A DNA stretch of 52,890 nt, taken from contig JAIRWH010000036.1 of the NCBI GenBank assembly GCA_031253545.1, positions 1-52,890 on the forward strand, written 5' to 3'. A program made the position numbers and the translations under genes. Under the pieces are notes generated by a model. The model did not search any database and had not been told where the DNA came from. It was given only the letters and a program-made list of their open reading frames with translations. Below are positions 1-52,890 of this stretch, one piece after another (the stretch's first letter is position 1; each line of letters opens with the position of its first letter). The stretch is from Oscillospiraceae bacterium (GTDB lineage Bacteria > Bacillota > Clostridia > Oscillospirales > UBA929).

Positions 1-67
1 CACCGCCACGGCATTTACTCCCCCCATACCACCCTTGCGAGGAAGCTCGGGTTGCGTGTGGCTTTCA

Positions 68-1303
68 TCATCCTCTTGCGCGCTCCCAATCGGCCTGCGG
101 GGTTTTCTTTATTAGGGCAAGTGAGATTTTGCGCGGTATGTCGAGGTTGAGCGGGGAGTTGTCTTTTCTCGCCCTTGACTTATCCTCCCGAAACACCGCG
201 TCGAGCGTCCAATGCGGCTTGTTCTCAACGGACCGATGACCTCGGATAATTTCCATAAAGCCCTCGGCGCTTGTGTCAAAGCTACTGATGTAGGGGCGCG
301 CGCTCTCTGTCTTAACCCCGTTAAGTTCCCTGTACGGCGGTACCTGACGAGTGTCCGTATGTCCGCCCGGTTGCCTTTGTCCGGCGGCCAATCCGCCGAG
401 GCGGTAATGACGCGGCGTGTCTCAACGCGGCCGCGGGCTTTCTCCGCGCGGCTTGCGCGGCTGTCTGTCGGTTCGTCTTTCGGGCGCTCCTTCTCAATCC
501 AATGAGAACAAGTCGTTGAAGGCGCCCGCCAAACCGTTCGGCATTGTCGCTTCGCCGGGATTCCAATCGAAGTATTCCGCCACAACCCCGTGCAATGTTA
601 ATCGGTTATCCTTGAGGGATAGGACACAGTCCGCGCCCGCCTCCCTGATTTTCCCCGCGATGTTTGTTTGACAGCCTATCGCGTCTATGGCGACGGTGTC
701 GCCCTCTATGTCGAGCAAGTCCGAGAGTTCGGGGATGGCCGTAATTTCATTGCTCTTTTCACCTATGGCAAGCTCACCGGGCGAAATGTGATTCCCCTCT
801 ACCCATAGTAACCGCTGATTAAGTCTAAGTCAGGAAAATAGAGTGTAGTATTTTCGCGGGTTTGCTATGTTGGTTTTCTCAAAAACCGATTAAATCAGCG
901 GTTTCCATGCGCTCACCGCATGATAGGCGGAATGTTCGGAGTTGCCGCCGCCGCGTACTGTTTTGCCGTCTATGTTGACGCAACGCCCGCCGTTTCTCCC
1001 AATGTCCCGCGGCAATGAGTTCAGACATTCCGCGAAAGCGTTTGGGTCTATGCGCTCAAACACTCGGCGGAAGGTGTCGCTGTCGGGGATGCCGTCAGGC
1101 AGCTCCAAAAAGCCGCGCGGCCATTCTTCCCTGTCGTGCCCGAAGTCTTCCATGTCAACGAAGTCTTCACCGCGGCAAATCACGGAACACAGCCCGATGA
1201 ACAGTATGTCCTCCAACTTATGCCGCAAGCTACCCCATTGCCCGCGCGGGTCTTCTGTTGCGCCCAGACGCTCTTTCGGTGTTTGCGTGTTCATGTACGT
1301 CAC
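68..1303 (-). pseudogene. ISAs1 transposase, split by frameshifts and an insertion
   Basis: Fragments in different frames carry the family motifs DPR..LRHKLEDIL, GIPDSDTFRRVF, IDGKTVRG, KSNEITAIPEL, VAIDAIGCQ, GRVETR and HRSVENKPHWTLDAVFREDKSR. Confidence 0.9.
807..904. mobile_element. 98-bp MITE-like insert in the ISAs1 transposase
   Basis: Inverted repeats AACCGCTGATT (810-820) and AATCAGCGGTT (893-903), flanked by CCAT direct repeats (803-806, 905-908). Removing the insert and one CCAT restores the frame ..AVSAW-VEGNHIS.. Confidence 0.8.
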
Positions 1304-1602
1304 CCTTGGGTATTATAGCATATTATGTAGACCAAGGGTGCGGCAAGGGTGTATTGTGGGGGAGTAAATGCGGCGGGCCTGGGGGGTTTTTCGACTTCTT
1401 TACAATTCCGTGCAATCGTGGTACAATGGGCGCGAGCTATTGGGGTAACGACGTTTTGCGGTATTCTGTGACGGCAAATCCCACGAGTGTTCGCGTTGCG
1501 CTACGCTGAGACGGCGTTGCGTTGGAGTACCGTTCTTATCCGCGATGGCGGGCACAAACCGGGCAAGGCGCGGAGATTTATATTTTCAGGGGGATTAGAA
1601 TT

Positions 1603-2130
1603 CTGAAAAACATTTAGTCACAATCGGAAAGGCGTTTTGCTTTTTTATTCTTTGGGCGGTATCTATTACAGTAATGATGATACCTGCCGTTGAGAAGCCT
1701 GTTTTTTTCAATGAGAACTCCGCTTTTTTAAGGCTTTGGTGGGAATCAGTTCCTTTGCTCGGCATATTTTTGGCGACAGGGGTTTTTATATGAGTTGTTG
1801 AAAAGAATAAAATAAAAATTCCTATTCTAAAAACTCTATTAAAAGTATTATTATGGTTTTCGCACTCGGTTGCGTATGGCTTGGAGGAGCAATTTTATTT
1901 CTATTTTTGACAAGTTTATTTGTGTTTGGCAAAAAACAGCATAGAATATCTTTCTGTGTGGTTTATTGCCGTATTGTCAAACGTTATATTGTCTTGTTTG
2001 CGGATATTTATTTTCATTATTCAAAGAAAAATATAATACCGCCGCAGCGGTAATTATTACTACCGTATTGTTTACGGCAATGCACACCAGAGCTTTTGAA
2101 GCAGGATTCATTGCCGTCTTGAACGTTATC
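1603..2130 (+). pseudogene. CPBP (CAAX protease/Abi) family membrane metalloprotease pseudogene
   Basis: AT-rich. Manual translation gives LRLWWESVPLLG, an in-frame TGA at 1791, further frameshifts, then GYLFSLFKEKYN..LFTAMH (FxxxH motif)..AFEAGFIAVLNV, truncated near 2130. Confidence 0.65.
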
Positions 2131-2189
2131 GGCAAATTTCAATAGGTAAATGCAAGATTTTTTGGGAGTGTTACAATTGGAACAATACC

Positions 2190-2550
2190 CTTCCTCCGCT
2201 CACCATATTGCGCCAAGAACCATTAACGTGATGCTTCGCGTACGGCATGACCGACAAGTTAATCATTAACAGTGAACGGGAAACAACGCGGGTTCTGCGC
2301 CGAAATCTTGCGAACCAATGCCGTTGCGGAGCGGACTTGCCCTCAATCAAGCGCGTTTCAGATTTAGTTTGAATCAACAGGCGTGTCGGGATGAGTTCGG
2401 CATATGCCTGCCAACCGTCAGCAAAAAACACAGACACATTCCACTTTTTCTGTCTGTTGTAGATTTTTTGGAACGTTTCCGCGCTTCGGTCGCCACATTC
2501 CCGTTCAACGAGCTGACCCGTATCGCGGCAATGGTTTCGGCAACCTAAAT
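2190..2550 (-). pseudogene. IS1-family transposase (InsB-like) C-terminal remnant
   Basis: CRDTGQLV..CGDRS..FFADGWQAYAELIP..QTKSETRLIE..RHWFARFRRRT..SRS within ORF 2171..2641. The N-terminus is missing. Confidence 0.8.
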
Positions 2551-2634
2551 GAGTTTTTGGATGCGGTGGAGGTGAATTAGATTGGGGTGTACGCTCATAT
2601 CCCAACCCGTGGCGTGAACCGTGCAAAATTATGC

Positions 2635-2663
2635 TTGACAAGCCCGGTTGTGTATGGTATGAT
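2635..2663 (+). promoter_or_regulatory. Sigma70/SigA promoter of the tRNA pair
   Basis: TTGACA-17 bp-TATGAT with extended -10 TG, 16 bp before tRNA-Leu. Confidence 0.85.
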
Positions 2664-2679
2664 GATGTCCTCCTGCGAT

Positions 2680-2768
2680 GCCGGAGTGGCGGAACTGGCA
2701 GACGCCCGGGACTTAAAATCCCGTGACTCGTGAGGGTCGTACCGGTTCAAGCCCGGTCTCCGGCACCA
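2680..2768 (+). tRNA. tRNA-Leu (anticodon TAA)
   Basis: GCCGGAG/CTCCGGC acceptor stem, CGGGA-CTTAAAA-TCCCG anticodon arm, long variable arm, GGTTCAAG T-loop, encoded CCA. Confidence 0.97.
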
Positions 2769-2781
2769 AACATCTCAACAA

Positions 2782-2858
<77 letters not shown>

Positions 2859-2862
2859 CGTG

Positions 2863-2896
2863 AAACCCTGTGAACGCAAAGTTCGCGGGGTTTTTT
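2863..2896 (+). terminator. Rho-independent terminator after the tRNAs
   Basis: Hairpin AAACCCTGTGAAC-GCAAA-GTTCGCGGGGTTT followed by a T-run. Confidence 0.8.
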
Positions 2897-2955
2897 ACTG
2901 CGCTCTTTTATGGGGCGATTTTTCGCGTTTGGTTAACATTTGGTTAACGCGCTTT

Positions 2956-2988
2956 TTATCCACCGCTTTATCCACAGAGTTATCCACA
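2956..2988 (+). promoter_or_regulatory. Three tandem DnaA-box sequences
   Basis: TTATCCACC (2956), TTATCCACA (2968) and TTATCCACA (2980), same orientation, 12-bp period. Confidence 0.65.
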
Positions 2989-3001
2989 TTCAATATACTG
3001 C

Positions 3002-3403
3002 CTATTTTCTCGGCTGCCTTAGCATTGGCGGCTTGTATGCCCGTAAAGAGCAACACAAGAGCGCCGTGTGCCACTTGATAGGCGCGTCCCTGAGCGTGTC
3101 CACAAAGCGCAGCGTGTCTTTATCGTCGAGGAAGGATATATCTCTCTGCCGCACTCTCGGCGGCGTGGCAAACTCCGAAACATCCCTTGCCGCGTAACCT
3201 TGTCGGTATGCGTCGCCGAGAATGACACTTATAAGCCTGTGGTGGTCGTTTTTGCGGACAGCGCGCTGCCGTGCTTGCTTATGCCGGGTTCGGCAAGGTT
3301 CTTGGTTCTTGTAAAACTCTTGCAAATGGTGAGTGCGTAAGTCTTTAACCTTCATATGCCCAATACCCGCGTTTATGTGCGCGAGCAGCGATTGATACCA
3401 CAC
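3002..3403 (-). pseudogene. Tyrosine integrase remnant
   Basis: IGHMKVKDLRTHHLQEFY..HRLISVILGDAYRQG..ATPPRV..FLDD matches core-binding/early catalytic integrase sequence. It is truncated at both ends and points toward the tRNA 3' end. Confidence 0.8.
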
Positions 3404-3510
3404 CTCTCACTCCGGCGCAAGTCCCACGCCGCTTTTCGCCGGGGACAAAGGGCGGTTAGTTTTAGGGGGGGAGGGGGGAGAGAGGGAGGGGGCAGTTGTT
3501 AATTGCTACT

Positions 3511-3565
3511 TGTTAGCGGACGGGGACGGGGGGCGAAGCCCCCGCTCCTTTGCGGGCGGGCGGGA
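3511..3565. repeat. Dispersed G-rich intergenic repeat
   Basis: GGGGGCGAAGCCCCCGCTCCTTTGCGGGCGGGCGGGA recurs identically at ~31279-31315. Partial copies lie at ~5815-5865, ~29613-29658 and ~52785-52845. Confidence 0.75.
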
Positions 3566-3632
3566 TTTTGGGGGCGACGGACAGTTTACGGCGAACAGTA
3601 AACGGATAACAGTCGGGGGTGCGGGAGTTTTC

Positions 3633-5573
3633 TCACGGCAGCGTCACCCACAGCGCCGGGCGCACGCCGCGCGAGGTGCGGGCACCGTAGCCGCTCATGT
3701 TCACGCGGCCGCCGCCGTCCGTAGCGGCGGCGTAGTCGGAGTACGCGCCGGGGGAACGCAACCACCAAGACACGGCCGCGCCGCTTGAATTGCGTGCCAC
3801 GCGCAAGTTGTTGTATTGGTCGTCAATTGAGGAAGCGCCCGTCGGCCTGCTTGCCAACTGCCCGCTGTCGCCGAAGTATTTGACCACTTCCTCTAACGAG
3901 AGCAGGAAGACTTTGTCCGTGGTGTCCTCGCCGCCGGATGTGCCGCGCCATTGATTGGCGGCGTTTTCGCAGTATGTGTCAATGACCCTCTCTTTTTCGG
4001 CGTAGGTGAAAGCGCCGTCAAAAAAGTCGCCGTTCAGATAGGCCCGCAGGTCGCTCTCCGCCCATGTCACACTCCTTGCGGCGGAGTGATATGCCCTTGA
4101 AAACAGCACTTCCTCGGAAATGAGCAGCGCCTTGCCGCCCTGCACGTCAAGCACCCGCCAGACCACATTGCCAAAGCTCACGAGGTCGCCTGCCTGCGGC
4201 TGCCCGCCCGGCTCCGAGGGCAGCGGCGAGACCGGAGGCCTGCCCGAACCGCCCGGCGGCAGATACCCGCCACTTGGCGGGTTGTCCGGGTCGCTCGGCG
4301 GTCTGTCCGGGTCGCTCGGCGGGTTGTCCGGGTCGCTCGGCGGCTCGGGCGGCGGGTTATCCGGGTCACTCGGCGGCGGGTTGTCCGGGTCGCTTGGCGG
4401 TCTGTCCGGGTCGCTCGGCGGTCTGTCCGGGTCGCTCGGCGGGTTGTCCGGGTCGCTAGGCGGTCTGTCCGGGTCGCTAGGCGACACGCCCGGCGGGTCG
4501 GGCGGGTTCTCCGGGTCGGTGGGCGGAGAGTCGGCCTCCGTAACCGGCTCCCATGTGCCGTCTTCGGTCACTTCGCAGTTGGGCTTGTAACCCGCCGGGG
4601 CGGCGGGGCTGTATGGGTCGCCGTTGGTGATGAGGCTGAGATATTTGGTGGCGAGCTTGAGCTCCATACCAAACCGGTCGTTTTCTATCCTTTCATTCGG
4701 ATAATAAACAGGGCCCGGTTGATTCAATTTCCATTCGTGGTATTGCCGCAGGCCGATGAAGATGGGTATGGCATAGACCGTGAGGCCCTGCTCATGCAAC
4801 TTCTTCACATAAGCAACTTCGCAGTTTAGTTCTCTGCAATCGTACCATAAGCCCATTGTCAAGTCGAACTGCACATAATAGAGGTTATACCACCAATACA
4901 GATAGTCCTCCCGCGGGCCCATATAATGAGGGTGGGGCCCCAAGTCGTTAGTTGTGTACTTCATGGTCTTGGCATCCCATATCTGACTGTTCCTACCGCA
5001 GTAGCAGGTTGTACTGCCTTTCCAGGCGGGGTTCCAAGAATGTTCATCCATTCTGGTTCCGAATATTCCGCTGCCGAGCACATAGATTATTTTCTTTGTG
5101 TCTTTCACGTCGTCGGAACGGTCGTCGGAACGGTAGTGAAGCATCCGCCATTCCGTATTCAGAACTGCGCCGGAGACATGACTGTATCCGCTGGGTGGGC
5201 TTGCGTTCGGTCCTCGGCTCGATTGCATTCCGTCGATGTATTCGCGCGCTGCGGCGGGGTCGGTGAAGATGGTGTAGGTTCCTGAGATGCCCACGGTGCT
5301 GAGCGGGTTTACCATGACTTTATCAATAATAGCCTTCGCCTGCTCTTTGGCCACATCGAGCGTTTTCTCGCCCTCGGCACGCGGCATAATGATATACACA
5401 TCCAGCACGCCGAGCTCGGTGATGTCGGCGCTCGGCGAGGGGGGCGTGTCGCTCGCGGTCGAACCCGACGGCGACGGGCTGCGGCTGCGCGAGGGCGAAG
5501 GCGAGGGCGAATCGCCGCAGGCGGAAAGCAAACACGCGATTAGCGCGAACAGGGAAAGCAAACGGCGAAACAT
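3633..5573 (-). CDS. Lipoprotein: Ser/Pro linker, degenerate vWA-like domain, PPSDPD repeats, C-terminal DUF6273-like domain
   Basis: Signal peptide with lipobox LSAC. C-terminus has GDLVSFG..WRVLDV..ALLISE..W..SDLRAYLN..DKVFLLS..WWLRSPG..GVRPALWV. Confidence 0.8.
   Translation of the reverse strand: MFRRLLSLFALIACLLSACGDSPSPSPSRSRSPSPSGSTASDTPPSPSADITELGVLDVYIIMPRAEGEKTLDVAKEQAKAIIDKVMVNPLSTVGISGTYTIFTDPAAAREYIDGMQSSRGPNASPPSGYSHVSGAVLNTEWRMLHYRSDDRSDDVKDTKKIIYVLGSGIFGTRMDEHSWNPAWKGSTTCYCGRNSQIWDAKTMKYTTNDLGPHPHYMGPREDYLYWWYNLYYVQFDLTMGLWYDCRELNCEVAYVKKLHEQGLTVYAIPIFIGLRQYHEWKLNQPGPVYYPNERIENDRFGMELKLATKYLSLITNGDPYSPAAPAGYKPNCEVTEDGTWEPVTEADSPPTDPENPPDPPGVSPSDPDRPPSDPDNPPSDPDRPPSDPDRPPSDPDNPPPSDPDNPPPEPPSDPDNPPSDPDRPPSDPDNPPSGGYLPPGGSGRPPVSPLPSEPGGQPQAGDLVSFGNVVWRVLDVQGGKALLISEEVLFSRAYHSAARSVTWAESDLRAYLNGDFFDGAFTYAEKERVIDTYCENAANQWRGTSGGEDTTDKVFLLSLEEVVKYFGDSGQLASRPTGASSIDDQYNNLRVARNSSGAAVSWWLRSPGAYSDYAAATDGGGRVNMSGYGARTSRGVRPALWVTLP
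4276..4480 (-). repeat. Intragenic 21-bp tandem repeat encoding PPSDPD(N/R)
   Basis: About nine units of CCGCCGAGCGACCCGGAC(AAC/AGA). Confidence 0.9.
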
Positions 5574-5637
5574 GATACACACTTCCTTTTCGGGCGGTTT
5601 GTGTCAGTATATCACACCCGCCCCGCCCCGCGCAAGG

Positions 5638-5726
5638 GTATTCCCCCTGTCCTCGCGGGGCGTTGAATGACAAATGCCCCGGGGATAGCGATACCCAGGT
5701 ATTCCCCCTGTCCTCGCGGGGCGTTG
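5638..5726 (+). CRISPR. CRISPR-like mini unit: two identical 28-bp repeats, one 33-bp spacer, no cas genes in window
   Basis: GTATTCCCCCTGTCCTCGCGGGGCGTTG at 5638 and 5699 (61-bp period). It resembles type I-E repeats (GTNTTCCCCG..GCGGGG). Confidence 0.35.
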
Positions 5727-6049
5727 CGGGTCAAGGACCAAGCTCGTTCCGCTCTCGTTAGGACGCTGCCGATAAGCGGTCAGCCTTGGCGCTAACGAAA
5801 AATAACCGCTAACGACTCCCCCGTCTCCTAACCCCTAACCCCTAACAACTAACAACTAAAACTAACCGCCCTTTGTCACCGGCGAAAAGCGGCGTGGGAC
5901 TTGCGCCGGAGTGAGAGGTGTGGTATGATTGCTTCGGGCGTATTTTGCCCCTGCGCGGAGTTGCGTTTTTCCCACCCACGCGGTGTCCTGTTGTACTTCG
6001 TATAACGGGACAGGGAATAATATATAAAAATAAAAAGGCGGGGAAACTG

Positions 6050-7348
6050 ATGTATTGGAACGAGAAAGCGGAGACGATGCCAAGGGAAGAAATGCGGCGG
6101 ATACAGGGCGAGTTGCTGCGCGGCGCCGTGAAACGCGCCTACGAGCGCGTGGCGCCCTATCGCGCGAAGATGAAGCAAACGGGGGTGGAACCGGGCGACA
6201 TCAACACGCTTGAAGACATTGAGAAATTGCCGTTTACCGACAAGGCCGACTTGCGCGACGCGTACCCTTACGGCATGTTTGCCGTGGGCATGGACGAGGT
6301 CATACGCATACACGCCTCTTCTGGCACCACGGGCAAGCAAACCGTGGTGGGCTACACGAGAAAGGACATTGAAATCTGGAACGAATGCATGGCGCGCTGC
6401 ATGACCATGGCCGGCGTGACGCGCGGCGACATAGTGCAAGTGGCCTACGGCTACGGTCTGTTTACCGGCGGTTTGGGCGGGCATTACGGCGCGGAGTATA
6501 TCGGCGCGGCCACCGTGCCGGCCTCCACGGGCAACACTAAACGACAATTACAGATATTGGAAGACTTCGGCAGCACCGTGTTGCTCTGCACACCCTCCTA
6601 CGCCATGCTGCTTGGCGATGCCGTGCGTGAGGCGGGCATTAAGGGCAAATTGAAGCTCAAATCGGGCATACACGGCGCGGAGCCCTGGACCGAGGGCATG
6701 AGGCGCGAATTGGAGGACCGACTCGGATATAAGGCCTACGACATCTACGGCCTTTCGGAGATATCGGGTCCGGGCGTAAGTTGCGACTGCGAGGCCGCCG
6801 CGGGGCTGCATGTGCAGGAAGACCACTTCTACCCGGAGATTGTGGACGCGCATACGGGAAAGCAGGTTAAGGACGGTATGCCGGGCGAATTGGTGTTTAC
6901 CTGCCTCACCAAAGAGGCGTTGCCGCTCATTCGCTATAACACGCGCGATATATGCACGCTGCGAAAGGACAAATGCGCCTGCGGCAGGACCCTTGCCAGA
7001 ATGGGCAAGATTACCGGCCGCACGGACGATATGCTCATCATTCGCGGCATCAACGTATTCCCCTCGCAGGTTGAGAGCGTGTTGCTCGGCATAGCGGAGG
7101 TGTCGCCGCACTACCTCTTGGTGGTGGACAGAAAGAACAATTTAGACACGCTTGAAGTGCGCGTGGAGCTGCGCGAAGGCTTCCCGTTCGACGAGGTGCG
7201 CCGCGTGGAGGAGCTTGAACGCCGTATCGGCAAGGAAATCAATTCCACGCTCAGTATCAGCGCGGATATACGCATCAGCCCGATTGGCTCGGTGGAGCGC
7301 AGCGAAGGCAAGGCGAAGCGTGTGCTCGATTTGCGCAAGAACCTGTGA
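6050..7348 (+). CDS. paaK: Phenylacetate-CoA ligase family protein
   Basis: IHASSGTTGK, YGYGLFTGGLG, GAEPW, DIYGLSE, GRTDDMLIIRGINVFPSQVE. Start moved to ATG 6050. Confidence 0.9.
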   Translation: MYWNEKAETMPREEMRRIQGELLRGAVKRAYERVAPYRAKMKQTGVEPGDINTLEDIEKLPFTDKADLRDAYPYGMFAVGMDEVIRIHASSGTTGKQTVVGYTRKDIEIWNECMARCMTMAGVTRGDIVQVAYGYGLFTGGLGGHYGAEYIGAATVPASTGNTKRQLQILEDFGSTVLLCTPSYAMLLGDAVREAGIKGKLKLKSGIHGAEPWTEGMRRELEDRLGYKAYDIYGLSEISGPGVSCDCEAAAGLHVQEDHFYPEIVDAHTGKQVKDGMPGELVFTCLTKEALPLIRYNTRDICTLRKDKCACGRTLARMGKITGRTDDMLIIRGINVFPSQVESVLLGIAEVSPHYLLVVDRKNNLDTLEVRVELREGFPFDEVRRVEELERRIGKEINSTLSISADIRISPIGSVERSEGKAKRVLDLRKNL

Positions 7349-7456
7349 TAACCCCCTGCGGCAAACAAAGAAAATCGCCGCCGTCGGCTTCCGTGGCGGC
7401 GACCCCGCGCTTTCCGCTTACGGAATATGACACAAATACATTAACTAAGGTGGTGC

Positions 7457-7894
7457 GTGAAGATGATAGTAAACCAAATCTCCGTGTTTGTGGAGAATCG
7501 CCCGGGTCGCCTCGCCGAGATTACCGGCATACTCGCCGCGGGCGGCGTGGACATTAGGGCGCTTTCCATAGCCGACACCAGCGACTTCGGTATTCTGCGC
7601 CTGATAGTAAACGACCCGGAGCGCACGGACAAGCTGCTGCGCGAAGCGGGCGTGACGAGCGGCAAGACGGCCGTGATTGCGGTGAAGCTCGCCGACGAGC
7701 CGGGTTCGTTGCACAAAATCCTCACCATATTGAGCAACCATGACGTGGTGGTGGAATACGCCTACGCGTTCATCACTCGCAAAGACAGCGACGCGTATGT
7801 GATTCTCAAAGTGGCGAATAACGACGAGGCGATTGCCATGCTAACCGCCGAGGGGCAGCAAATGCTCACCCCCGAGGAGTTTTATGCGCTCTGA
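7457..7894 (+). CDS. Tandem ACT-domain protein
   Basis: QISVFVENRPGRL..IRALSIADTSDFGILRLIV and a second ACT-like unit, DEPGSL..VEYAYAF. This is a usual paaK neighbour. Confidence 0.9.
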   Translation: MKMIVNQISVFVENRPGRLAEITGILAAGGVDIRALSIADTSDFGILRLIVNDPERTDKLLREAGVTSGKTAVIAVKLADEPGSLHKILTILSNHDVVVEYAYAFITRKDSDAYVILKVANNDEAIAMLTAEGQQMLTPEEFYAL

Positions 7895-9080
7895 GACGGA
7901 TTTGTTCCGTCGCGCGCACGAAAAAGCCGCGCTCTCGTTTCCGCGTATTGACCTTGTCGCGTCGGTCAACACGGAACGGGTGCTGGACGCTTTCATAAGA
8001 CACCGCGTTTCGGATGCCTGTTTCGCGTTCGGTACCGGTTACGCCTACGGCGAACGCGGGCGCGATACGTTGGATAAGCTCTGGGCAGACGTATTCTTCG
8101 CCGAGGATGCCTTGGTGCGGGTGCAGTTCGTGAGCGGCACACACGCCATAGCCTGCGCCCTTCGCGCCGCCCGTTCCGACGCGCAGGGCTATCTCTCGCT
8201 CGTGGGCGAACCGTATGACACGGTGAAACCCGCCGCGCCGTACAACTTTGTGCCTGAGGCTCCCGACGGCAAAGCGGACCGAGATGCCGTGAGGGCGGCG
8301 ATTATCCGCCATAAACCGCGCGCCGTGCTGATTCAGCGTTCCTGCGGGTATCGGCGGCGGAAAGCGTTGAGCGTGGCCGACATCGCCGAATTGGTCGGCA
8401 TTGTGAAAGACATTGACGAAGACATCGTGACGGTTTGCGACAACTGCTACGGGGAGTTCTGCGAGGAAAGCGAGCCGTGCGCGGCGGGCGTGGATATGAC
8501 GGCGGGTTCGCTCATTAAAAACCCCGGCGGCGGCCTCTGCGTGGCCGGAGGGTATATCGCCGGAAAAAAATACTGGGTGGACAAAGCGGCGCAGGCGCTC
8601 ACCGCGCCGGGCATAGGGCGCGAGTGCGGCGGCAGCCTCGGTCTGGGCAGGTCTTTATACCAGGGGCTTTTCCTCGCGCCGCACGTTACGGCGCAGGCTC
8701 TGAAAACGGCGCTCTTCGCGGCTTCACTGATGGAGCTTTTGGGTTACGAGGTCTGTCCGCGCCCGGAGGAGGAGCGGTATGAGATAACGCAGGCAATCAA
8801 GTTCGGCAGGCGCGACATATTGCTCAGTTTTGTGCGGGCCGTGCAACACGCCTCCCCGGTAGACAGCTTCGCGGAGCCGCAGCCGTGGAATATGCCCGGT
8901 TACGACGACGAGGTTGTCATGGCGGCGGGCACATTCGTGCAGGGCGCGTCTATTGAGCTCTCCTGCGACGCGCCCATGCGCGAGCCGTATACGGCGTATT
9001 TGCAGGGAGGCCTCACTTACGAATCGGGCAGGTTGGCCGTGTGGCGGGCAGCCGTGGCTTTGGAAGGCGGCGCGTTGTGA
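7884..9080 (+). CDS. YnbB-like PLP enzyme (methionine gamma-lyase/aluminium resistance family)
   Basis: GRDTLD, QFVSGTHAI, DNCYGEF, GSLIKNPGGG (PLP lysine), MAAGTFVQGASIELSCDAP. Confidence 0.9.
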   Translation: MRSETDLFRRAHEKAALSFPRIDLVASVNTERVLDAFIRHRVSDACFAFGTGYAYGERGRDTLDKLWADVFFAEDALVRVQFVSGTHAIACALRAARSDAQGYLSLVGEPYDTVKPAAPYNFVPEAPDGKADRDAVRAAIIRHKPRAVLIQRSCGYRRRKALSVADIAELVGIVKDIDEDIVTVCDNCYGEFCEESEPCAAGVDMTAGSLIKNPGGGLCVAGGYIAGKKYWVDKAAQALTAPGIGRECGGSLGLGRSLYQGLFLAPHVTAQALKTALFAASLMELLGYEVCPRPEEERYEITQAIKFGRRDILLSFVRAVQHASPVDSFAEPQPWNMPGYDDEVVMAAGTFVQGASIELSCDAPMREPYTAYLQGGLTYESGRLAVWRAAVALEGGAL

Positions 9081-9553
9081 CGGTGCTGGGGATAGACCCG
9101 GGTTTGGCCATTTGCGGATTTGGGTTGTTGGAAACGCGCGGACGCGAAATAGCGCATATCCGCCACGGCGCGATTAGGACAAAACCCGGCGCGGCGCTCA
9201 AAGACAGGTTGCTGACAATATTCGACGACCTCACCGAGCTTATCGCGGCGTTCTCGCCGCACGAAGCGGTGGCGGAGGAGATGTTTTTCGGGAAAAACGC
9301 CAAGACGGGCTTGCCCGTGGCGCACGCGCGCGGGGTGGCGCTGCTCGCGTTGGCAAAAGCGGGGCTGCCCGTGTATGAATACAAACCCGCGCAGATAAAG
9401 CAAGCCGTGGTGGGCTACGGAAAAGCGGAGAAACGGCAAGTTATGGAGATGACGCGCTGCTTGCTGAAACTTCCGAAAATCCCGCGCCCGGACGATGCCG
9501 CCGACGCGCTTGCGGCGGCGATAACACACATCAACATGAGGGGTACGCGGTGA
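9077..9553 (+). CDS. ruvC: Holliday junction resolvase RuvC
   Basis: VLGIDPG, EEMFF, ARGV, IKQAVVGYGKAEK, PDDAADALA. GTG start overlaps the upstream stop. Confidence 0.97.
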   Translation: MTVLGIDPGLAICGFGLLETRGREIAHIRHGAIRTKPGAALKDRLLTIFDDLTELIAAFSPHEAVAEEMFFGKNAKTGLPVAHARGVALLALAKAGLPVYEYKPAQIKQAVVGYGKAEKRQVMEMTRCLLKLPKIPRPDDAADALAAAITHINMRGTR

Positions 9554-10156
9554 ATGTTTTATTACATATCGGGCAATGTTGAGCTTATCGAAAAAGGGTT
9601 GGCGGTGGTTGACGCAGGCGGTGTCGGCTACGCGCTCAACGCGCCGCTTTCCACCTTGGCGAAAATAAAGAAGGGCGAAAAGGCGCGCTTATATACCTAT
9701 ATGCACATACGCGAAGACGCGGCGGAGCTGTACGGTTTCCTCACGCTTGCCGAACTGACGGCGTTTCGTCAGCTTTTGAGCGTGTCGGGCGTGGGGCCGA
9801 GGGTGGCGCTGGGGCTGCTTTCCGTGCTTTCCTCGGAAAAGCTCGCTCTCGCCTTGCTGCAAGGCGATGAAAAAGCGTTGACGCAAGCGCCGGGCGTGGG
9901 TAAAAAACTGGCGCAGCGTATGATATTGGAGCTGAAAGATAAGCTCGGAGCCTCGGACATGGGCGGCCTTTCGCGGCAAGGCGCGCCCGGCGCGGCAACG
10001 GGGGGCGGCAAATTGGCCGAAGCCCACGCCGCCCTGCTCGTGCTCGGCTATTCGCCGGCGGAGGCCGCGTCCGCGTTGCAAGGCGCGGACGAGGAGGGAC
10101 TGCCGCTTGAAGAGATTGTGCGCGCGGCGCTGAAAAAGGCATCCGGCTTGCGGTAA
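9554..10156 (+). CDS. ruvA: Holliday junction branch migration protein RuvA
   Basis: GVGY, LYGF, VSGVGPR, PGVGKKLAQRMILELKDK, ALLVLGY. Confidence 0.97.
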   Translation: MFYYISGNVELIEKGLAVVDAGGVGYALNAPLSTLAKIKKGEKARLYTYMHIREDAAELYGFLTLAELTAFRQLLSVSGVGPRVALGLLSVLSSEKLALALLQGDEKALTQAPGVGKKLAQRMILELKDKLGASDMGGLSRQGAPGAATGGGKLAEAHAALLVLGYSPAEAASALQGADEEGLPLEEIVRAALKKASGLR

Positions 10157-10252
10157 TGCCGCGGGGGCCTGCGCCGCGAGACTCCCTCCCGCCGGGGCGG
10201 AGAGGGGCGAAACTCCCCGTTTGTAATATCCAAAGCAACGACAGAAGGAGGT

Positions 10253-11332
10253 ATGCCTATGGCCATTGATTTTGACGACCCGATAATCGAGTACGCCGGC
10301 ACCGAGGACGAGGAGCGCCTTGTGGCAAAGCAACTTCTGCGCTCGGACGCTTCGGAGAATACGTTGCGCCCCAAGACGCTGGCGGAGTACACCGGGCAGG
10401 AAAAGAACAAGGAGAACTTGTCCGTATTTATAAAAGCGGCCCGCATGAGAAACGAGGCGCTCGACCATGTGTTGCTTTACGGCCCGCCGGGTTTGGGGAA
10501 AACCACGCTGGCGAGCGTGATTGCCAACGAAATGGGCGTGAATATCCGCATGACCACCGGGCCTATCTTGGAAAAACCCGGCGACCTCGTGTCGCTCCTG
10601 ACCAACTTAGACGACCAAGAGGTTTTGTTTATAGACGAGATTCACAGGTTGAACGCGAATGTGCAGGAGATACTCTACCCGGCGATGGAAGATTACAGGA
10701 TTGACCTGATTATCGGCAAAGGGCCGGGCGCGCGGGTGTTGCCGCTGCCGCTGAAACGCTTTTCGCTCATCGGGGCGACCACCCGTTCCGGGCAGCTGAA
10801 AAAGCCCCTGCGCGACCGATTCGGCATACAAATGCTCTTGGAGCTCTATACGCCGGAAGAGCTGGCGCGTATAGTAAAACGGAGCGCGGATATACTCGCC
10901 GTGCCCATAGACGGCGACGGCGCGCTCGAAATAGCCTCGCGTTCGCGCGGGACGCCGCGCGTGGCAAACAGGATATTAAAGCGCGTGCGCGATTTCGCGC
11001 AAGCCAAGGCCGACGGCGGCATAACGCGCGAGGTGGCCGATATGGCCATGAACTTTTTGGATATTGATAAGCTGGGTTTAGATACCACCGACAGGCGACT
11101 GATGACATCCATAATCCGCAATTTCGGCGGGGGGCCGGTGGGGCTTGAGACGTTGGCCGCCACCGTGGGCGAAGAGGCGATTACGCTTGAAGACGTATGC
11201 GAGCCGTATCTCATGCAGCAAGGGTTTCTGACCCGCACACCGCGGGGCCGTTGCGTCACGGAAAGGGCGTATAGACACTTGGGTCTGCCTTTCTCCGCCG
11301 CCGGGCAGATGAACTTTTCGGACGTTGAGTAG
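10253..11332 (+). CDS. ruvB: Holliday junction helicase RuvB
   Basis: [45 protein letters not shown]. Confidence 0.98.
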
Positions 11333-11362
11333 ACGGCGGCAAGGGAAAGGGCGCGCGATATA

Positions 11363-12703
11363 ATGGGGAAGTATTTCGGCACAGACGGCGTGAGGGGTAT
11401 CGCCAACGAAGGCTTGGACCCGGAACTCGCTTTCAGGCTCGGTCACGCGGCGGCGACCGCGCTGACAGACGAGGCGGGCGGCCGGCAAGACATTATCATT
11501 GGAAAAGACACGCGCATATCGTCCGATATGCTGGAAGCCGCGCTTGCCGCGGGTGTGGCGTCCGCCGGAGCGCGCGCCGTGCTGCTCGGTGTGGCGCCCA
11601 CTCCGGCCGTGGCGTTCGCCGCGAAGGAAAACGGCGCGGCGGGCATTGTCATCAGCGCCTCGCACAATCCGTATGAATATAACGGCATCAAGATTATAGA
11701 CAGGCAGGGTTACAAATTGCCGGACAAAACCGAGGAACGCGTGGAGGCGCTCATGGGGGAAACTCCCGCCTTAAAGAAAGGCCGCGAAATCGGCGGCATT
11801 GTACGCGACACGGCGCTCCTTGACGCTTATTGCGATTCGCTGTTGCGCGCGGCGGACGGCGGCAAGTATTCGGGGCTTTCCGCGGTATTCGACTGCGCCA
11901 ACGGCGCCGCCTGCGCCACGGCCGAGCGCGTATTCGGGAAAATAGGGTTAAAGCGGCGCGGATTTATCAACACGGCGCCCGACGGAGCGAATATCAACAA
12001 TCGCTGCGGTTCCACCAACCGCGCCGCCTTGTGCGAGGCGGTGCTCGCAGGGGGGTACGACGTTGGGCTTGCCTTCGACGGCGATGCCGACCGATGCCTT
12101 GCCGCAGACGAGGGCGGCGCGCCAATGGACGGCGACGCTATGCTCGCGCTGCTCGCGCTCGGAGAGCGGAAGGCCGGCCTCTTGGAGCGCGACACCTTGG
12201 TTACCACAATCATGAGCAACTTCGGGCTTTATGAATGGGGAAAGCGCGAGGGCGCGGTAATCAAGACGGTGAAAGTGGGAGACCGCTATGTGCTTGAAGA
12301 AATGCTCGCCGGCGGCTATTCCGTGGGCGGGGAAAACTCCGGCCATGTAATCTTCCTCAAATACGCCACTACAGGCGACGGTCAGCTCACGGCGCTGAAA
12401 CTGCTCTCGCTGCTCGGAGAAAGCGGCGCTGCCGCCTCGGTTTTGGCAAAGACGGTGAGCATTTACCCGCAAGTCTTGATAAACGTGGCGGTGACCCCGC
12501 GCGCAAAAGAACGCTGGGAATCCGACGCGCGTGTGCGCGAGGAAATCGGCAAGGCCGAAGCCGCCCTGCGCGGGCACGGGCGTGTGCTCGTGCGGGCTTC
12601 CGGCACGGAAAACCTTGTGAGGGTAATGCTCGAAGGCAAAGAACAGGCGACCGTCGAGAGCCTGGCGCGAAACATCGCGTCCGGCATCGAGGTTTTGTGT
12701 TGA
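11363..12703 (+). CDS. glmM: Phosphoglucosamine mutase
   Basis: YFGTDGVRG, ISASHNP, FDGDADR, GGENSGH, RASGTE. Confidence 0.95.
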   Translation: MGKYFGTDGVRGIANEGLDPELAFRLGHAAATALTDEAGGRQDIIIGKDTRISSDMLEAALAAGVASAGARAVLLGVAPTPAVAFAAKENGAAGIVISASHNPYEYNGIKIIDRQGYKLPDKTEERVEALMGETPALKKGREIGGIVRDTALLDAYCDSLLRAADGGKYSGLSAVFDCANGAACATAERVFGKIGLKRRGFINTAPDGANINNRCGSTNRAALCEAVLAGGYDVGLAFDGDADRCLAADEGGAPMDGDAMLALLALGERKAGLLERDTLVTTIMSNFGLYEWGKREGAVIKTVKVGDRYVLEEMLAGGYSVGGENSGHVIFLKYATTGDGQLTALKLLSLLGESGAAASVLAKTVSIYPQVLINVAVTPRAKERWESDARVREEIGKAEAALRGHGRVLVRASGTENLVRVMLEGKEQATVESLARNIASGIEVLC

Positions 12704-12713
12704 GCGGCGGCGC

Positions 12714-13163
12714 TCAGTAGACGAGTTTGATGTGTATCAGCGAACCGGCGCACTCTAACGCCGCGTCAAACACACTGACCCGTTGTTTGGCAAACAAAGA
12801 CATGCCGTCGCCCTTTATCACAAGGGGCGTGGTGAGCGAGAAGGCGTAATCGGAGCCGCCGAGCCGCAGTTTCGCGCTCCCGGCGGTCATGTTGACAATC
12901 TCGCAGGCCGTATCCGTTATATCCGCGTCCGTCACATCGTCCGCGCCGGTCATGAGGGTGTAAACCTCGCGCATGGCGGCTTCGCTTGCGTGAATGAGCA
13001 GCAGGCCGTGTTTTTGCCCGGCAAGGGTCATCATGCCGGCCACGGCGCAAAGGGTTTCGCCGGGACGGACGGACACGGGGTGGTACTGCGCCCCGGTGCT
13101 CACGGCGAGTACCTCGGCAAGGGCATCGGAGAAGATGCCGCAAAGTTCCGGCGGTGCGCTCAT
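12714..13163 (-). CDS. cheX: CheX-family phosphatase
   Basis: D..CEIVNMTAG (ExxN) and FSLTTP..IKG. Last gene of the che operon. Confidence 0.85.
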   Translation of the reverse strand: MSAPPELCGIFSDALAEVLAVSTGAQYHPVSVRPGETLCAVAGMMTLAGQKHGLLLIHASEAAMREVYTLMTGADDVTDADITDTACEIVNMTAGSAKLRLGGSDYAFSLTTPLVIKGDGMSLFAKQRVSVFDAALECAGSLIHIKLVY

Positions 13164-13537
13164 ACAGAGCCGCCTCCTATACACTCCAAGATTTTTGATT
13201 CGAGCTCTTCCACGCTGAAGGGCTTTGTGAGGTAATTGCCCGCCCCGGCTTTCACGGCGGCCACAATGCTGGTCTTTTGACCTTCGGTGGTGACCATCAT
13301 CACGGGTATATGCCTGTATTTTTCGTCGGCTTTTAGGGCGACAAGCACATCGTAGCCGCTCATCTCGGGCATATTCCAGTCAAGCAGCACCAAGTCTATG
13401 CTCTCGTATGACTCGGTCACTTTCTCCAAGGCCTCCACCCCGTCGCACGCCTCGATTGACTCCATGTGAAGCACGTCGGCGGCGGCCTTGATGATTTTCC
13501 TGATGGCGGACGAGTCGTCAACTATGAGCAGTTTCAT
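13160..13537 (-). CDS. cheY: Single-domain response regulator CheY
   Basis: MKLLIVDDS, LLDWNMP, MVTTEG, YLTKPF. ATG 13537 follows a GGAG RBS. Confidence 0.92.
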   Translation of the reverse strand: MKLLIVDDSSAIRKIIKAAADVLHMESIEACDGVEALEKVTESYESIDLVLLDWNMPEMSGYDVLVALKADEKYRHIPVMMVTTEGQKTSIVAAVKAGAGNYLTKPFSVEELESKILECIGGGSV

Positions 13538-14423
13538 TGCCTTGCTCCTCTCCGGGCGCGCGCCCCTTTTTTGTGTAGTAGGTGAGGTTTTCATGGTGGC
13601 GGGTGTCGTAGCCTTCGTCGAAAAGACCGATAAACACATAGTTGCCCGTGAGCAGTATTCCGGTATCCGCGAGCGCGCCGCGCAGGTTGGCGAGCACTTT
13701 TTTCTTTGTGTCGTCGTTGAAGTAGATGAGCACATAGCGGCAGAAGATGATGTCGAAAGGACCGAGGGCGCGGCAGGTGTCGAGCAGGTTGAAACGGCTG
13801 AATGTGACGGCGTCGCGGATAAGGGGGTCAATGTCGAACGCGGAGTCGCTTTGGGTGAAGTATTTGTTTTTGTAATAGTCGCTCAGGCCGCGCCTTATGC
13901 CGATTCTGTCGTACCTGCCTTTCCGCGCGATGCCGAGCACACGCTCGCATATATCCGTGGCGACGAACTCAAAGCGCGAGAGGTCAACGCCGCGGGCCTT
14001 GTGGGTTGAGAGGTAATCGTGTACGCACATGACGGCGGAATATATCTCCTGACCCGTGGAGGCCGCCGCGCTCCAGATTCTCACGCGCTTTTTCGCGCCG
14101 GACGCCAATTGCTCCGTGAACTTCGGCAGCAGCTTGTTTTTCAGAAAGACCCACGGCGCTTCGTCTCGGAACCACAGCGTCTCGTTGGTGGTAATGGCGT
14201 CAATGACCTTCTGGCGCAATATAGGGGACGCGCGGCTTTTCAGTATGGCGTAAAGCTCCTCCAAGCTGCCCGCGCCCGCTTCGAGCATCAGCCGCGAGAG
14301 CCTGGTCTCAAACAGATAGGACTTTTCCGGGGGCACAAAAACGCCGCATATGTCCATGACATAGTCGCGGAGAAGCATATATTCGCGGCTGTCAATCTGA
14401 CTGCCGGTTTGCAGGGTATCCAT
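13518..14423 (-). CDS. cheR: Chemotaxis methyltransferase CheR
   Basis: ITTNETLWFRD, RIWSAAASTGQE, ATDI, FDIIFCRYVLIYF. Confidence 0.93.
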   Translation of the reverse strand: MDTLQTGSQIDSREYMLLRDYVMDICGVFVPPEKSYLFETRLSRLMLEAGAGSLEELYAILKSRASPILRQKVIDAITTNETLWFRDEAPWVFLKNKLLPKFTEQLASGAKKRVRIWSAAASTGQEIYSAVMCVHDYLSTHKARGVDLSRFEFVATDICERVLGIARKGRYDRIGIRRGLSDYYKNKYFTQSDSAFDIDPLIRDAVTFSRFNLLDTCRALGPFDIIFCRYVLIYFNDDTKKKVLANLRGALADTGILLTGNYVFIGLFDEGYDTRHHENLTYYTKKGRAPGEEQGNETAHS

Positions 14424-14427
14424 AAGC

Positions 14428-15477
14428 CTACACCACCATGTCAAACAGTTTTTCAATCTCCGGGGGTATATCGTGCAACGCGAGGATTTTATCCACACAT
14501 CCGCTCTCCACGGCGGCGCGGGGCATGCCGTATACCACGCACGTTTCTTCGTTTTGGGCGAAACAGACGCAGTTGCATTTTTGTTTGAGCGCGCCCAGCC
14601 CTCTCGCGCCGTCCGAACCCATGCCCGTGAGTATGACGGTTAGGATACCGGCCTTGCCGAGGGATTCGGAAACGGACTCAAAGAGCGTATCGGCGGCGGG
14701 GCGAACTCCGTTTTTCGGCGGAGAGCCGTCTAATAATATCTTCCCGCCCGGCTCGAGCAGCATATGCACATTACCCGGAGCCATATATACGGTGCCCGCG
14801 GAGATACTCTCCCCGTTTTCCGCCACCTTCACCCTGAGCGCGGACTTTTGGTTCAGGTGCCCGGCGAGGGTGCCCGTGAAGTAGTGGGGTATATGCTGGA
14901 CAAGCAGAATCGGCGCGGGTAAATCGGCGCTCATGCGGGAAAAAATGGCTTCAAGAGCCACCGGGCCGCCTGTGGAGGAAGCGATTAGGATAAGGTCGGG
15001 GTTATGCAAGGTCTTTTTCCTGTGGGCTTTTTGCCAATGGCCGTCTTGCCGGGCAGGCCGGCGGGAGCGGGAAAACGGTTCTTTGAGTATATCGAGCATT
15101 TTGCCCTTGATGAGGTCCACGTTGCCCGAATAGCTCTCATAGATGGGTTTGATAATACATTCCGACGCGCCGAGCGCGAGCGCCTCGGCGCAAAGGCGGC
15201 TGTTTGTGGGCGAGGGACGCGCGGTGACAAGCGCGTGCGAATGGGGCATGACGCGCTTGCACTCGGAAATGAGGGCGTGTAAGCCCGGAGGGGAGATTTC
15301 CGCGTCAATGAGAACGATGTCATAATTGCGCCGCCGCATAAAAGCCCGCGCTTCCTCTCCCGAAGAAACAAGGTCGAGCACGGCCGAACCGCCAAGCTCG
15401 TACATGGCTTTGGCAAAAATCTTCTTGTAGATGACGGAACCGTCGGCAAGCAGTATCCTCAAATGGGAGAGGTCTAT
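14428..15477 (-). CDS. cheB: Chemotaxis methylesterase CheB with an atypical receiver domain
   Basis: Catalytic triad motifs SSTGGP, VQHIP and LTGMGSDG, plus VYGMP. The start is uncertain (ATA 15477 or TTG 15462); the ORF-track extension overlaps cheW. Confidence 0.9.
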   Translation of the reverse strand: MDLSHLRILLADGSVIYKKIFAKAMYELGGSAVLDLVSSGEEARAFMRRRNYDIVLIDAEISPPGLHALISECKRVMPHSHALVTARPSPTNSRLCAEALALGASECIIKPIYESYSGNVDLIKGKMLDILKEPFSRSRRPARQDGHWQKAHRKKTLHNPDLILIASSTGGPVALEAIFSRMSADLPAPILLVQHIPHYFTGTLAGHLNQKSALRVKVAENGESISAGTVYMAPGNVHMLLEPGGKILLDGSPPKNGVRPAADTLFESVSESLGKAGILTVILTGMGSDGARGLGALKQKCNCVCFAQNEETCVVYGMPRAAVESGCVDKILALHDIPPEIEKLFDMVV

Positions 15478-15512
15478 GTCAATACCCCCCGTTGTGTGGC
15501 GCCGGTGCCGCG

Positions 15513-15941
15513 CTAAGAGGTGAAGCGGGCAATAATGGCGCGTATGTCGAGAATCCTGTAAAGTTTTGAGCCGTGCTCGGCGATACCGCCGATAATACCG
15601 CCTCCCGCCAATTCCGCTTCGGGAGGCAAGGGTTGCACGGAACCCGGGTCTACTATCTCGCAAGCCGCGCTGATGAGCAGACCCATTTGGTCGCCGCTCT
15701 CGGTAATATCCTTGAAGACAACCGCGTCGGAAACCGCGCCGGGTTGTTCGCGGCAGGCGCGGCCGAGGAGGGCATCCATGTCGAGGAGCGTGACCACTTT
15801 GCCCCTGATGTTGACAATGCCGGCTATGGTGCTGTCCGCGGCGCGCACGGGTGTCGGCTCCAATCGGCGCATTACCGCCTGCACACACTCAATATCGGCG
15901 GCGTAAAGCTCGCCCGCGGCCACAAAACTCAGCACTCTCAT
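15513..15941 (-). CDS. cheW: CheW adaptor
   Basis: VLSF..GELYA..V..V, PVRAA..IAGIVNIRGKVVTLLDM, ILD. Confidence 0.9.
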   Translation of the reverse strand: MRVLSFVAAGELYAADIECVQAVMRRLEPTPVRAADSTIAGIVNIRGKVVTLLDMDALLGRACREQPGAVSDAVVFKDITESGDQMGLLISAACEIVDPGSVQPLPPEAELAGGGIIGGIAEHGSKLYRILDIRAIIARFTS

Positions 15942-18424
15942 ATTCCGGCCGCCTTTTCCGCTATGGCGCGGCTGTCTAAAAAGACGAGCACTTTTTCGCG
16001 GTATACACCCGTGCCGAGCACAAAGTCGCCCTTGAGCCTGTCCGTTTCAACATGGAAACTGTCGGTCACGAGGTCAAGCACCTTGGAGGAAAGAAAACCC
16101 AATGGCGCGGAAGAATGGTTCACCGTGATGAGATAGAGTTTTTCCGCGTTATGCGCGCGTTTTTGCACGGGCGCGTAGTTTTCCGGCCGCACAACGCGAA
16201 TGGTTTTGCCGCCGACGTTCACATATCGGGCTTTGCCGATTTGCTGAATGTCGCGGGGGGAGATGACCTCGATACGCGAGATATTCTCGGCCCAAAGCGC
16301 GTAATACTCCGCGCCGGAACACTTGAATATGAGCGCTTGCCTGCCGTGCCCGCCGTCGCCGTCCCCTTCCGCGCTCACGGCGGGCGCTTCCTGCGCGAAA
16401 GCATCAAGAGACATGAGGCGAGCTATGCCCTCGGCATCGAGTATGGTAATGGCTCTGCCGTCTCCGAGCACAGTGACTCCGCTGTATATGGGGCAATCCT
16501 TGAAAAAAAACGGAAGCGGCTTGATGAGTGTGCGGATTGTTTCCAACACACTGTCCGCCACAAGGGCGAATGTCCTGCCGGAGGCCTTGAGCACCACGCA
16601 TTTGCAGGTATCGGGAACCGCAAGATACGGAGCGGGCCGCGAGAGAGCTGCGGCGGCTATGCCCTCCACGGTAAAAGCGGGAATAATGCCGCCGTCGAAG
16701 CTGAGCACAAGCGAACCGTTGAGCGTGTCAAGGCGGTGGGAGTGGCTGCCCGGGCGCACAATGCGCTCGACAGCCGTTTCGGGGACGGCATAGCGTATGC
16801 CGTTTGCGGCAACAATAAGAGCGCCGATAACAGACAGCGAGAGCGGCGTTTGCAATCGCATTGTCGTGCCCGTTCCGGGGAAAGAGGAAATATCCGCCCG
16901 GCCGCCGAGCCTTTCGATGTTTGTCTTTACGATGTCCATGCCCACTCCGCGCCCGGAAAGATTGGTCACGCGGGTAGCCGTGGAGATACCGGGTTCGAAT
17001 ATAAGCCTTGCGCTTTCCTCGTCCGACATGGTGTCGAGCTTTTCTTGGGTGATGATGCCGGCGGCAAGGGCTTTCTTTCGGAGCGCGGAGACATCTATGC
17101 CGGCGCCGTCGTCGGAGATTTCCATCACGGCAAACCCGTCGCGCATGAGGGCGGAAAGGGTAATCGTGCCTTTCTCGCTCTTACCGAGAGCCTTGCGGCG
17201 GGCAGGCGGCTCTATGCCGTGGTCCACGGAGTTTTTCACGATTTGCGTAATGGGGTCGGCGAGGGCGTCGAGCAGGTATTTGTCTAACATAACATCGTCG
17301 CCGACTATCTCGACCTGTACGTCCTTACCGAGGGATTTCGCCGTGTCGCGCACAATGCGCGGGAACTTGCCGAAGAGTGTGCCCACAGGTTGCATACGGG
17401 TCTGCATAACCTTTTCCTGCATCTCGTTTGTGAGTCTGGCCACATCGTGGAGTATGGGAGCAAGGCCGGCAATATGCCGCGCGTTTTCCGCCACGGAGGA
17501 GAAAAGGCGGTTGCGGGTAAGTATCATTTCATTGGCAAGGTCCATAAGCCCGTTGATGGTCGAAATGCCGAGCCTGAGCGAAAAGTCACGCTCCGCGGGG
17601 GCAATATTGGCGGCGGGCTGCTCCGGGCGCTCCGGCTTGGCTTCACCCTCGTGGAATGTCTCTTTGGGGATATGGCGTATAAACTTCTTGTCAATCTCGA
17701 TGGCAATGGAGAAGAGCTCGTGCTCCAATACGCTGGCCGAGCAGAACTCCAGCGTGGCGGTGTCGAGCGCGGTAAGGGCTTTCACAAGCTGCTCGGCGGG
17801 TCTTTCGCGCACATCCGTAATATTGCCGTCAACGGCGAGGGCCGCTATGGTGCCCACAGAGAGGATATTGGCGATTATGCCCTCCGGGTGCTTATAGTAT
17901 TTGCCGAGGCTGCGGTCGTAGCCAACGCGTATGTAGTAGAGCTTGTGGCCGAAACGGGCGGCGTCTTTGAGGGATTGCACCACTTCCGGGGAAACAAGGC
18001 CGGGTGTCATAGCCTGTTCGCCGTCTTTCGGTTGCGGCGCGGGTTTTGCGGAATAATCGCGAAAGAGTGCCAACACGCCGTCAATGTCCACGGCATCGTC
18101 GTTGGTGAGGTTGTCAACCAAGACGCGCAGGCAATCCACACCCGCCAACACGGCATCGGTAAGTTCGTCGCTGAGCCTCAAGCGGCCTTCTTTAAGCTGC
18201 GAGAACACATTTTCCAATTCGTGCGCCACAGCCACAATCTTTTTAAGCGAGAAGAAGCCTGCCGTGCCTTTCAGGCTGTGCACGGCGCGAAAGACCGTGT
18301 TTACAAAGCCGGGGGTGGCGGTCGGGGCGGCGGGGTCGAGGAAGGCCGCCTCGATTTTCTCGATATGAGCCTTGGCTTCCGACTCAAAATCGTCGAGGAA
18401 GAGGCCCGTGTCAATCTTTTTCAT
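15938..18424 (-). CDS. cheA: CheA histidine kinase with two C-terminal CheW-like domains
   Basis: Hpt FRAVHSLKG, RMQPVG, KNSVDHGIE, DDGAG, SGRGVGMD, then two CheW-like segments. Confidence 0.95.
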   Translation of the reverse strand: MKKIDTGLFLDDFESEAKAHIEKIEAAFLDPAAPTATPGFVNTVFRAVHSLKGTAGFFSLKKIVAVAHELENVFSQLKEGRLRLSDELTDAVLAGVDCLRVLVDNLTNDDAVDIDGVLALFRDYSAKPAPQPKDGEQAMTPGLVSPEVVQSLKDAARFGHKLYYIRVGYDRSLGKYYKHPEGIIANILSVGTIAALAVDGNITDVRERPAEQLVKALTALDTATLEFCSASVLEHELFSIAIEIDKKFIRHIPKETFHEGEAKPERPEQPAANIAPAERDFSLRLGISTINGLMDLANEMILTRNRLFSSVAENARHIAGLAPILHDVARLTNEMQEKVMQTRMQPVGTLFGKFPRIVRDTAKSLGKDVQVEIVGDDVMLDKYLLDALADPITQIVKNSVDHGIEPPARRKALGKSEKGTITLSALMRDGFAVMEISDDGAGIDVSALRKKALAAGIITQEKLDTMSDEESARLIFEPGISTATRVTNLSGRGVGMDIVKTNIERLGGRADISSFPGTGTTMRLQTPLSLSVIGALIVAANGIRYAVPETAVERIVRPGSHSHRLDTLNGSLVLSFDGGIIPAFTVEGIAAAALSRPAPYLAVPDTCKCVVLKASGRTFALVADSVLETIRTLIKPLPFFFKDCPIYSGVTVLGDGRAITILDAEGIARLMSLDAFAQEAPAVSAEGDGDGGHGRQALIFKCSGAEYYALWAENISRIEVISPRDIQQIGKARYVNVGGKTIRVVRPENYAPVQKRAHNAEKLYLITVNHSSAPLGFLSSKVLDLVTDSFHVETDRLKGDFVLGTGVYREKVLVFLDSRAIAEKAAGI

Positions 18425-18446
18425 AGCGCACCCGATAGCAACGTGA

Positions 18447-19319
18447 TTACAGGCAGTGCTCGGATATAATCGCGAGCAGACTGCGGTAATCCATTGGTTT
18501 CTCTATAAAGCCGTTCATGCCGGCTTTCATGAATTGAGCCACCTCGCCTTCGCTGTTGCTCGCCGTAACCGCCACGATGGGCACATCGCGGGCCTGCGGC
18601 GAGCCGAGCGCCCGAATGGCGCGGGTGGCGTCTAAGCCGTCCATGCCGGGCATATGCACGTCCATGAATATCAGGGCGTAGCGGGCGGGGTCGGACGAAA
18701 ACAGGTCAAGCGCACCCTTGCCGTCTTCGGCAAAATCTAATGACAGCCCGGGGATTTCCGAAAGCATGGCGGCAATAAGGTCTCTGTTGAGTTCCACGTC
18801 GTCCGCCACGAGTATGGCTTTGCCCGCGAGCGCGTTTTCGGGCGTGGAGGCGCGGCGGTCGTGGTGGGCGCGGGCGGAATGGCGCTCGTGTTCGGCGGCG
18901 CGGACACGCAACTTTATGCGGTTGACCAAAGCGCCGGATGTGCCCTGCCTGCGGGCGGAGTAATCCGCGGCACCGAGCGCGAAGGCGGCGGTCTCATCGT
19001 CGTCGTTGCCCTTTTCCGCCAGAAAAATGACGGGGATGCCCGCGCTCTTGACGGAATCATGTATTTCCGCGAACACGCCGAACGCGGTTTCCCTGTTAGG
19101 GCTGATGCAGATGAGTACGGCGGACACGCCGGGCACGCGCAAGGCAGACAGGGCGATTGAGCCGGTGGCGGCAATGCTCACGTCGAAGTGGTCCTTGAGC
19201 TCCTGCTTCAATTCGGCCAAAACCAAGGGTTCGTCGCTGACAATGAGGATACTCTGCTTCTTTGCTCTGCCAAACAAGCGCAAATCACCCCCTCCGTGAC
19301 CATGATGCCGAAGACGCAA
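18447..19319 (-). CDS. Two-receiver protein (N-terminal pseudo-receiver, C-terminal canonical receiver)
   Basis: N-terminal ILIVSDE..AVLICIS lacks the phospho-Asp and Lys. C-terminal ILVADD..FMDVHMP..VTA..EKP is canonical. Start uncertain. Confidence 0.8.
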   Translation of the reverse strand: MRLRHHGHGGGDLRLFGRAKKQSILIVSDEPLVLAELKQELKDHFDVSIAATGSIALSALRVPGVSAVLICISPNRETAFGVFAEIHDSVKSAGIPVIFLAEKGNDDDETAAFALGAADYSARRQGTSGALVNRIKLRVRAAEHERHSARAHHDRRASTPENALAGKAILVADDVELNRDLIAAMLSEIPGLSLDFAEDGKGALDLFSSDPARYALIFMDVHMPGMDGLDATRAIRALGSPQARDVPIVAVTASNSEGEVAQFMKAGMNGFIEKPMDYRSLLAIISEHCL

Positions 19320-19417
19320 CGCCCGACAGCCGCGCGGAAACCGCGAAATACATAATTTGCCGCTTTCTTACACTATACCACAGCGGAAGCCCGTTTTGCA
19401 AGGGCTTGCCCGATTTT

Positions 19418-19516
19418 GACGCTCATATCCGTGAGTAGCCGCGACACATAGGTTACACTTCCCGCCGTGTAGCTCTGAGCGCTTGCCATACGCTATGCCA
19501 CAGGTCTGCGCTCTTT
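19418..19516 (-). ncRNA. Candidate structured RNA element
   Basis: Intergenic stems GAGCGC..GCGCTC, TACAC-GGCGGGAA-GTGTA and ACTCA-CGGATA-TGAG. Family not confirmed. Confidence 0.35.
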
Positions 19517-19672
19517 GTCTTTGGGGGCACCGCCTTTGTATTGCGGGTGAACCGTATCGTCAACCCGCGCTTATCCGGCGGGCGCGGGAGGGCTTGCGCT
19601 ATGTGTGTCAATCTCCGCGCCGCGCTTGCGTTTTAGCCTTTGCGGTTGTATAATGGGTGCGGGTGATGCCGG

Positions 19673-20248
19673 GTGGAAAACATACCGCGCCGCGGGAGCC
19701 GGAAGGGGAAGATTATCGCGCTGTGCGTGTTGGGCGCGGCGACGTTGGGCGTTGCCGCGGCGCTCATTGTCAATCGGTCGGTCATCGGGTTTATGCTCTC
19801 CCCGGACAAGATTACCCTCAAGCCCCGCGGAGAGACCGAAGCCATATTGGAGCGGCTTGCCGCCGAGGGCAGCGTAAAGCTCGCCCCCTCCTTGCCCTCG
19901 GAGCCCGGCACCGTGCGCTTTACCGACGCGAAAGACAGCGTGGCAATCACCGCCACATACGCCGGCGAGCGCATGGAGCGTGTCGCCGGAGTTATAGACA
20001 CCTCGAAGGTGGGCATAGACACAATCGAGGAGGCGAAAGCCTTCGCGCGCGTTATGCTCTCGCCCGTCATGGGCGGGGACGAAACCGCCGCGCTCTTGTT
20101 GCGCTACGCTCCGGGTATTATCGCCAATGTGGGCGGCGACACCGTCAACTATACGTTTGACATAGGCAAGAGCTACACCGTGCGCGTGGAGGGTTCGCCT
20201 TACTCCGTTGTGGAGTTTTCCATCGCGGTCAACCCGGGCGGCCCATAA
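19673..20248 (+). CDS. Hypothetical protein with an N-terminal membrane anchor
   Basis: Basic N-terminus and hydrophobic IIALCVLGAATLGVAAALIV. Lies 3 bp from the next gene. Confidence 0.7.
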   Translation: MENIPRRGSRKGKIIALCVLGAATLGVAAALIVNRSVIGFMLSPDKITLKPRGETEAILERLAAEGSVKLAPSLPSEPGTVRFTDAKDSVAITATYAGERMERVAGVIDTSKVGIDTIEEAKAFARVMLSPVMGGDETAALLLRYAPGIIANVGGDTVNYTFDIGKSYTVRVEGSPYSVVEFSIAVNPGGP

Positions 20249-20251
20249 CGC

Positions 20252-20614
20252 ATGAAAGTAGCCGTCGTCGGTTCGCGTTCGCTCGGCAGGGAATATTACC
20301 GTTTGCTTGAAGAACACATACCCGCCGAGTGCAGCGAGGTCATAAGCGGCGGCGCGGCGGGCGTGGACCGGCTTGCCAGGGAATATGCCGAAAGCCGCAA
20401 TATCAGCCTCGTGGAGTTCCTGCCCGACTACAAATCATACGAGCGCAGCGCGCCGATTGTGCGCAACGCCGAAATAGTGGCCCGCGCGGACTTGGTACTG
20501 ATTTTCTGGGACGGTTGCTCGAAGGGTTCGCGCAATGTGATTATGACGTGCATCAACACACACAAGCCGTATCGGGTGATACTCTGCAACGGCGGGCAAA
20601 CAGGCGGCATCTGA
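20252..20614 (+). CDS. SLOG superfamily (DUF2493/YspA-like) protein
   Basis: MKVAVVGSR, ISGGAAGVD, RNAEIV, FWDGCSKGS. Confidence 0.85.
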   Translation: MKVAVVGSRSLGREYYRLLEEHIPAECSEVISGGAAGVDRLAREYAESRNISLVEFLPDYKSYERSAPIVRNAEIVARADLVLIFWDGCSKGSRNVIMTCINTHKPYRVILCNGGQTGGI

Positions 20615-20815
20615 GAGAGACCATGATACTGATAACGTTGAAAACGTAAAAGAAATGCCGGGGTGGTCGCCGTGCCCATAGCGCGCGCTGCGGCGGCGTT
20701 CGCGAGGGCGGCGGTACAGATATTACCGTTGCGCGCGGCACAGCTGCGGCAAAACGCGCGGATTCATCCGTTGCCTCTTCCCCAAGACTCGAACATCAAG
20801 CCCCGTAATTTCCGA

Positions 20816-20844
20816 TTGCGTTTTTCCCGCGTTTATTGTACAAT
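20816..20844 (+). promoter_or_regulatory. Sigma70-type promoter of the hydrolase-permease operon
   Basis: TTGCGT-17 bp-TACAAT. Confidence 0.6.
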
Positions 20845-20918
20845 GTTACAACCGAGCCGAAAGACGCGAGCTGCCGCCCGTGTTCGGTTTGGCACGTTAA
20901 TGTCGGGGTGGTGCTTTC

Positions 20919-21434
20919 TTGAAGAAGCTGTTGGTTGTGGTGGATATGCAAAACGACTTTATCTCCGGTTCGCTCGGTTCGCCGCAGGCGCGGGCCATAC
21001 TGCCCGCCGTGAAGGCGAAAATCGAGAGCGGCAAGCGCGGCGGCGACTCTGTCGTATTCACCCGCGACACCCACGGTGCCGATTATCTCGACACGCAAGA
21101 GGGCAAACTCTTGCCGGTGCCGCATTGTATCGCCGGAACACAAGGCCATGAGATAACTTCCGAGCTCGATACCGGCGGGTGCGCCGTGGTGGATAAGCCC
21201 GCCTTCGGTTCCGCGGAGCTCGCCGCGCTGGCGGCCGAAGGCGACTACGGCGAAATTGAGCTGTGCGGCCTTTGCACGGACATCTGTGTTGTCTCAAACG
21301 CGCTGATTCTCAAGGCCCGATTGCCGGAGACGCCCATTCGCGTGGACGCGCGCTGCTGCGCGGGCGTGACCGAGGAAAGCCACCGCGCCGCCCTGCTTAC
21401 CATGAAGATGTGCCAGGTACTCATTACCGAATGA
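20919..21434 (+). CDS. Isochorismatase-family cysteine hydrolase, nicotinamidase-like
   Basis: VVDMQNDF, DTH, PHC, DKPAFGS and GLCTDICV give the Asp-Lys-Cys triad and PncA-type metal ligands. Confidence 0.88.
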   Translation: MKKLLVVVDMQNDFISGSLGSPQARAILPAVKAKIESGKRGGDSVVFTRDTHGADYLDTQEGKLLPVPHCIAGTQGHEITSELDTGGCAVVDKPAFGSAELAALAAEGDYGEIELCGLCTDICVVSNALILKARLPETPIRVDARCCAGVTEESHRAALLTMKMCQVLITE

Positions 21435-21454
21435 CAATAAAAGGAGACCATGAC

Positions 21455-22786
21455 ATGAGCAAGAAAACAAAAAAAGACGTTGCGGCAGGGTATCTGCCGG
21501 ACGAGACTCCGTCGCCCGGCAAGCTGATTGTCTTCGCGTTCCAGCAGCTGTTGGTCATGTTCCCTGCCACGGTGACCGTGGCGCTGCTCACGGGCTTCCA
21601 TGTGTCCACCACGATTTTCGCCAGCGGCCTTGCCACATTGTGCTTCCTATTCATCACAAAAGGCAAGATACCCCTCTATTACGGCTCCAGCTTTTCCTAC
21701 ATAGCGGCCGTGACGGGCATTACCTCCGCCACATTCGGCGAGGTCGCCGCAAACGAGCTCATCGGCAAGGCTCAGTTCGGCATCATCTTTTCGGGTCTTG
21801 TCTCCATAGTGGCGGGGTTGATTGTCACGCGTTTCGGCATGTCCACCATCGAAAAGGTTCTGCCGCCCACGGTGACCGGCTCCATCGCGCTCGTCATCGG
21901 CATATCCCTCGCGGGCGTGGCGCTGACCGGCGCCGTGGGTTACGGCGACGGCGCGCTGTCGCCGGATTCGGACAGGATGTGGATAGCCGCGTTGGTCACG
22001 TTAGTGGCCACGGTGGTCTTTTCCGTCTACCTAAAGGGTGTGCTCGGCCAGCTGCCCATACTGTTCGGCATTATGGTGGGCTATGTGGTGGCCGTGTCGC
22101 TCGACCTTGTGGACTTTTCCGGCGTTTTTGCCGGCAGGGTGGTGGATTTGCCGCACTTCACGCTCCCCGTGCCGGACGGCGTGGCCGTGCTTGCCATCAT
22201 GCCCATCGCCATAGCCACGATACCCGAATCCACGGCGCACTTGTTCCAGCTGGATATATACGTCAACAACCTCGCGAAATTGAAAGGCAAAGGCGAATAC
22301 AAGATTGCCGACAAATTGGGCATCAACCTCATCGGCGACGGCGTGGGCGACATTGTGGCCTCGGCCTTCGGCGGCCCCGGCGGCACGAACTACGGCGAGA
22401 ATATCTCCACGATGGCCATCACCAAAAACTTCTCGGTGAAAATGCTCGGCACAGCCGCGATTATGGCCATGGTGCTCGCGTTTGTCACCCCTCTCTCGAA
22501 TATCATCAACACCGTGCCCGCGGCGGTAATCAACGGCGCGTGTATCTTCCTCTTCGGGGTTATAGCCGCGCAGGGCATCGCCATCATGATAAACAAGAAG
22601 GTGGATATGTTTGACGCGCGGAACCTCGCGGTTATCGCCGTCATACTTATCATCGGCTTAGGCGGGCACTATGGCTTTTCCGGCGGTATGATACCCTTCT
22701 TCGGCGCGAAACTTCCCGCCATCGCCACGGCGGCCATCGCGGGCATCGTTGTCAACGCGTTGCTCTCGGTCGGCAGGAAAACATGA
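21455..22786 (+). CDS. NCS2 (uracil/xanthine-type) permease
   Basis: GSSFSY, PPTVTG, GGPGGTNYGEN signature, LFGVIA, many TM segments. AAGGAG RBS upstream. Confidence 0.92.
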   Translation: MSKKTKKDVAAGYLPDETPSPGKLIVFAFQQLLVMFPATVTVALLTGFHVSTTIFASGLATLCFLFITKGKIPLYYGSSFSYIAAVTGITSATFGEVAANELIGKAQFGIIFSGLVSIVAGLIVTRFGMSTIEKVLPPTVTGSIALVIGISLAGVALTGAVGYGDGALSPDSDRMWIAALVTLVATVVFSVYLKGVLGQLPILFGIMVGYVVAVSLDLVDFSGVFAGRVVDLPHFTLPVPDGVAVLAIMPIAIATIPESTAHLFQLDIYVNNLAKLKGKGEYKIADKLGINLIGDGVGDIVASAFGGPGGTNYGENISTMAITKNFSVKMLGTAAIMAMVLAFVTPLSNIINTVPAAVINGACIFLFGVIAAQGIAIMINKKVDMFDARNLAVIAVILIIGLGGHYGFSGGMIPFFGAKLPAIATAAIAGIVVNALLSVGRKT

Positions 22787-22847
22787 AGACCCCGCCGCCC
22801 TGCCGTAGCCCTCTATCTCCGGCCACGCCCGGCGCGCGGAAGAGGGT

Positions 22848-25800
22848 ATGATACAGGTTATAAAAAACAATCCGGATAAATGCACGGGCTGCAACAGGTG
22901 CGTGCGCGAGTGCCCGGTGAAGACAGCCAACGTAACCTACCAAGACGAGGCGGAAAGCGTCAAGGTAAAGGTAGACAAGGCGAAGTGCGTCAACTGCGGG
23001 CGCTGTGTGTCGGCTTGTAAGCATGGGGCGCGCTATTATGAAGACGATACCGCGCGCTTTTTCCGCGACTTGGCGGCGGGTGAAAACATCTCACTCATAG
23101 CGGCCCCTTCGGTGCGGGTCAATATACCGCACTATAAACGACTGTTTACGTTTCTCAAAAACGCGGGCGTGAAGAAAATCTTCGATGTTTCCTTGGGCGC
23201 GGATATTTGCATATGGGCGCATGTGCGCCATCTTGAAAGGCATACGCGGGAGAAAATCATCACCCAGCCGTGCCCCGCGGTGGTCTTGTATTGCGAAAAA
23301 TATAAGCCCGAGCTGTTGCCGCGCCTTTCGCCCGTCCATAGCCCCATGGCCTGCACGGCGGTATATATGCGCACGTACAAAGGCGCGGACGGTGCCATAG
23401 CGGCGCTCTCGCCGTGCATAGCGAAAGCCGCGGAGTTCGCGTCCACAAAGTTGGTGCAATACAACGTCACGTTTGCCAAACTGAGCGAATATATCCGCGA
23501 CAACGGTATCGCGCTGCCTGCGGAGGAGAGCGGCTACGACCACCCCGATGCCGATTTGGGCTCGCTCTTTCCCTCGCCGGGAGGCTTGAAAGAAAACTTG
23601 GAGTTTCACCTCGGCGCCTCCGTGAGCATAGACAAAGCCGAGGGTTTCGGCATATATGAAAACTTGGACTTGTATTCGGAAACCCGCGACACCATGCTTC
23701 CGGAGGTGTTTGACATCCTCAACTGCGAGAACGGGTGCAGCGCGGGGCCGGCCTCCTCGTTTTCCGAAAGCCCGTTTGTCGTGGCAAGAGCTATGGATAA
23801 ACGGCGCAAACGAATGAGCGCGCGGCAGCGAAGGGACTATTATCAAATGCTCTACGACGAATACGATGCCATGTTTGATTTGCGCGACTTTATGAGGGAA
23901 TACGATAAGGGCGGCCATGAACCCCTCCGCGTGATTACGGACGAAGACACGGAGCAGGCGTTTTTACGCCTGCACAAATACACCCGCGAACAGCGCAACG
24001 TAGATTGCGGCGCCTGCGGCAACAAAACCTGCCACGATATGGCGCGCCAAATTGCGGCGGGGGTCAATATCCCGATAAACTGCATGGTAAAAGCGATGGA
24101 GACCGCAAAGGCCGAACACGAAAGCAACGTCAATTCGTTGGAGCAATTCAAGACGATATGGCATAACGTGGAAAGCGGCATTGTAATTACAGACGCGCAA
24201 ACGCGCGCCGTGATTGACGTCAACCCCGCGGCGGAGCGTATGCTCGGCTATGATAAGTCGCAGATGACGGGCAAAAGCTGCGCGGAGCTTTTCTGCAAAA
24301 ACGGCTGCCCCATTACCGATAACGCGCGCGCGGCAAACCGTTTGGAGCAAACGCTTTACAGGTCCGACGGCTCGGCGTTCCCCGTATTGAAGTCGGTGTC
24401 CGAGATTACATATAACGGCAAAAGCGCCCTGCTCGAAAGTTTTTCGGATATAACCTACCTGAAAGAAGTGGAAAAACAAAAGCGTATGCTTGAAGTGGCC
24501 GAACACGCGAGTTTGGCCAAAAGCAGCTTCCTTTCGGGCATGAGCCACGAAATCCGCACCCCCATGAACGCCATTATCGGCATGACGCAGATTGCGGCGA
24601 AAACCGACGAGACGGAGAAACTCAAATACTGCCTTTCGAGCATAGAAAGCTCGTCCGCCCACTTGCTCGGACTGATTAACGACATACTCGACATATCCAA
24701 AATCGAGGCGGGTATGCTGGAGCTTGACGACACGGAGATAAACATAGAGGAAACGCTCTCAAACGTTTGCGCCCTTGTGACCGAGAAAGCCGAACAAAAG
24801 AGCCTGCGGTTTTTCGTCGGAATCGGCAAGGGCATAAAGACGCGCTATATGGGCGACGGGCTGCGCCTCTCGCAAGTGCTGACCAACCTGCTGTCCAACG
24901 CCGTGAAGTTTACGGGCGCGGGCGGCAAGATTGAACTGACGGCGGACGAGATACGCGGCGGCGAGAGCGCGGTGCTGCGTTTTGCCGTGAGCGACACGGG
25001 GGTGGGCATATCCGAAGAGCACCTGGAAAAACTCTTTACCGCGTTTGTGCAGGCGGAAAGCAGTACCGCCCGTGAATACGGCGGCACAGGGCTGGGGCTT
25101 GCCATATCAAAGAACATAGTGGAAAAAATGGGCGGCAGGATATGGGTGGATTCCCGGCCGGGCAGCGGCTCCGTGTTCAGCTTTGAGGTCAGGCTCAAAC
25201 GACTCGGCGGTTCCAAAGCGGCGGCGGCCTACGACACCGCGAGCATGGCGGACGCAAGGCTTCTCTATGTGGGCACCGACGCGTTGGCGAGGGATTACTT
25301 CAGGGCAAGCGCGGATTACCTGGGCGTTGGTTGCGTGGACGCGGCCGAGAGCGTAACGCGCGCCTTGGCCCTGGCGACGGCGGCAAGGGGGCAAGGCCGC
25401 CCGTATACCGCCGCGTTCGCGGATTGCGCTCTTGTGGACGAGGGCAGCATAGCCTATTTGCGTGAAAACGGCTTCAAGTTCAACAACAACGTGGTCGTCA
25501 TAGCCTCCTTCTTTAACAGAGACAGGCTTGATGCCATGTTGCAAGGCGTGGATACCGTCCGGTTTCTCTCCAAACCCCTCTTCCCCTCGCCGCTTTACAG
25601 GGTAATCGCGGAAATCCTCCACAAGGAGTCGATTACGCTCACCGCCGAGGAATCCGGCGGCGCGAATACCCCGGACTTTTCGGCCCTCACGTTGCTCCTT
25701 GCCGAAGACGTGGAAATCGGCAGGGAAATATTTATCGCCTTGCTCGAACCCACGGGCATAAAAATCCGCGCCGCTGAAAACGGCGCGGAAGCCGTGGAGA

Positions 25801-26087
25801 TGTTTCGCGCCGACCCCGATACATACGACATCATTATCATGGACGTGCAAATGCCGCGAATGGACGGCTACGACGCCACGCGAGCCATACGCGCGCTCGG
25901 CACGGAGAAGGCCGCGCATATTCCGATTATCGCCATGACCGCCAATGTGTTTCGCGAAGACGTGGAAAAGTGCCTGCAAGCCGGCATGGACGACCACTTG
26001 GCGAAGCCCATTGAGGCGGGCAAGACCATTGCGAAGATAATGTACTATTGCGTAACAAAGCCGGGAAGCGGGGGCGGTGTCCCGTGA
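22848..26087 (+). CDS. Hybrid histidine kinase: 2[4Fe-4S] + [FeFe]-hydrogenase-like domain + FeS + PAS + HisKA/HATPase + pseudo-REC + REC
   Basis: CTGCNRCVREC and CVNCGRCVSAC; H-cluster-like TQPCP, SPCIAKAAE and DILNCENGCSAG; DCGACGNKTC; PAS VNPAAERMLGY; SHEIRTPMN; GGTGLGL; MDVQMP. Confidence 0.9.
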   Translation: MIQVIKNNPDKCTGCNRCVRECPVKTANVTYQDEAESVKVKVDKAKCVNCGRCVSACKHGARYYEDDTARFFRDLAAGENISLIAAPSVRVNIPHYKRLFTFLKNAGVKKIFDVSLGADICIWAHVRHLERHTREKIITQPCPAVVLYCEKYKPELLPRLSPVHSPMACTAVYMRTYKGADGAIAALSPCIAKAAEFASTKLVQYNVTFAKLSEYIRDNGIALPAEESGYDHPDADLGSLFPSPGGLKENLEFHLGASVSIDKAEGFGIYENLDLYSETRDTMLPEVFDILNCENGCSAGPASSFSESPFVVARAMDKRRKRMSARQRRDYYQMLYDEYDAMFDLRDFMREYDKGGHEPLRVITDEDTEQAFLRLHKYTREQRNVDCGACGNKTCHDMARQIAAGVNIPINCMVKAMETAKAEHESNVNSLEQFKTIWHNVESGIVITDAQTRAVIDVNPAAERMLGYDKSQMTGKSCAELFCKNGCPITDNARAANRLEQTLYRSDGSAFPVLKSVSEITYNGKSALLESFSDITYLKEVEKQKRMLEVAEHASLAKSSFLSGMSHEIRTPMNAIIGMTQIAAKTDETEKLKYCLSSIESSSAHLLGLINDILDISKIEAGMLELDDTEINIEETLSNVCALVTEKAEQKSLRFFVGIGKGIKTRYMGDGLRLSQVLTNLLSNAVKFTGAGGKIELTADEIRGGESAVLRFAVSDTGVGISEEHLEKLFTAFVQAESSTAREYGGTGLGLAISKNIVEKMGGRIWVDSRPGSGSVFSFEVRLKRLGGSKAAAAYDTASMADARLLYVGTDALARDYFRASADYLGVGCVDAAESVTRALALATAARGQGRPYTAAFADCALVDEGSIAYLRENGFKFNNNVVVIASFFNRDRLDAMLQGVDTVRFLSKPLFPSPLYRVIAEILHKESITLTAEESGGANTPDFSALTLLLAEDVEIGREIFIALLEPTGIKIRAAENGAEAVEMFRADPDTYDIIIMDVQMPRMDGYDATRAIRALGTEKAAHIPIIAMTANVFREDVEKCLQAGMDDHLAKPIEAGKTIAKIMYYCVTKPGSGGGVP

Positions 26088-28585
26088 CGCGCAAGAAGCC
26101 CAAGGGGCCGATGTACCCCATCGTGGCGCTGCTTTTTGCGGTGACGCTGGCCGTTATCGGCTTTGTGACGCGCTTTCAGACCAACGCCATTATCGAAAGG
26201 CTCACCTTTGCCCAAGCGCAGACCGCCAACCGCGCGTTCGCCAACTACATAAAAGAGTTGGAAGACAGAGCCATGCAGAGGGCGGAACTTGTGTCCCGCG
26301 ACGAATCTGTCGTCGCCGCGCTCACGCGCGGCGACGGCGAAACGCTTGGCGGTATTGCGGCAAACTTCGCTTTGGGCATGGACCTTGTCAGTATCAGCGA
26401 CAGCAACGGGGCGGTGCTTGCCGCCTCCGAGAGCAATTCGGAGGCGCGCGACCTTTCGGCCCACACCGTAATCAGGCACGTGCTGCAGACCGGAGAAAAA
26501 TCCGCCTCCGTGGCGAAGAACCTGTCCACAGACAGGCTTGCCGTGGCGGCTTGCGCCCCGGTATACAACGGCGGCGTTATCGCGGGTATTGTAAAGTGTG
26601 AGTTCGACCTTTCCAGGCAAGACTTCGTGGACGAGTTTAAGAGTCAGATGGGATGCGAGGCCACCGTGTTTCAAGACAGCCTCAGGCTCAGCACCACCAT
26701 GACCGACCGCGCCGGCCGCCGCATTATCGGTACCGCGGCGCAAGACTCCGTGAAAGAAGCCGTGCTCGGCAGAGGCGAATCGTATGTCGGTGTGTTAGAG
26801 ATATTCGATAAGGCTTACGCCGTGTGCTATTCGCCGATGGTGGTCAATTCCGCCATTGAGGGTATGCTGTATACCGGCATTGAGATAGACGCGATACTGT
26901 CTTCGCAGCGCGTTATGAACTTTTGGATAATATTGGCGGCGGCGTTTGGCATATCCGCCACGAGCGTGTTTATGGTGATAACGGGCGTGACCACGAAGAA
27001 ATACAATATCGCCGTGGAAAACGAAATGCGGCAGCAGGCTCGCATTATTGCAATGGAACGCCAGTCGGCCATCGTGGAAAAATCGCCGCATATTATATTC
27101 TACACCAACAGAAACTGCGATATTATCTACGCGAACCCCGCCGCCGCCGCGCTTTCGGGTTACACGGAAGACGAACTGGTTGCCGGCGGCATCGGTCTGG
27201 TCTTCGACGCGCAGACGGTGAAAAAAATCAAAACCGAGTATCTGCCCGCCACCATAAAGGAGGGCGTGGACAATCGCGAATTGCCGCTCTATCGCAAAGA
27301 CGGCCAAAAGCGTATGCTCGAACTGCGGAGCTTCACCGTGAACGAGGGCGATATAGCCGTGACCGCCGCGGATGTCACGGAGACCCGCGTTTTAGAAAGC
27401 GAATTGATTGCGGCAAAAGACCGGGCGGAAAAGGCTAATTCGGCAAAAAGCGAGTTTTTGTCGCGCATGAGCCACGAGATGAGAACCCCAATGAACGCCA
27501 TTATCGGCATGACCGAGCTTGCGAAAAAATCGGCCGGGGGCGAGAAAACGGCGGGCTACCTCGGAAGCATACACGAAGCGTCGCGTCATTTGCTGCGGAT
27601 AATAGACGATATATTGGATATGACGCAAATTGAGAGCGGGAAGATAGAATTGCGCTACCACGGCTTCGATTTCGGCAAAATGATAACCGATGCCGCGGAG
27701 ATTACGCGCTTCGACGCAGACAAAAAGCGCCATACGCTCAGCGTGGACGCGGCAGGCTGCGCGGGGCGGTATGTGTTGTGCGACGAGCGCCGCTTGAAGC
27801 AGGTTATCGTCAATCTGCTTTCCAACGCCGTGAAGTTTACCCCGCCGGACGGTGCCGTGCGCCTGACCGCGCGCTTACTGAAAGACGAAGGCGCGTTATA
27901 CGCCGCGGAAATTGCCGTGGAAGACAACGGCATGGGTATATCCGAAGACGTGCGGCATAAGCTGTTCACGCCGTTTGAGCAGGTAGACGGCGGTGTGTCG
28001 CGCAAGCACGGAGGCACGGGTCTGGGTCTTGCCGTCGCCGCGCGCATAGTAGAGAAAATGGGCGGCAAGGTCAGCGTATCCTCCAAACTCGGCCAAGGGT
28101 CAAGGTTCAGCTTCACCATACCACTCAAAGAAAGCGAAGGGCCCGCCGCCCCCGGCGGCGATACCGCGTCGGAGAAGGCGGCCGTCTCCGAGCCGCGCGC
28201 GATACTCATGGCCGAGGACGTGGAGATAAACAGGCAGATAGTGGAGGAATTGCTCGGGGGCACGGGCATTACGGTGGACATGGCCGAAAACGGGCGGCAG
28301 GCTTATGAAATGCATAAAGCCGACCCCGAGAGATACGGCCTTATCCTCATGGACATCAATATGCCGGAGATGGACGGTTACACGGCCACCCGCCATATAC
28401 GCGCCCTCGGGGCGGAAGGCGGGGGCAATGTGCCCGTTATCGCGCTGACGGCGAATATGTTTACCGAGGATGTGGAGAAATGCATGAAGGCAGGCATGGA
28501 CGCGCATATCGGCAAGCCGATTGACCCTGCGGCGCTGTTTGCCATGCTTAATAGATTTATGGACAAAACGCGCGGCGATATATGA
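26084..28585 (+). CDS. Membrane hybrid histidine kinase: Cache-like sensor, PAS, HisKA/HATPase, REC
   Basis: Two TM helices flank EATVF..RLSTT..GRRIIGT..Y.P..GMLYTG. Also YANPAA..SGY, SHEMRTPMN and MDINMP. GTG start overlaps the upstream TGA. Confidence 0.9.
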   Translation: MTRKKPKGPMYPIVALLFAVTLAVIGFVTRFQTNAIIERLTFAQAQTANRAFANYIKELEDRAMQRAELVSRDESVVAALTRGDGETLGGIAANFALGMDLVSISDSNGAVLAASESNSEARDLSAHTVIRHVLQTGEKSASVAKNLSTDRLAVAACAPVYNGGVIAGIVKCEFDLSRQDFVDEFKSQMGCEATVFQDSLRLSTTMTDRAGRRIIGTAAQDSVKEAVLGRGESYVGVLEIFDKAYAVCYSPMVVNSAIEGMLYTGIEIDAILSSQRVMNFWIILAAAFGISATSVFMVITGVTTKKYNIAVENEMRQQARIIAMERQSAIVEKSPHIIFYTNRNCDIIYANPAAAALSGYTEDELVAGGIGLVFDAQTVKKIKTEYLPATIKEGVDNRELPLYRKDGQKRMLELRSFTVNEGDIAVTAADVTETRVLESELIAAKDRAEKANSAKSEFLSRMSHEMRTPMNAIIGMTELAKKSAGGEKTAGYLGSIHEASRHLLRIIDDILDMTQIESGKIELRYHGFDFGKMITDAAEITRFDADKKRHTLSVDAAGCAGRYVLCDERRLKQVIVNLLSNAVKFTPPDGAVRLTARLLKDEGALYAAEIAVEDNGMGISEDVRHKLFTPFEQVDGGVSRKHGGTGLGLAVAARIVEKMGGKVSVSSKLGQGSRFSFTIPLKESEGPAAPGGDTASEKAAVSEPRAILMAEDVEINRQIVEELLGGTGITVDMAENGRQAYEMHKADPERYGLILMDINMPEMDGYTATRHIRALGAEGGGNVPVIALTANMFTEDVEKCMKAGMDAHIGKPIDPAALFAMLNRFMDKTRGDI

Positions 28586-28610
28586 TATATATGGAAAGGG
28601 GCGGGCGAGA

Positions 28611-29450
28611 TTGAAAAACGACTATCTGCTGTCTATCAGAGAGTTTTCGGAGCTCACGGACTTCAGCCTCACAAAGCTGCGCCACTACGACGATGTGGAG
28701 TTGTTTCAGCCGGTGTTTCGCGCGGATAACGGCTACCGCTATTACTCCGCCTTGCAAAGCATTACCATCAACTGCATCAACGTAATGAAAAGCGTGCAGC
28801 TGCCGATTAAGAAAATCAACGACATCATGAAGAAGCGGACACCGGAGAAAATCCTCGATTTTCTGAGCAAGCACGAGGTGGAGCTCAACGCCGAACTCTT
28901 CAAGCTGCAGCAGGCCTACGCGATTATCCATACTTATGTGACGCTCATACAGGAAGGTTTGCAGGCGGACGAACAAAAAATCGCCTGCCGCCGGATGGAA
29001 GCCACGCCGATAGAGATAGGCCCGCGCAATGATTTCTCCGGCAAGCGGTTCAACGACAGCTTCTTCGCGTTTTTGCAGGAAATGAGAAAACGCAGGGTAG
29101 ACTCCGCCTACCCCGCCGGCGCCTGCTACACAAGCATGGATTCGCTCCGCGAAAACCCCGGCCGCCCGGAATACTTCTTCGCGCATACGCCCGCGGGCAG
29201 AGACTTGAAGGAAAAGGGCGACTATTTGGTGGGTTACGCAAGGGGTTATTACGGCGACTTGGGCGATTTGCCGCAACGCTTGGAGGCCTACGCGAAAGCT
29301 CACGGCATGGTATTCAACGGCCCGGTGTACGAAGATTACCTCCACAACGAACTGACCGAGGAAAACCCCGATAGGTACCTCATACGCGTGGCGGCGAAGG
29401 TGAGGCATCAAAAATCGCGCCACTCCGCCTCATCGCCTAATCCGAAATAG
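28611..29450 (+). CDS. MerR-family regulator with a GyrI-like effector domain
   Basis: LSIREFS..LRHYD..LFQP..NGYRYYS and C-terminal GPVYEDYL. Confidence 0.9.
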   Translation: MKNDYLLSIREFSELTDFSLTKLRHYDDVELFQPVFRADNGYRYYSALQSITINCINVMKSVQLPIKKINDIMKKRTPEKILDFLSKHEVELNAELFKLQQAYAIIHTYVTLIQEGLQADEQKIACRRMEATPIEIGPRNDFSGKRFNDSFFAFLQEMRKRRVDSAYPAGACYTSMDSLRENPGRPEYFFAHTPAGRDLKEKGDYLVGYARGYYGDLGDLPQRLEAYAKAHGMVFNGPVYEDYLHNELTEENPDRYLIRVAAKVRHQKSRHSASSPNPK

Positions 29451-29653
29451 CCCCTCCCGCGCCGCGTGAAAGCGCGGATACTGCCGCCCTCATTCCCGCC
29501 CGCCCGTCGGGGGTGCGGGAACATGTGTGCGGACACAGCCAAAGAAACATCTCCCGCTATGTTCTCCGGCAGCGGACGGGGAACGCGCCTTTCGGGCAAG
29601 ACCGAGGGACTGCTCCCCCCGCCCCCCCGCCCCCGTCCCCTAACCACCAACCG

Positions 29654-30976
29654 CTAACGAACCCTGTTTACCCCAAACTGAAAGAGTACCCTGTTGTGCA
29701 GATATGCCTTTCCGTTTATGAGCGTTTCGCGCCCTAAATAATCCCCCGTCCAAAACTTCCCGTCCGATGCCCAGCGGTCGCTGTTGAACTCCACGCGCAT
29801 CATAATCGCCTCCGGGGGCAGCGAAAACAGCATCTCACAGGGGAACTGCCCGCCCGGCATGATTTTCACAAGCCGTTCGGAGGGTACTATATATGAGCAA
29901 AGCTCCGCGGAGCCGTCGGGCATCACGGCATAAACAAGGAAATTAGGCGTGTTTTTGTCTAAGTGAAGCAACAGCGGCGGGTTGTCTTTGCCGTTTTCCC
30001 AGAAGAAGGACAAAAGCATGCCGCCGTCTTTGCCCGGTTCGGCGCTTTCCAATGTGACAAAGCAGCCGTCCAACAGGGCGGTCTCGCCCACCTTGTGCGT
30101 GGTAACGAGCGTCTGCTCGGACGTGAGGGGATATGGCTGCCACGGGTTTTCCTCGGCCTCGCGCCGCAGCTGCCCCGCCAGCGTGAGCAACGCCACGGCG
30201 GCCGCGAGAGTAAACGCGGCGAGCGGGCGCAGCACGGGCCGCGCCGCCCTCAGGCCGGGCAAGTCGCGCAAGTCCGCCGCGTCGTCGCCGCGCACCGCCG
30301 GTCTGATATACACGCCGCAAAGCTCTTCAACGCGCGCGAGCAACTCCGGGCTGCCTTCGTAATAGAGCGGTATATCCAAATAAACCTCGCCGTCCTTGCG
30401 TTTGCCGGACGGCGGCAGGCGGGTCATTCCCTGCGGCAGACCCGTCTTGCCGGGAGGGGGTTTGCGGCTACATTCCTCGTCAAAGCGCCCGTATACGCGC
30501 AGGCGCTTGAAGGCTCTGTCGTAATCCGCGCGCGCAACCTTTTCGTAGGGCATGGTCCAATGGTAACTTTCCCGCTTCCGGGGCAGCCTGCCCGCCGCGT
30601 CAAGCGAATATATCAGTTCGTCCTCCCGCAAAAGGAGCACTTCTTTCGAGGCTTTGTCCCAACACGTAAAATGCCCGCGAAAATATACCGCCCCGTAAAG
30701 CAGCGCCACAAAGCACACAGACAGCAAGAGCAGCCAAAAGCCCGCCATAACAAGGGGCTCGGCTCTTAAAAGCCGCCCAAACAGAAGATAGGAAACCGCC
30801 GCCGAGGCGAAAGCCGCCGAGCAACCGTAGACCCTCAGCCGCCGCCACAGGGCGAAACCCGGATGCCTCATTCTTGCCGCCTGCAATATTTTCGCCCTGC
30901 GGGCCTTGTCGGGCTTGTACTCCGCCGCCGCGGCAAGCCCCCCTCCCGTCGCCGGGCACGATGCGCCTTGCGTCAT
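29654..30976 (-). CDS. Hypothetical membrane protein (about three TM segments)
   Basis: 440-aa ORF with hydrophobic segments and a probable extracytoplasmic C-terminal domain. Overlaps the upstream ORF by 4 bp. Confidence 0.7.
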   Translation of the reverse strand: MTQGASCPATGGGLAAAAEYKPDKARRAKILQAARMRHPGFALWRRLRVYGCSAAFASAAVSYLLFGRLLRAEPLVMAGFWLLLLSVCFVALLYGAVYFRGHFTCWDKASKEVLLLREDELIYSLDAAGRLPRKRESYHWTMPYEKVARADYDRAFKRLRVYGRFDEECSRKPPPGKTGLPQGMTRLPPSGKRKDGEVYLDIPLYYEGSPELLARVEELCGVYIRPAVRGDDAADLRDLPGLRAARPVLRPLAAFTLAAAVALLTLAGQLRREAEENPWQPYPLTSEQTLVTTHKVGETALLDGCFVTLESAEPGKDGGMLLSFFWENGKDNPPLLLHLDKNTPNFLVYAVMPDGSAELCSYIVPSERLVKIMPGGQFPCEMLFSLPPEAIMMRVEFNSDRWASDGKFWTGDYLGRETLINGKAYLHNRVLFQFGVNRVR

Positions 30977-31167
30977 CTCGCCAACTTATAGACGATATAT
31001 TGGTTTAGGCTCACGCCGTTTTCCTTTGCGCTCGCAAGCAGCGAATGGTGCAGCTCCTTGGGTACCCGCAGGGAGATTTTCCCGTTGCACTTGCGCCATT
31101 CGCCCGTGTCCGCGTCGCCGCAGGCGGTAAGCGCGTCGGCGGGCGGCGCGGTCTTTTCGTGTTCCAT
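30973..31167 (-). CDS. Truncated HicB-like protein (ribbon-helix-helix domain only)
   Basis: NGKISLRVPKELHHSL...AKENGVSLNQYIVYKL. The N-terminal HicB domain and hicA are absent. Confidence 0.75.
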   Translation of the reverse strand: MEHEKTAPPADALTACGDADTGEWRKCNGKISLRVPKELHHSLLASAKENGVSLNQYIVYKLAR

Positions 31168-31202
31168 GGCTCTCACCCTCTCCCGTGTGCTTGTCTGTTG
31201 AT

Positions 31203-31232
31203 ATAATAGCGTATGCGATATTATTTTGTCAA
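31203..31232 (-). promoter_or_regulatory. Promoter with an overlapping palindromic operator upstream of the HicB-like ORF
   Basis: TTGACA-18 bp-TATTAT on the minus strand, and near-palindrome ATAATAGCGTATGCGATATTAT (31203-31224). Confidence 0.65.
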
Positions 31233-31321
31233 GCGCTTCGCGGCGTGGTTAGTTGATAGTGGTTAGGAGACGGGGAGCGGGGGCGAAGCCCCCGCTCCTT
31301 TGCGGGCGGGCGGGAATGGGA

Positions 31322-31350
31322 TTGACTTATTGCCCGCGCTGTGATATAAA
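31322..31350 (+). promoter_or_regulatory. Promoter of the putative type I toxin mRNA
   Basis: TTGACT-17 bp-TATAAA with extended TG. Confidence 0.65.
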
Positions 31351-31427
31351 CCTTATGGGCGTTGCCATAACGGTAGGCGGTTAGCCGATATTCTTCCGGA
31401 GTGTTCTCACGAAGGGAGGTGAGGCTC

Positions 31428-31514
31428 ACGACTTTTTATGAGGTTCTTTACTTGCTTCTCATGGCTATCTCAGTTTATATAGCATGGAGGTCTTGGAAAG
31501 ACAACAAGAAGTGA
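31428..31514 (+). CDS. Putative type I toxin, 28-aa single-TM peptide, apparent start codon ACG
   Basis: GGAGGTG RBS, then (ACG)TFYEVLYLLLMAISVYIAWRSWKDNKK*: a hydrophobic helix with a basic tail. An in-frame GTG at 31419 overlaps the RBS. Confidence 0.7.
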   Translation, partial: TTFYEVLYLLLMAISVYIAWRSWKDNKK

Positions 31515-31586
31515 CCGCCCCAGTTCAAGGTGCGCGGTCACTTCTGTGCATCTTAGGCTAACCGCTTATCGGCGGCGCCCCTTTGT
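31500..31586 (-). ncRNA. Putative antisense antitoxin RNA
   Basis: Convergent perfect promoter TTGACA-17-TATAAT (31621-31593). The transcript would run into hairpin AGAAGTGACCGC..GCGGTCACTTCT over the toxin stop codon. Confidence 0.7.
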
Positions 31587-31675
31587 ATGCTTATTATACC
31601 GCGGGGTGAGGGGGTTGTCAAGGGGTTTTGGCGGGTAGTGGTTAGTGGGCAGGGCGCTGCTTCCCCCTCTTGCCG

Positions 31676-33133
31676 TCACGACGCGGCGGCGATTACCGCG
31701 TTATACAGCGCCGCCTTCGGCGTATCCACGGCCGAAAACAGCAGCGGCGTATATCTGCCGCGCCATGACATACCGTCGTGCAGACCCCACATGGTCACGG
31801 ACGTGATGTTCGCGCCCGCTTTTTTCTTGTCCGCCAGCAGCTTAAACAGCGCGCCGTAATAGGCGGCCTGGTCCGCCTCCGTCCTTGTGCCGGACGACCA
31901 TTGGCCGTTTAGCGTCACGTCCAATTCGGTAATCTGTATCTCATAGCCCTCCGCTTGGAACCTGTCTATCGTGGTGCCGATGGCGGCTACGGACGGGTAG
32001 CTCACGTCAAGGTGCATCTGCATACCCACGCCGTCGCAATAGCGGCCTTCGGCGTTGATTTCACCGATGAGGCTGATGATGCCGCCTGTGACCTCATATT
32101 CGTTGTAGTCGTTGTAAAACAGGCTCACGCGCTCGCGCAGGCCAAGCTCCGTGAGCGCCTCGTGGGCGTACTTGAACGCGGAGACCACAAAGTCGTTTTT
32201 GTTGCCGTAGATTCTGTTCCACCCGCCTTGCCTGTTGCTGTGGAGGTGCTCGTTCACCACGTCCCAGGCGTATACCACGCCGCCGTAGGGGCCTTGGTAC
32301 ACAAGTTTGATTACGCTCTTGACATACATCTCCAAGCGCCGCTCCATAACCTCCCGCGCCACATCGGAGCCGCCGGCGGCGTAGCCTTCCTTGAAGAGCC
32401 TCTCCGGCGTTTGGCTGTGCCACACAAGGGTGTGGTAACGCACGCCGAGGTTATTCTCATACGCGATTTTCAAGAATCTGTTGATACGGTCAATATTCAG
32501 CTCCGGCACATGGGTTTCGGCGTAGTCCGCCGGGATATGGTACCCGCGCTGCGCGGCCTCCTGCACGGTAATGAGCGTATTGCCCACGATATAGTCGGGC
32601 TTCATCTCGTTTTCCGGCGTGACGCTGTTGTAGTGCTTGAGCGTGAACGCGAGGGGCTCGCCCTGCATGACCGTGGGCGTGGCCCAATGGTAGTTGTATG
32701 TGGCCGCGCCGATGTGGCCGAATATGGGCGCGTAGACATCTTTCAGGCTCACGTTTGTCGGCGGCGCGGCCGACGGGGAAGGCGAGGGCGAAGGCGACGG
32801 GGAAGGCGAGGGCGAGGGCGGCCTTTGCTCCGAAGGGCTTGGGGAAGGCGAGGGCGAGGGCGAGGGGGAGGGGGAAGGCGAATCCTGCGGCGAGGGCGAA
32901 GGTTCCCCTGCCGACGGCGCCGGCTCCCCGCTTTGCGTCGGGTCGGTGTCCGAGGGCGAGGGGTCGCCCGGCTGGCTCGGCGCGCTGCCGGACGGGCTCT
33001 CGCCCGGCGATGCCTGCGAGGACGAGGGCGAGGACGACGGCGAGGGGCTGCCCGCCGGCGAGGGCGATGGCGACACGCCGCAAGCGGCAAGCAGCACGGC
33101 GAGGGCGAGGGCAAACAGGGTAATCTTCCTCAT
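31676..33133 (-). CDS. GH10 endo-1,4-beta-xylanase lipoprotein with a Ser/Pro linker
   Basis: Lipobox LAAC; TPENEMKP, HTLVWHSQTP, WDVVNE (acid/base), YNDYN, ITELD (nucleophile), SWR. Confidence 0.93.
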   Translation of the reverse strand: MRKITLFALALAVLLAACGVSPSPSPAGSPSPSSSPSSSQASPGESPSGSAPSQPGDPSPSDTDPTQSGEPAPSAGEPSPSPQDSPSPSPSPSPSPSPSPSEQRPPSPSPSPSPSPSPSPSAAPPTNVSLKDVYAPIFGHIGAATYNYHWATPTVMQGEPLAFTLKHYNSVTPENEMKPDYIVGNTLITVQEAAQRGYHIPADYAETHVPELNIDRINRFLKIAYENNLGVRYHTLVWHSQTPERLFKEGYAAGGSDVAREVMERRLEMYVKSVIKLVYQGPYGGVVYAWDVVNEHLHSNRQGGWNRIYGNKNDFVVSAFKYAHEALTELGLRERVSLFYNDYNEYEVTGGIISLIGEINAEGRYCDGVGMQMHLDVSYPSVAAIGTTIDRFQAEGYEIQITELDVTLNGQWSSGTRTEADQAAYYGALFKLLADKKKAGANITSVTMWGLHDGMSWRGRYTPLLFSAVDTPKAALYNAVIAAAS

Positions 33134-33361
33134 ACGGCGCACAACCTTTACCGTTATTTTCCGCGATGACCGATGATGAAGTGTAACACAAAAAGGCGCG
33201 GGCGCGCAAGGGGGGTTTCCGCTTGCAATCTGCGGGCTATTGCACAAGCGCGATACCACAAGGCAATTCCATTCCCGCCGCGTCCACAGGGAGTTACGGC
33301 CTCGCCGGGCTGCCCGCGGGCGCTCATGCGCGGCTGTCGCATACAAAAACGGACGCGCCGC

Positions 33362-33389
33362 GCAACATTTCGCCCCTTTCGGGCGTATA
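33362..33389 (+). promoter_or_regulatory. Putative ECF-type autoregulatory promoter
   Basis: GCAACA-16 bp-CGTATA. A close relative precedes the second ECF gene. Confidence 0.55.
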
Positions 33390-33432
33390 TAGGGTATAGG
33401 CAGGTTTTTGACAAACCGCGCGTAAGACGGAG

Positions 33433-33930
33433 GTGAGGGACATGGCCGCACAATCCGGCCGGCCGGCGGATTGCACGGAGGAGTTTGTGCTGCGGCACGA
33501 AAACAGGGTATATCGCGCGGCGTACGCCGTAATGGGCAACAAGGCCGACGCGGAGGACGTTACGCAGGACGTGTTTCTCAAAGTGCTCCAAAAGCCCCCG
33601 CTGTTTCAATCGCCGGAGCATGAGGCCGCCTGGCTCGTGCGGGTGGCGGTCAACCTCTGCCGCTCCCGCCTGCGCGAGGCAAAGCGCGCCCGCGCCGCGC
33701 CGCTCACGGAAGACATCGCCGCGCCCGGCGCGGGCGGCACTTCCGAAGACCTCGCGGAAGCCCTGCGTTCGCTGCCGCGCATATACAGAGCGGCCGTGTA
33801 CCTCCACTACTACGCGGGGTATTCCACAAAAGAGGCGGCAAAGATGATGCACACCAAAGAATCCACGTTCAGAAGCCTGCTTTTCCGCGCCCGCTCCAAA
33901 CTAAAAGACTATTTGACGGAAGGTGAATGA
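33433..33930 (+). CDS. ECF sigma factor
   Basis: DAEDVTQDVFLK, AWLVRVAVN, LP..YRAAVYLHYY.GYS.KE.A. Confidence 0.93.
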   Translation: MRDMAAQSGRPADCTEEFVLRHENRVYRAAYAVMGNKADAEDVTQDVFLKVLQKPPLFQSPEHEAAWLVRVAVNLCRSRLREAKRARAAPLTEDIAAPGAGGTSEDLAEALRSLPRIYRAAVYLHYYAGYSTKEAAKMMHTKESTFRSLLFRARSKLKDYLTEGE

Positions 33931-34748
33931 CTGTGAGCAAATACACAGATTACTTAGACGGCATCGCCGTGGATTCGCAAGCCCACGGGCGGATAATGAG
34001 CGCCCTGCGCGCTCCGCGCCGCGCGTGTGCGCGGCCGAAGGCCGTGTGGCTTTGGGCGGGTCTGCCCGCCTGCGCGGCGCTGATAGCGCTGGGCGTGTGC
34101 TTCGCTCCCGGCTTGCTCGGCACCCTCGCGCCCTCGCGCGTTCCCGGCGCTTCCCTCTTCCCCTCGTATACCCCCGGCGCGGCGGACTTTTCCCTATACG
34201 GGTTGCCCGTGGATAATTACAGCCTCACGGATATTCCCGGGGGCAATACGGCGGCAGACGCAGACCGTATATTGTTTAACAAATTGGCTCAGTTTGCGGG
34301 GCATAACCAAACTATGGTGGCCTTCGTGCGCGCTGCGGATACCGCGGCGTGGGAGGAAAAAGACGAATACGGCAACCGCCTGCGGCAGACCTCCCTCCTG
34401 TTGGTGCTGTCGGTGGTATGGTCACGCGACGGCGATGCCGCGCCGGGCGACACCCTTACCGTGGCGCAGAGCCTTTACGGCGGCTGCCTCGGCGACGAAA
34501 AGACCAATATGCTCCGCAAGGGCGGCGTATATCTGCTGCCGCTGGTTCGTTCCGACGGGCAATGGTATGTGATGTGCGACCTCGACGTGCTCTTCGAGGT
34601 GGACGAACACGGGCGCGTATGGTCGCATTCCGACCCGAAAAGCGGCCTGTACGAAGACTTCACCCGCTTCGATGGCAAAAATGCCTCCGAGCTCGCGCAA
34701 GCGATTACCGACATGATGCGCGACCCGGACTATGAAAAGTACGGCTGA
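33927..34748 (+). CDS. Putative membrane anti-sigma factor
   Basis: Coupled to the ECF gene (ATGA overlap). Short cytoplasmic N-terminus, one TM helix, extracellular domain. Confidence 0.7.
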   Translation: MTVSKYTDYLDGIAVDSQAHGRIMSALRAPRRACARPKAVWLWAGLPACAALIALGVCFAPGLLGTLAPSRVPGASLFPSYTPGAADFSLYGLPVDNYSLTDIPGGNTAADADRILFNKLAQFAGHNQTMVAFVRAADTAAWEEKDEYGNRLRQTSLLLVLSVVWSRDGDAAPGDTLTVAQSLYGGCLGDEKTNMLRKGGVYLLPLVRSDGQWYVMCDLDVLFEVDEHGRVWSHSDPKSGLYEDFTRFDGKNASELAQAITDMMRDPDYEKYG

Positions 34749-34763
34749 GATAAGGGCGCTTGG

Positions 34764-34797
34764 CAAAAGAGGCGCAACGTCGGTTGCGCCCCTTTTG
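34764..34797. terminator. Bidirectional terminator
   Basis: CAAAAGAGGCGCAAC-GTCG-GTTGCGCCCCTTTTG between convergent genes. Confidence 0.8.
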
Positions 34798-34800
34798 TTC

Positions 34801-36225
34801 TTATTGCGCGGGGCGCATATGTATGCCGTCCTTGTCTCGGGTGAAACAGGTAAACTGCACGTCGGTGTTTATTTTCATGGTTTCGGAGCCGATGATGATA
34901 ACCACGCCGGGGTAGGCCGTGTTTTTCACCGTGACGTTGCCGTAACCGCTGGTCTGCAAGCGGCGGGCGATGTCTTCCTTTTCGGCGGCAAGGCCGGCGA
35001 GTTTATCGCGCGAATCGGCGATTGCCGCGAGCAATTTTTCCAATTCGGGTATCCGGGCGGGGGGTAAACGCCCTTGCTGGCGCAAGCCGAGCAACACGGC
35101 GGCAAGGCGTTCGGCGGAAGCAAGGGCGGCGGCGGCTTCTTTTTCCTCGTTGGGAATCTGCTTGTTGCGTATGGTGGCGCGTATGTCGTTGCCGGCCTCA
35201 AGGGTGGTCTCCGCCCCGGCAAGCCTTGCCCCCGCCACCAAACATTCGATATTGCGCCCTGCGGACACGCGGCCGCCGATGACCGCGCCGCGCCCGCCGG
35301 ATATAAAGACGGAGCCGCCGCAAGTAACGCTGCTGCCGAGGATTGTGCCGCTGTGGATGTTGTTCTCTGCGGAGGCCTTGCCTTGGTTGATGTATTTGCA
35401 ACGTATGTCGCCGCCCGCCGCAAGCTCGGAGCCGTCTTTGCCGTTGTAGCCGCCGGAGATGAGTATGGAGCCGCCGGCATAGATGGAGCCGCCCTCCACG
35501 GAGCCGCCCACATTCACGTTGCCGTCGGCCCTCACGGTAAAGCCCGTCTGCACGGAGCCGTTGATGTTGACATGACCTACGAAGGTAATATTGCCGGTGG
35601 AAACGTCCACGTCTTCCTTCACGGAAAACGCCGCAAGCACGGATACGCGCCCGCCCGTGTTGTCTACAAAGCCGTCTATGGCGGCGCACAGCTTGGACTT
35701 ATCCTCGTTGAGCGCGGTGCCTTTGCCGCCGACGAGCTTGGCGGGCTTCACGGCGCGCGGCTGCAAAACCGCGCCGCGCACATCGGAGCCGGGTGTGCCG
35801 GGCACAGGCGGGTGCAGGGTGCATAGCTCCGTGCCCACGCGCACGTTTTCTATATGCGTGAGGGATTTGTAGTCCACTGTGCCGTCTTCGCGCAGGGCGG
35901 GCTTTTTGTCTTTGGTGGCGGTAAAGTGCGTCTCTATCCAACCGTGCTTGCCTTCCAAAGGCGGTTTACCCGTGGCGATAAGCTCCAGGCTGTCGTAGAC
36001 GGGGGAAGTGACAAGCGAAATCAAACGCCCCTCGTCTATACCGTAGACAACGCCGGTTTTGGCAAGGGCGTTTTTCAGGTCTTCGAGCGTGATACGCTCA
36101 CCGCCGTGTTGGGGTGGTGTGATTTTCGCGTAGGCATTCATGCGGTCGGCGGAGAGAAACACCTCCGCAATCGCGTCTTCGGGCAAAGGCTCGTTTTGCT
36201 GGGTAATAACGTCCATACCATTCAC
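34801..36225 (-). CDS. FapA (DUF342) family protein
   Basis: GVVYGID, IATG.PP..G, DGTVDYK, DVDVSTGNITF.G.V.I.G.V, beta-helix repeats, YPGV.I.IG. Confidence 0.88.
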   Translation of the reverse strand: MNGMDVITQQNEPLPEDAIAEVFLSADRMNAYAKITPPQHGGERITLEDLKNALAKTGVVYGIDEGRLISLVTSPVYDSLELIATGKPPLEGKHGWIETHFTATKDKKPALREDGTVDYKSLTHIENVRVGTELCTLHPPVPGTPGSDVRGAVLQPRAVKPAKLVGGKGTALNEDKSKLCAAIDGFVDNTGGRVSVLAAFSVKEDVDVSTGNITFVGHVNINGSVQTGFTVRADGNVNVGGSVEGGSIYAGGSILISGGYNGKDGSELAAGGDIRCKYINQGKASAENNIHSGTILGSSVTCGGSVFISGGRGAVIGGRVSAGRNIECLVAGARLAGAETTLEAGNDIRATIRNKQIPNEEKEAAAALASAERLAAVLLGLRQQGRLPPARIPELEKLLAAIADSRDKLAGLAAEKEDIARRLQTSGYGNVTVKNTAYPGVVIIIGSETMKINTDVQFTCFTRDKDGIHMRPAQ

Positions 36226-36249
36226 ACCCCTCGGTCGGATAGTAGCGCC

Positions 36250-37542
36250 CTAAGCGCCCGATATGGTGACTCCGGACACGCGCAGCCACGGCTGGCCGTA
36301 CATGCCGTTGGAGATAACGCAGGAGGAAACGCCTTGCACGGAGGAAAAAAGCGAAAGCAGATTGCCGGAAACCATCGTTTCGCACACGGGGCGCGAGACC
36401 GCGCCGCGCTCGATGAGGAAGCTGTTTTTTGCCACGCCGGAAAAGTCGCCGTTTTCGGCGGGGTTGCCGCCGGAAAAGCGCCCTACGAGCAGGCCGCGCT
36501 CCACGCTTTCCATAAGTTCGCCGCGCGTGAGGGTGCCGGGGAGCACACGGGCGTAGTCGCCTATGTTGCCCGCGCGGGGAAAGCCCGTTTTCTTTGAGCC
36601 GTAAAGCGAGAGCAAAAAGGTATTCAGCACCCCGCCGCCGAATATGGTGATGTCTTTGGCTCTGTAGCCGTCGGCGGTGATACGGTAGCCGCACACACCG
36701 GGCGCGGCGGGCTCGGAGACCACGGTGAGCGCCTCGCTTGCCACCTTTTGGCCGAGTTTGTCTTTGAGCGGCGAGGTACCGGCGATGAGCGCGCTGTCGG
36801 AAAGGAAAGTGGAAGCGTACATGGAAAGAAAATCGTCTAAGCAAGGGGGCGAGAGTATAATGTCTCCCGTAAACTTGCCGGGAAGGGGCGCGGCGTCTAA
36901 TTCGCGCACACTCTGCGCCACAAGCTCGCGCAGCCCCGCCTGCTCCATGAGCGGCAAGCCGAGGTCGAGCGAAAGCCCGCCCGCGCCGTTCATAGACGAG
37001 GAACGCCCGCCGCTGCGGGCCGTGAAGCCGAGGGAAAAGGCGTAATGCCCCTCGCGGCTGCGCAGGCGCACGCCGTTGGAGTTTTCAAGATATATATCCG
37101 ACGTGGTGAAAGACACGCTGCCCTCGGCGAGTATTTCCGGGTAATCGGCCCGCGCTTCGTCGAGGAACTCCGCAAGGCGGTTGTAAAGCAGCTCGTTATC
37201 GCACTCGGCCGGACCATGGTCGAAGCTGTCTTCGCCCGGCTCGACGGGGGATATATCGTTGGCATCGTCGCTCCGCGAGGAGAGCGCGGAGAGCGCGGCA
37301 TCTTTCGCGGCTTCGTCTATATCCCGCGACGAGAGGCTGTTTACGGTGAGGGAGCCCTTGCCGCCGCCGGCAATGGCGGTGAGCGTGGCGGAGGTGTTGT
37401 ATAAGGTGCGCATGAGGGTAATCTTGTTTTCCTGTATGTTAATCTCGCGTGTTTCTCCGCAACGGACGCGCGCTTGCGCCTTTTGCGCGCCGGAAACCGC
37501 CATGCCGCCAATGGCGCGGCTCGTGAGCTCATACACGGTCAC
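36250..37542 (-). CDS. TldE/PmbA family protein
   Basis: NSNGV, GGNP..GDFSGVAKNSFLIE.G..PV.ETMVSGN. No HExxxH motif; follows tldD. Confidence 0.88.
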   Translation of the reverse strand: MTVYELTSRAIGGMAVSGAQKAQARVRCGETREINIQENKITLMRTLYNTSATLTAIAGGGKGSLTVNSLSSRDIDEAAKDAALSALSSRSDDANDISPVEPGEDSFDHGPAECDNELLYNRLAEFLDEARADYPEILAEGSVSFTTSDIYLENSNGVRLRSREGHYAFSLGFTARSGGRSSSMNGAGGLSLDLGLPLMEQAGLRELVAQSVRELDAAPLPGKFTGDIILSPPCLDDFLSMYASTFLSDSALIAGTSPLKDKLGQKVASEALTVVSEPAAPGVCGYRITADGYRAKDITIFGGGVLNTFLLSLYGSKKTGFPRAGNIGDYARVLPGTLTRGELMESVERGLLVGRFSGGNPAENGDFSGVAKNSFLIERGAVSRPVCETMVSGNLLSLFSSVQGVSSCVISNGMYGQPWLRVSGVTISGA

Positions 37543-38942
37543 ACACCCCCCACGTTGAGTTTGCAGAGTATGGCCGGGCCGCCCATGCCCACGGACATGG
37601 GTTGTTTCTTGCCGCAAAAGCCGGAAGAAACCCATGTGAGGTCATCGGAAACGGCGGACACGGTCTTTAACATGTCAAACGCCACGCCGGAGACGGTGGT
37701 GCCGAGTATGGGGCGCGAGAGCCTGCCTTTTTTAATCTCGTAGCCCATCTCCACGCCGAACATAAACTCGCCCGTGCTGTCCGCCTGACCGTTGGACGGG
37801 TGGGAGAGCAGGTAGCCGTCTTCCACGGAGGCAATCATATCGGAAAGGGGGCTTTTGCCGGGGTGTATGCAGGTGTTGCGCATGCGTATGAGCGGCTCGT
37901 CGGAGAAGGCGAAGGCGCGGGCGTTGCCGAGCGGCTCGGCTTCGAGTTTGCAGGCGGTGTCGCGGTTATGCATATATCCCGTGAGCACGCCGTCTTTTAT
38001 CAGCTCCGCGTCGCGCGCGAGCACCCCTTCGTCGTCGGCGTAGACGGGCACGGGGCACACCTGCCCGAAGGCCGTGTGGGCAAAGTCGGTCATGGATATG
38101 AGGGGCGAAGCCACCGGGCGGCCGAGCAACCCCGCCGCCACGGAGCCGCCGAGCACGATGTCGGCCTCCACGGTGTGACCCACGGCTTCGTGGGCGAGTA
38201 TGCCGGCAAGGTCGGGCGAGAGTATGCACTCTTTCAGCCCCGCGTCAGGGCGCACGCCCCGGCTTTTTTCGGTCACGGTGTTGTAATGGAGGTCAATGGG
38301 TTCGTAAAAGGCTTCGGGGGCGGAGAAGAAGTCTTCGTACGCGCCGAGGCCGCCGATGGTGGGCGCCATAAGTTCCACGGGCTGCCCGTCTTTCTCCGCC
38401 GTCATCCATACGTATAAGTGACAGCGCGGCACAAGCGTGTGGCTGTCCGCGCCGTCGGAGGTGACGATGTGCTTTTCGGTGTCTATGGCGGAAAGGGCGA
38501 GTGTGCGGCTTTGCAGCAAGGGATATTTATTTGCGATATACGCGTCAAGGGAGAGCAAAAAGTCGAGCTTTTCCTTTTGGGTGGCGGGCGGCTTGCCGCT
38601 CGCGTGGCTGCGGCAAAGCGCGGCGCTTTCCGCGGGAGCCGCGGACGGCGGGAGCGGGAGACGGCGCGCGAGGAAGGAGGCGTTGTCGGACGCGGCGGCG
38701 GCAACCGCCCGTATGCCCTCGGCGGAGATGTCCGGCGAGGAGGCTTGCCCCCACGAGCCGCCGCAAAACGCCCCGGCGCACACGCCGCCGCTCACGGAGG
38801 CGGTGTTGCGGGTAATGTTGCCCTTCACGCAGGTAACGGCCCACTGCCGGTTTTCGTGAAGGCGCAGTAAGAAGTGCCCGGGCATGAGCCCCCGCGCGGA
38901 ACGGAGAAGCGAAAGGTCCATGCCGTCAGTCCTTTCGGTCAA
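37539..38942 (-). CDS. tldD: TldD metalloprotease
   Basis: [30 protein letters not shown]...VGMGGP. Confidence 0.92.
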
Positions 38943-39181
38943 TTAGTGAGGTAGAACTTCACAAGCTCTTGCAGCAGCTCGTCGCGGTCTAAGCGGCGGA
39001 TAAGCCCGCGAGCGTTTTGGTGGTTGGTGATATATGTGGGGTCTTCGCTGAGGAGGTAGCCCACTATCTGGCTGATGGGGTTGTAGCCCTTTTCCCGGAG
39101 CGCGGCATATACGAGCGAGAGGACTTCGCGCATTTCCTGCTCCCGCTCCCGCGATATGGAAAACCGTCTGGTGTGGTCCAC
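38939..39181 (-). CDS. IreB/ReoM (DUF965) family phosphoprotein
   Basis: [40 protein letters not shown]. Confidence 0.93.
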
Positions 39182-39261
39182 GGCGCGCCGCCCCCTTCGT
39201 TTCGGCATCGGGCGGCAAACCTCGCCGCGCGATGCCCGCCCGTCAGTATATTATAACCTTT

Positions 39262-41619
39262 TTACGCCCTCAGCACAATACCCAATTCCTTGTCCAGCGC
39301 GGCGAGTATGGCGGCGACGGCCGCGTCCGCGTCCGCGTCGGTGAGCGTGCGGTTTTCGGCGCGAAACATGAGCGAAAAGGCAAGGCTCTTCTTGCCTTCG
39401 GGAATACCCGCGCCCTTATATACGTCAAAGAAAACGCAGCTTTCCAATATTTGCCCGCCGTTTTGCGCGATAACGCGCTCGACATCCGCGCAGAGGGCGG
39501 CATCGTCGGCCACCAGCGCAAGGTCGCGCAGCAGCGCGGGGTAGCGCGGGGTGGCGCGAAAGCGCGGCTCCGGCCGCGAGGCGGCAAGCAAGCCCTCAAA
39601 CGAAAGCTCGCACGCGCACACGCCTTCGGCCACCTCGCGGCGCAGCTGACCCAATGTGCCGATATGGCGCTCTCCGGCGTACACGTCGGCGCAGCGTCCG
39701 GGGTGAAAGGCGTAATGGGCGCTCTGCGGCTCAAAGCGCGCGTCTTGCGCGTTGAACGCCGAAAGCAGCGCCTCCGTGTGGCCTTTGAGGCAATAGAAGT
39801 CGTAGTCCTTGCCGTAGCCGCCGAACACGGCGGTCTCCCGTTCGGCGGGCAGGGCGTCGTCGCGCGGGTGATATGTCACGGCAAGCTCGTAGAGCAGGGC
39901 GCGCTCGTTGCGCAGGTCGCGGTTACGCCGCAACGAGCGCAAAAGCGAGGGCAGCGCCGTGGTGCGCATGAGTGACGTTTCCTCGCCCATCGGGTTGGAG
40001 ATACGCAAGGCGCGGCGGAGCGGGTGGTCGGGCGGCATTGCGAGCGCGTCGAGGTCGCCATGCCCGGCGAAGGAATATGTGAGCATTTCCGAATAGCCCG
40101 CCGCCCTGAGCAGCGCGCCCGCGCGGGCGCGCGACGCTTGCAGGGGCGTGATTGCGCCGGAAACCCTTGGGGCGGGCAGCGCGGAGGGTATGTTTTCGTA
40201 GCCGTACAGGCGAGCCACTTCCTCGGAAAGGTCCTCCCATATACGCAGGTCGGAGCGGTGGGAGGGTATGGCGGCTTCGCCGCCTTGCACCTCGCAGCCT
40301 ATCGCCGTAAGGCAACGCGCCATGTCCGCGTCGGGAATATCCGTGCCCAAGCGGGCGTTGATTGCCGCGCAGTCAAACGCCACGCTCACCTTTTCACGCC
40401 GCACGGGCCACACGTCCGTCTCGCGCGCGTCGGGTTCGCCCGCCCCGAGCAGGGCGATAAGCTCACAGGCGCGGGCATCCGCCTCGGAGGTCATGCGAGC
40501 GTCTAAACCCTTCTCAAAACGCGAGGAAGCGTCTGTGCGCATATTGAGCGCAAGAGCCGTGGAGCGGACGCTTGACCCCCGGAAACAGGCGGCTTCCAGC
40601 AATATGGTCTTCGTGGCTTCGGTAATCTCGCTGCCCTCGCCGCCCATCACGCCCGCCACGGCCACGGGGGAGGTATCGTCGGCTATGACGAGCATATCCT
40701 CCGTGAGCAGGCGCGTTTGGCCGTCCAACGTGCGCAGCGCCTCCCCGGCCTTCGCGCGGCGCACGACCACGCGCCCGCCGGAGAGCAGCGGGTAATCGAA
40801 GGCGTGGAGCGGCTGACCATATTCGAGCATCACGAAGTTTGTCACGTCCACGATGTTTGATATGGGGCGTTGCCCCGCCGTGCGCAGCAGGCGGCGCAAC
40901 CAGCGGGGCGAGGGCGCGACCTTGACGTCGCGCACAAGGCGGGCGGTATACCGCTCGCACAGGTCGGGCGCTTCTATGGTCACAAGCGCCCCGGGCGCGC
41001 TTTCGGGGGCCGGCGGCGGGCACGGCAGACGCAGCGGCAAGCCGAACACGGCCGCGCTCTCACGGGCAAGCCCCCGCACAGACAGGCAGTCGGGGCGGTT
41101 ATTGGTAATCTCAAACTCCACCCGCGTGTCGGAGAGCTCCAGCGCGTCTTGTATGGGTTCGCCCGGCGTCATGGCGCGACCCTCCGGGTCTATGAGCAGT
41201 ATGCCGTCGGGGTCGGCGGTCGGTTCGTCGTGGGCGGTGAGGTCAAGCTCGGCAATCGAGCAGAGCATGCCGTCGGACAATACGCCGCGCAGTTTGCCCG
41301 CCTTTATGGTTTTGCCGCCGGGAAGCACAGAGCCGTGCATGGCCACGGGCACCCACGCGCCCGGCACAACATTGACGGCGGCGGTGACGACCTGCGTGGG
41401 TTCGCCCCGCCCCGTGTCCACGCGCGCGATAAACAGCCTGTCGGCGTTGGGGTGGGTCTCCACGCTTATAACCTTCCCCACGAGCACGTTCTCTATGGAT
41501 TCGTCCATGCGTTGTACGGACTCGACCTTGGAGCCGCTCATGGTCATGGCGGCGGCGTATTCGCGCGCGGAGCAGGGCGGAGCCACGAAACGGGAAAGCC
41601 AGTTCATAGACAGCTTCAT
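39262..41619 (-). CDS. pheT: Phenylalanine-tRNA ligase beta subunit
   Basis: HPNADRL, NRPDCLS, GQPLHAFD, AGVMGG, RFEKG, FDVYKG..KSLAF..RTLTD. Confidence 0.98.
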   Translation of the reverse strand: MKLSMNWLSRFVAPPCSAREYAAAMTMSGSKVESVQRMDESIENVLVGKVISVETHPNADRLFIARVDTGRGEPTQVVTAAVNVVPGAWVPVAMHGSVLPGGKTIKAGKLRGVLSDGMLCSIAELDLTAHDEPTADPDGILLIDPEGRAMTPGEPIQDALELSDTRVEFEITNNRPDCLSVRGLARESAAVFGLPLRLPCPPPAPESAPGALVTIEAPDLCERYTARLVRDVKVAPSPRWLRRLLRTAGQRPISNIVDVTNFVMLEYGQPLHAFDYPLLSGGRVVVRRAKAGEALRTLDGQTRLLTEDMLVIADDTSPVAVAGVMGGEGSEITEATKTILLEAACFRGSSVRSTALALNMRTDASSRFEKGLDARMTSEADARACELIALLGAGEPDARETDVWPVRREKVSVAFDCAAINARLGTDIPDADMARCLTAIGCEVQGGEAAIPSHRSDLRIWEDLSEEVARLYGYENIPSALPAPRVSGAITPLQASRARAGALLRAAGYSEMLTYSFAGHGDLDALAMPPDHPLRRALRISNPMGEETSLMRTTALPSLLRSLRRNRDLRNERALLYELAVTYHPRDDALPAERETAVFGGYGKDYDFYCLKGHTEALLSAFNAQDARFEPQSAHYAFHPGRCADVYAGERHIGTLGQLRREVAEGVCACELSFEGLLAASRPEPRFRATPRYPALLRDLALVADDAALCADVERVIAQNGGQILESCVFFDVYKGAGIPEGKKSLAFSLMFRAENRTLTDADADAAVAAILAALDKELGIVLRA

Positions 41620-42656
41620 GGCCTTGACCCTCCCATGTCGAATTGCAGCAGAAAACGCATGTCGTTTTCAAAGAGCAAACGCATATCGGGTATCTCAAAG
41701 CGCATCATGGTCAGCCGCTCCAAACCCACGCCAAAGGCGAAGCCGGAATAGCGCTGCGGGTCTATGCCGCAAACGCGCAGCACCCGCGGGTGCACCATGC
41801 CCGCGCCGAGCAGCTCGATGTAGCCTTCGTTGCCGCACATGCGGCACCCTTTTCCCCCGCAGGCAAAGCAGAGCAAGTCCACCTCGGCGCTCGGCTCCGT
41901 GTAGGGGAAATGGTGCGGGCGGAAACGCAGGCGCGCCCGCGGACCGAATATGCGGCGCATGAGCTCCTCCAAGGTGCCTTTAAGGTGACCCATGGTAATG
42001 CCTTCGTCCACCACAAGACCCTCGATTTGGTGAAACAGCGGCGAATGGGTGGCATCGGTCTCGTCTTTGCGGTATGTCTTGCCCGGCGATATAACGCGGA
42101 TGGGCGGCTTTTGCCGCTCCATTGTGCGTATCTGCACGGAGCTGGTCTGTGTGCGGAGTATGGTGCGGCAATCGAAATAGAAGGTGTCGCGTTCGTCGCG
42201 CGCGGGGTGGTGCTCGTCGTGGTTGAGCGCGTCGAAGCAATAGTAGGTGGTCTCCACCTCCGGCCCCTCCGCCACGGAATAGCCCATGCCGAGGAAAACC
42301 TCCTTCACCTCGTCGAGCACGATGCTCATGGGGTGCCGCCTGCCGAAACGCGGGTTTTTGCCCGGCAACGTCACGTCGAGGCGCTCGGCAAGCAGCTTTT
42401 CCTGCTCGGCCCTCGCGGTGAGCGCGGCGCTCTTTTCGGCGAAGGCGGCCTCCAGGGCGGCGCGCGCCGCATGGATAAGCGCGCCGGCGGCCGGGCGTTC
42501 ACCCTCCGGCAGCGCGCCGAGCCGGCGCGTGAAAACCGCGAGCTCGCCCTTTTTACCCAGAAAAGTCACGCGCGCGTCTTCCAACGCGCGCGGCGAATCG
42601 GCCGCGTCAATGCGCTCCTTCGCCGAGAGGCGCATGGCGTGCAGTTCTTCTTTCAT
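41616..42656 (-). CDS. pheS: Phenylalanine-tRNA ligase alpha subunit
   Basis: HPAR..DTFY, LRTQTS, DATHSP.FHQIEG, FPYTEPS, GFAFGVGLERL. Confidence 0.98.
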   Translation of the reverse strand: MKEELHAMRLSAKERIDAADSPRALEDARVTFLGKKGELAVFTRRLGALPEGERPAAGALIHAARAALEAAFAEKSAALTARAEQEKLLAERLDVTLPGKNPRFGRRHPMSIVLDEVKEVFLGMGYSVAEGPEVETTYYCFDALNHDEHHPARDERDTFYFDCRTILRTQTSSVQIRTMERQKPPIRVISPGKTYRKDETDATHSPLFHQIEGLVVDEGITMGHLKGTLEELMRRIFGPRARLRFRPHHFPYTEPSAEVDLLCFACGGKGCRMCGNEGYIELLGAGMVHPRVLRVCGIDPQRYSGFAFGVGLERLTMMRFEIPDMRLLFENDMRFLLQFDMGGSRP

Positions 42657-42914
42657 ACATCTTCCTTCTCGCGTAAAGTTTTGCCGTTTCGGAAATGAAC
42701 GGCGGGGGAGAGGCGTATTCCCGTCCGAATCGCAACTGTTTGCTGCCCGGGTAATAGTATATATCCGCGTATGGGGTTATGTCAAGCGCGCGGAGAGCCG
42801 AGACGCGGCCGGAAGGGGCGCGCGCGACCGCAATAAAACAAACCGCCTTGCCGCAAAAGCGGTATTAACGCGAAGATAATGCCCGGCATAGCCCAAGCAC
42901 TCGGAAAAGAAGAA

Positions 42915-44117
42915 TTATTCGCCATGCGGTATCGCCCCGGCGCGCATGAAGGCCGCCAGTACCGCCGCGGCCGACAGCGAGAGCCCCGCGCCGAACAGAA
43001 ACGGCGCCCGTTCACCGAAAGCGCCCCACAGCAGCCCCGCGAACACGCTCGCCGGCAGCAGGGCGAGACCCGTAATGGTGGAGTGCAAACCAAGCATAGC
43101 GCCTTTAAGCTCCGGCGGCGATGCCTCCGCCACAAAGGCGCGCTCCACCCCCGTAATCATGGCCGTGTAAACCCCATACAGCACGAACACCGCCGCCATG
43201 AAAAGGCGGTCGCCGGCAAAAGCGAAGCCGATGTAACACAAACCGAACGCGATATATCCCGGCACAAGCAGGTTTTTCCGCCCCACTCTGTCCGACAGCT
43301 TGCCGAGCGGCAGCGACAGCGCCCCCGCCGCGGCGCTGTATACGAAGTAGAGCAGAATCACGTTCACGTCGTCAAAGCCAGCCGCCTTGGCCCGCAACAG
43401 GATAAACGCGTTTGAGGAGTTACCCAGCGTGAATATGAACACGACAAGCAGATACAGTTTCAGGCGGTTATCAATCTTGCCCGCGCTCACCCAAAACCCC
43501 TCGCGCCTTTCCCGCCTCACGGGCGTGTTGCCGCGCCTGACAAAGGCAAACATCAGCAGACCGAGCGCGGCGGGGATTATGGAAAGCGCGAACAGCCGCT
43601 TGTAGTCAAAGCCGCCGCCGTGCGAACGCAGCAAAAAATATGTGGCCAATATGCCGAGCGCCGTGCCGAGCATATCCAAGGCTTTGTGCAGCCCAAACGC
43701 CCCGCCCAGAGCCCCGCCGCCCGCGCTCTCGCTCACGAGCACGTCGCGCGGCGCGGTGCGTATGCCTTTGCCCGCCCTGTCAATAATCCGTGCGGCCAAT
43801 ATGCCGAACCACGAAGAGGCGAAGAGCAGCGCCGCCTTGTATATGAGACCCGCGGCGTAGCCCGAAAACGCAAGCGCTTTCTTCTTTTGCGTCCTGTCCG
43901 ACACATAACCGCTGCACACTTTGAGCAAACTCGCAAGGCTTTCCGCCACGCCCTCAATCACTCCGACCAACGCCGGGGTGCCGCCGAACGATGAGATTAA
44001 GTACAGCGGGATGAGCGGATACACCATTTCCGTGCTTATATCCGTGAAGAAGCTGATAAGACCCAAGAAGAATATATTGCGTAATCCGCCCTTTGCCGCG
44101 CGCGTTTTCCCGCTCAC
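42915..44117 (-). CDS. MFS transporter
   Basis: GYVSDR, DRAGKGIRTAPRD, GKLSDRVGRK, about 12 TM segments. Start uncertain. Confidence 0.9.
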   Translation of the reverse strand: MSGKTRAAKGGLRNIFFLGLISFFTDISTEMVYPLIPLYLISSFGGTPALVGVIEGVAESLASLLKVCSGYVSDRTQKKKALAFSGYAAGLIYKAALLFASSWFGILAARIIDRAGKGIRTAPRDVLVSESAGGGALGGAFGLHKALDMLGTALGILATYFLLRSHGGGFDYKRLFALSIIPAALGLLMFAFVRRGNTPVRRERREGFWVSAGKIDNRLKLYLLVVFIFTLGNSSNAFILLRAKAAGFDDVNVILLYFVYSAAAGALSLPLGKLSDRVGRKNLLVPGYIAFGLCYIGFAFAGDRLFMAAVFVLYGVYTAMITGVERAFVAEASPPELKGAMLGLHSTITGLALLPASVFAGLLWGAFGERAPFLFGAGLSLSAAAVLAAFMRAGAIPHGE

Positions 44118-44590
44118 AAACGCTCTATGCGGCAATCGAACGCGCCGCGCTCAATCGTCACCACACCGTATGTGGCGCTTTGGTTTGCGCCGTGCCGCTC
44201 CATTTGCCCCGGGCACATAACCCGGAGCTTGCCCGCGCTTTGCAGGAGGGGGATATGCGTGTGGCCGTACAGCGCAAGGTCGGCGCCATTTTTTCTCGCG
44301 CAAGATATCAAGCCGTCGAGAGAGCTCTTCACACCGTGGATATGCCCGTGGGTCATGTAGATTGTAACGCCGTCAAGCGTCACGGTCAGCTCCGCCGTCT
44401 TCCCCGGCGCAAAATCGCAGTTGCCGCTCACCATGTAAAAAGCCGTGTCCGGCATAACGGCTTTCAGCCTGTGCGCGTCGGCGATATGGTCGCCCAAATG
44501 CGCCACGGCATCGGGCTTTTCACGCTCGGCCGCGCGCGACATCAGATTGATGCGATTGTGGGAATCGGAAAGCACTAGCAGCTTCAGCAT
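44114..44590 (-). CDS. YfcE-family metallophosphoesterase
   Basis: SDSH, HLGD, GNCD, THGH, GHTH. Confidence 0.92.
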   Translation of the reverse strand: MLKLLVLSDSHNRINLMSRAAEREKPDAVAHLGDHIADAHRLKAVMPDTAFYMVSGNCDFAPGKTAELTVTLDGVTIYMTHGHIHGVKSSLDGLISCARKNGADLALYGHTHIPLLQSAGKLRVMCPGQMERHGANQSATYGVVTIERGAFDCRIERL

Positions 44591-44742
44591 TGCCTCACTC
44601 CCATGCGCCCCGCGAAGGGCCGCTACCGTTACTCTATCACAATCGCGAAAAAAGTCAAGCACCGTGCCGCTTTGCCGGTGGCCGCTTCGCGCTCCGCTTC
44701 AAGCCGCCGCCCGGAGCCTTACCGCCGCCGCGCGGAGCGGGG

Positions 44743-45420
44743 CTAAGCGCCGCCCGTGCCGGGGAAAACGCGCCGGGCGTATATAATCGCGGGCACGACC
44801 ATTACAAGCGGCATTACGGCAAGGGCGAAGACAAACGGCAATAACCCGCTCGGCAGAAACAGGCACACCAACGCCGAGAACGCCCCGCCGACGGTGAATA
44901 CCCTCCCGGCAAACCTGTGCGTCTTATGCCATGTATCCTCGCTTTCGAGAGTCCACCTCACCCTTATGCCGACCCAATGGTTTCGCTTGCATTTGGGCAG
45001 GATATTTCCTGCGAGGATATAGCCCAGGCTTACGCAGACCGTGATTGCCTTCATAAAGTCTATGTCCGTATCCGCCGCGTATATACTCTCCGCCCGTATG
45101 TACGACAGGCGCAGAAACCACAGCGTCAGCGCCGTGAACAAAAGCGAGACGGATATGTCCGCCCAATACAGCACCTTTAGGTTTTGCGTGCCTGTTTCCT
45201 TGTCTTTCAGCGCGGTTTTGTTAATCAAAACCCAGAATAAACCCATGAGTACGGTGATTATCGGCAACACGAGCATTTCGTATTTGCTGCCGAAGCGGTC
45301 CGCGCTGCCGTCTAAGCCGAAGTGCGCGGGGATTGTATCCGGCAATGCCGGCAACACAAGCAATGTGGCGGCCAATGGCGCAAAACCGGCGAGCCACGCG
45401 CTTAAACGTCGGTTAAACAT
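44743..45420 (-). CDS. SdpI-family immunity protein (DUF1648 + SdpI)
   Basis: LPDTIPAHF..G.ADR.GSK and GNILPK..N.WVGIR..WTL...W.KTHR. Confidence 0.9.
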   Translation of the reverse strand: MFNRRLSAWLAGFAPLAATLLVLPALPDTIPAHFGLDGSADRFGSKYEMLVLPIITVLMGLFWVLINKTALKDKETGTQNLKVLYWADISVSLLFTALTLWFLRLSYIRAESIYAADTDIDFMKAITVCVSLGYILAGNILPKCKRNHWVGIRVRWTLESEDTWHKTHRFAGRVFTVGGAFSALVCLFLPSGLLPFVFALAVMPLVMVVPAIIYARRVFPGTGGA

Positions 45421-45689
45421 TGCGTTTTCCCCTTCCGAAACTGCCCGAACCAGAGTACCATATCGTCGAATACGGTGGTGTTCAGCTCATAGTACACAAA
45501 GTTACCCCGCTTTGTCTCGTGGACTAAATCCGCATCTTTCAGTCGGCTGAGATGATAGGATATTGTGGCGCCCGTCAGACCGAACCTTGAGGCGATTTCG
45601 CCCGCCGGCAGCCTGCCGCCTTTCAGGGCCGCGAGGATTTCCCTGCGCACAGGGTCGGACAGAGCCTTGAAGCTCTCGTGGATACCCAT
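45402..45689 (-). CDS. SdpR-like ArsR autorepressor
   Basis: FKALSDPVRREIL..AGEIA..F.LTGATISYHL..YELNTTVF. Confidence 0.92.
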   Translation of the reverse strand: MGIHESFKALSDPVRREILAALKGGRLPAGEIASRFGLTGATISYHLSRLKDADLVHETKRGNFVYYELNTTVFDDMVLWFGQFRKGKTQCLTDV

Positions 45690-45706
45690 TATTTGCAGAC
45701 CCCTTA

Positions 45707-45728
45707 TATTTAGAATAATATCTAAATA
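45707..45728. promoter_or_regulatory. Probable SdpR operator
   Basis: Perfect inverted repeat TATTTAGA-N6-TCTAAATA just downstream of a minus-strand TTGACA-17-TACCCT promoter (45759-45731). Confidence 0.75.
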
Positions 45729-45835
45729 CAAGGGTACACCTTCATCCGCCTGTTGTCAACCGTGCAAACCACACATTATTCGCGGGCGCTATTGTGCGGT
45801 TTGCACAAAATATACGGGCGGCGTGTCGGAAACGG

Positions 45836-46771
45836 TTAGAACGGCACCAACTTAAACACGTCCGCGCGCTCCATCACGAGCTGCTTATTGTAGGAAAAAA
45901 ACACCGTGCCGGCGGCGGGGGCGGTAATCCGCTCCACGGAGTAGCCCTCAAGCGGGTGGATTATCTCGCACAACAGGTCGCCCTCGTTTACCTCGTGACC
46001 GACCGACACGCGGTTTTTCACCACCCCCGCGCTTGCCGTGTGTATATGCGTCATATCCTCTTCCTGCATAATGTGTGTGTGCGAACCCTTGTGCAGGCTG
46101 TGCTCTATAATGCCGCGGGCGGCGAGAAAGCGCAGCACGGCGTTTACGGCGGCTTGGGTGGAGCGTGTGCCCGTGCGTTCGGTGTAGGTCGTAAACAGCG
46201 AAAAGGCCTTGCAACCCCACACAAGCCAATTGTAGTGGAGCGTGGTGGTGTCGTAGGGGTGCGGCGTTCTGATGAGACCGTAGGGCAGACCGAAATCCGC
46301 AAGGGAATCATACGCGCCTTCCGCCGCGTCGCCGACCCTCATTATCTTGGCGTGGGGCAGAAACTCCCCCTCCAAGTAGAAACTCGTGACATGCACGCCG
46401 TATGTGTAACCCTTCACCGCGTTAAACAGCCCGTCGGCAATGCGCTGCGTGGTTTCACCCAGGTTGTAGCCGGGAAACATACGGTTGATGTCCGTGTTAT
46501 CCATTGTCCAAAACCGTTTTCCGATGTTCATGGAGTAATAATTGGCGCAGGGTATCACCGTCACGCTCCCGTCTTTTGCCATGCGGCCTTTGCCTTCAAG
46601 GCGGCGCAGGGTGTCCACCAACTGGGCGCATACGGCCATCTGCTGGATTTCCGTGCCGCGCAGCGCGCCCACCACGCAACAGGTCTTCTCCCCGCTCCCG
46701 AATGTATAGCTTGCTATGTCCATGCTCCGGCGATACGGGGATTTTATGGAATACACCACGTTTTTTATCAT
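45836..46771 (-). CDS. M14/succinylglutamate-desuccinylase-like protein with a degenerate active site
   Basis: GALRGTE replaces HGxE; NRMFPG is kept; no DxH; C-terminal biotinyl-like domain. Confidence 0.85.
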   Translation of the reverse strand: MIKNVVYSIKSPYRRSMDIASYTFGSGEKTCCVVGALRGTEIQQMAVCAQLVDTLRRLEGKGRMAKDGSVTVIPCANYYSMNIGKRFWTMDNTDINRMFPGYNLGETTQRIADGLFNAVKGYTYGVHVTSFYLEGEFLPHAKIMRVGDAAEGAYDSLADFGLPYGLIRTPHPYDTTTLHYNWLVWGCKAFSLFTTYTERTGTRSTQAAVNAVLRFLAARGIIEHSLHKGSHTHIMQEEDMTHIHTASAGVVKNRVSVGHEVNEGDLLCEIIHPLEGYSVERITAPAAGTVFFSYNKQLVMERADVFKLVPF

Positions 46772-47703
46772 TGCAAGGCCCCCATTATCCGCGCGAGCAG
46801 CGAACCGCCAAAGACCACGGGGTATTCCCGCAACGTAAAGACCAAGCCGCCGCAAGGGGCGACGGCGTTCTCCACCGTCATACCCGTCAGCGGGTCGAGC
46901 ACGCTCCCGATGACATCGCCCGCGTTCACAACGCTGTTGTGCGCCACGCGCGGGATGAAGATGCCCGCCGCGTCCGAATTGACAAAGCCCACGCTGCGGT
47001 CTTTGGATACCTCCGGGCTTCTCACCTTTCCCGCGGCTCCGCGCCACATACCAATCTCGCGTAGCAGGTTCATTATGCCCGCGAGCAACTGCTCGCAATA
47101 GCTTTCGGTAATGCGCATGCCCACGCCCATCTCCACCACAAGCGTCTTCACGCCGCACGCGTTCAGCGCGTATGCCAAGGTGGATTCGAGAACGGTGGCC
47201 GCCGCGTGTATCCATACAAGGTCCACGTTGAGCATGAGCGCATACGGGAGCAACGCCTCCTCGGACTGTTCGTTTACCCGCACCTGCGGTATCTCGCGCA
47301 GGAATATGTTGCTTGAATGTATGTCAATGCAAATATCCGCGCCCTCGATGTCTTTCACGATATCGTAGGCGGTGGATTCGGCAAGGGAGCCGGAGGCGGA
47401 GCCGGGGAATATGCGGTTCATGTCCAGATTAAACATGGGAAAGCCCCTGATGATGGAGTCAATGCCCAAAGGGTTCAGCGCCGGGTAAATGTCCACAACG
47501 CCGGAGAGGCTCTGCCGCCCGTCGGCAAGGAGCTTCGCCAACCGCGCACACACGTACTGCCCTTCCAATTCGTCGCCGTGGGTGCCCGTGACAATGCACA
47601 CGCGCTTGCCGCAGGGCTCCGCCGCGCCCTCTATGCGGTTTTTCTGTATCATAAGGTTCTCCGTGACGGGCAAGGCCGCCGAAGACACCACTTTTATCAT
47701 CAT
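46768..47703 (-). CDS. M14 metallopeptidase (AstE/AspA-like)
   Basis: GTHGDELEG, NRIFPG, DIHS, VVEMG. Confidence 0.9.
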   Translation of the reverse strand: MMIKVVSSAALPVTENLMIQKNRIEGAAEPCGKRVCIVTGTHGDELEGQYVCARLAKLLADGRQSLSGVVDIYPALNPLGIDSIIRGFPMFNLDMNRIFPGSASGSLAESTAYDIVKDIEGADICIDIHSSNIFLREIPQVRVNEQSEEALLPYALMLNVDLVWIHAAATVLESTLAYALNACGVKTLVVEMGVGMRITESYCEQLLAGIMNLLREIGMWRGAAGKVRSPEVSKDRSVGFVNSDAAGIFIPRVAHNSVVNAGDVIGSVLDPLTGMTVENAVAPCGGLVFTLREYPVVFGGSLLARIMGALQ

Positions 47704-48494
47704 CGCGTCGCCTCCGAGGCGGTCATGGTCAGGTCAATGGTCTGTGTGCCCTTGCACGAGCCTTTGTAGACCCCGCGTTCCACGGAGCAGTCATTGAAGT
47801 CGCGCCCGCGCGAGAGGGCGATATAGCCTTCGTCCGCGAGTTTGTCGCGCGTGGGGTCCACGCCGTAGAAGCGCCCGCCCGTCCACGCCTCCACCCACGC
47901 GTGGGTTTCGCCGTAGCCGGACGCGAGCCCCGCCACATAGCGGCACGGGGTTTTGTCTAACCTGAGTAAGGTAAGCAGTATATGCGCGTAATCTTGGCAC
48001 ACGCCCGCGCCCATGGCAAACACCTCCCCGGCCGTGGTGGCGATATCGGTAACGCCGCGTTTGTATTCCATGCGCGAATGTACCGCGTGGGAAAAATGCT
48101 CAATCCGCCGCAACGGCTCTCCGCCGTCCGGCGCGCCGGGGGCGAGCGCGGCGTAAAAATCCGCGAGCGCGCCGAACGGCCGCGTGAGGGCGGACGGACA
48201 GGCAAACACGGGCGGCGGGCTTTGGCAAAGCACATAAGGCTCGCTTGAAATATCGGCTTTGCCGGATATGCCGAAGGTAAAGCGCGAGTGCGGCATATCG
48301 GCGAACCCCGCCACGCAGGCGTTGCCGAAAGCGTCATGCGTGAGCCACAGCGAGCTTTGCGGCTCCACCGACCACGCAAGGTCAATTACGCGCTGCCTGC
48401 CGTCGGAAGGCGGCAGAATCTTCAATAGAAACCGATGCTCGGAGGCCGGCGAAACGAAAGTGAGCGCGGTTTGGTATTGAAAGCGCGTGACCAT
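47700..48494 (-). CDS. Transglutaminase-like protein with a Bact_transglu_N domain
   Basis: DAFGN, and the Cys-His-Asp triad in GVCQDYAH, THAWVE and DPT; GRDF.D. Confidence 0.93.
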   Translation of the reverse strand: MVTRFQYQTALTFVSPASEHRFLLKILPPSDGRQRVIDLAWSVEPQSSLWLTHDAFGNACVAGFADMPHSRFTFGISGKADISSEPYVLCQSPPPVFACPSALTRPFGALADFYAALAPGAPDGGEPLRRIEHFSHAVHSRMEYKRGVTDIATTAGEVFAMGAGVCQDYAHILLTLLRLDKTPCRYVAGLASGYGETHAWVEAWTGGRFYGVDPTRDKLADEGYIALSRGRDFNDCSVERGVYKGSCKGTQTIDLTMTASEATR

Positions 48495-49204
48495 CAGGCG
48501 CTTTGCCTCTCGAACAGCCTTCCGAGGCAGTTGAGCACATCGTCGAGCCGCTCCGCGTAGCGCCCTTTCATGCCCACCACCTCCACGAGCACGGAGAGTT
48601 GTTTGGTGTTATAAAAGTAGGGGTTGCCTTTTCTGATATGCCGCAGTACATGGCAGAGCTTTTCGTGCTCGGCGGCAATCAACCTGTGGTCGTAGGAAAA
48701 CCGAAAGTAGAGGTCGAGCCGCTCAATCAGTTTGCCGCATTTGATGATGGTCCCCTCCTCGCCGCTGGCAAGTTTATCGTCTATGCTGCCCCAAAACGCA
48801 AGCAGGTAGTCCACGGCGGGCATGAGCGCGAGCCTGAGGTTGTGCGCGTCACGGCTGTAATGGAACGCGTCCGCCGCGAGTATGATATAGGCGAGGGATT
48901 CGCTGCCGATAACGTCGCGCATGACAAGCGCGTTGTCCTGCGCGAACCCGAACGCCGCGCTTACGGAAAAGGTGTCCGGCTCGGCCACGCCGTCGTTGTA
49001 GAGGTAGCCGCGGATAAAGCTCTCGTGGTCGCCGTATTTGTCTTCGATGTGCAACTTGCCAAGGAAGACCTTGTAGCAGTCTTTGTCCTTGTCGAGTATT
49101 CTATCATAATAATCGAAGAATGTATACAGCGTGGTGTAAATCCTTTCCGCGTACCTGCCTAACCAGTAGAGGTTGGAGCTGTGCTCTACAGAGATAATAC
49201 CCAT
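48494..49204 (-). CDS. Alpha-E domain protein (DUF403)
   Basis: Duplicated ER motifs LYWLGRYAER and GKLIERLD. Confidence 0.9.
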   Translation of the reverse strand: MGIISVEHSSNLYWLGRYAERIYTTLYTFFDYYDRILDKDKDCYKVFLGKLHIEDKYGDHESFIRGYLYNDGVAEPDTFSVSAAFGFAQDNALVMRDVIGSESLAYIILAADAFHYSRDAHNLRLALMPAVDYLLAFWGSIDDKLASGEEGTIIKCGKLIERLDLYFRFSYDHRLIAAEHEKLCHVLRHIRKGNPYFYNTKQLSVLVEVVGMKGRYAERLDDVLNCLGRLFERQSA

Positions 49205-50505
49205 GTGTCCTTGAAACCTCCTCCCTGTGATGAGTTTACGATGAACGAATCCGCGTGGCGCGAGAAGCGCGTCAAGCCGCTCGCCCACACGCGGGTTTCC
49301 TCCCCGGTGAGCACAAAGGCGCGCAGGTCGGCTTTGCGCGGCACAAGACCGCCGCCCTCGTCTAAAATGTCGAGGTCTATGAAGTCCACGACCTCCTGCG
49401 ATATAAAACGCCTCGGCTCGCGCTTTATCAGCTCTTTCAGCTCCACGAGCTTTTCCGGCGGGAGGTTGCTGCCAAAAACCACGCCGTAGCCCCCCGCCTC
49501 GGACACGTCTTTGATTACCAATTTGCCGATGTTTTCAAGCGTGTATTTCATGTCGCTCTCATAATACGGCAGGTAGGTAGGCGCGTTTTCCAAAAGCGGC
49601 GTTTGCCCGAGGTAGTATTCTATCATCTTCGGCACGAAGTAATACACGCCCTTGTCGTCCGCCACCCCGTTGCCCGGCGCGTTTATTATGGCCACATTGC
49701 CGCTGCGGTAGGCATCCGCGATATGGGGCACGCCGATTAGGGAATCCCTGCAAAATGTCATGGGGTCGAGGTATTCGTCGGATATGCGCCTGTATACCGC
49801 CCCCACCCTCGCCGCGCCGCCGAGGTAGTCTTTCATGTACACCACTTTGTTATCCACCATAAGCTGCGATGCCGTGACAAGCGGCGCGCCCGTGCGCTCG
49901 GCCAAGTAGGAATGCTCGAAATAGGCGGCGTTGTATCTGCCGGGGGTGAGGATGACGTTTAGCCCCCCGCGGTTGACATGGTTCATGGTGTCGTTCAGCA
50001 GGTCGGAATAGTCGCGGTTGTCGGTCACATAGTTCTGCGAAAAGGCATCGGGGTTGGCTATGCGGCAAAGCTCCCGCGCGATGAGGGGGTAAGATGCCCC
50101 CGACGGCACTCTGAGGTTGTCTTCGAGTATATACCACTTGCCGTCTTTGCTCTGCACCAAGTCTATGCCCGAAATATGGCTGTATATGCCCTTTGGCGGC
50201 GCGATACCCGCACATTCCGGCAAATAGCCCGTCGAGATATACACAAACTCTTCGGGCACCACCCCGTCTTTGATAATCTTCGCCTCCGAGTAGATGTCGC
50301 CCAGGAAGCAGTTGAGCGCCGTGACCCTTTGGACAAGCCCCTTGGCAAGGTAACCGAACTCCTCGGCGGTAATGACGCGGGGTATGGGGTCGAAGGGAAA
50401 GAGCTGCTCGATAAACTCACCGTTTTTGTATATGCCGAACTTCACGCCGTAGCGCGCCATCAGCCTGTTTATTTCGTGGGCGGTAATCGGCGGTATACTG
50501 TCCAC
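49186..50505 (-). CDS. Circularly permuted ATP-grasp type 2 protein
   Basis: FPFDPIPR, GIDL, LEDNLRVPSGASY, AYFEHSYLA, GNGVADDK, GGYG, DLR, NSSQGGGFKDTWV. Confidence 0.95.
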   Translation of the reverse strand: MDSIPPITAHEINRLMARYGVKFGIYKNGEFIEQLFPFDPIPRVITAEEFGYLAKGLVQRVTALNCFLGDIYSEAKIIKDGVVPEEFVYISTGYLPECAGIAPPKGIYSHISGIDLVQSKDGKWYILEDNLRVPSGASYPLIARELCRIANPDAFSQNYVTDNRDYSDLLNDTMNHVNRGGLNVILTPGRYNAAYFEHSYLAERTGAPLVTASQLMVDNKVVYMKDYLGGAARVGAVYRRISDEYLDPMTFCRDSLIGVPHIADAYRSGNVAIINAPGNGVADDKGVYYFVPKMIEYYLGQTPLLENAPTYLPYYESDMKYTLENIGKLVIKDVSEAGGYGVVFGSNLPPEKLVELKELIKREPRRFISQEVVDFIDLDILDEGGGLVPRKADLRAFVLTGEETRVWASGLTRFSRHADSFIVNSSQGGGFKDTWVLSL

Positions 50506-50535
50506 ATTGGCTCGCCCCTTTCCCCCTATAGCGGC

Positions 50536-50573
50536 AAAATAAGGCAAAGGCGCTTAACACAAGCGCCTTTGCT
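50536..50573 (-). terminator. Leader terminator (attenuator) whose 5' arm contains an ANTAR-like hairpin
   Basis: GCAAAGGCGCTT-GTGTT-AAGCGCCTTTGC plus CTTATTTT, between a TTGACA-16-TATAAT promoter (50608-50581) and the RBS. Confidence 0.6.
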
Positions 50574-50730
50574 CAGTACCATTATACCGCGTTCTCCCGA
50601 TTTGTCAACACTCAAAGCCGCAAAAAGCAAAACCCTTTTTTCGTGGTAAACGTCCTTTCCGCGGTATCTATGTGTCTTTGGGGTCATTGTCCCCTCCCTC
50701 CTCGGAGGGGGGAGGGATATTTTGCGCGTG

Positions 50731-52173
50731 TCAGCCAAGCTCCAATATGCCGTATAACCCGTTGACTTTGGCAAACAGCGTGGTGCCGGAGATACCCAAT
50801 ATGTGGTCAAACTCCTGCGGCAGAAGCCTGTTCCCGGCCGTGTCGAGCAGTATCCACTTGCCGTCGCGCACAACGGCGGCGTAGACGGGCGGCTCGTCTG
50901 AAAGCTGAGGGTACCGCCCCGCGCCCGAATAAGAGCGCATGATGTTTTGGTCAATATCGCTCTCCGAGTAGATATAATCGGTAATCAGTTTGTTTCCGTA
51001 TGCCAAGGCGTATAGCTCGTCGGTGTAAGAGTCGTAATAATTCGGGTACTCCAAGCTCATGTCAATCTTCGAGAAGTCCGCCCTGCGCACCGCGCGGAAA
51101 CGCTGCGAATACCGGGGGAACAGCGAGTCAAACTCGCCGGCGGCGTACTCCGTCAGTTCGTAGCCGCTTTCGCTTGCCACAACGAGCATATACCGCCCCG
51201 CGGCGGGGTCATAGAGCCACTGCGCCACACCGTAACTGCCGTGTACGTCAAGCCCGCTGTGGGTGATTTCACCCGCGTATGGGCTTACGATTATATCAAT
51301 GTAACCGTAGAGACTGCCCGCGCCAAGCGTGTGCCTGTACCTGTAAGTCCCGCAGTCGCAGAGATATAAGTCGGGGTAGTCGTACTGCGGCGCGACGCGC
51401 CACGTAAGGCCGTTTTCGTCGGTAACCGTGTCTGCGGGAGGGTCTTGTTCGCGGTAGTAAAAATACACGGCGCAGTCGGGCAATATCTCCATCAGCTTAA
51501 AACATTCGTCTAACGAGAGCCGATTATCCACAGACAGCTCCTCCAATTTTGTCAGCCCCTGCAGCAGCTCCGAGCCGCCGAAGTATTCGCCCGTGCCGCC
51601 AAGGTGGAGGTAACGCAAGTTCGGCATATACCGCAGCGGTTCCAACTCGTTGTTTGGCGGGGCGGGGTCTAAGCTGAGGCTTGTCACCGCCGCTAAGTCG
51701 CTTTGCGTGATAACCCCTTCGGGTTTGTTTATGGCGGCGCGCACCTTTTCCTCAAAATAGGCGTTTGTGAAGGTAACCGCGTCGTCGCTCGGCGAGGGCG
51801 AGGGCGAGAGCGGCATTACGCCGGACGGCGAAACGTCGGGGGGCGAGGGGGAGAGCGGGTCGTCTTTCACGGTCGGCGAGGTGCCCGGCGGCTGCGGCGC
51901 GGCGGGGCGGGTGCTGAAATAATACACCGTGCCCGCGGTCGCGCCCAATATCACAAACGCCGCCGCCATGCTCGCCGCCTTGGCGAGCCACGCGCCGCGC
52001 GGGCGCGCCGCGGGCGCGGTATTTAAGGCGACGATGTTTTGCGCGGGCAGGGCGGCTTCGGTATCCGCTTTGACCGAACGCCCGGCGGCCGCTTTCCGCA
52101 TGGCATCCAGCGTCCTTTCGCGGGCCGCGCCGTCTAATGTCAGCCTGTCCATGTAGTCTTTGTAGTCTTTCAT
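50731..52173 (-). CDS. Putative anti-sigma factor: TM helix, Pro/Ser linker, LRR-like region, WG-repeat-like C-terminus
   Basis: Coupled to the ECF gene. VTF....E..VR.AINKP.G.IT..DL..VT.L and L..L..LHL; C-terminal DGKW..D..GN..LP..FD..NGLYG. Confidence 0.75.
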   Translation of the reverse strand: MKDYKDYMDRLTLDGAARERTLDAMRKAAAGRSVKADTEAALPAQNIVALNTAPAARPRGAWLAKAASMAAAFVILGATAGTVYYFSTRPAAPQPPGTSPTVKDDPLSPSPPDVSPSGVMPLSPSPSPSDDAVTFTNAYFEEKVRAAINKPEGVITQSDLAAVTSLSLDPAPPNNELEPLRYMPNLRYLHLGGTGEYFGGSELLQGLTKLEELSVDNRLSLDECFKLMEILPDCAVYFYYREQDPPADTVTDENGLTWRVAPQYDYPDLYLCDCGTYRYRHTLGAGSLYGYIDIIVSPYAGEITHSGLDVHGSYGVAQWLYDPAAGRYMLVVASESGYELTEYAAGEFDSLFPRYSQRFRAVRRADFSKIDMSLEYPNYYDSYTDELYALAYGNKLITDYIYSESDIDQNIMRSYSGAGRYPQLSDEPPVYAAVVRDGKWILLDTAGNRLLPQEFDHILGISGTTLFAKVNGLYGILELG

Positions 52174-52637
52174 GCGTATTCTCCTTTCAATGTGTCTCTG
52201 AGCATGGCGCAAGCGCGGCTGTGGCGTTTGCGGACCGCGGACTCCGTGGCGTGGAGTATACGCGCCGTTTCCTTCACGGAGTAACCGTCGTAGTAGAGCA
52301 AATGCACCACGCTCCTGTACTTCGGCGGCAGGGAGGCGAGCAGCTCCATGCTGTCGCGCTCGTTTTCCGTCTCTGTCGGGTAGTCGTCCGTCAGCGGCAC
52401 TGTGGCCTTGCGCCACGGGGAACGCAGGTAATTCTTGCAGATATTCACCGTTACCCTTATGAGCCACGCCAGCTCGTGCTCCGGCGATTCGAAACGCGGG
52501 CGCTTTTCCACGAGCTTCACGAAGGCGTCTTGCACGGCATCCTCCGCCTCCTCCTTGCTGTGGAGCACGGCCGCCGCGACACGGAACATTTTCGTGCCGC
52601 AACGGTCCACAATTTCTTCCATTTGTCTGTTATCCAT
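52170..52637 (-). CDS. ECF sigma factor (paralog of 33433..33930)
   Basis: EAEDAVQDAFVK, FESPEHELAWLIRVTVN, LPPKYRSVVHL.YY.GYSVKE.A. Confidence 0.93.
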   Translation of the reverse strand: MDNRQMEEIVDRCGTKMFRVAAAVLHSKEEAEDAVQDAFVKLVEKRPRFESPEHELAWLIRVTVNICKNYLRSPWRKATVPLTDDYPTETENERDSMELLASLPPKYRSVVHLLYYDGYSVKETARILHATESAVRKRHSRACAMLRDTLKGEYA

Positions 52638-52659
52638 GATTCACACCCCTTCATATCAA

Positions 52660-52687
52660 TATACACCCGAGAGGGCGAAAGTGTGAC
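52660..52687 (-). promoter_or_regulatory. Putative ECF-type autoregulatory promoter
   Basis: GTCACA-16 bp-TGTATA, with a spacer similar to 33362-33389. Confidence 0.55.
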
Positions 52688-52844
52688 AAAATATTTTTCG
52701 GGAGGCGCTGAACAATGCTTATGGCGGCGGTAATCTTCCCTCGCGCGCGAAAAAGCCTCCCCCGCTCACGGCGGGCGGGCGGCGGCGTGGTTGGTTGTTC
52801 AGTTGACGGTGATTAGTGGTTAGGGGACGGGGGGAGCGGGGGGA

Positions 52845-52876
52845 CGTAGGGGCGGTTGAGGACAACCGCCCCTACG
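52845..52876. repeat. GTAG-type REP-like palindrome
   Basis: CGTAGGGGCGGTTG-AGGA-CAACCGCCCCTACG, a perfect 14-bp stem with GTAG at its foot. Confidence 0.7.
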
Positions 52877-52890
52877 GGGAGCGGGGGCGG

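Follow-up and report, generated by a model that had tools for sequence, protein, structure and literature searches.

A candidate sensory [FeFe]-hydrogenase fused to a soluble PAS hybrid histidine kinase in an Oscillospiraceae bacterium

Gene layout and genomic neighbourhood

The window, i.e., the whole stretch of DNA analysed, comprised 52,890 nucleotides of an Oscillospiraceae bacterium (assembly GCA_031253545.1, contig JAIRWH010000036.1). It contained the gene P0001 (Table 1), preceded by a Shine-Dalgarno-like GAAGAGGG stretch 3 nt 5' of the ATG. In order, P0001 encoded two [4Fe-4S] ferredoxin motifs, an [FeFe]-hydrogenase H-domain, a Cx2Cx4Cx16C motif, a PAS domain, HisKA, HATPase_c, a divergent receiver, and a receiver.

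Table 1. Positions of P0001, its domains and motifs, and the following gene within the window.
Feature	Position	Strand	Basis
P0001, soluble sensory-hydrogenase / PAS / hybrid histidine kinase	22848..26087	+	Open reading frame, 1079 aa; Pfam domains
N-terminal ferredoxin-like domain, two CxxCxxCxxxC motifs (C12, 15, 18, 22; C47, 50, 53, 57)	22860..23033	+	Pfam Fer4/Fer4_7; Fer4 dicluster aa 5-62
H-domain (Fe_hyd_lg_C), aa 82-301	23091..23750	+	Pfam E 7e-29; genome search at same place; fold match
Motif 1, TQPCP, aa 139-143; Pro141 at Cys299 (proton relay) position, Cys142 cluster ligand	23262..23276	+	Alignment with canonical HydA
Motif 2, SPCIAKAAE, aa 188-196; Ser188 at Met353 position, Cys190 ligand, Lys193/Glu196 kept	23409..23435	+	Alignment with HydA
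Motif 3, DILNCENGCSAG, aa 289-300; Asp289 for Glu, Leu291 at Met497 position, Cys293/Cys297 ligands	23712..23747	+	Alignment with HydA
Accessory [4Fe-4S] site, Cx2Cx4Cx16C (C387, C390, C395, C412)	24006..24083	+	Motif position; Pfam FeS PF04060
PAS domain, aa 432-536, preceded by long predicted helix aa 410-440	24141..24455	+	Pfam PAS_9/PAS_8/PAS; helix from model
PAS cysteine triad, C478-x4-C483-x3-C487	24279..24308	+	Read in translation
Kinase core, HisKA aa 557-622 (H-box SHEIRTP, His567) and HATPase_c aa 669-784	24516..25199	+	Pfam E 2e-18 and 5e-32
Divergent receiver-like domain, aa 801-910	25248..25577	+	hhalign against the family's receiver: probability 99.6%, E 8e-25
Canonical receiver, aa 950-1063, Asp999 in MDVQMP	25695..26036	+	Pfam Response_reg E 3e-24
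P0002, membrane-anchored Cache/PAS hybrid histidine kinase	26048..28585	+	Open reading frame, Pfam

The three iron-sulfur motifs outside the H-domain were compared across 120 kinase-fused homologues. The second ferredoxin CxxCxxCxxxC motif was kept in 120/120 and the first in 98-101/120, with a gap in 19-21 rows that may reflect 5'-shortened gene calls. The extra FeS motif pointed out in the preliminary description was present as C387-x2-C390-x4-C395-x16-C412; this Cx2Cx4Cx16C pattern was conserved in 118-120 of the 120 homologues, and Pfam FeS PF04060 matched aa 385-412 of P0001 at 21.4 bits, slightly below its 23-bit cut-off. The pattern is the C-terminal accessory cluster motif typical of HydS proteins (PMC8163306). 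Modelled with AlphaFold2 (pLDDT 81.5, pTM 0.70), aa 1-545 matched solved [FeFe]-hydrogenases in Foldseek, the predicted fold scoring best against 8a6t_A (E 8.6e-20) and reaching E 7e-16 with CpI (4xdc_B). The Foldseek E-values and the conservation across P0001 homologues are far beyond chance.

The PAS domain was recognized by Pfam PAS_9 at aa 443-536 (E 2e-11), and the Cys-rich PAS segment described earlier was confirmed. Among 118 relatives, 47 carried these cysteines as C-x4-C-x4-C and 27 had the outer pair alone; P0001 was the sole protein in which the triad was one residue shorter. The solved sequences closest to this PAS domain were LOV-type PAS domains (YtvA, E 4e-5). A LOV/flavin reading was considered and rejected, the flavin-binding Arg/Gln of the LOV motif being absent. 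Cys478 may sit near the LOV cysteine, judged by eye.

The features of a HisKA-type hybrid histidine kinase were all found in P0001: the H-box His, the nucleotide-binding boxes of HATPase_c (DTGVGI and GGTGLGL in the translation), and a receiver with its acceptor Asp. Sequence searches with aa 795-950 gave zero Pfam or PDB matches, and the receiver-like identity of the region came from profile comparison. Pfam placed no HPt domain in P0001. The highest 19-residue Kyte-Doolittle mean was 1.24, compared with 2.43 in the membrane-anchored neighbour, in agreement with the earlier statement that no transmembrane helix is present.

The true start of P0002 is probably the ATG at 26111. A Cache kinase resembling P0002 lay beside just three of 22 kinase-fused relatives, and its tie to P0001 is therefore weak. 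Neither the upstream permease nor the downstream MerR-like gene recurred at any of the 22 kinase-fused loci, and HydA, HydB, or HydC occurred within 8 kb at none of them. No hydrogenase gene or electron-transfer partner gene adjoined P0001. Because the neighbours were not conserved across these 22 loci, no regulon is inferable from context. A promoter and terminator scan of 20500-30000 gave 8 and 17 sites, respectively, against 5.3 +/- 2.5 and 12.8 +/- 4.1 in shuffles, and yielded no usable operon boundary. An orthologue of P0001 was not found in two genomes of the same genus (94% and 82% complete).

Nine HPt matches were found in the genome (eight above cut-off), all of them inside longer open frames (430-1215 aa). 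They included the CheA of this window, encoded in a chemotaxis-like cluster at 12.7-19.3 kb (CheX, CheR, CheB, CheA, REC) on the opposite strand, 3.5 kb upstream of P0001. A functional tie between this cluster and P0001 was considered since the sister proteins are MCP-fused; nothing supports it.

The H-cluster pocket and the clade that carries it

The register of the three H-domain motifs was set by aligning P0001 with the canonical HydA of the same genome (TSCCPAW / MPCTAKKFE / EVMACAGGC), and residue numbers 299, 353, and 497 follow CpI numbering. The four H-cluster cysteines (C142, C190, C293, C297) were all present and aligned with the HydA ligands. Translation and alignment bore out the preliminary description on two points: the H-cluster-type cysteines are kept in motifs reading TQPCP, SPCIAKAAE, and DILNCENGCSAG, and the proton-transfer Cys and both Met residues are replaced, by Pro, Ser, and Leu. 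The acidic relay residues seen in canonical HydA were missing as well.

These replacements are not peculiar to the gene, as the earlier term "rewired pocket" had suggested, and form a fixed clade signature (Pro 119/120, Ser/Thr 120/120, Leu 119/120 in the kinase-fused homologues). Pro141 was found in 119 of 120 and Cys142 in all. Position 188 was Ser in 110 and Thr in 10, with Cys190 and Lys193 in 120/120 and Glu196 in 119/120. In motif 3, Asp289 occurred in 120 homologues, Leu291 in 119, and Cys293 and Cys297 in 120 each. Ala86 and Pro87 were likewise invariant (120/120). In CpI, the residues at the positions of Lys193 and Ala86-Pro87 bind the cyanide ligands of the [2Fe] subsite.

Sensory group C/D enzymes are characterized by the loss of Cys299, Met353, and Met497 (PMC8163306, PMC10407848). 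P0001 combined this loss with an H-domain retaining four ligands, as in HydS-type group C/D proteins, and further contained two N-terminal [4Fe-4S] motifs, Cx2Cx4Cx16C, and, following this C-terminal cluster, a PAS domain (group C / M2f).

The combination QPC[P/A], [S/T]PCxxKxxE, and DxLxCxxGC marked, almost without variation, a large clade that includes P0001. The clade search returned 1427 matches out of 7999 scored candidates, and members were confirmed at no fewer than 479 places (i.e., at least 479) in species genomes from many phyla; the best 80 of these at least 479 loci showed the same pocket pattern at 299/353/497. Over aa 1-451, P0001 was 38-56% identical to nine clade members in relatives and 20-27% identical to 15 other H-domains (three group A, four PAS-type, and eight short M2e-type). 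In the tree, the clade formed a group of 88 rows (support 99, branch 1.35), with P0001 inside it and apart from the other H-domains, and the kinase-fused forms were nested within the MCP-fused ones.

Among the best 80 of the at least 479 loci, the output was MCP in about 54, kinase in 21, GGDEF in two, and cut or unknown in three. The MCP labels came from a custom profile amended with Pfam, and Pfam verified 12 of the roughly 54 (7 + 5). The label MCP-HK-REC was dropped for L052, L087, L081, and L049, where Pfam showed no MCPsignal and the MCP profile had cross-matched the coiled coils of kinase forms. The pairing of a single input with three standard kinds of signalling output (MCP, kinase, and GGDEF) is what would be expected of a sensor module. 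Kinase-, MCP-, or GGDEF-fused forms may have been described already by Ballor, Paulsen and Leadbetter in 2012 (termite-gut treponeme hydrogen sensors) and by Greening et al. in 2016 (ISME J). A literature search did not find a biochemical study of a member of this clade. In its fixed proton-relay Pro, the clade offers a natural variant outside those studied so far.

Relation to characterized and catalogued sensors

P0001 is a further member of the already catalogued kinase-linked sensory group C [FeFe]-hydrogenases. The novelty claimed at first was overstated: such proteins are HydDB [FeFe] group C1, "histidine kinase-linked (putative)", catalogued in 2016 together with C2, "chemotactic (putative)" (Sondergaard et al., PMC5037454). 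P0001 resembles C1 in coupling a HydS-type module to histidine-kinase signalling, with a putative H2-sensing role (PMC5037454). C1 proteins from Hydrogenedentota have been described with HATPase_c fused to them (PMC11406978), and "linked" in published examples can mean an adjacent kinase gene, as in Vallitalea (PMC6163223). Unlike C1, the P0001 H-domain was closest to MCP-fused proteins, and no hydrogenase adjoined it.

The MCP-fused proteins seen here would, from their architecture, correspond to HydDB C2. P0001 fell in their H-domain clade, with 38-45% identity to seven of them from relatives, and shared with them the QPC[P/A] / SPC / DxL signature and Cx2Cx4Cx16C; its output differs, consisting of PAS, HisKA, HATPase, and two receivers in place of MCPsignal. 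P0001 would be C1-like by architecture (kinase) and C2-like by its nearest H-domains (MCP-fused).

With TmHydS, P0001 shares two N-terminal clusters, an H-domain, Cx2Cx4Cx16C, and then PAS, and neither protein keeps Cys299, Met353, or Met497 (PMC8163306, PMC10407848). The replacements differ, TmHydS having Ala, Gly, and Ser at 299, 353, and 497 versus Pro, Ser, and Leu in P0001, and TmHydS has no kinase. TmHydS-like proteins (CTACP, GPCxxKK) of this genome and its relatives were just 24-27% identical to P0001.

TamHydS shows the same Met353-to-Ser and Met497-to-Leu replacements and the C-terminal cluster motif (PMC8163306). It differs in having Ala137 at position 299, where P0001 has Pro, and in lacking both PAS and a kinase. 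The proposed group D proton path begins at TamHydS Glu252, read here as the residue following the GG motif; M2e-like proteins of relatives, which were 20-24% identical to P0001, had GGE at this place, whereas P0001 and its clade had GGL. Both characterized sensors, TmHydS and TamHydS, have Ala at 299 and neither has Pro (PMC10407848). P0001 did not cluster with M2f-like or M2e-like proteins (20-27%), which served as stand-ins from relatives for the TmHydS and TamHydS sequences themselves; by this comparison TmHydS and TamHydS appear to sit in clades other than that of P0001.

In both sensors, from which Cys299, Met353, and Met497 are missing, an H-cluster is bound and reacts with H2; turnover is slow and reduced states are stabilized (PMC8163306, PMC10407848). 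The C-terminal cluster of TamHydS stays unreduced under H2 (PMC13104023). A likeness in outline is offered by the regulatory [NiFe]-hydrogenase HoxBC, a slow enzyme that signals H2 to HoxJ, the PAS-bearing histidine kinase of a two-component system. The metal site and fold are unrelated and sensor and kinase are separate polypeptides, so that HoxBC/HoxJ, listed in HydDB as [NiFe] group 2b, "histidine kinase-linked" (PMC5037454), serves as an analogy only.

Maturases, proposed mechanism, and alternative readings

The preliminary description had proposed looking for hydEFG in the genome, and profile search and tblastn found none of the three. No match to hydE or hydG was found in the genome, which is 97% complete in 96 contigs, so that absence is not proven. 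For hydF, the same 97% complete genome gave GTPase-domain matches only, at no more than 83.5 bits against a cut-off of 325.55. Searching the genome by tblastn with HydE, HydG, and HydF from the clusters of relatives returned nothing further. Four intact hydrogenase-type genes were present: two HydABC-type catalytic subunits, a HydS with a PP2C phosphatase, and the kinase-fused P0001. The HydS was TmHydS-like and adjoined both HydABC and the PP2C phosphatase.

Within the order, hydrogenase-type genes occurred without hydE, hydF, or hydG in 20 of 31 genomes searched (own genome counted), and across these 31 genomes HydE, HydF, and HydG were present or absent as a set. Eight genomes of the order were verified to hold the module, and only two (G006 and G013) had HydE, HydF, and HydG. 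Outside the order, the module mostly occurred alongside HydG (8/12 class-level genomes holding the module).

By the known route, the [2Fe] subsite apparently cannot be made in this genome. It is possible, if doubtful, that Clostridia of this order make the subsite by an unknown route, or else that their H-domain proteins, P0001 included, work without it. Another route of [2Fe] maturation was proposed for archaea and some protists, from which hydrogenase without HydEFG has been reported (PMC11216029). A non-exhaustive literature search found HydA without HydEFG in archaea and protists only, and not in bacteria. If the missing maturases are confirmed on closed genomes, the puzzle of hydrogenase without HydEFG reaches common anaerobic Clostridia.

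P0001 was most readily explained as a sensor kinase of the cytoplasm that takes its input from a HydS-like, sensory-type [FeFe]-hydrogenase module (probability about 0.6), and its best-supported function, as far as sequence comparison goes, would be that of a one-polypeptide H2- or redox-sensing kinase. The preliminary description had arrived at such a kinase; the soluble sensory-hydrogenase/PAS/hybrid-kinase architecture held up in Pfam, and the H2 part was weakened by the missing maturases. With hydE, hydF, and hydG not found, "H2 sensor" loses ground relative to "redox/Fe-S sensor". Counted against the sensor-kinase reading are the maturases not found, that no clade member is characterized in the literature consulted, that Pro299 is in neither studied sensor, that even in TamHydS, the best-studied relative, H2 leaves the C-terminal cluster unreduced, that no partner is conserved and no hydrogenase gene adjoins, that P0001 has no HPt, and that no same-genus orthologue was found.

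In the proposed mechanism, the module would change conformation when H2 is bound or heterolytically split at the H-cluster, or when the ferredoxin/H2 pool reduces the Fe-S chain. Passing through the C-terminal cluster domain and along the helix at aa 410-440, the change would reach the PAS domain and then the dimerisation helices, and autophosphorylation at His567 would shift as a result. The phosphoryl group would then pass from His567 to Asp999 of the terminal receiver, to a separate HPt protein, and on to a response regulator. The [2Fe] subsite in P0001 is the weakest step, since hydE, hydF, and hydG all went unfound in the genome. With sensor and kinase in one chain, signal transmission by an [FeFe]-type H2 sensor would have a direct read-out, namely autophosphorylation with versus without H2. 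The clade is a practical model, and any of its hundreds of members serves as well as P0001.

Alternatively, the H-domain might hold a [4Fe-4S] cubane only, together with the three accessory clusters, and report reduction of the ferredoxin pool or O2/NO damage, not H2. This Fe-S redox sensor is judged unlikely on balance and draws on the failure to find any of the three maturases in the genome, on HydE/HydF/HydG in just two of eight module-holding genomes of the order, on the proton relay absent from P0001, and on the PAS-core cysteines often added in the kinase-fused subfamily (47/118), which could be a second redox site. However, the residues at the cyanide-ligand positions of the [2Fe] subsite, as well as the bridging cysteine, are invariant, which would be unexpected for a cubane alone, and elsewhere in the class the module occurs mostly with HydG (8/12). 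The genome also keeps a fully canonical HydA; since this enzyme needs the [2Fe] subsite, some source of the subsite may exist in the genome.

That P0001 is a decaying relic, no longer under selection after loss of the maturases, is very improbable: the maturases and an orthologue in two same-genus genomes were not found and the PAS triad is one residue shorter in P0001 alone, yet the 1079-codon frame is intact, all cluster ligands and the catalytic motifs of kinase and receiver are present, and P0001 fits the family signature at every position. A working hydrogenase with useful H2 turnover and a secondary kinase part is hardly credible, for while P0001 has the fold of an H-domain and every cluster ligand, and TamHydS and TmHydS keep measurable activity (PMC8163306), Cys299 is replaced by Pro, the acidic relay residues are gone, electron-transfer partner genes are not nearby, and the module is also fused to MCP and GGDEF, which is sensible only for a sensor.

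Architecture and H-cluster motifs of P0001

P0001, the hydrogenase-like sensor fused to a PAS hybrid histidine kinase, was encoded by an intact open reading frame and carried the domains listed in the table. The region of the second receiver-like domain gave no match in sequence searches, and the domain was seen by profile comparison. An HPt domain was absent from P0001 in the Pfam search. As the preliminary description had stated, there was no transmembrane helix: the top 19-residue hydropathy mean was 1.24, versus 2.43 in the adjoining membrane-anchored kinase. An AlphaFold2 model of residues 1-545 (pLDDT 81.5, pTM 0.70) had solved [FeFe]-hydrogenases as its first structural matches: 8a6t_A (E 8.6e-20), CbA5H, TmHydABC, and CpI (4xdc_B, E 7e-16). 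A PDB sequence search agreed with this result.

Locations of P0001 domains, neighboring features, and hydrogenase-related loci
Feature	Location	Strand	Basis or content
P0001 gene	22848-26087	+	1079 residues
Two-cluster ferredoxin domain	P0001 aa 5-62		Pfam
H-domain, Fe_hyd_lg_C	P0001 aa 82-301		Pfam, E 7e-29
'Putative Fe-S cluster' family PF04060, weak match	P0001 aa 385-412		Pfam, 21.4 bits vs cut-off 23
PAS	P0001 aa 443-536		Pfam
HisKA	P0001 aa 557-622		Pfam
HATPase_c	P0001 aa 669-784		Pfam
Second, divergent receiver-like domain	P0001 aa 801-910		hhalign probability 99.6%, E 8e-25
Receiver	P0001 aa 950-1063		Pfam
Second hybrid histidine kinase	26048-28585	+	dCache/sCache_3, PAS, HisKA, HATPase, REC; one N-terminal TM segment
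Chemotaxis-like cluster	12714-19319	-	CheX, CheR, CheB, CheA, 290-aa protein
649-aa protein	3633-5582	-	C-terminal DUF6273 domain
GH10 xylanase, then ECF-type sigma factor gene	31676-33451	-	
Cluster on contig C76	L016:1-7305	-	AdhE, HydC, HydB, canonical HydA (660 aa), HydS, SpoIIE/PP2C phosphatase cut by contig end
HydA on contig C95	L017:7479-9257	+	Motif 1 TSCSPGW; motifs 2 and 3 canonical
Sensor module with GGDEF, Fibrimonadaceae MAG	L054:1093-2856		
Sensor module with GGDEF, Oxalobacter genome	L059:7935-10328		
Closest module relatives among the matches listed	Loci L047-L062, L083, L084, L087, L090		

The three H-cluster motifs lay exactly where the preliminary description had placed them and shared alignment columns with those of the canonical HydA from the same genome (TSCCPAW, MPCTAKKFE, EVMACAGGC). 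In CpI numbering, Cys299 corresponded to Pro141, Met353 to Ser188, and Met497 to Leu291, while the first Glu of motif 3 was replaced by Asp289. All four ligand cysteines were retained, as claimed (C142, C190, C293, and C297), and the reported extra FeS motif was Cx2Cx4Cx16C (C387, C390, C395, C412), described as a mark common to sensory M2e/M2f enzymes (PMC8163306). Altogether, the earlier observation was confirmed in full.

Distribution of the pocket signature and its outputs

The rewired pocket was not peculiar to P0001; its residues ran through a whole clade. A search with residues 1-540 gave 1427 matches among 7999 scored candidates. Conservation was counted over P0001 and the best 119 of these 1427 matches (n = 120), nearly all of which had the same hydrogenase-plus-kinase domain list (top identity 58%). 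Pro141 and Leu291 were each found in 119/120 rows, and Ser or Thr188 and Asp289 in 120/120. The four ligand cysteines and Lys193 were invariant (120/120), as were Ala86, Pro87, and Trp123; Glu196 was found in 119/120 and the C-terminal cysteine motif in 118-120/120.

Scanning one genome per species gave at least 601 pattern matches, and at least 479 were confirmed as relatives. Among the best 80 of these at least 479 loci, [S/T]PCxxKxxE and DxLxCxxGC occurred in 80/80 and QPC[P/A] in 79/80. Clade hosts among the matches listed included Oscillospiraceae, Lachnospiraceae, Treponema, Fibrobacterota, Synergistaceae, Desulfovibrionaceae, Cloacimonadota, Pseudomonadota, and others, with the isolates Desulfosporosinus acididurans M1 and Desulfocucumis palustris NAW-5.

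By our own profiles, the outputs at these 80 loci were about 54 MCP and 21 kinase, with two lacking a match and three cut or unclear. A Pfam check covering 13 of the 80 bore out the MCP forms (5/5) and found kinase domains in 5/5 complete kinase forms. Our MCP profile cross-matched coiled coils in four proteins: the complete kinase forms at loci L052, L087, and L081, and the contig-cut protein at L049, in which Pfam saw no output domain. The two unmatched proteins were GGDEF fusions by Pfam, making a diguanylate cyclase the third output type of the module. In related genomes, seven clade members ended in an MCP signaling domain and two in PAS-HisKA-HATPase-REC (Pfam). Kinase forms fell mostly in one 26-row sub-clade nested among MCP forms (23 kinase, two GGDEF, one truncated); one further kinase form, L081, lay outside it. 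With its three outputs, the P0001-type H-domain module behaves like a portable sensor module.

Table 1 of the HydDB paper lists group C1 as 'histidine kinase-linked (putative)' and C2 as 'chemotactic (putative)' (PMC5037454); the kinase and MCP forms of the clade correspond to these entries by architecture, a provisional subgroup placement. Hydrogenedentota C1 proteins are described with a fused HATPase_c domain (PMC11406978). Hydrogenase-kinase fusion sensors are of a kind catalogued since 2016 and very common.

Hydrogenase-type ORFs from the host genome and its relatives in the order were sorted by signature and then placed on a tree. Four groups were distinguished: Group A (about 590-660 aa; TSCCP, MPC, GGV, ExMxC); short M2e-like proteins (416-446 aa; SSACP, (S,T)PCPAK, GGE); PAS-type M2f-like proteins (557-590 aa; CTACP or SSCCH, GPCxxKK); and the P0001 clade (length varying with output; (T,S)QPCP, SPCxAK..EF, PGGL, DxLxCxxGCN). 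In the M2e-like proteins position 299 was Ala, position 353 carried a hydroxyl residue, and GG was followed by Glu, all as published for group D (PMC8163306, PMC10407848). The M2f-like proteins resembled TmHydS in Gly at 353 (4/4) and in Ala at 299 for the two of four with CTACP; the other two read SSCCH. Over residues 1-451, P0001 was 38-56% identical to nine clade members of relatives and 20-27% to 15 other H-domains. In the 103-row FastTree tree the clade (88 rows) sat on a branch of 1.35 with support 99; the program warned of long branches meeting at this node, and the tree was taken for grouping only.

P0001 belongs to the clade of neither characterized sensory enzyme, although TamHydS has Ser353 and Leu497 in common with P0001, and TmHydS a PAS domain. 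Position 299 is Pro in P0001 and Ala in both (PMC10407848). One particular of P0001's case is its assignment to a Pro299 clade that is sister to MCP-fused sensors and distinct from both studied enzymes. The closest module relatives among the matches listed (51-57% identical) came from Bacillota, Spirochaetota, Fibrobacterota, Acidobacteriota (Holophagales), and Pseudomonadota. These phyla were intermixed in the tree, which suggests that the sensor gene has moved horizontally more than once. Acquisition of P0001 by transfer would fit, since its closest relatives (52-58%, among the matches listed) are spread over several phyla.

The PAS cysteines of P0001 are C478-x4-C483-x3-C487. Among 118 kinase-fused homologues having the C-terminal cysteine motif, C-x4-C-x4-C was found in 47, the outer pair only in 27, and neither in 43; P0001 alone had the shorter spacing. 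The triad occurred in 4/21 species-genome kinase forms and is a sub-family feature that the clade does not need. These cysteines may form a metal, Fe-S, or disulfide site within the PAS core; model confidence was lowest in this region (mean pLDDT 60-62 for residues 481-500).

Maturases and proposed signaling

A check of the host genome for hydEFG, as had been suggested, was negative by profile search and tblastn. TIGR03956 (HydE) and TIGR03955 (HydG) had no match at E <= 0.001, TIGR03918 (HydF) matched GTPase domains only (at most 83.5 bits vs cut-off 325.55), and tblastn with HydE, HydG, and HydF from relatives' gene clusters found nothing further. Since the assembly, in 96 contigs, is 97% complete, maturase absence is not proven. 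PF02906 matches were found in 31/31 genomes searched in the order, including the host, and HydG, HydF, and HydE passed cut-offs in the same 11/31 and in no other. The 20 genomes without maturases included some rated 100% complete (G021, G030); hydrogenase genes without maturases are a systematic pattern in the order. The sensor clade was verified in eight order genomes, two of them with maturases. In a class-wide sample the module occurred in 13/300 genomes, with HydG in 8/12 of those other than the host. HydG was found in 125/200 class genomes, and 6/10 good genomes picked from the HydG-negative ones had a PF02906 match of at least 300 bits, a score in the range of canonical H-domains. Hydrogenases without HydEFG have been reported for archaea and some protists, with another maturation route proposed (PMC11216029); a limited literature search found no such report for bacteria. 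The other two particulars of P0001's case are the sub-family PAS cysteines and a host genome in which none of the known maturases was found.

Sensory enzymes lacking Cys299, Met353, and Met497 are described as binding the H-cluster and reacting with H2, with slow turnover and reduced states held (PMC8163306, PMC10407848). The preliminary reading of P0001 as an H2/redox-sensing kinase is reasonable. In such a sensor, H2 at the H-cluster, or electrons arriving via the N-terminal clusters, would change the conformation of the module. By way of the C-terminal cluster domain and a helix spanning residues 410-440, this change would reach the PAS domain and the dimerization helices and would alter phosphorylation of His567. 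The phosphoryl group would then move from His567 to Asp999 and on to an HPt and regulator. The parts list, conservation, and clade are shown by the data; we give an H2- or electron-responsive kinase sensor working by this route a probability of 0.6. That P0001 senses redox state through Fe-S clusters only is less likely, and is given the weight it has because maturases are missing from the genome. A truly catalytic or a decaying P0001 is, even jointly, very improbable.

Genomic neighborhood and other candidate sensors

P0001 was preceded by a xanthine/uracil-type permease gene and followed by a hybrid kinase of the membrane-bound Cache/PAS type and by a MerR-like gene. The longest frame of this kinase, directly 3' of P0001, overlaps the P0001 gene end by 40 nt; translation of this kinase probably begins with the ATG at 26111. 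The chemotaxis-like cluster is 3.5 kb upstream, on the opposite strand. Its CheA has HPt, dimerization, HATPase, and CheW-like domains and its 290-aa protein a C-terminal receiver. Among the ORFs scanned, neither an MCP nor a separate CheW was seen. At the loci of 22 kinase-fused relatives, no P0001 neighbor was conserved and HydA, HydB, or HydC occurred within 8 kb in 0/22. A search of the two genomes from the same genus (94% and 82% complete) found no orthologue of P0001.

Two HydC-HydB-HydA clusters were found elsewhere in the genome, on contigs C76 and C95. The C76 HydS is TmHydS-like (557 aa; CTACP, GPCAAKKAE) in the classic phosphatase-linked sensor arrangement, giving the genome a second, conventional candidate H2 sensor adjoining its hydrogenase. 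P0001 itself probably has another target. The C95 HydA has Ser at the [4Fe-4S] ligand position Cys300, and the same motif occurred in 12/13 orthologues examined across the order (L127-L138), in genomes with and without maturases. Elsewhere in the window, the genes for the DUF6273 protein and for the GH10 xylanase and sigma factor are ordinary for a plant-fiber-degrading anaerobe.
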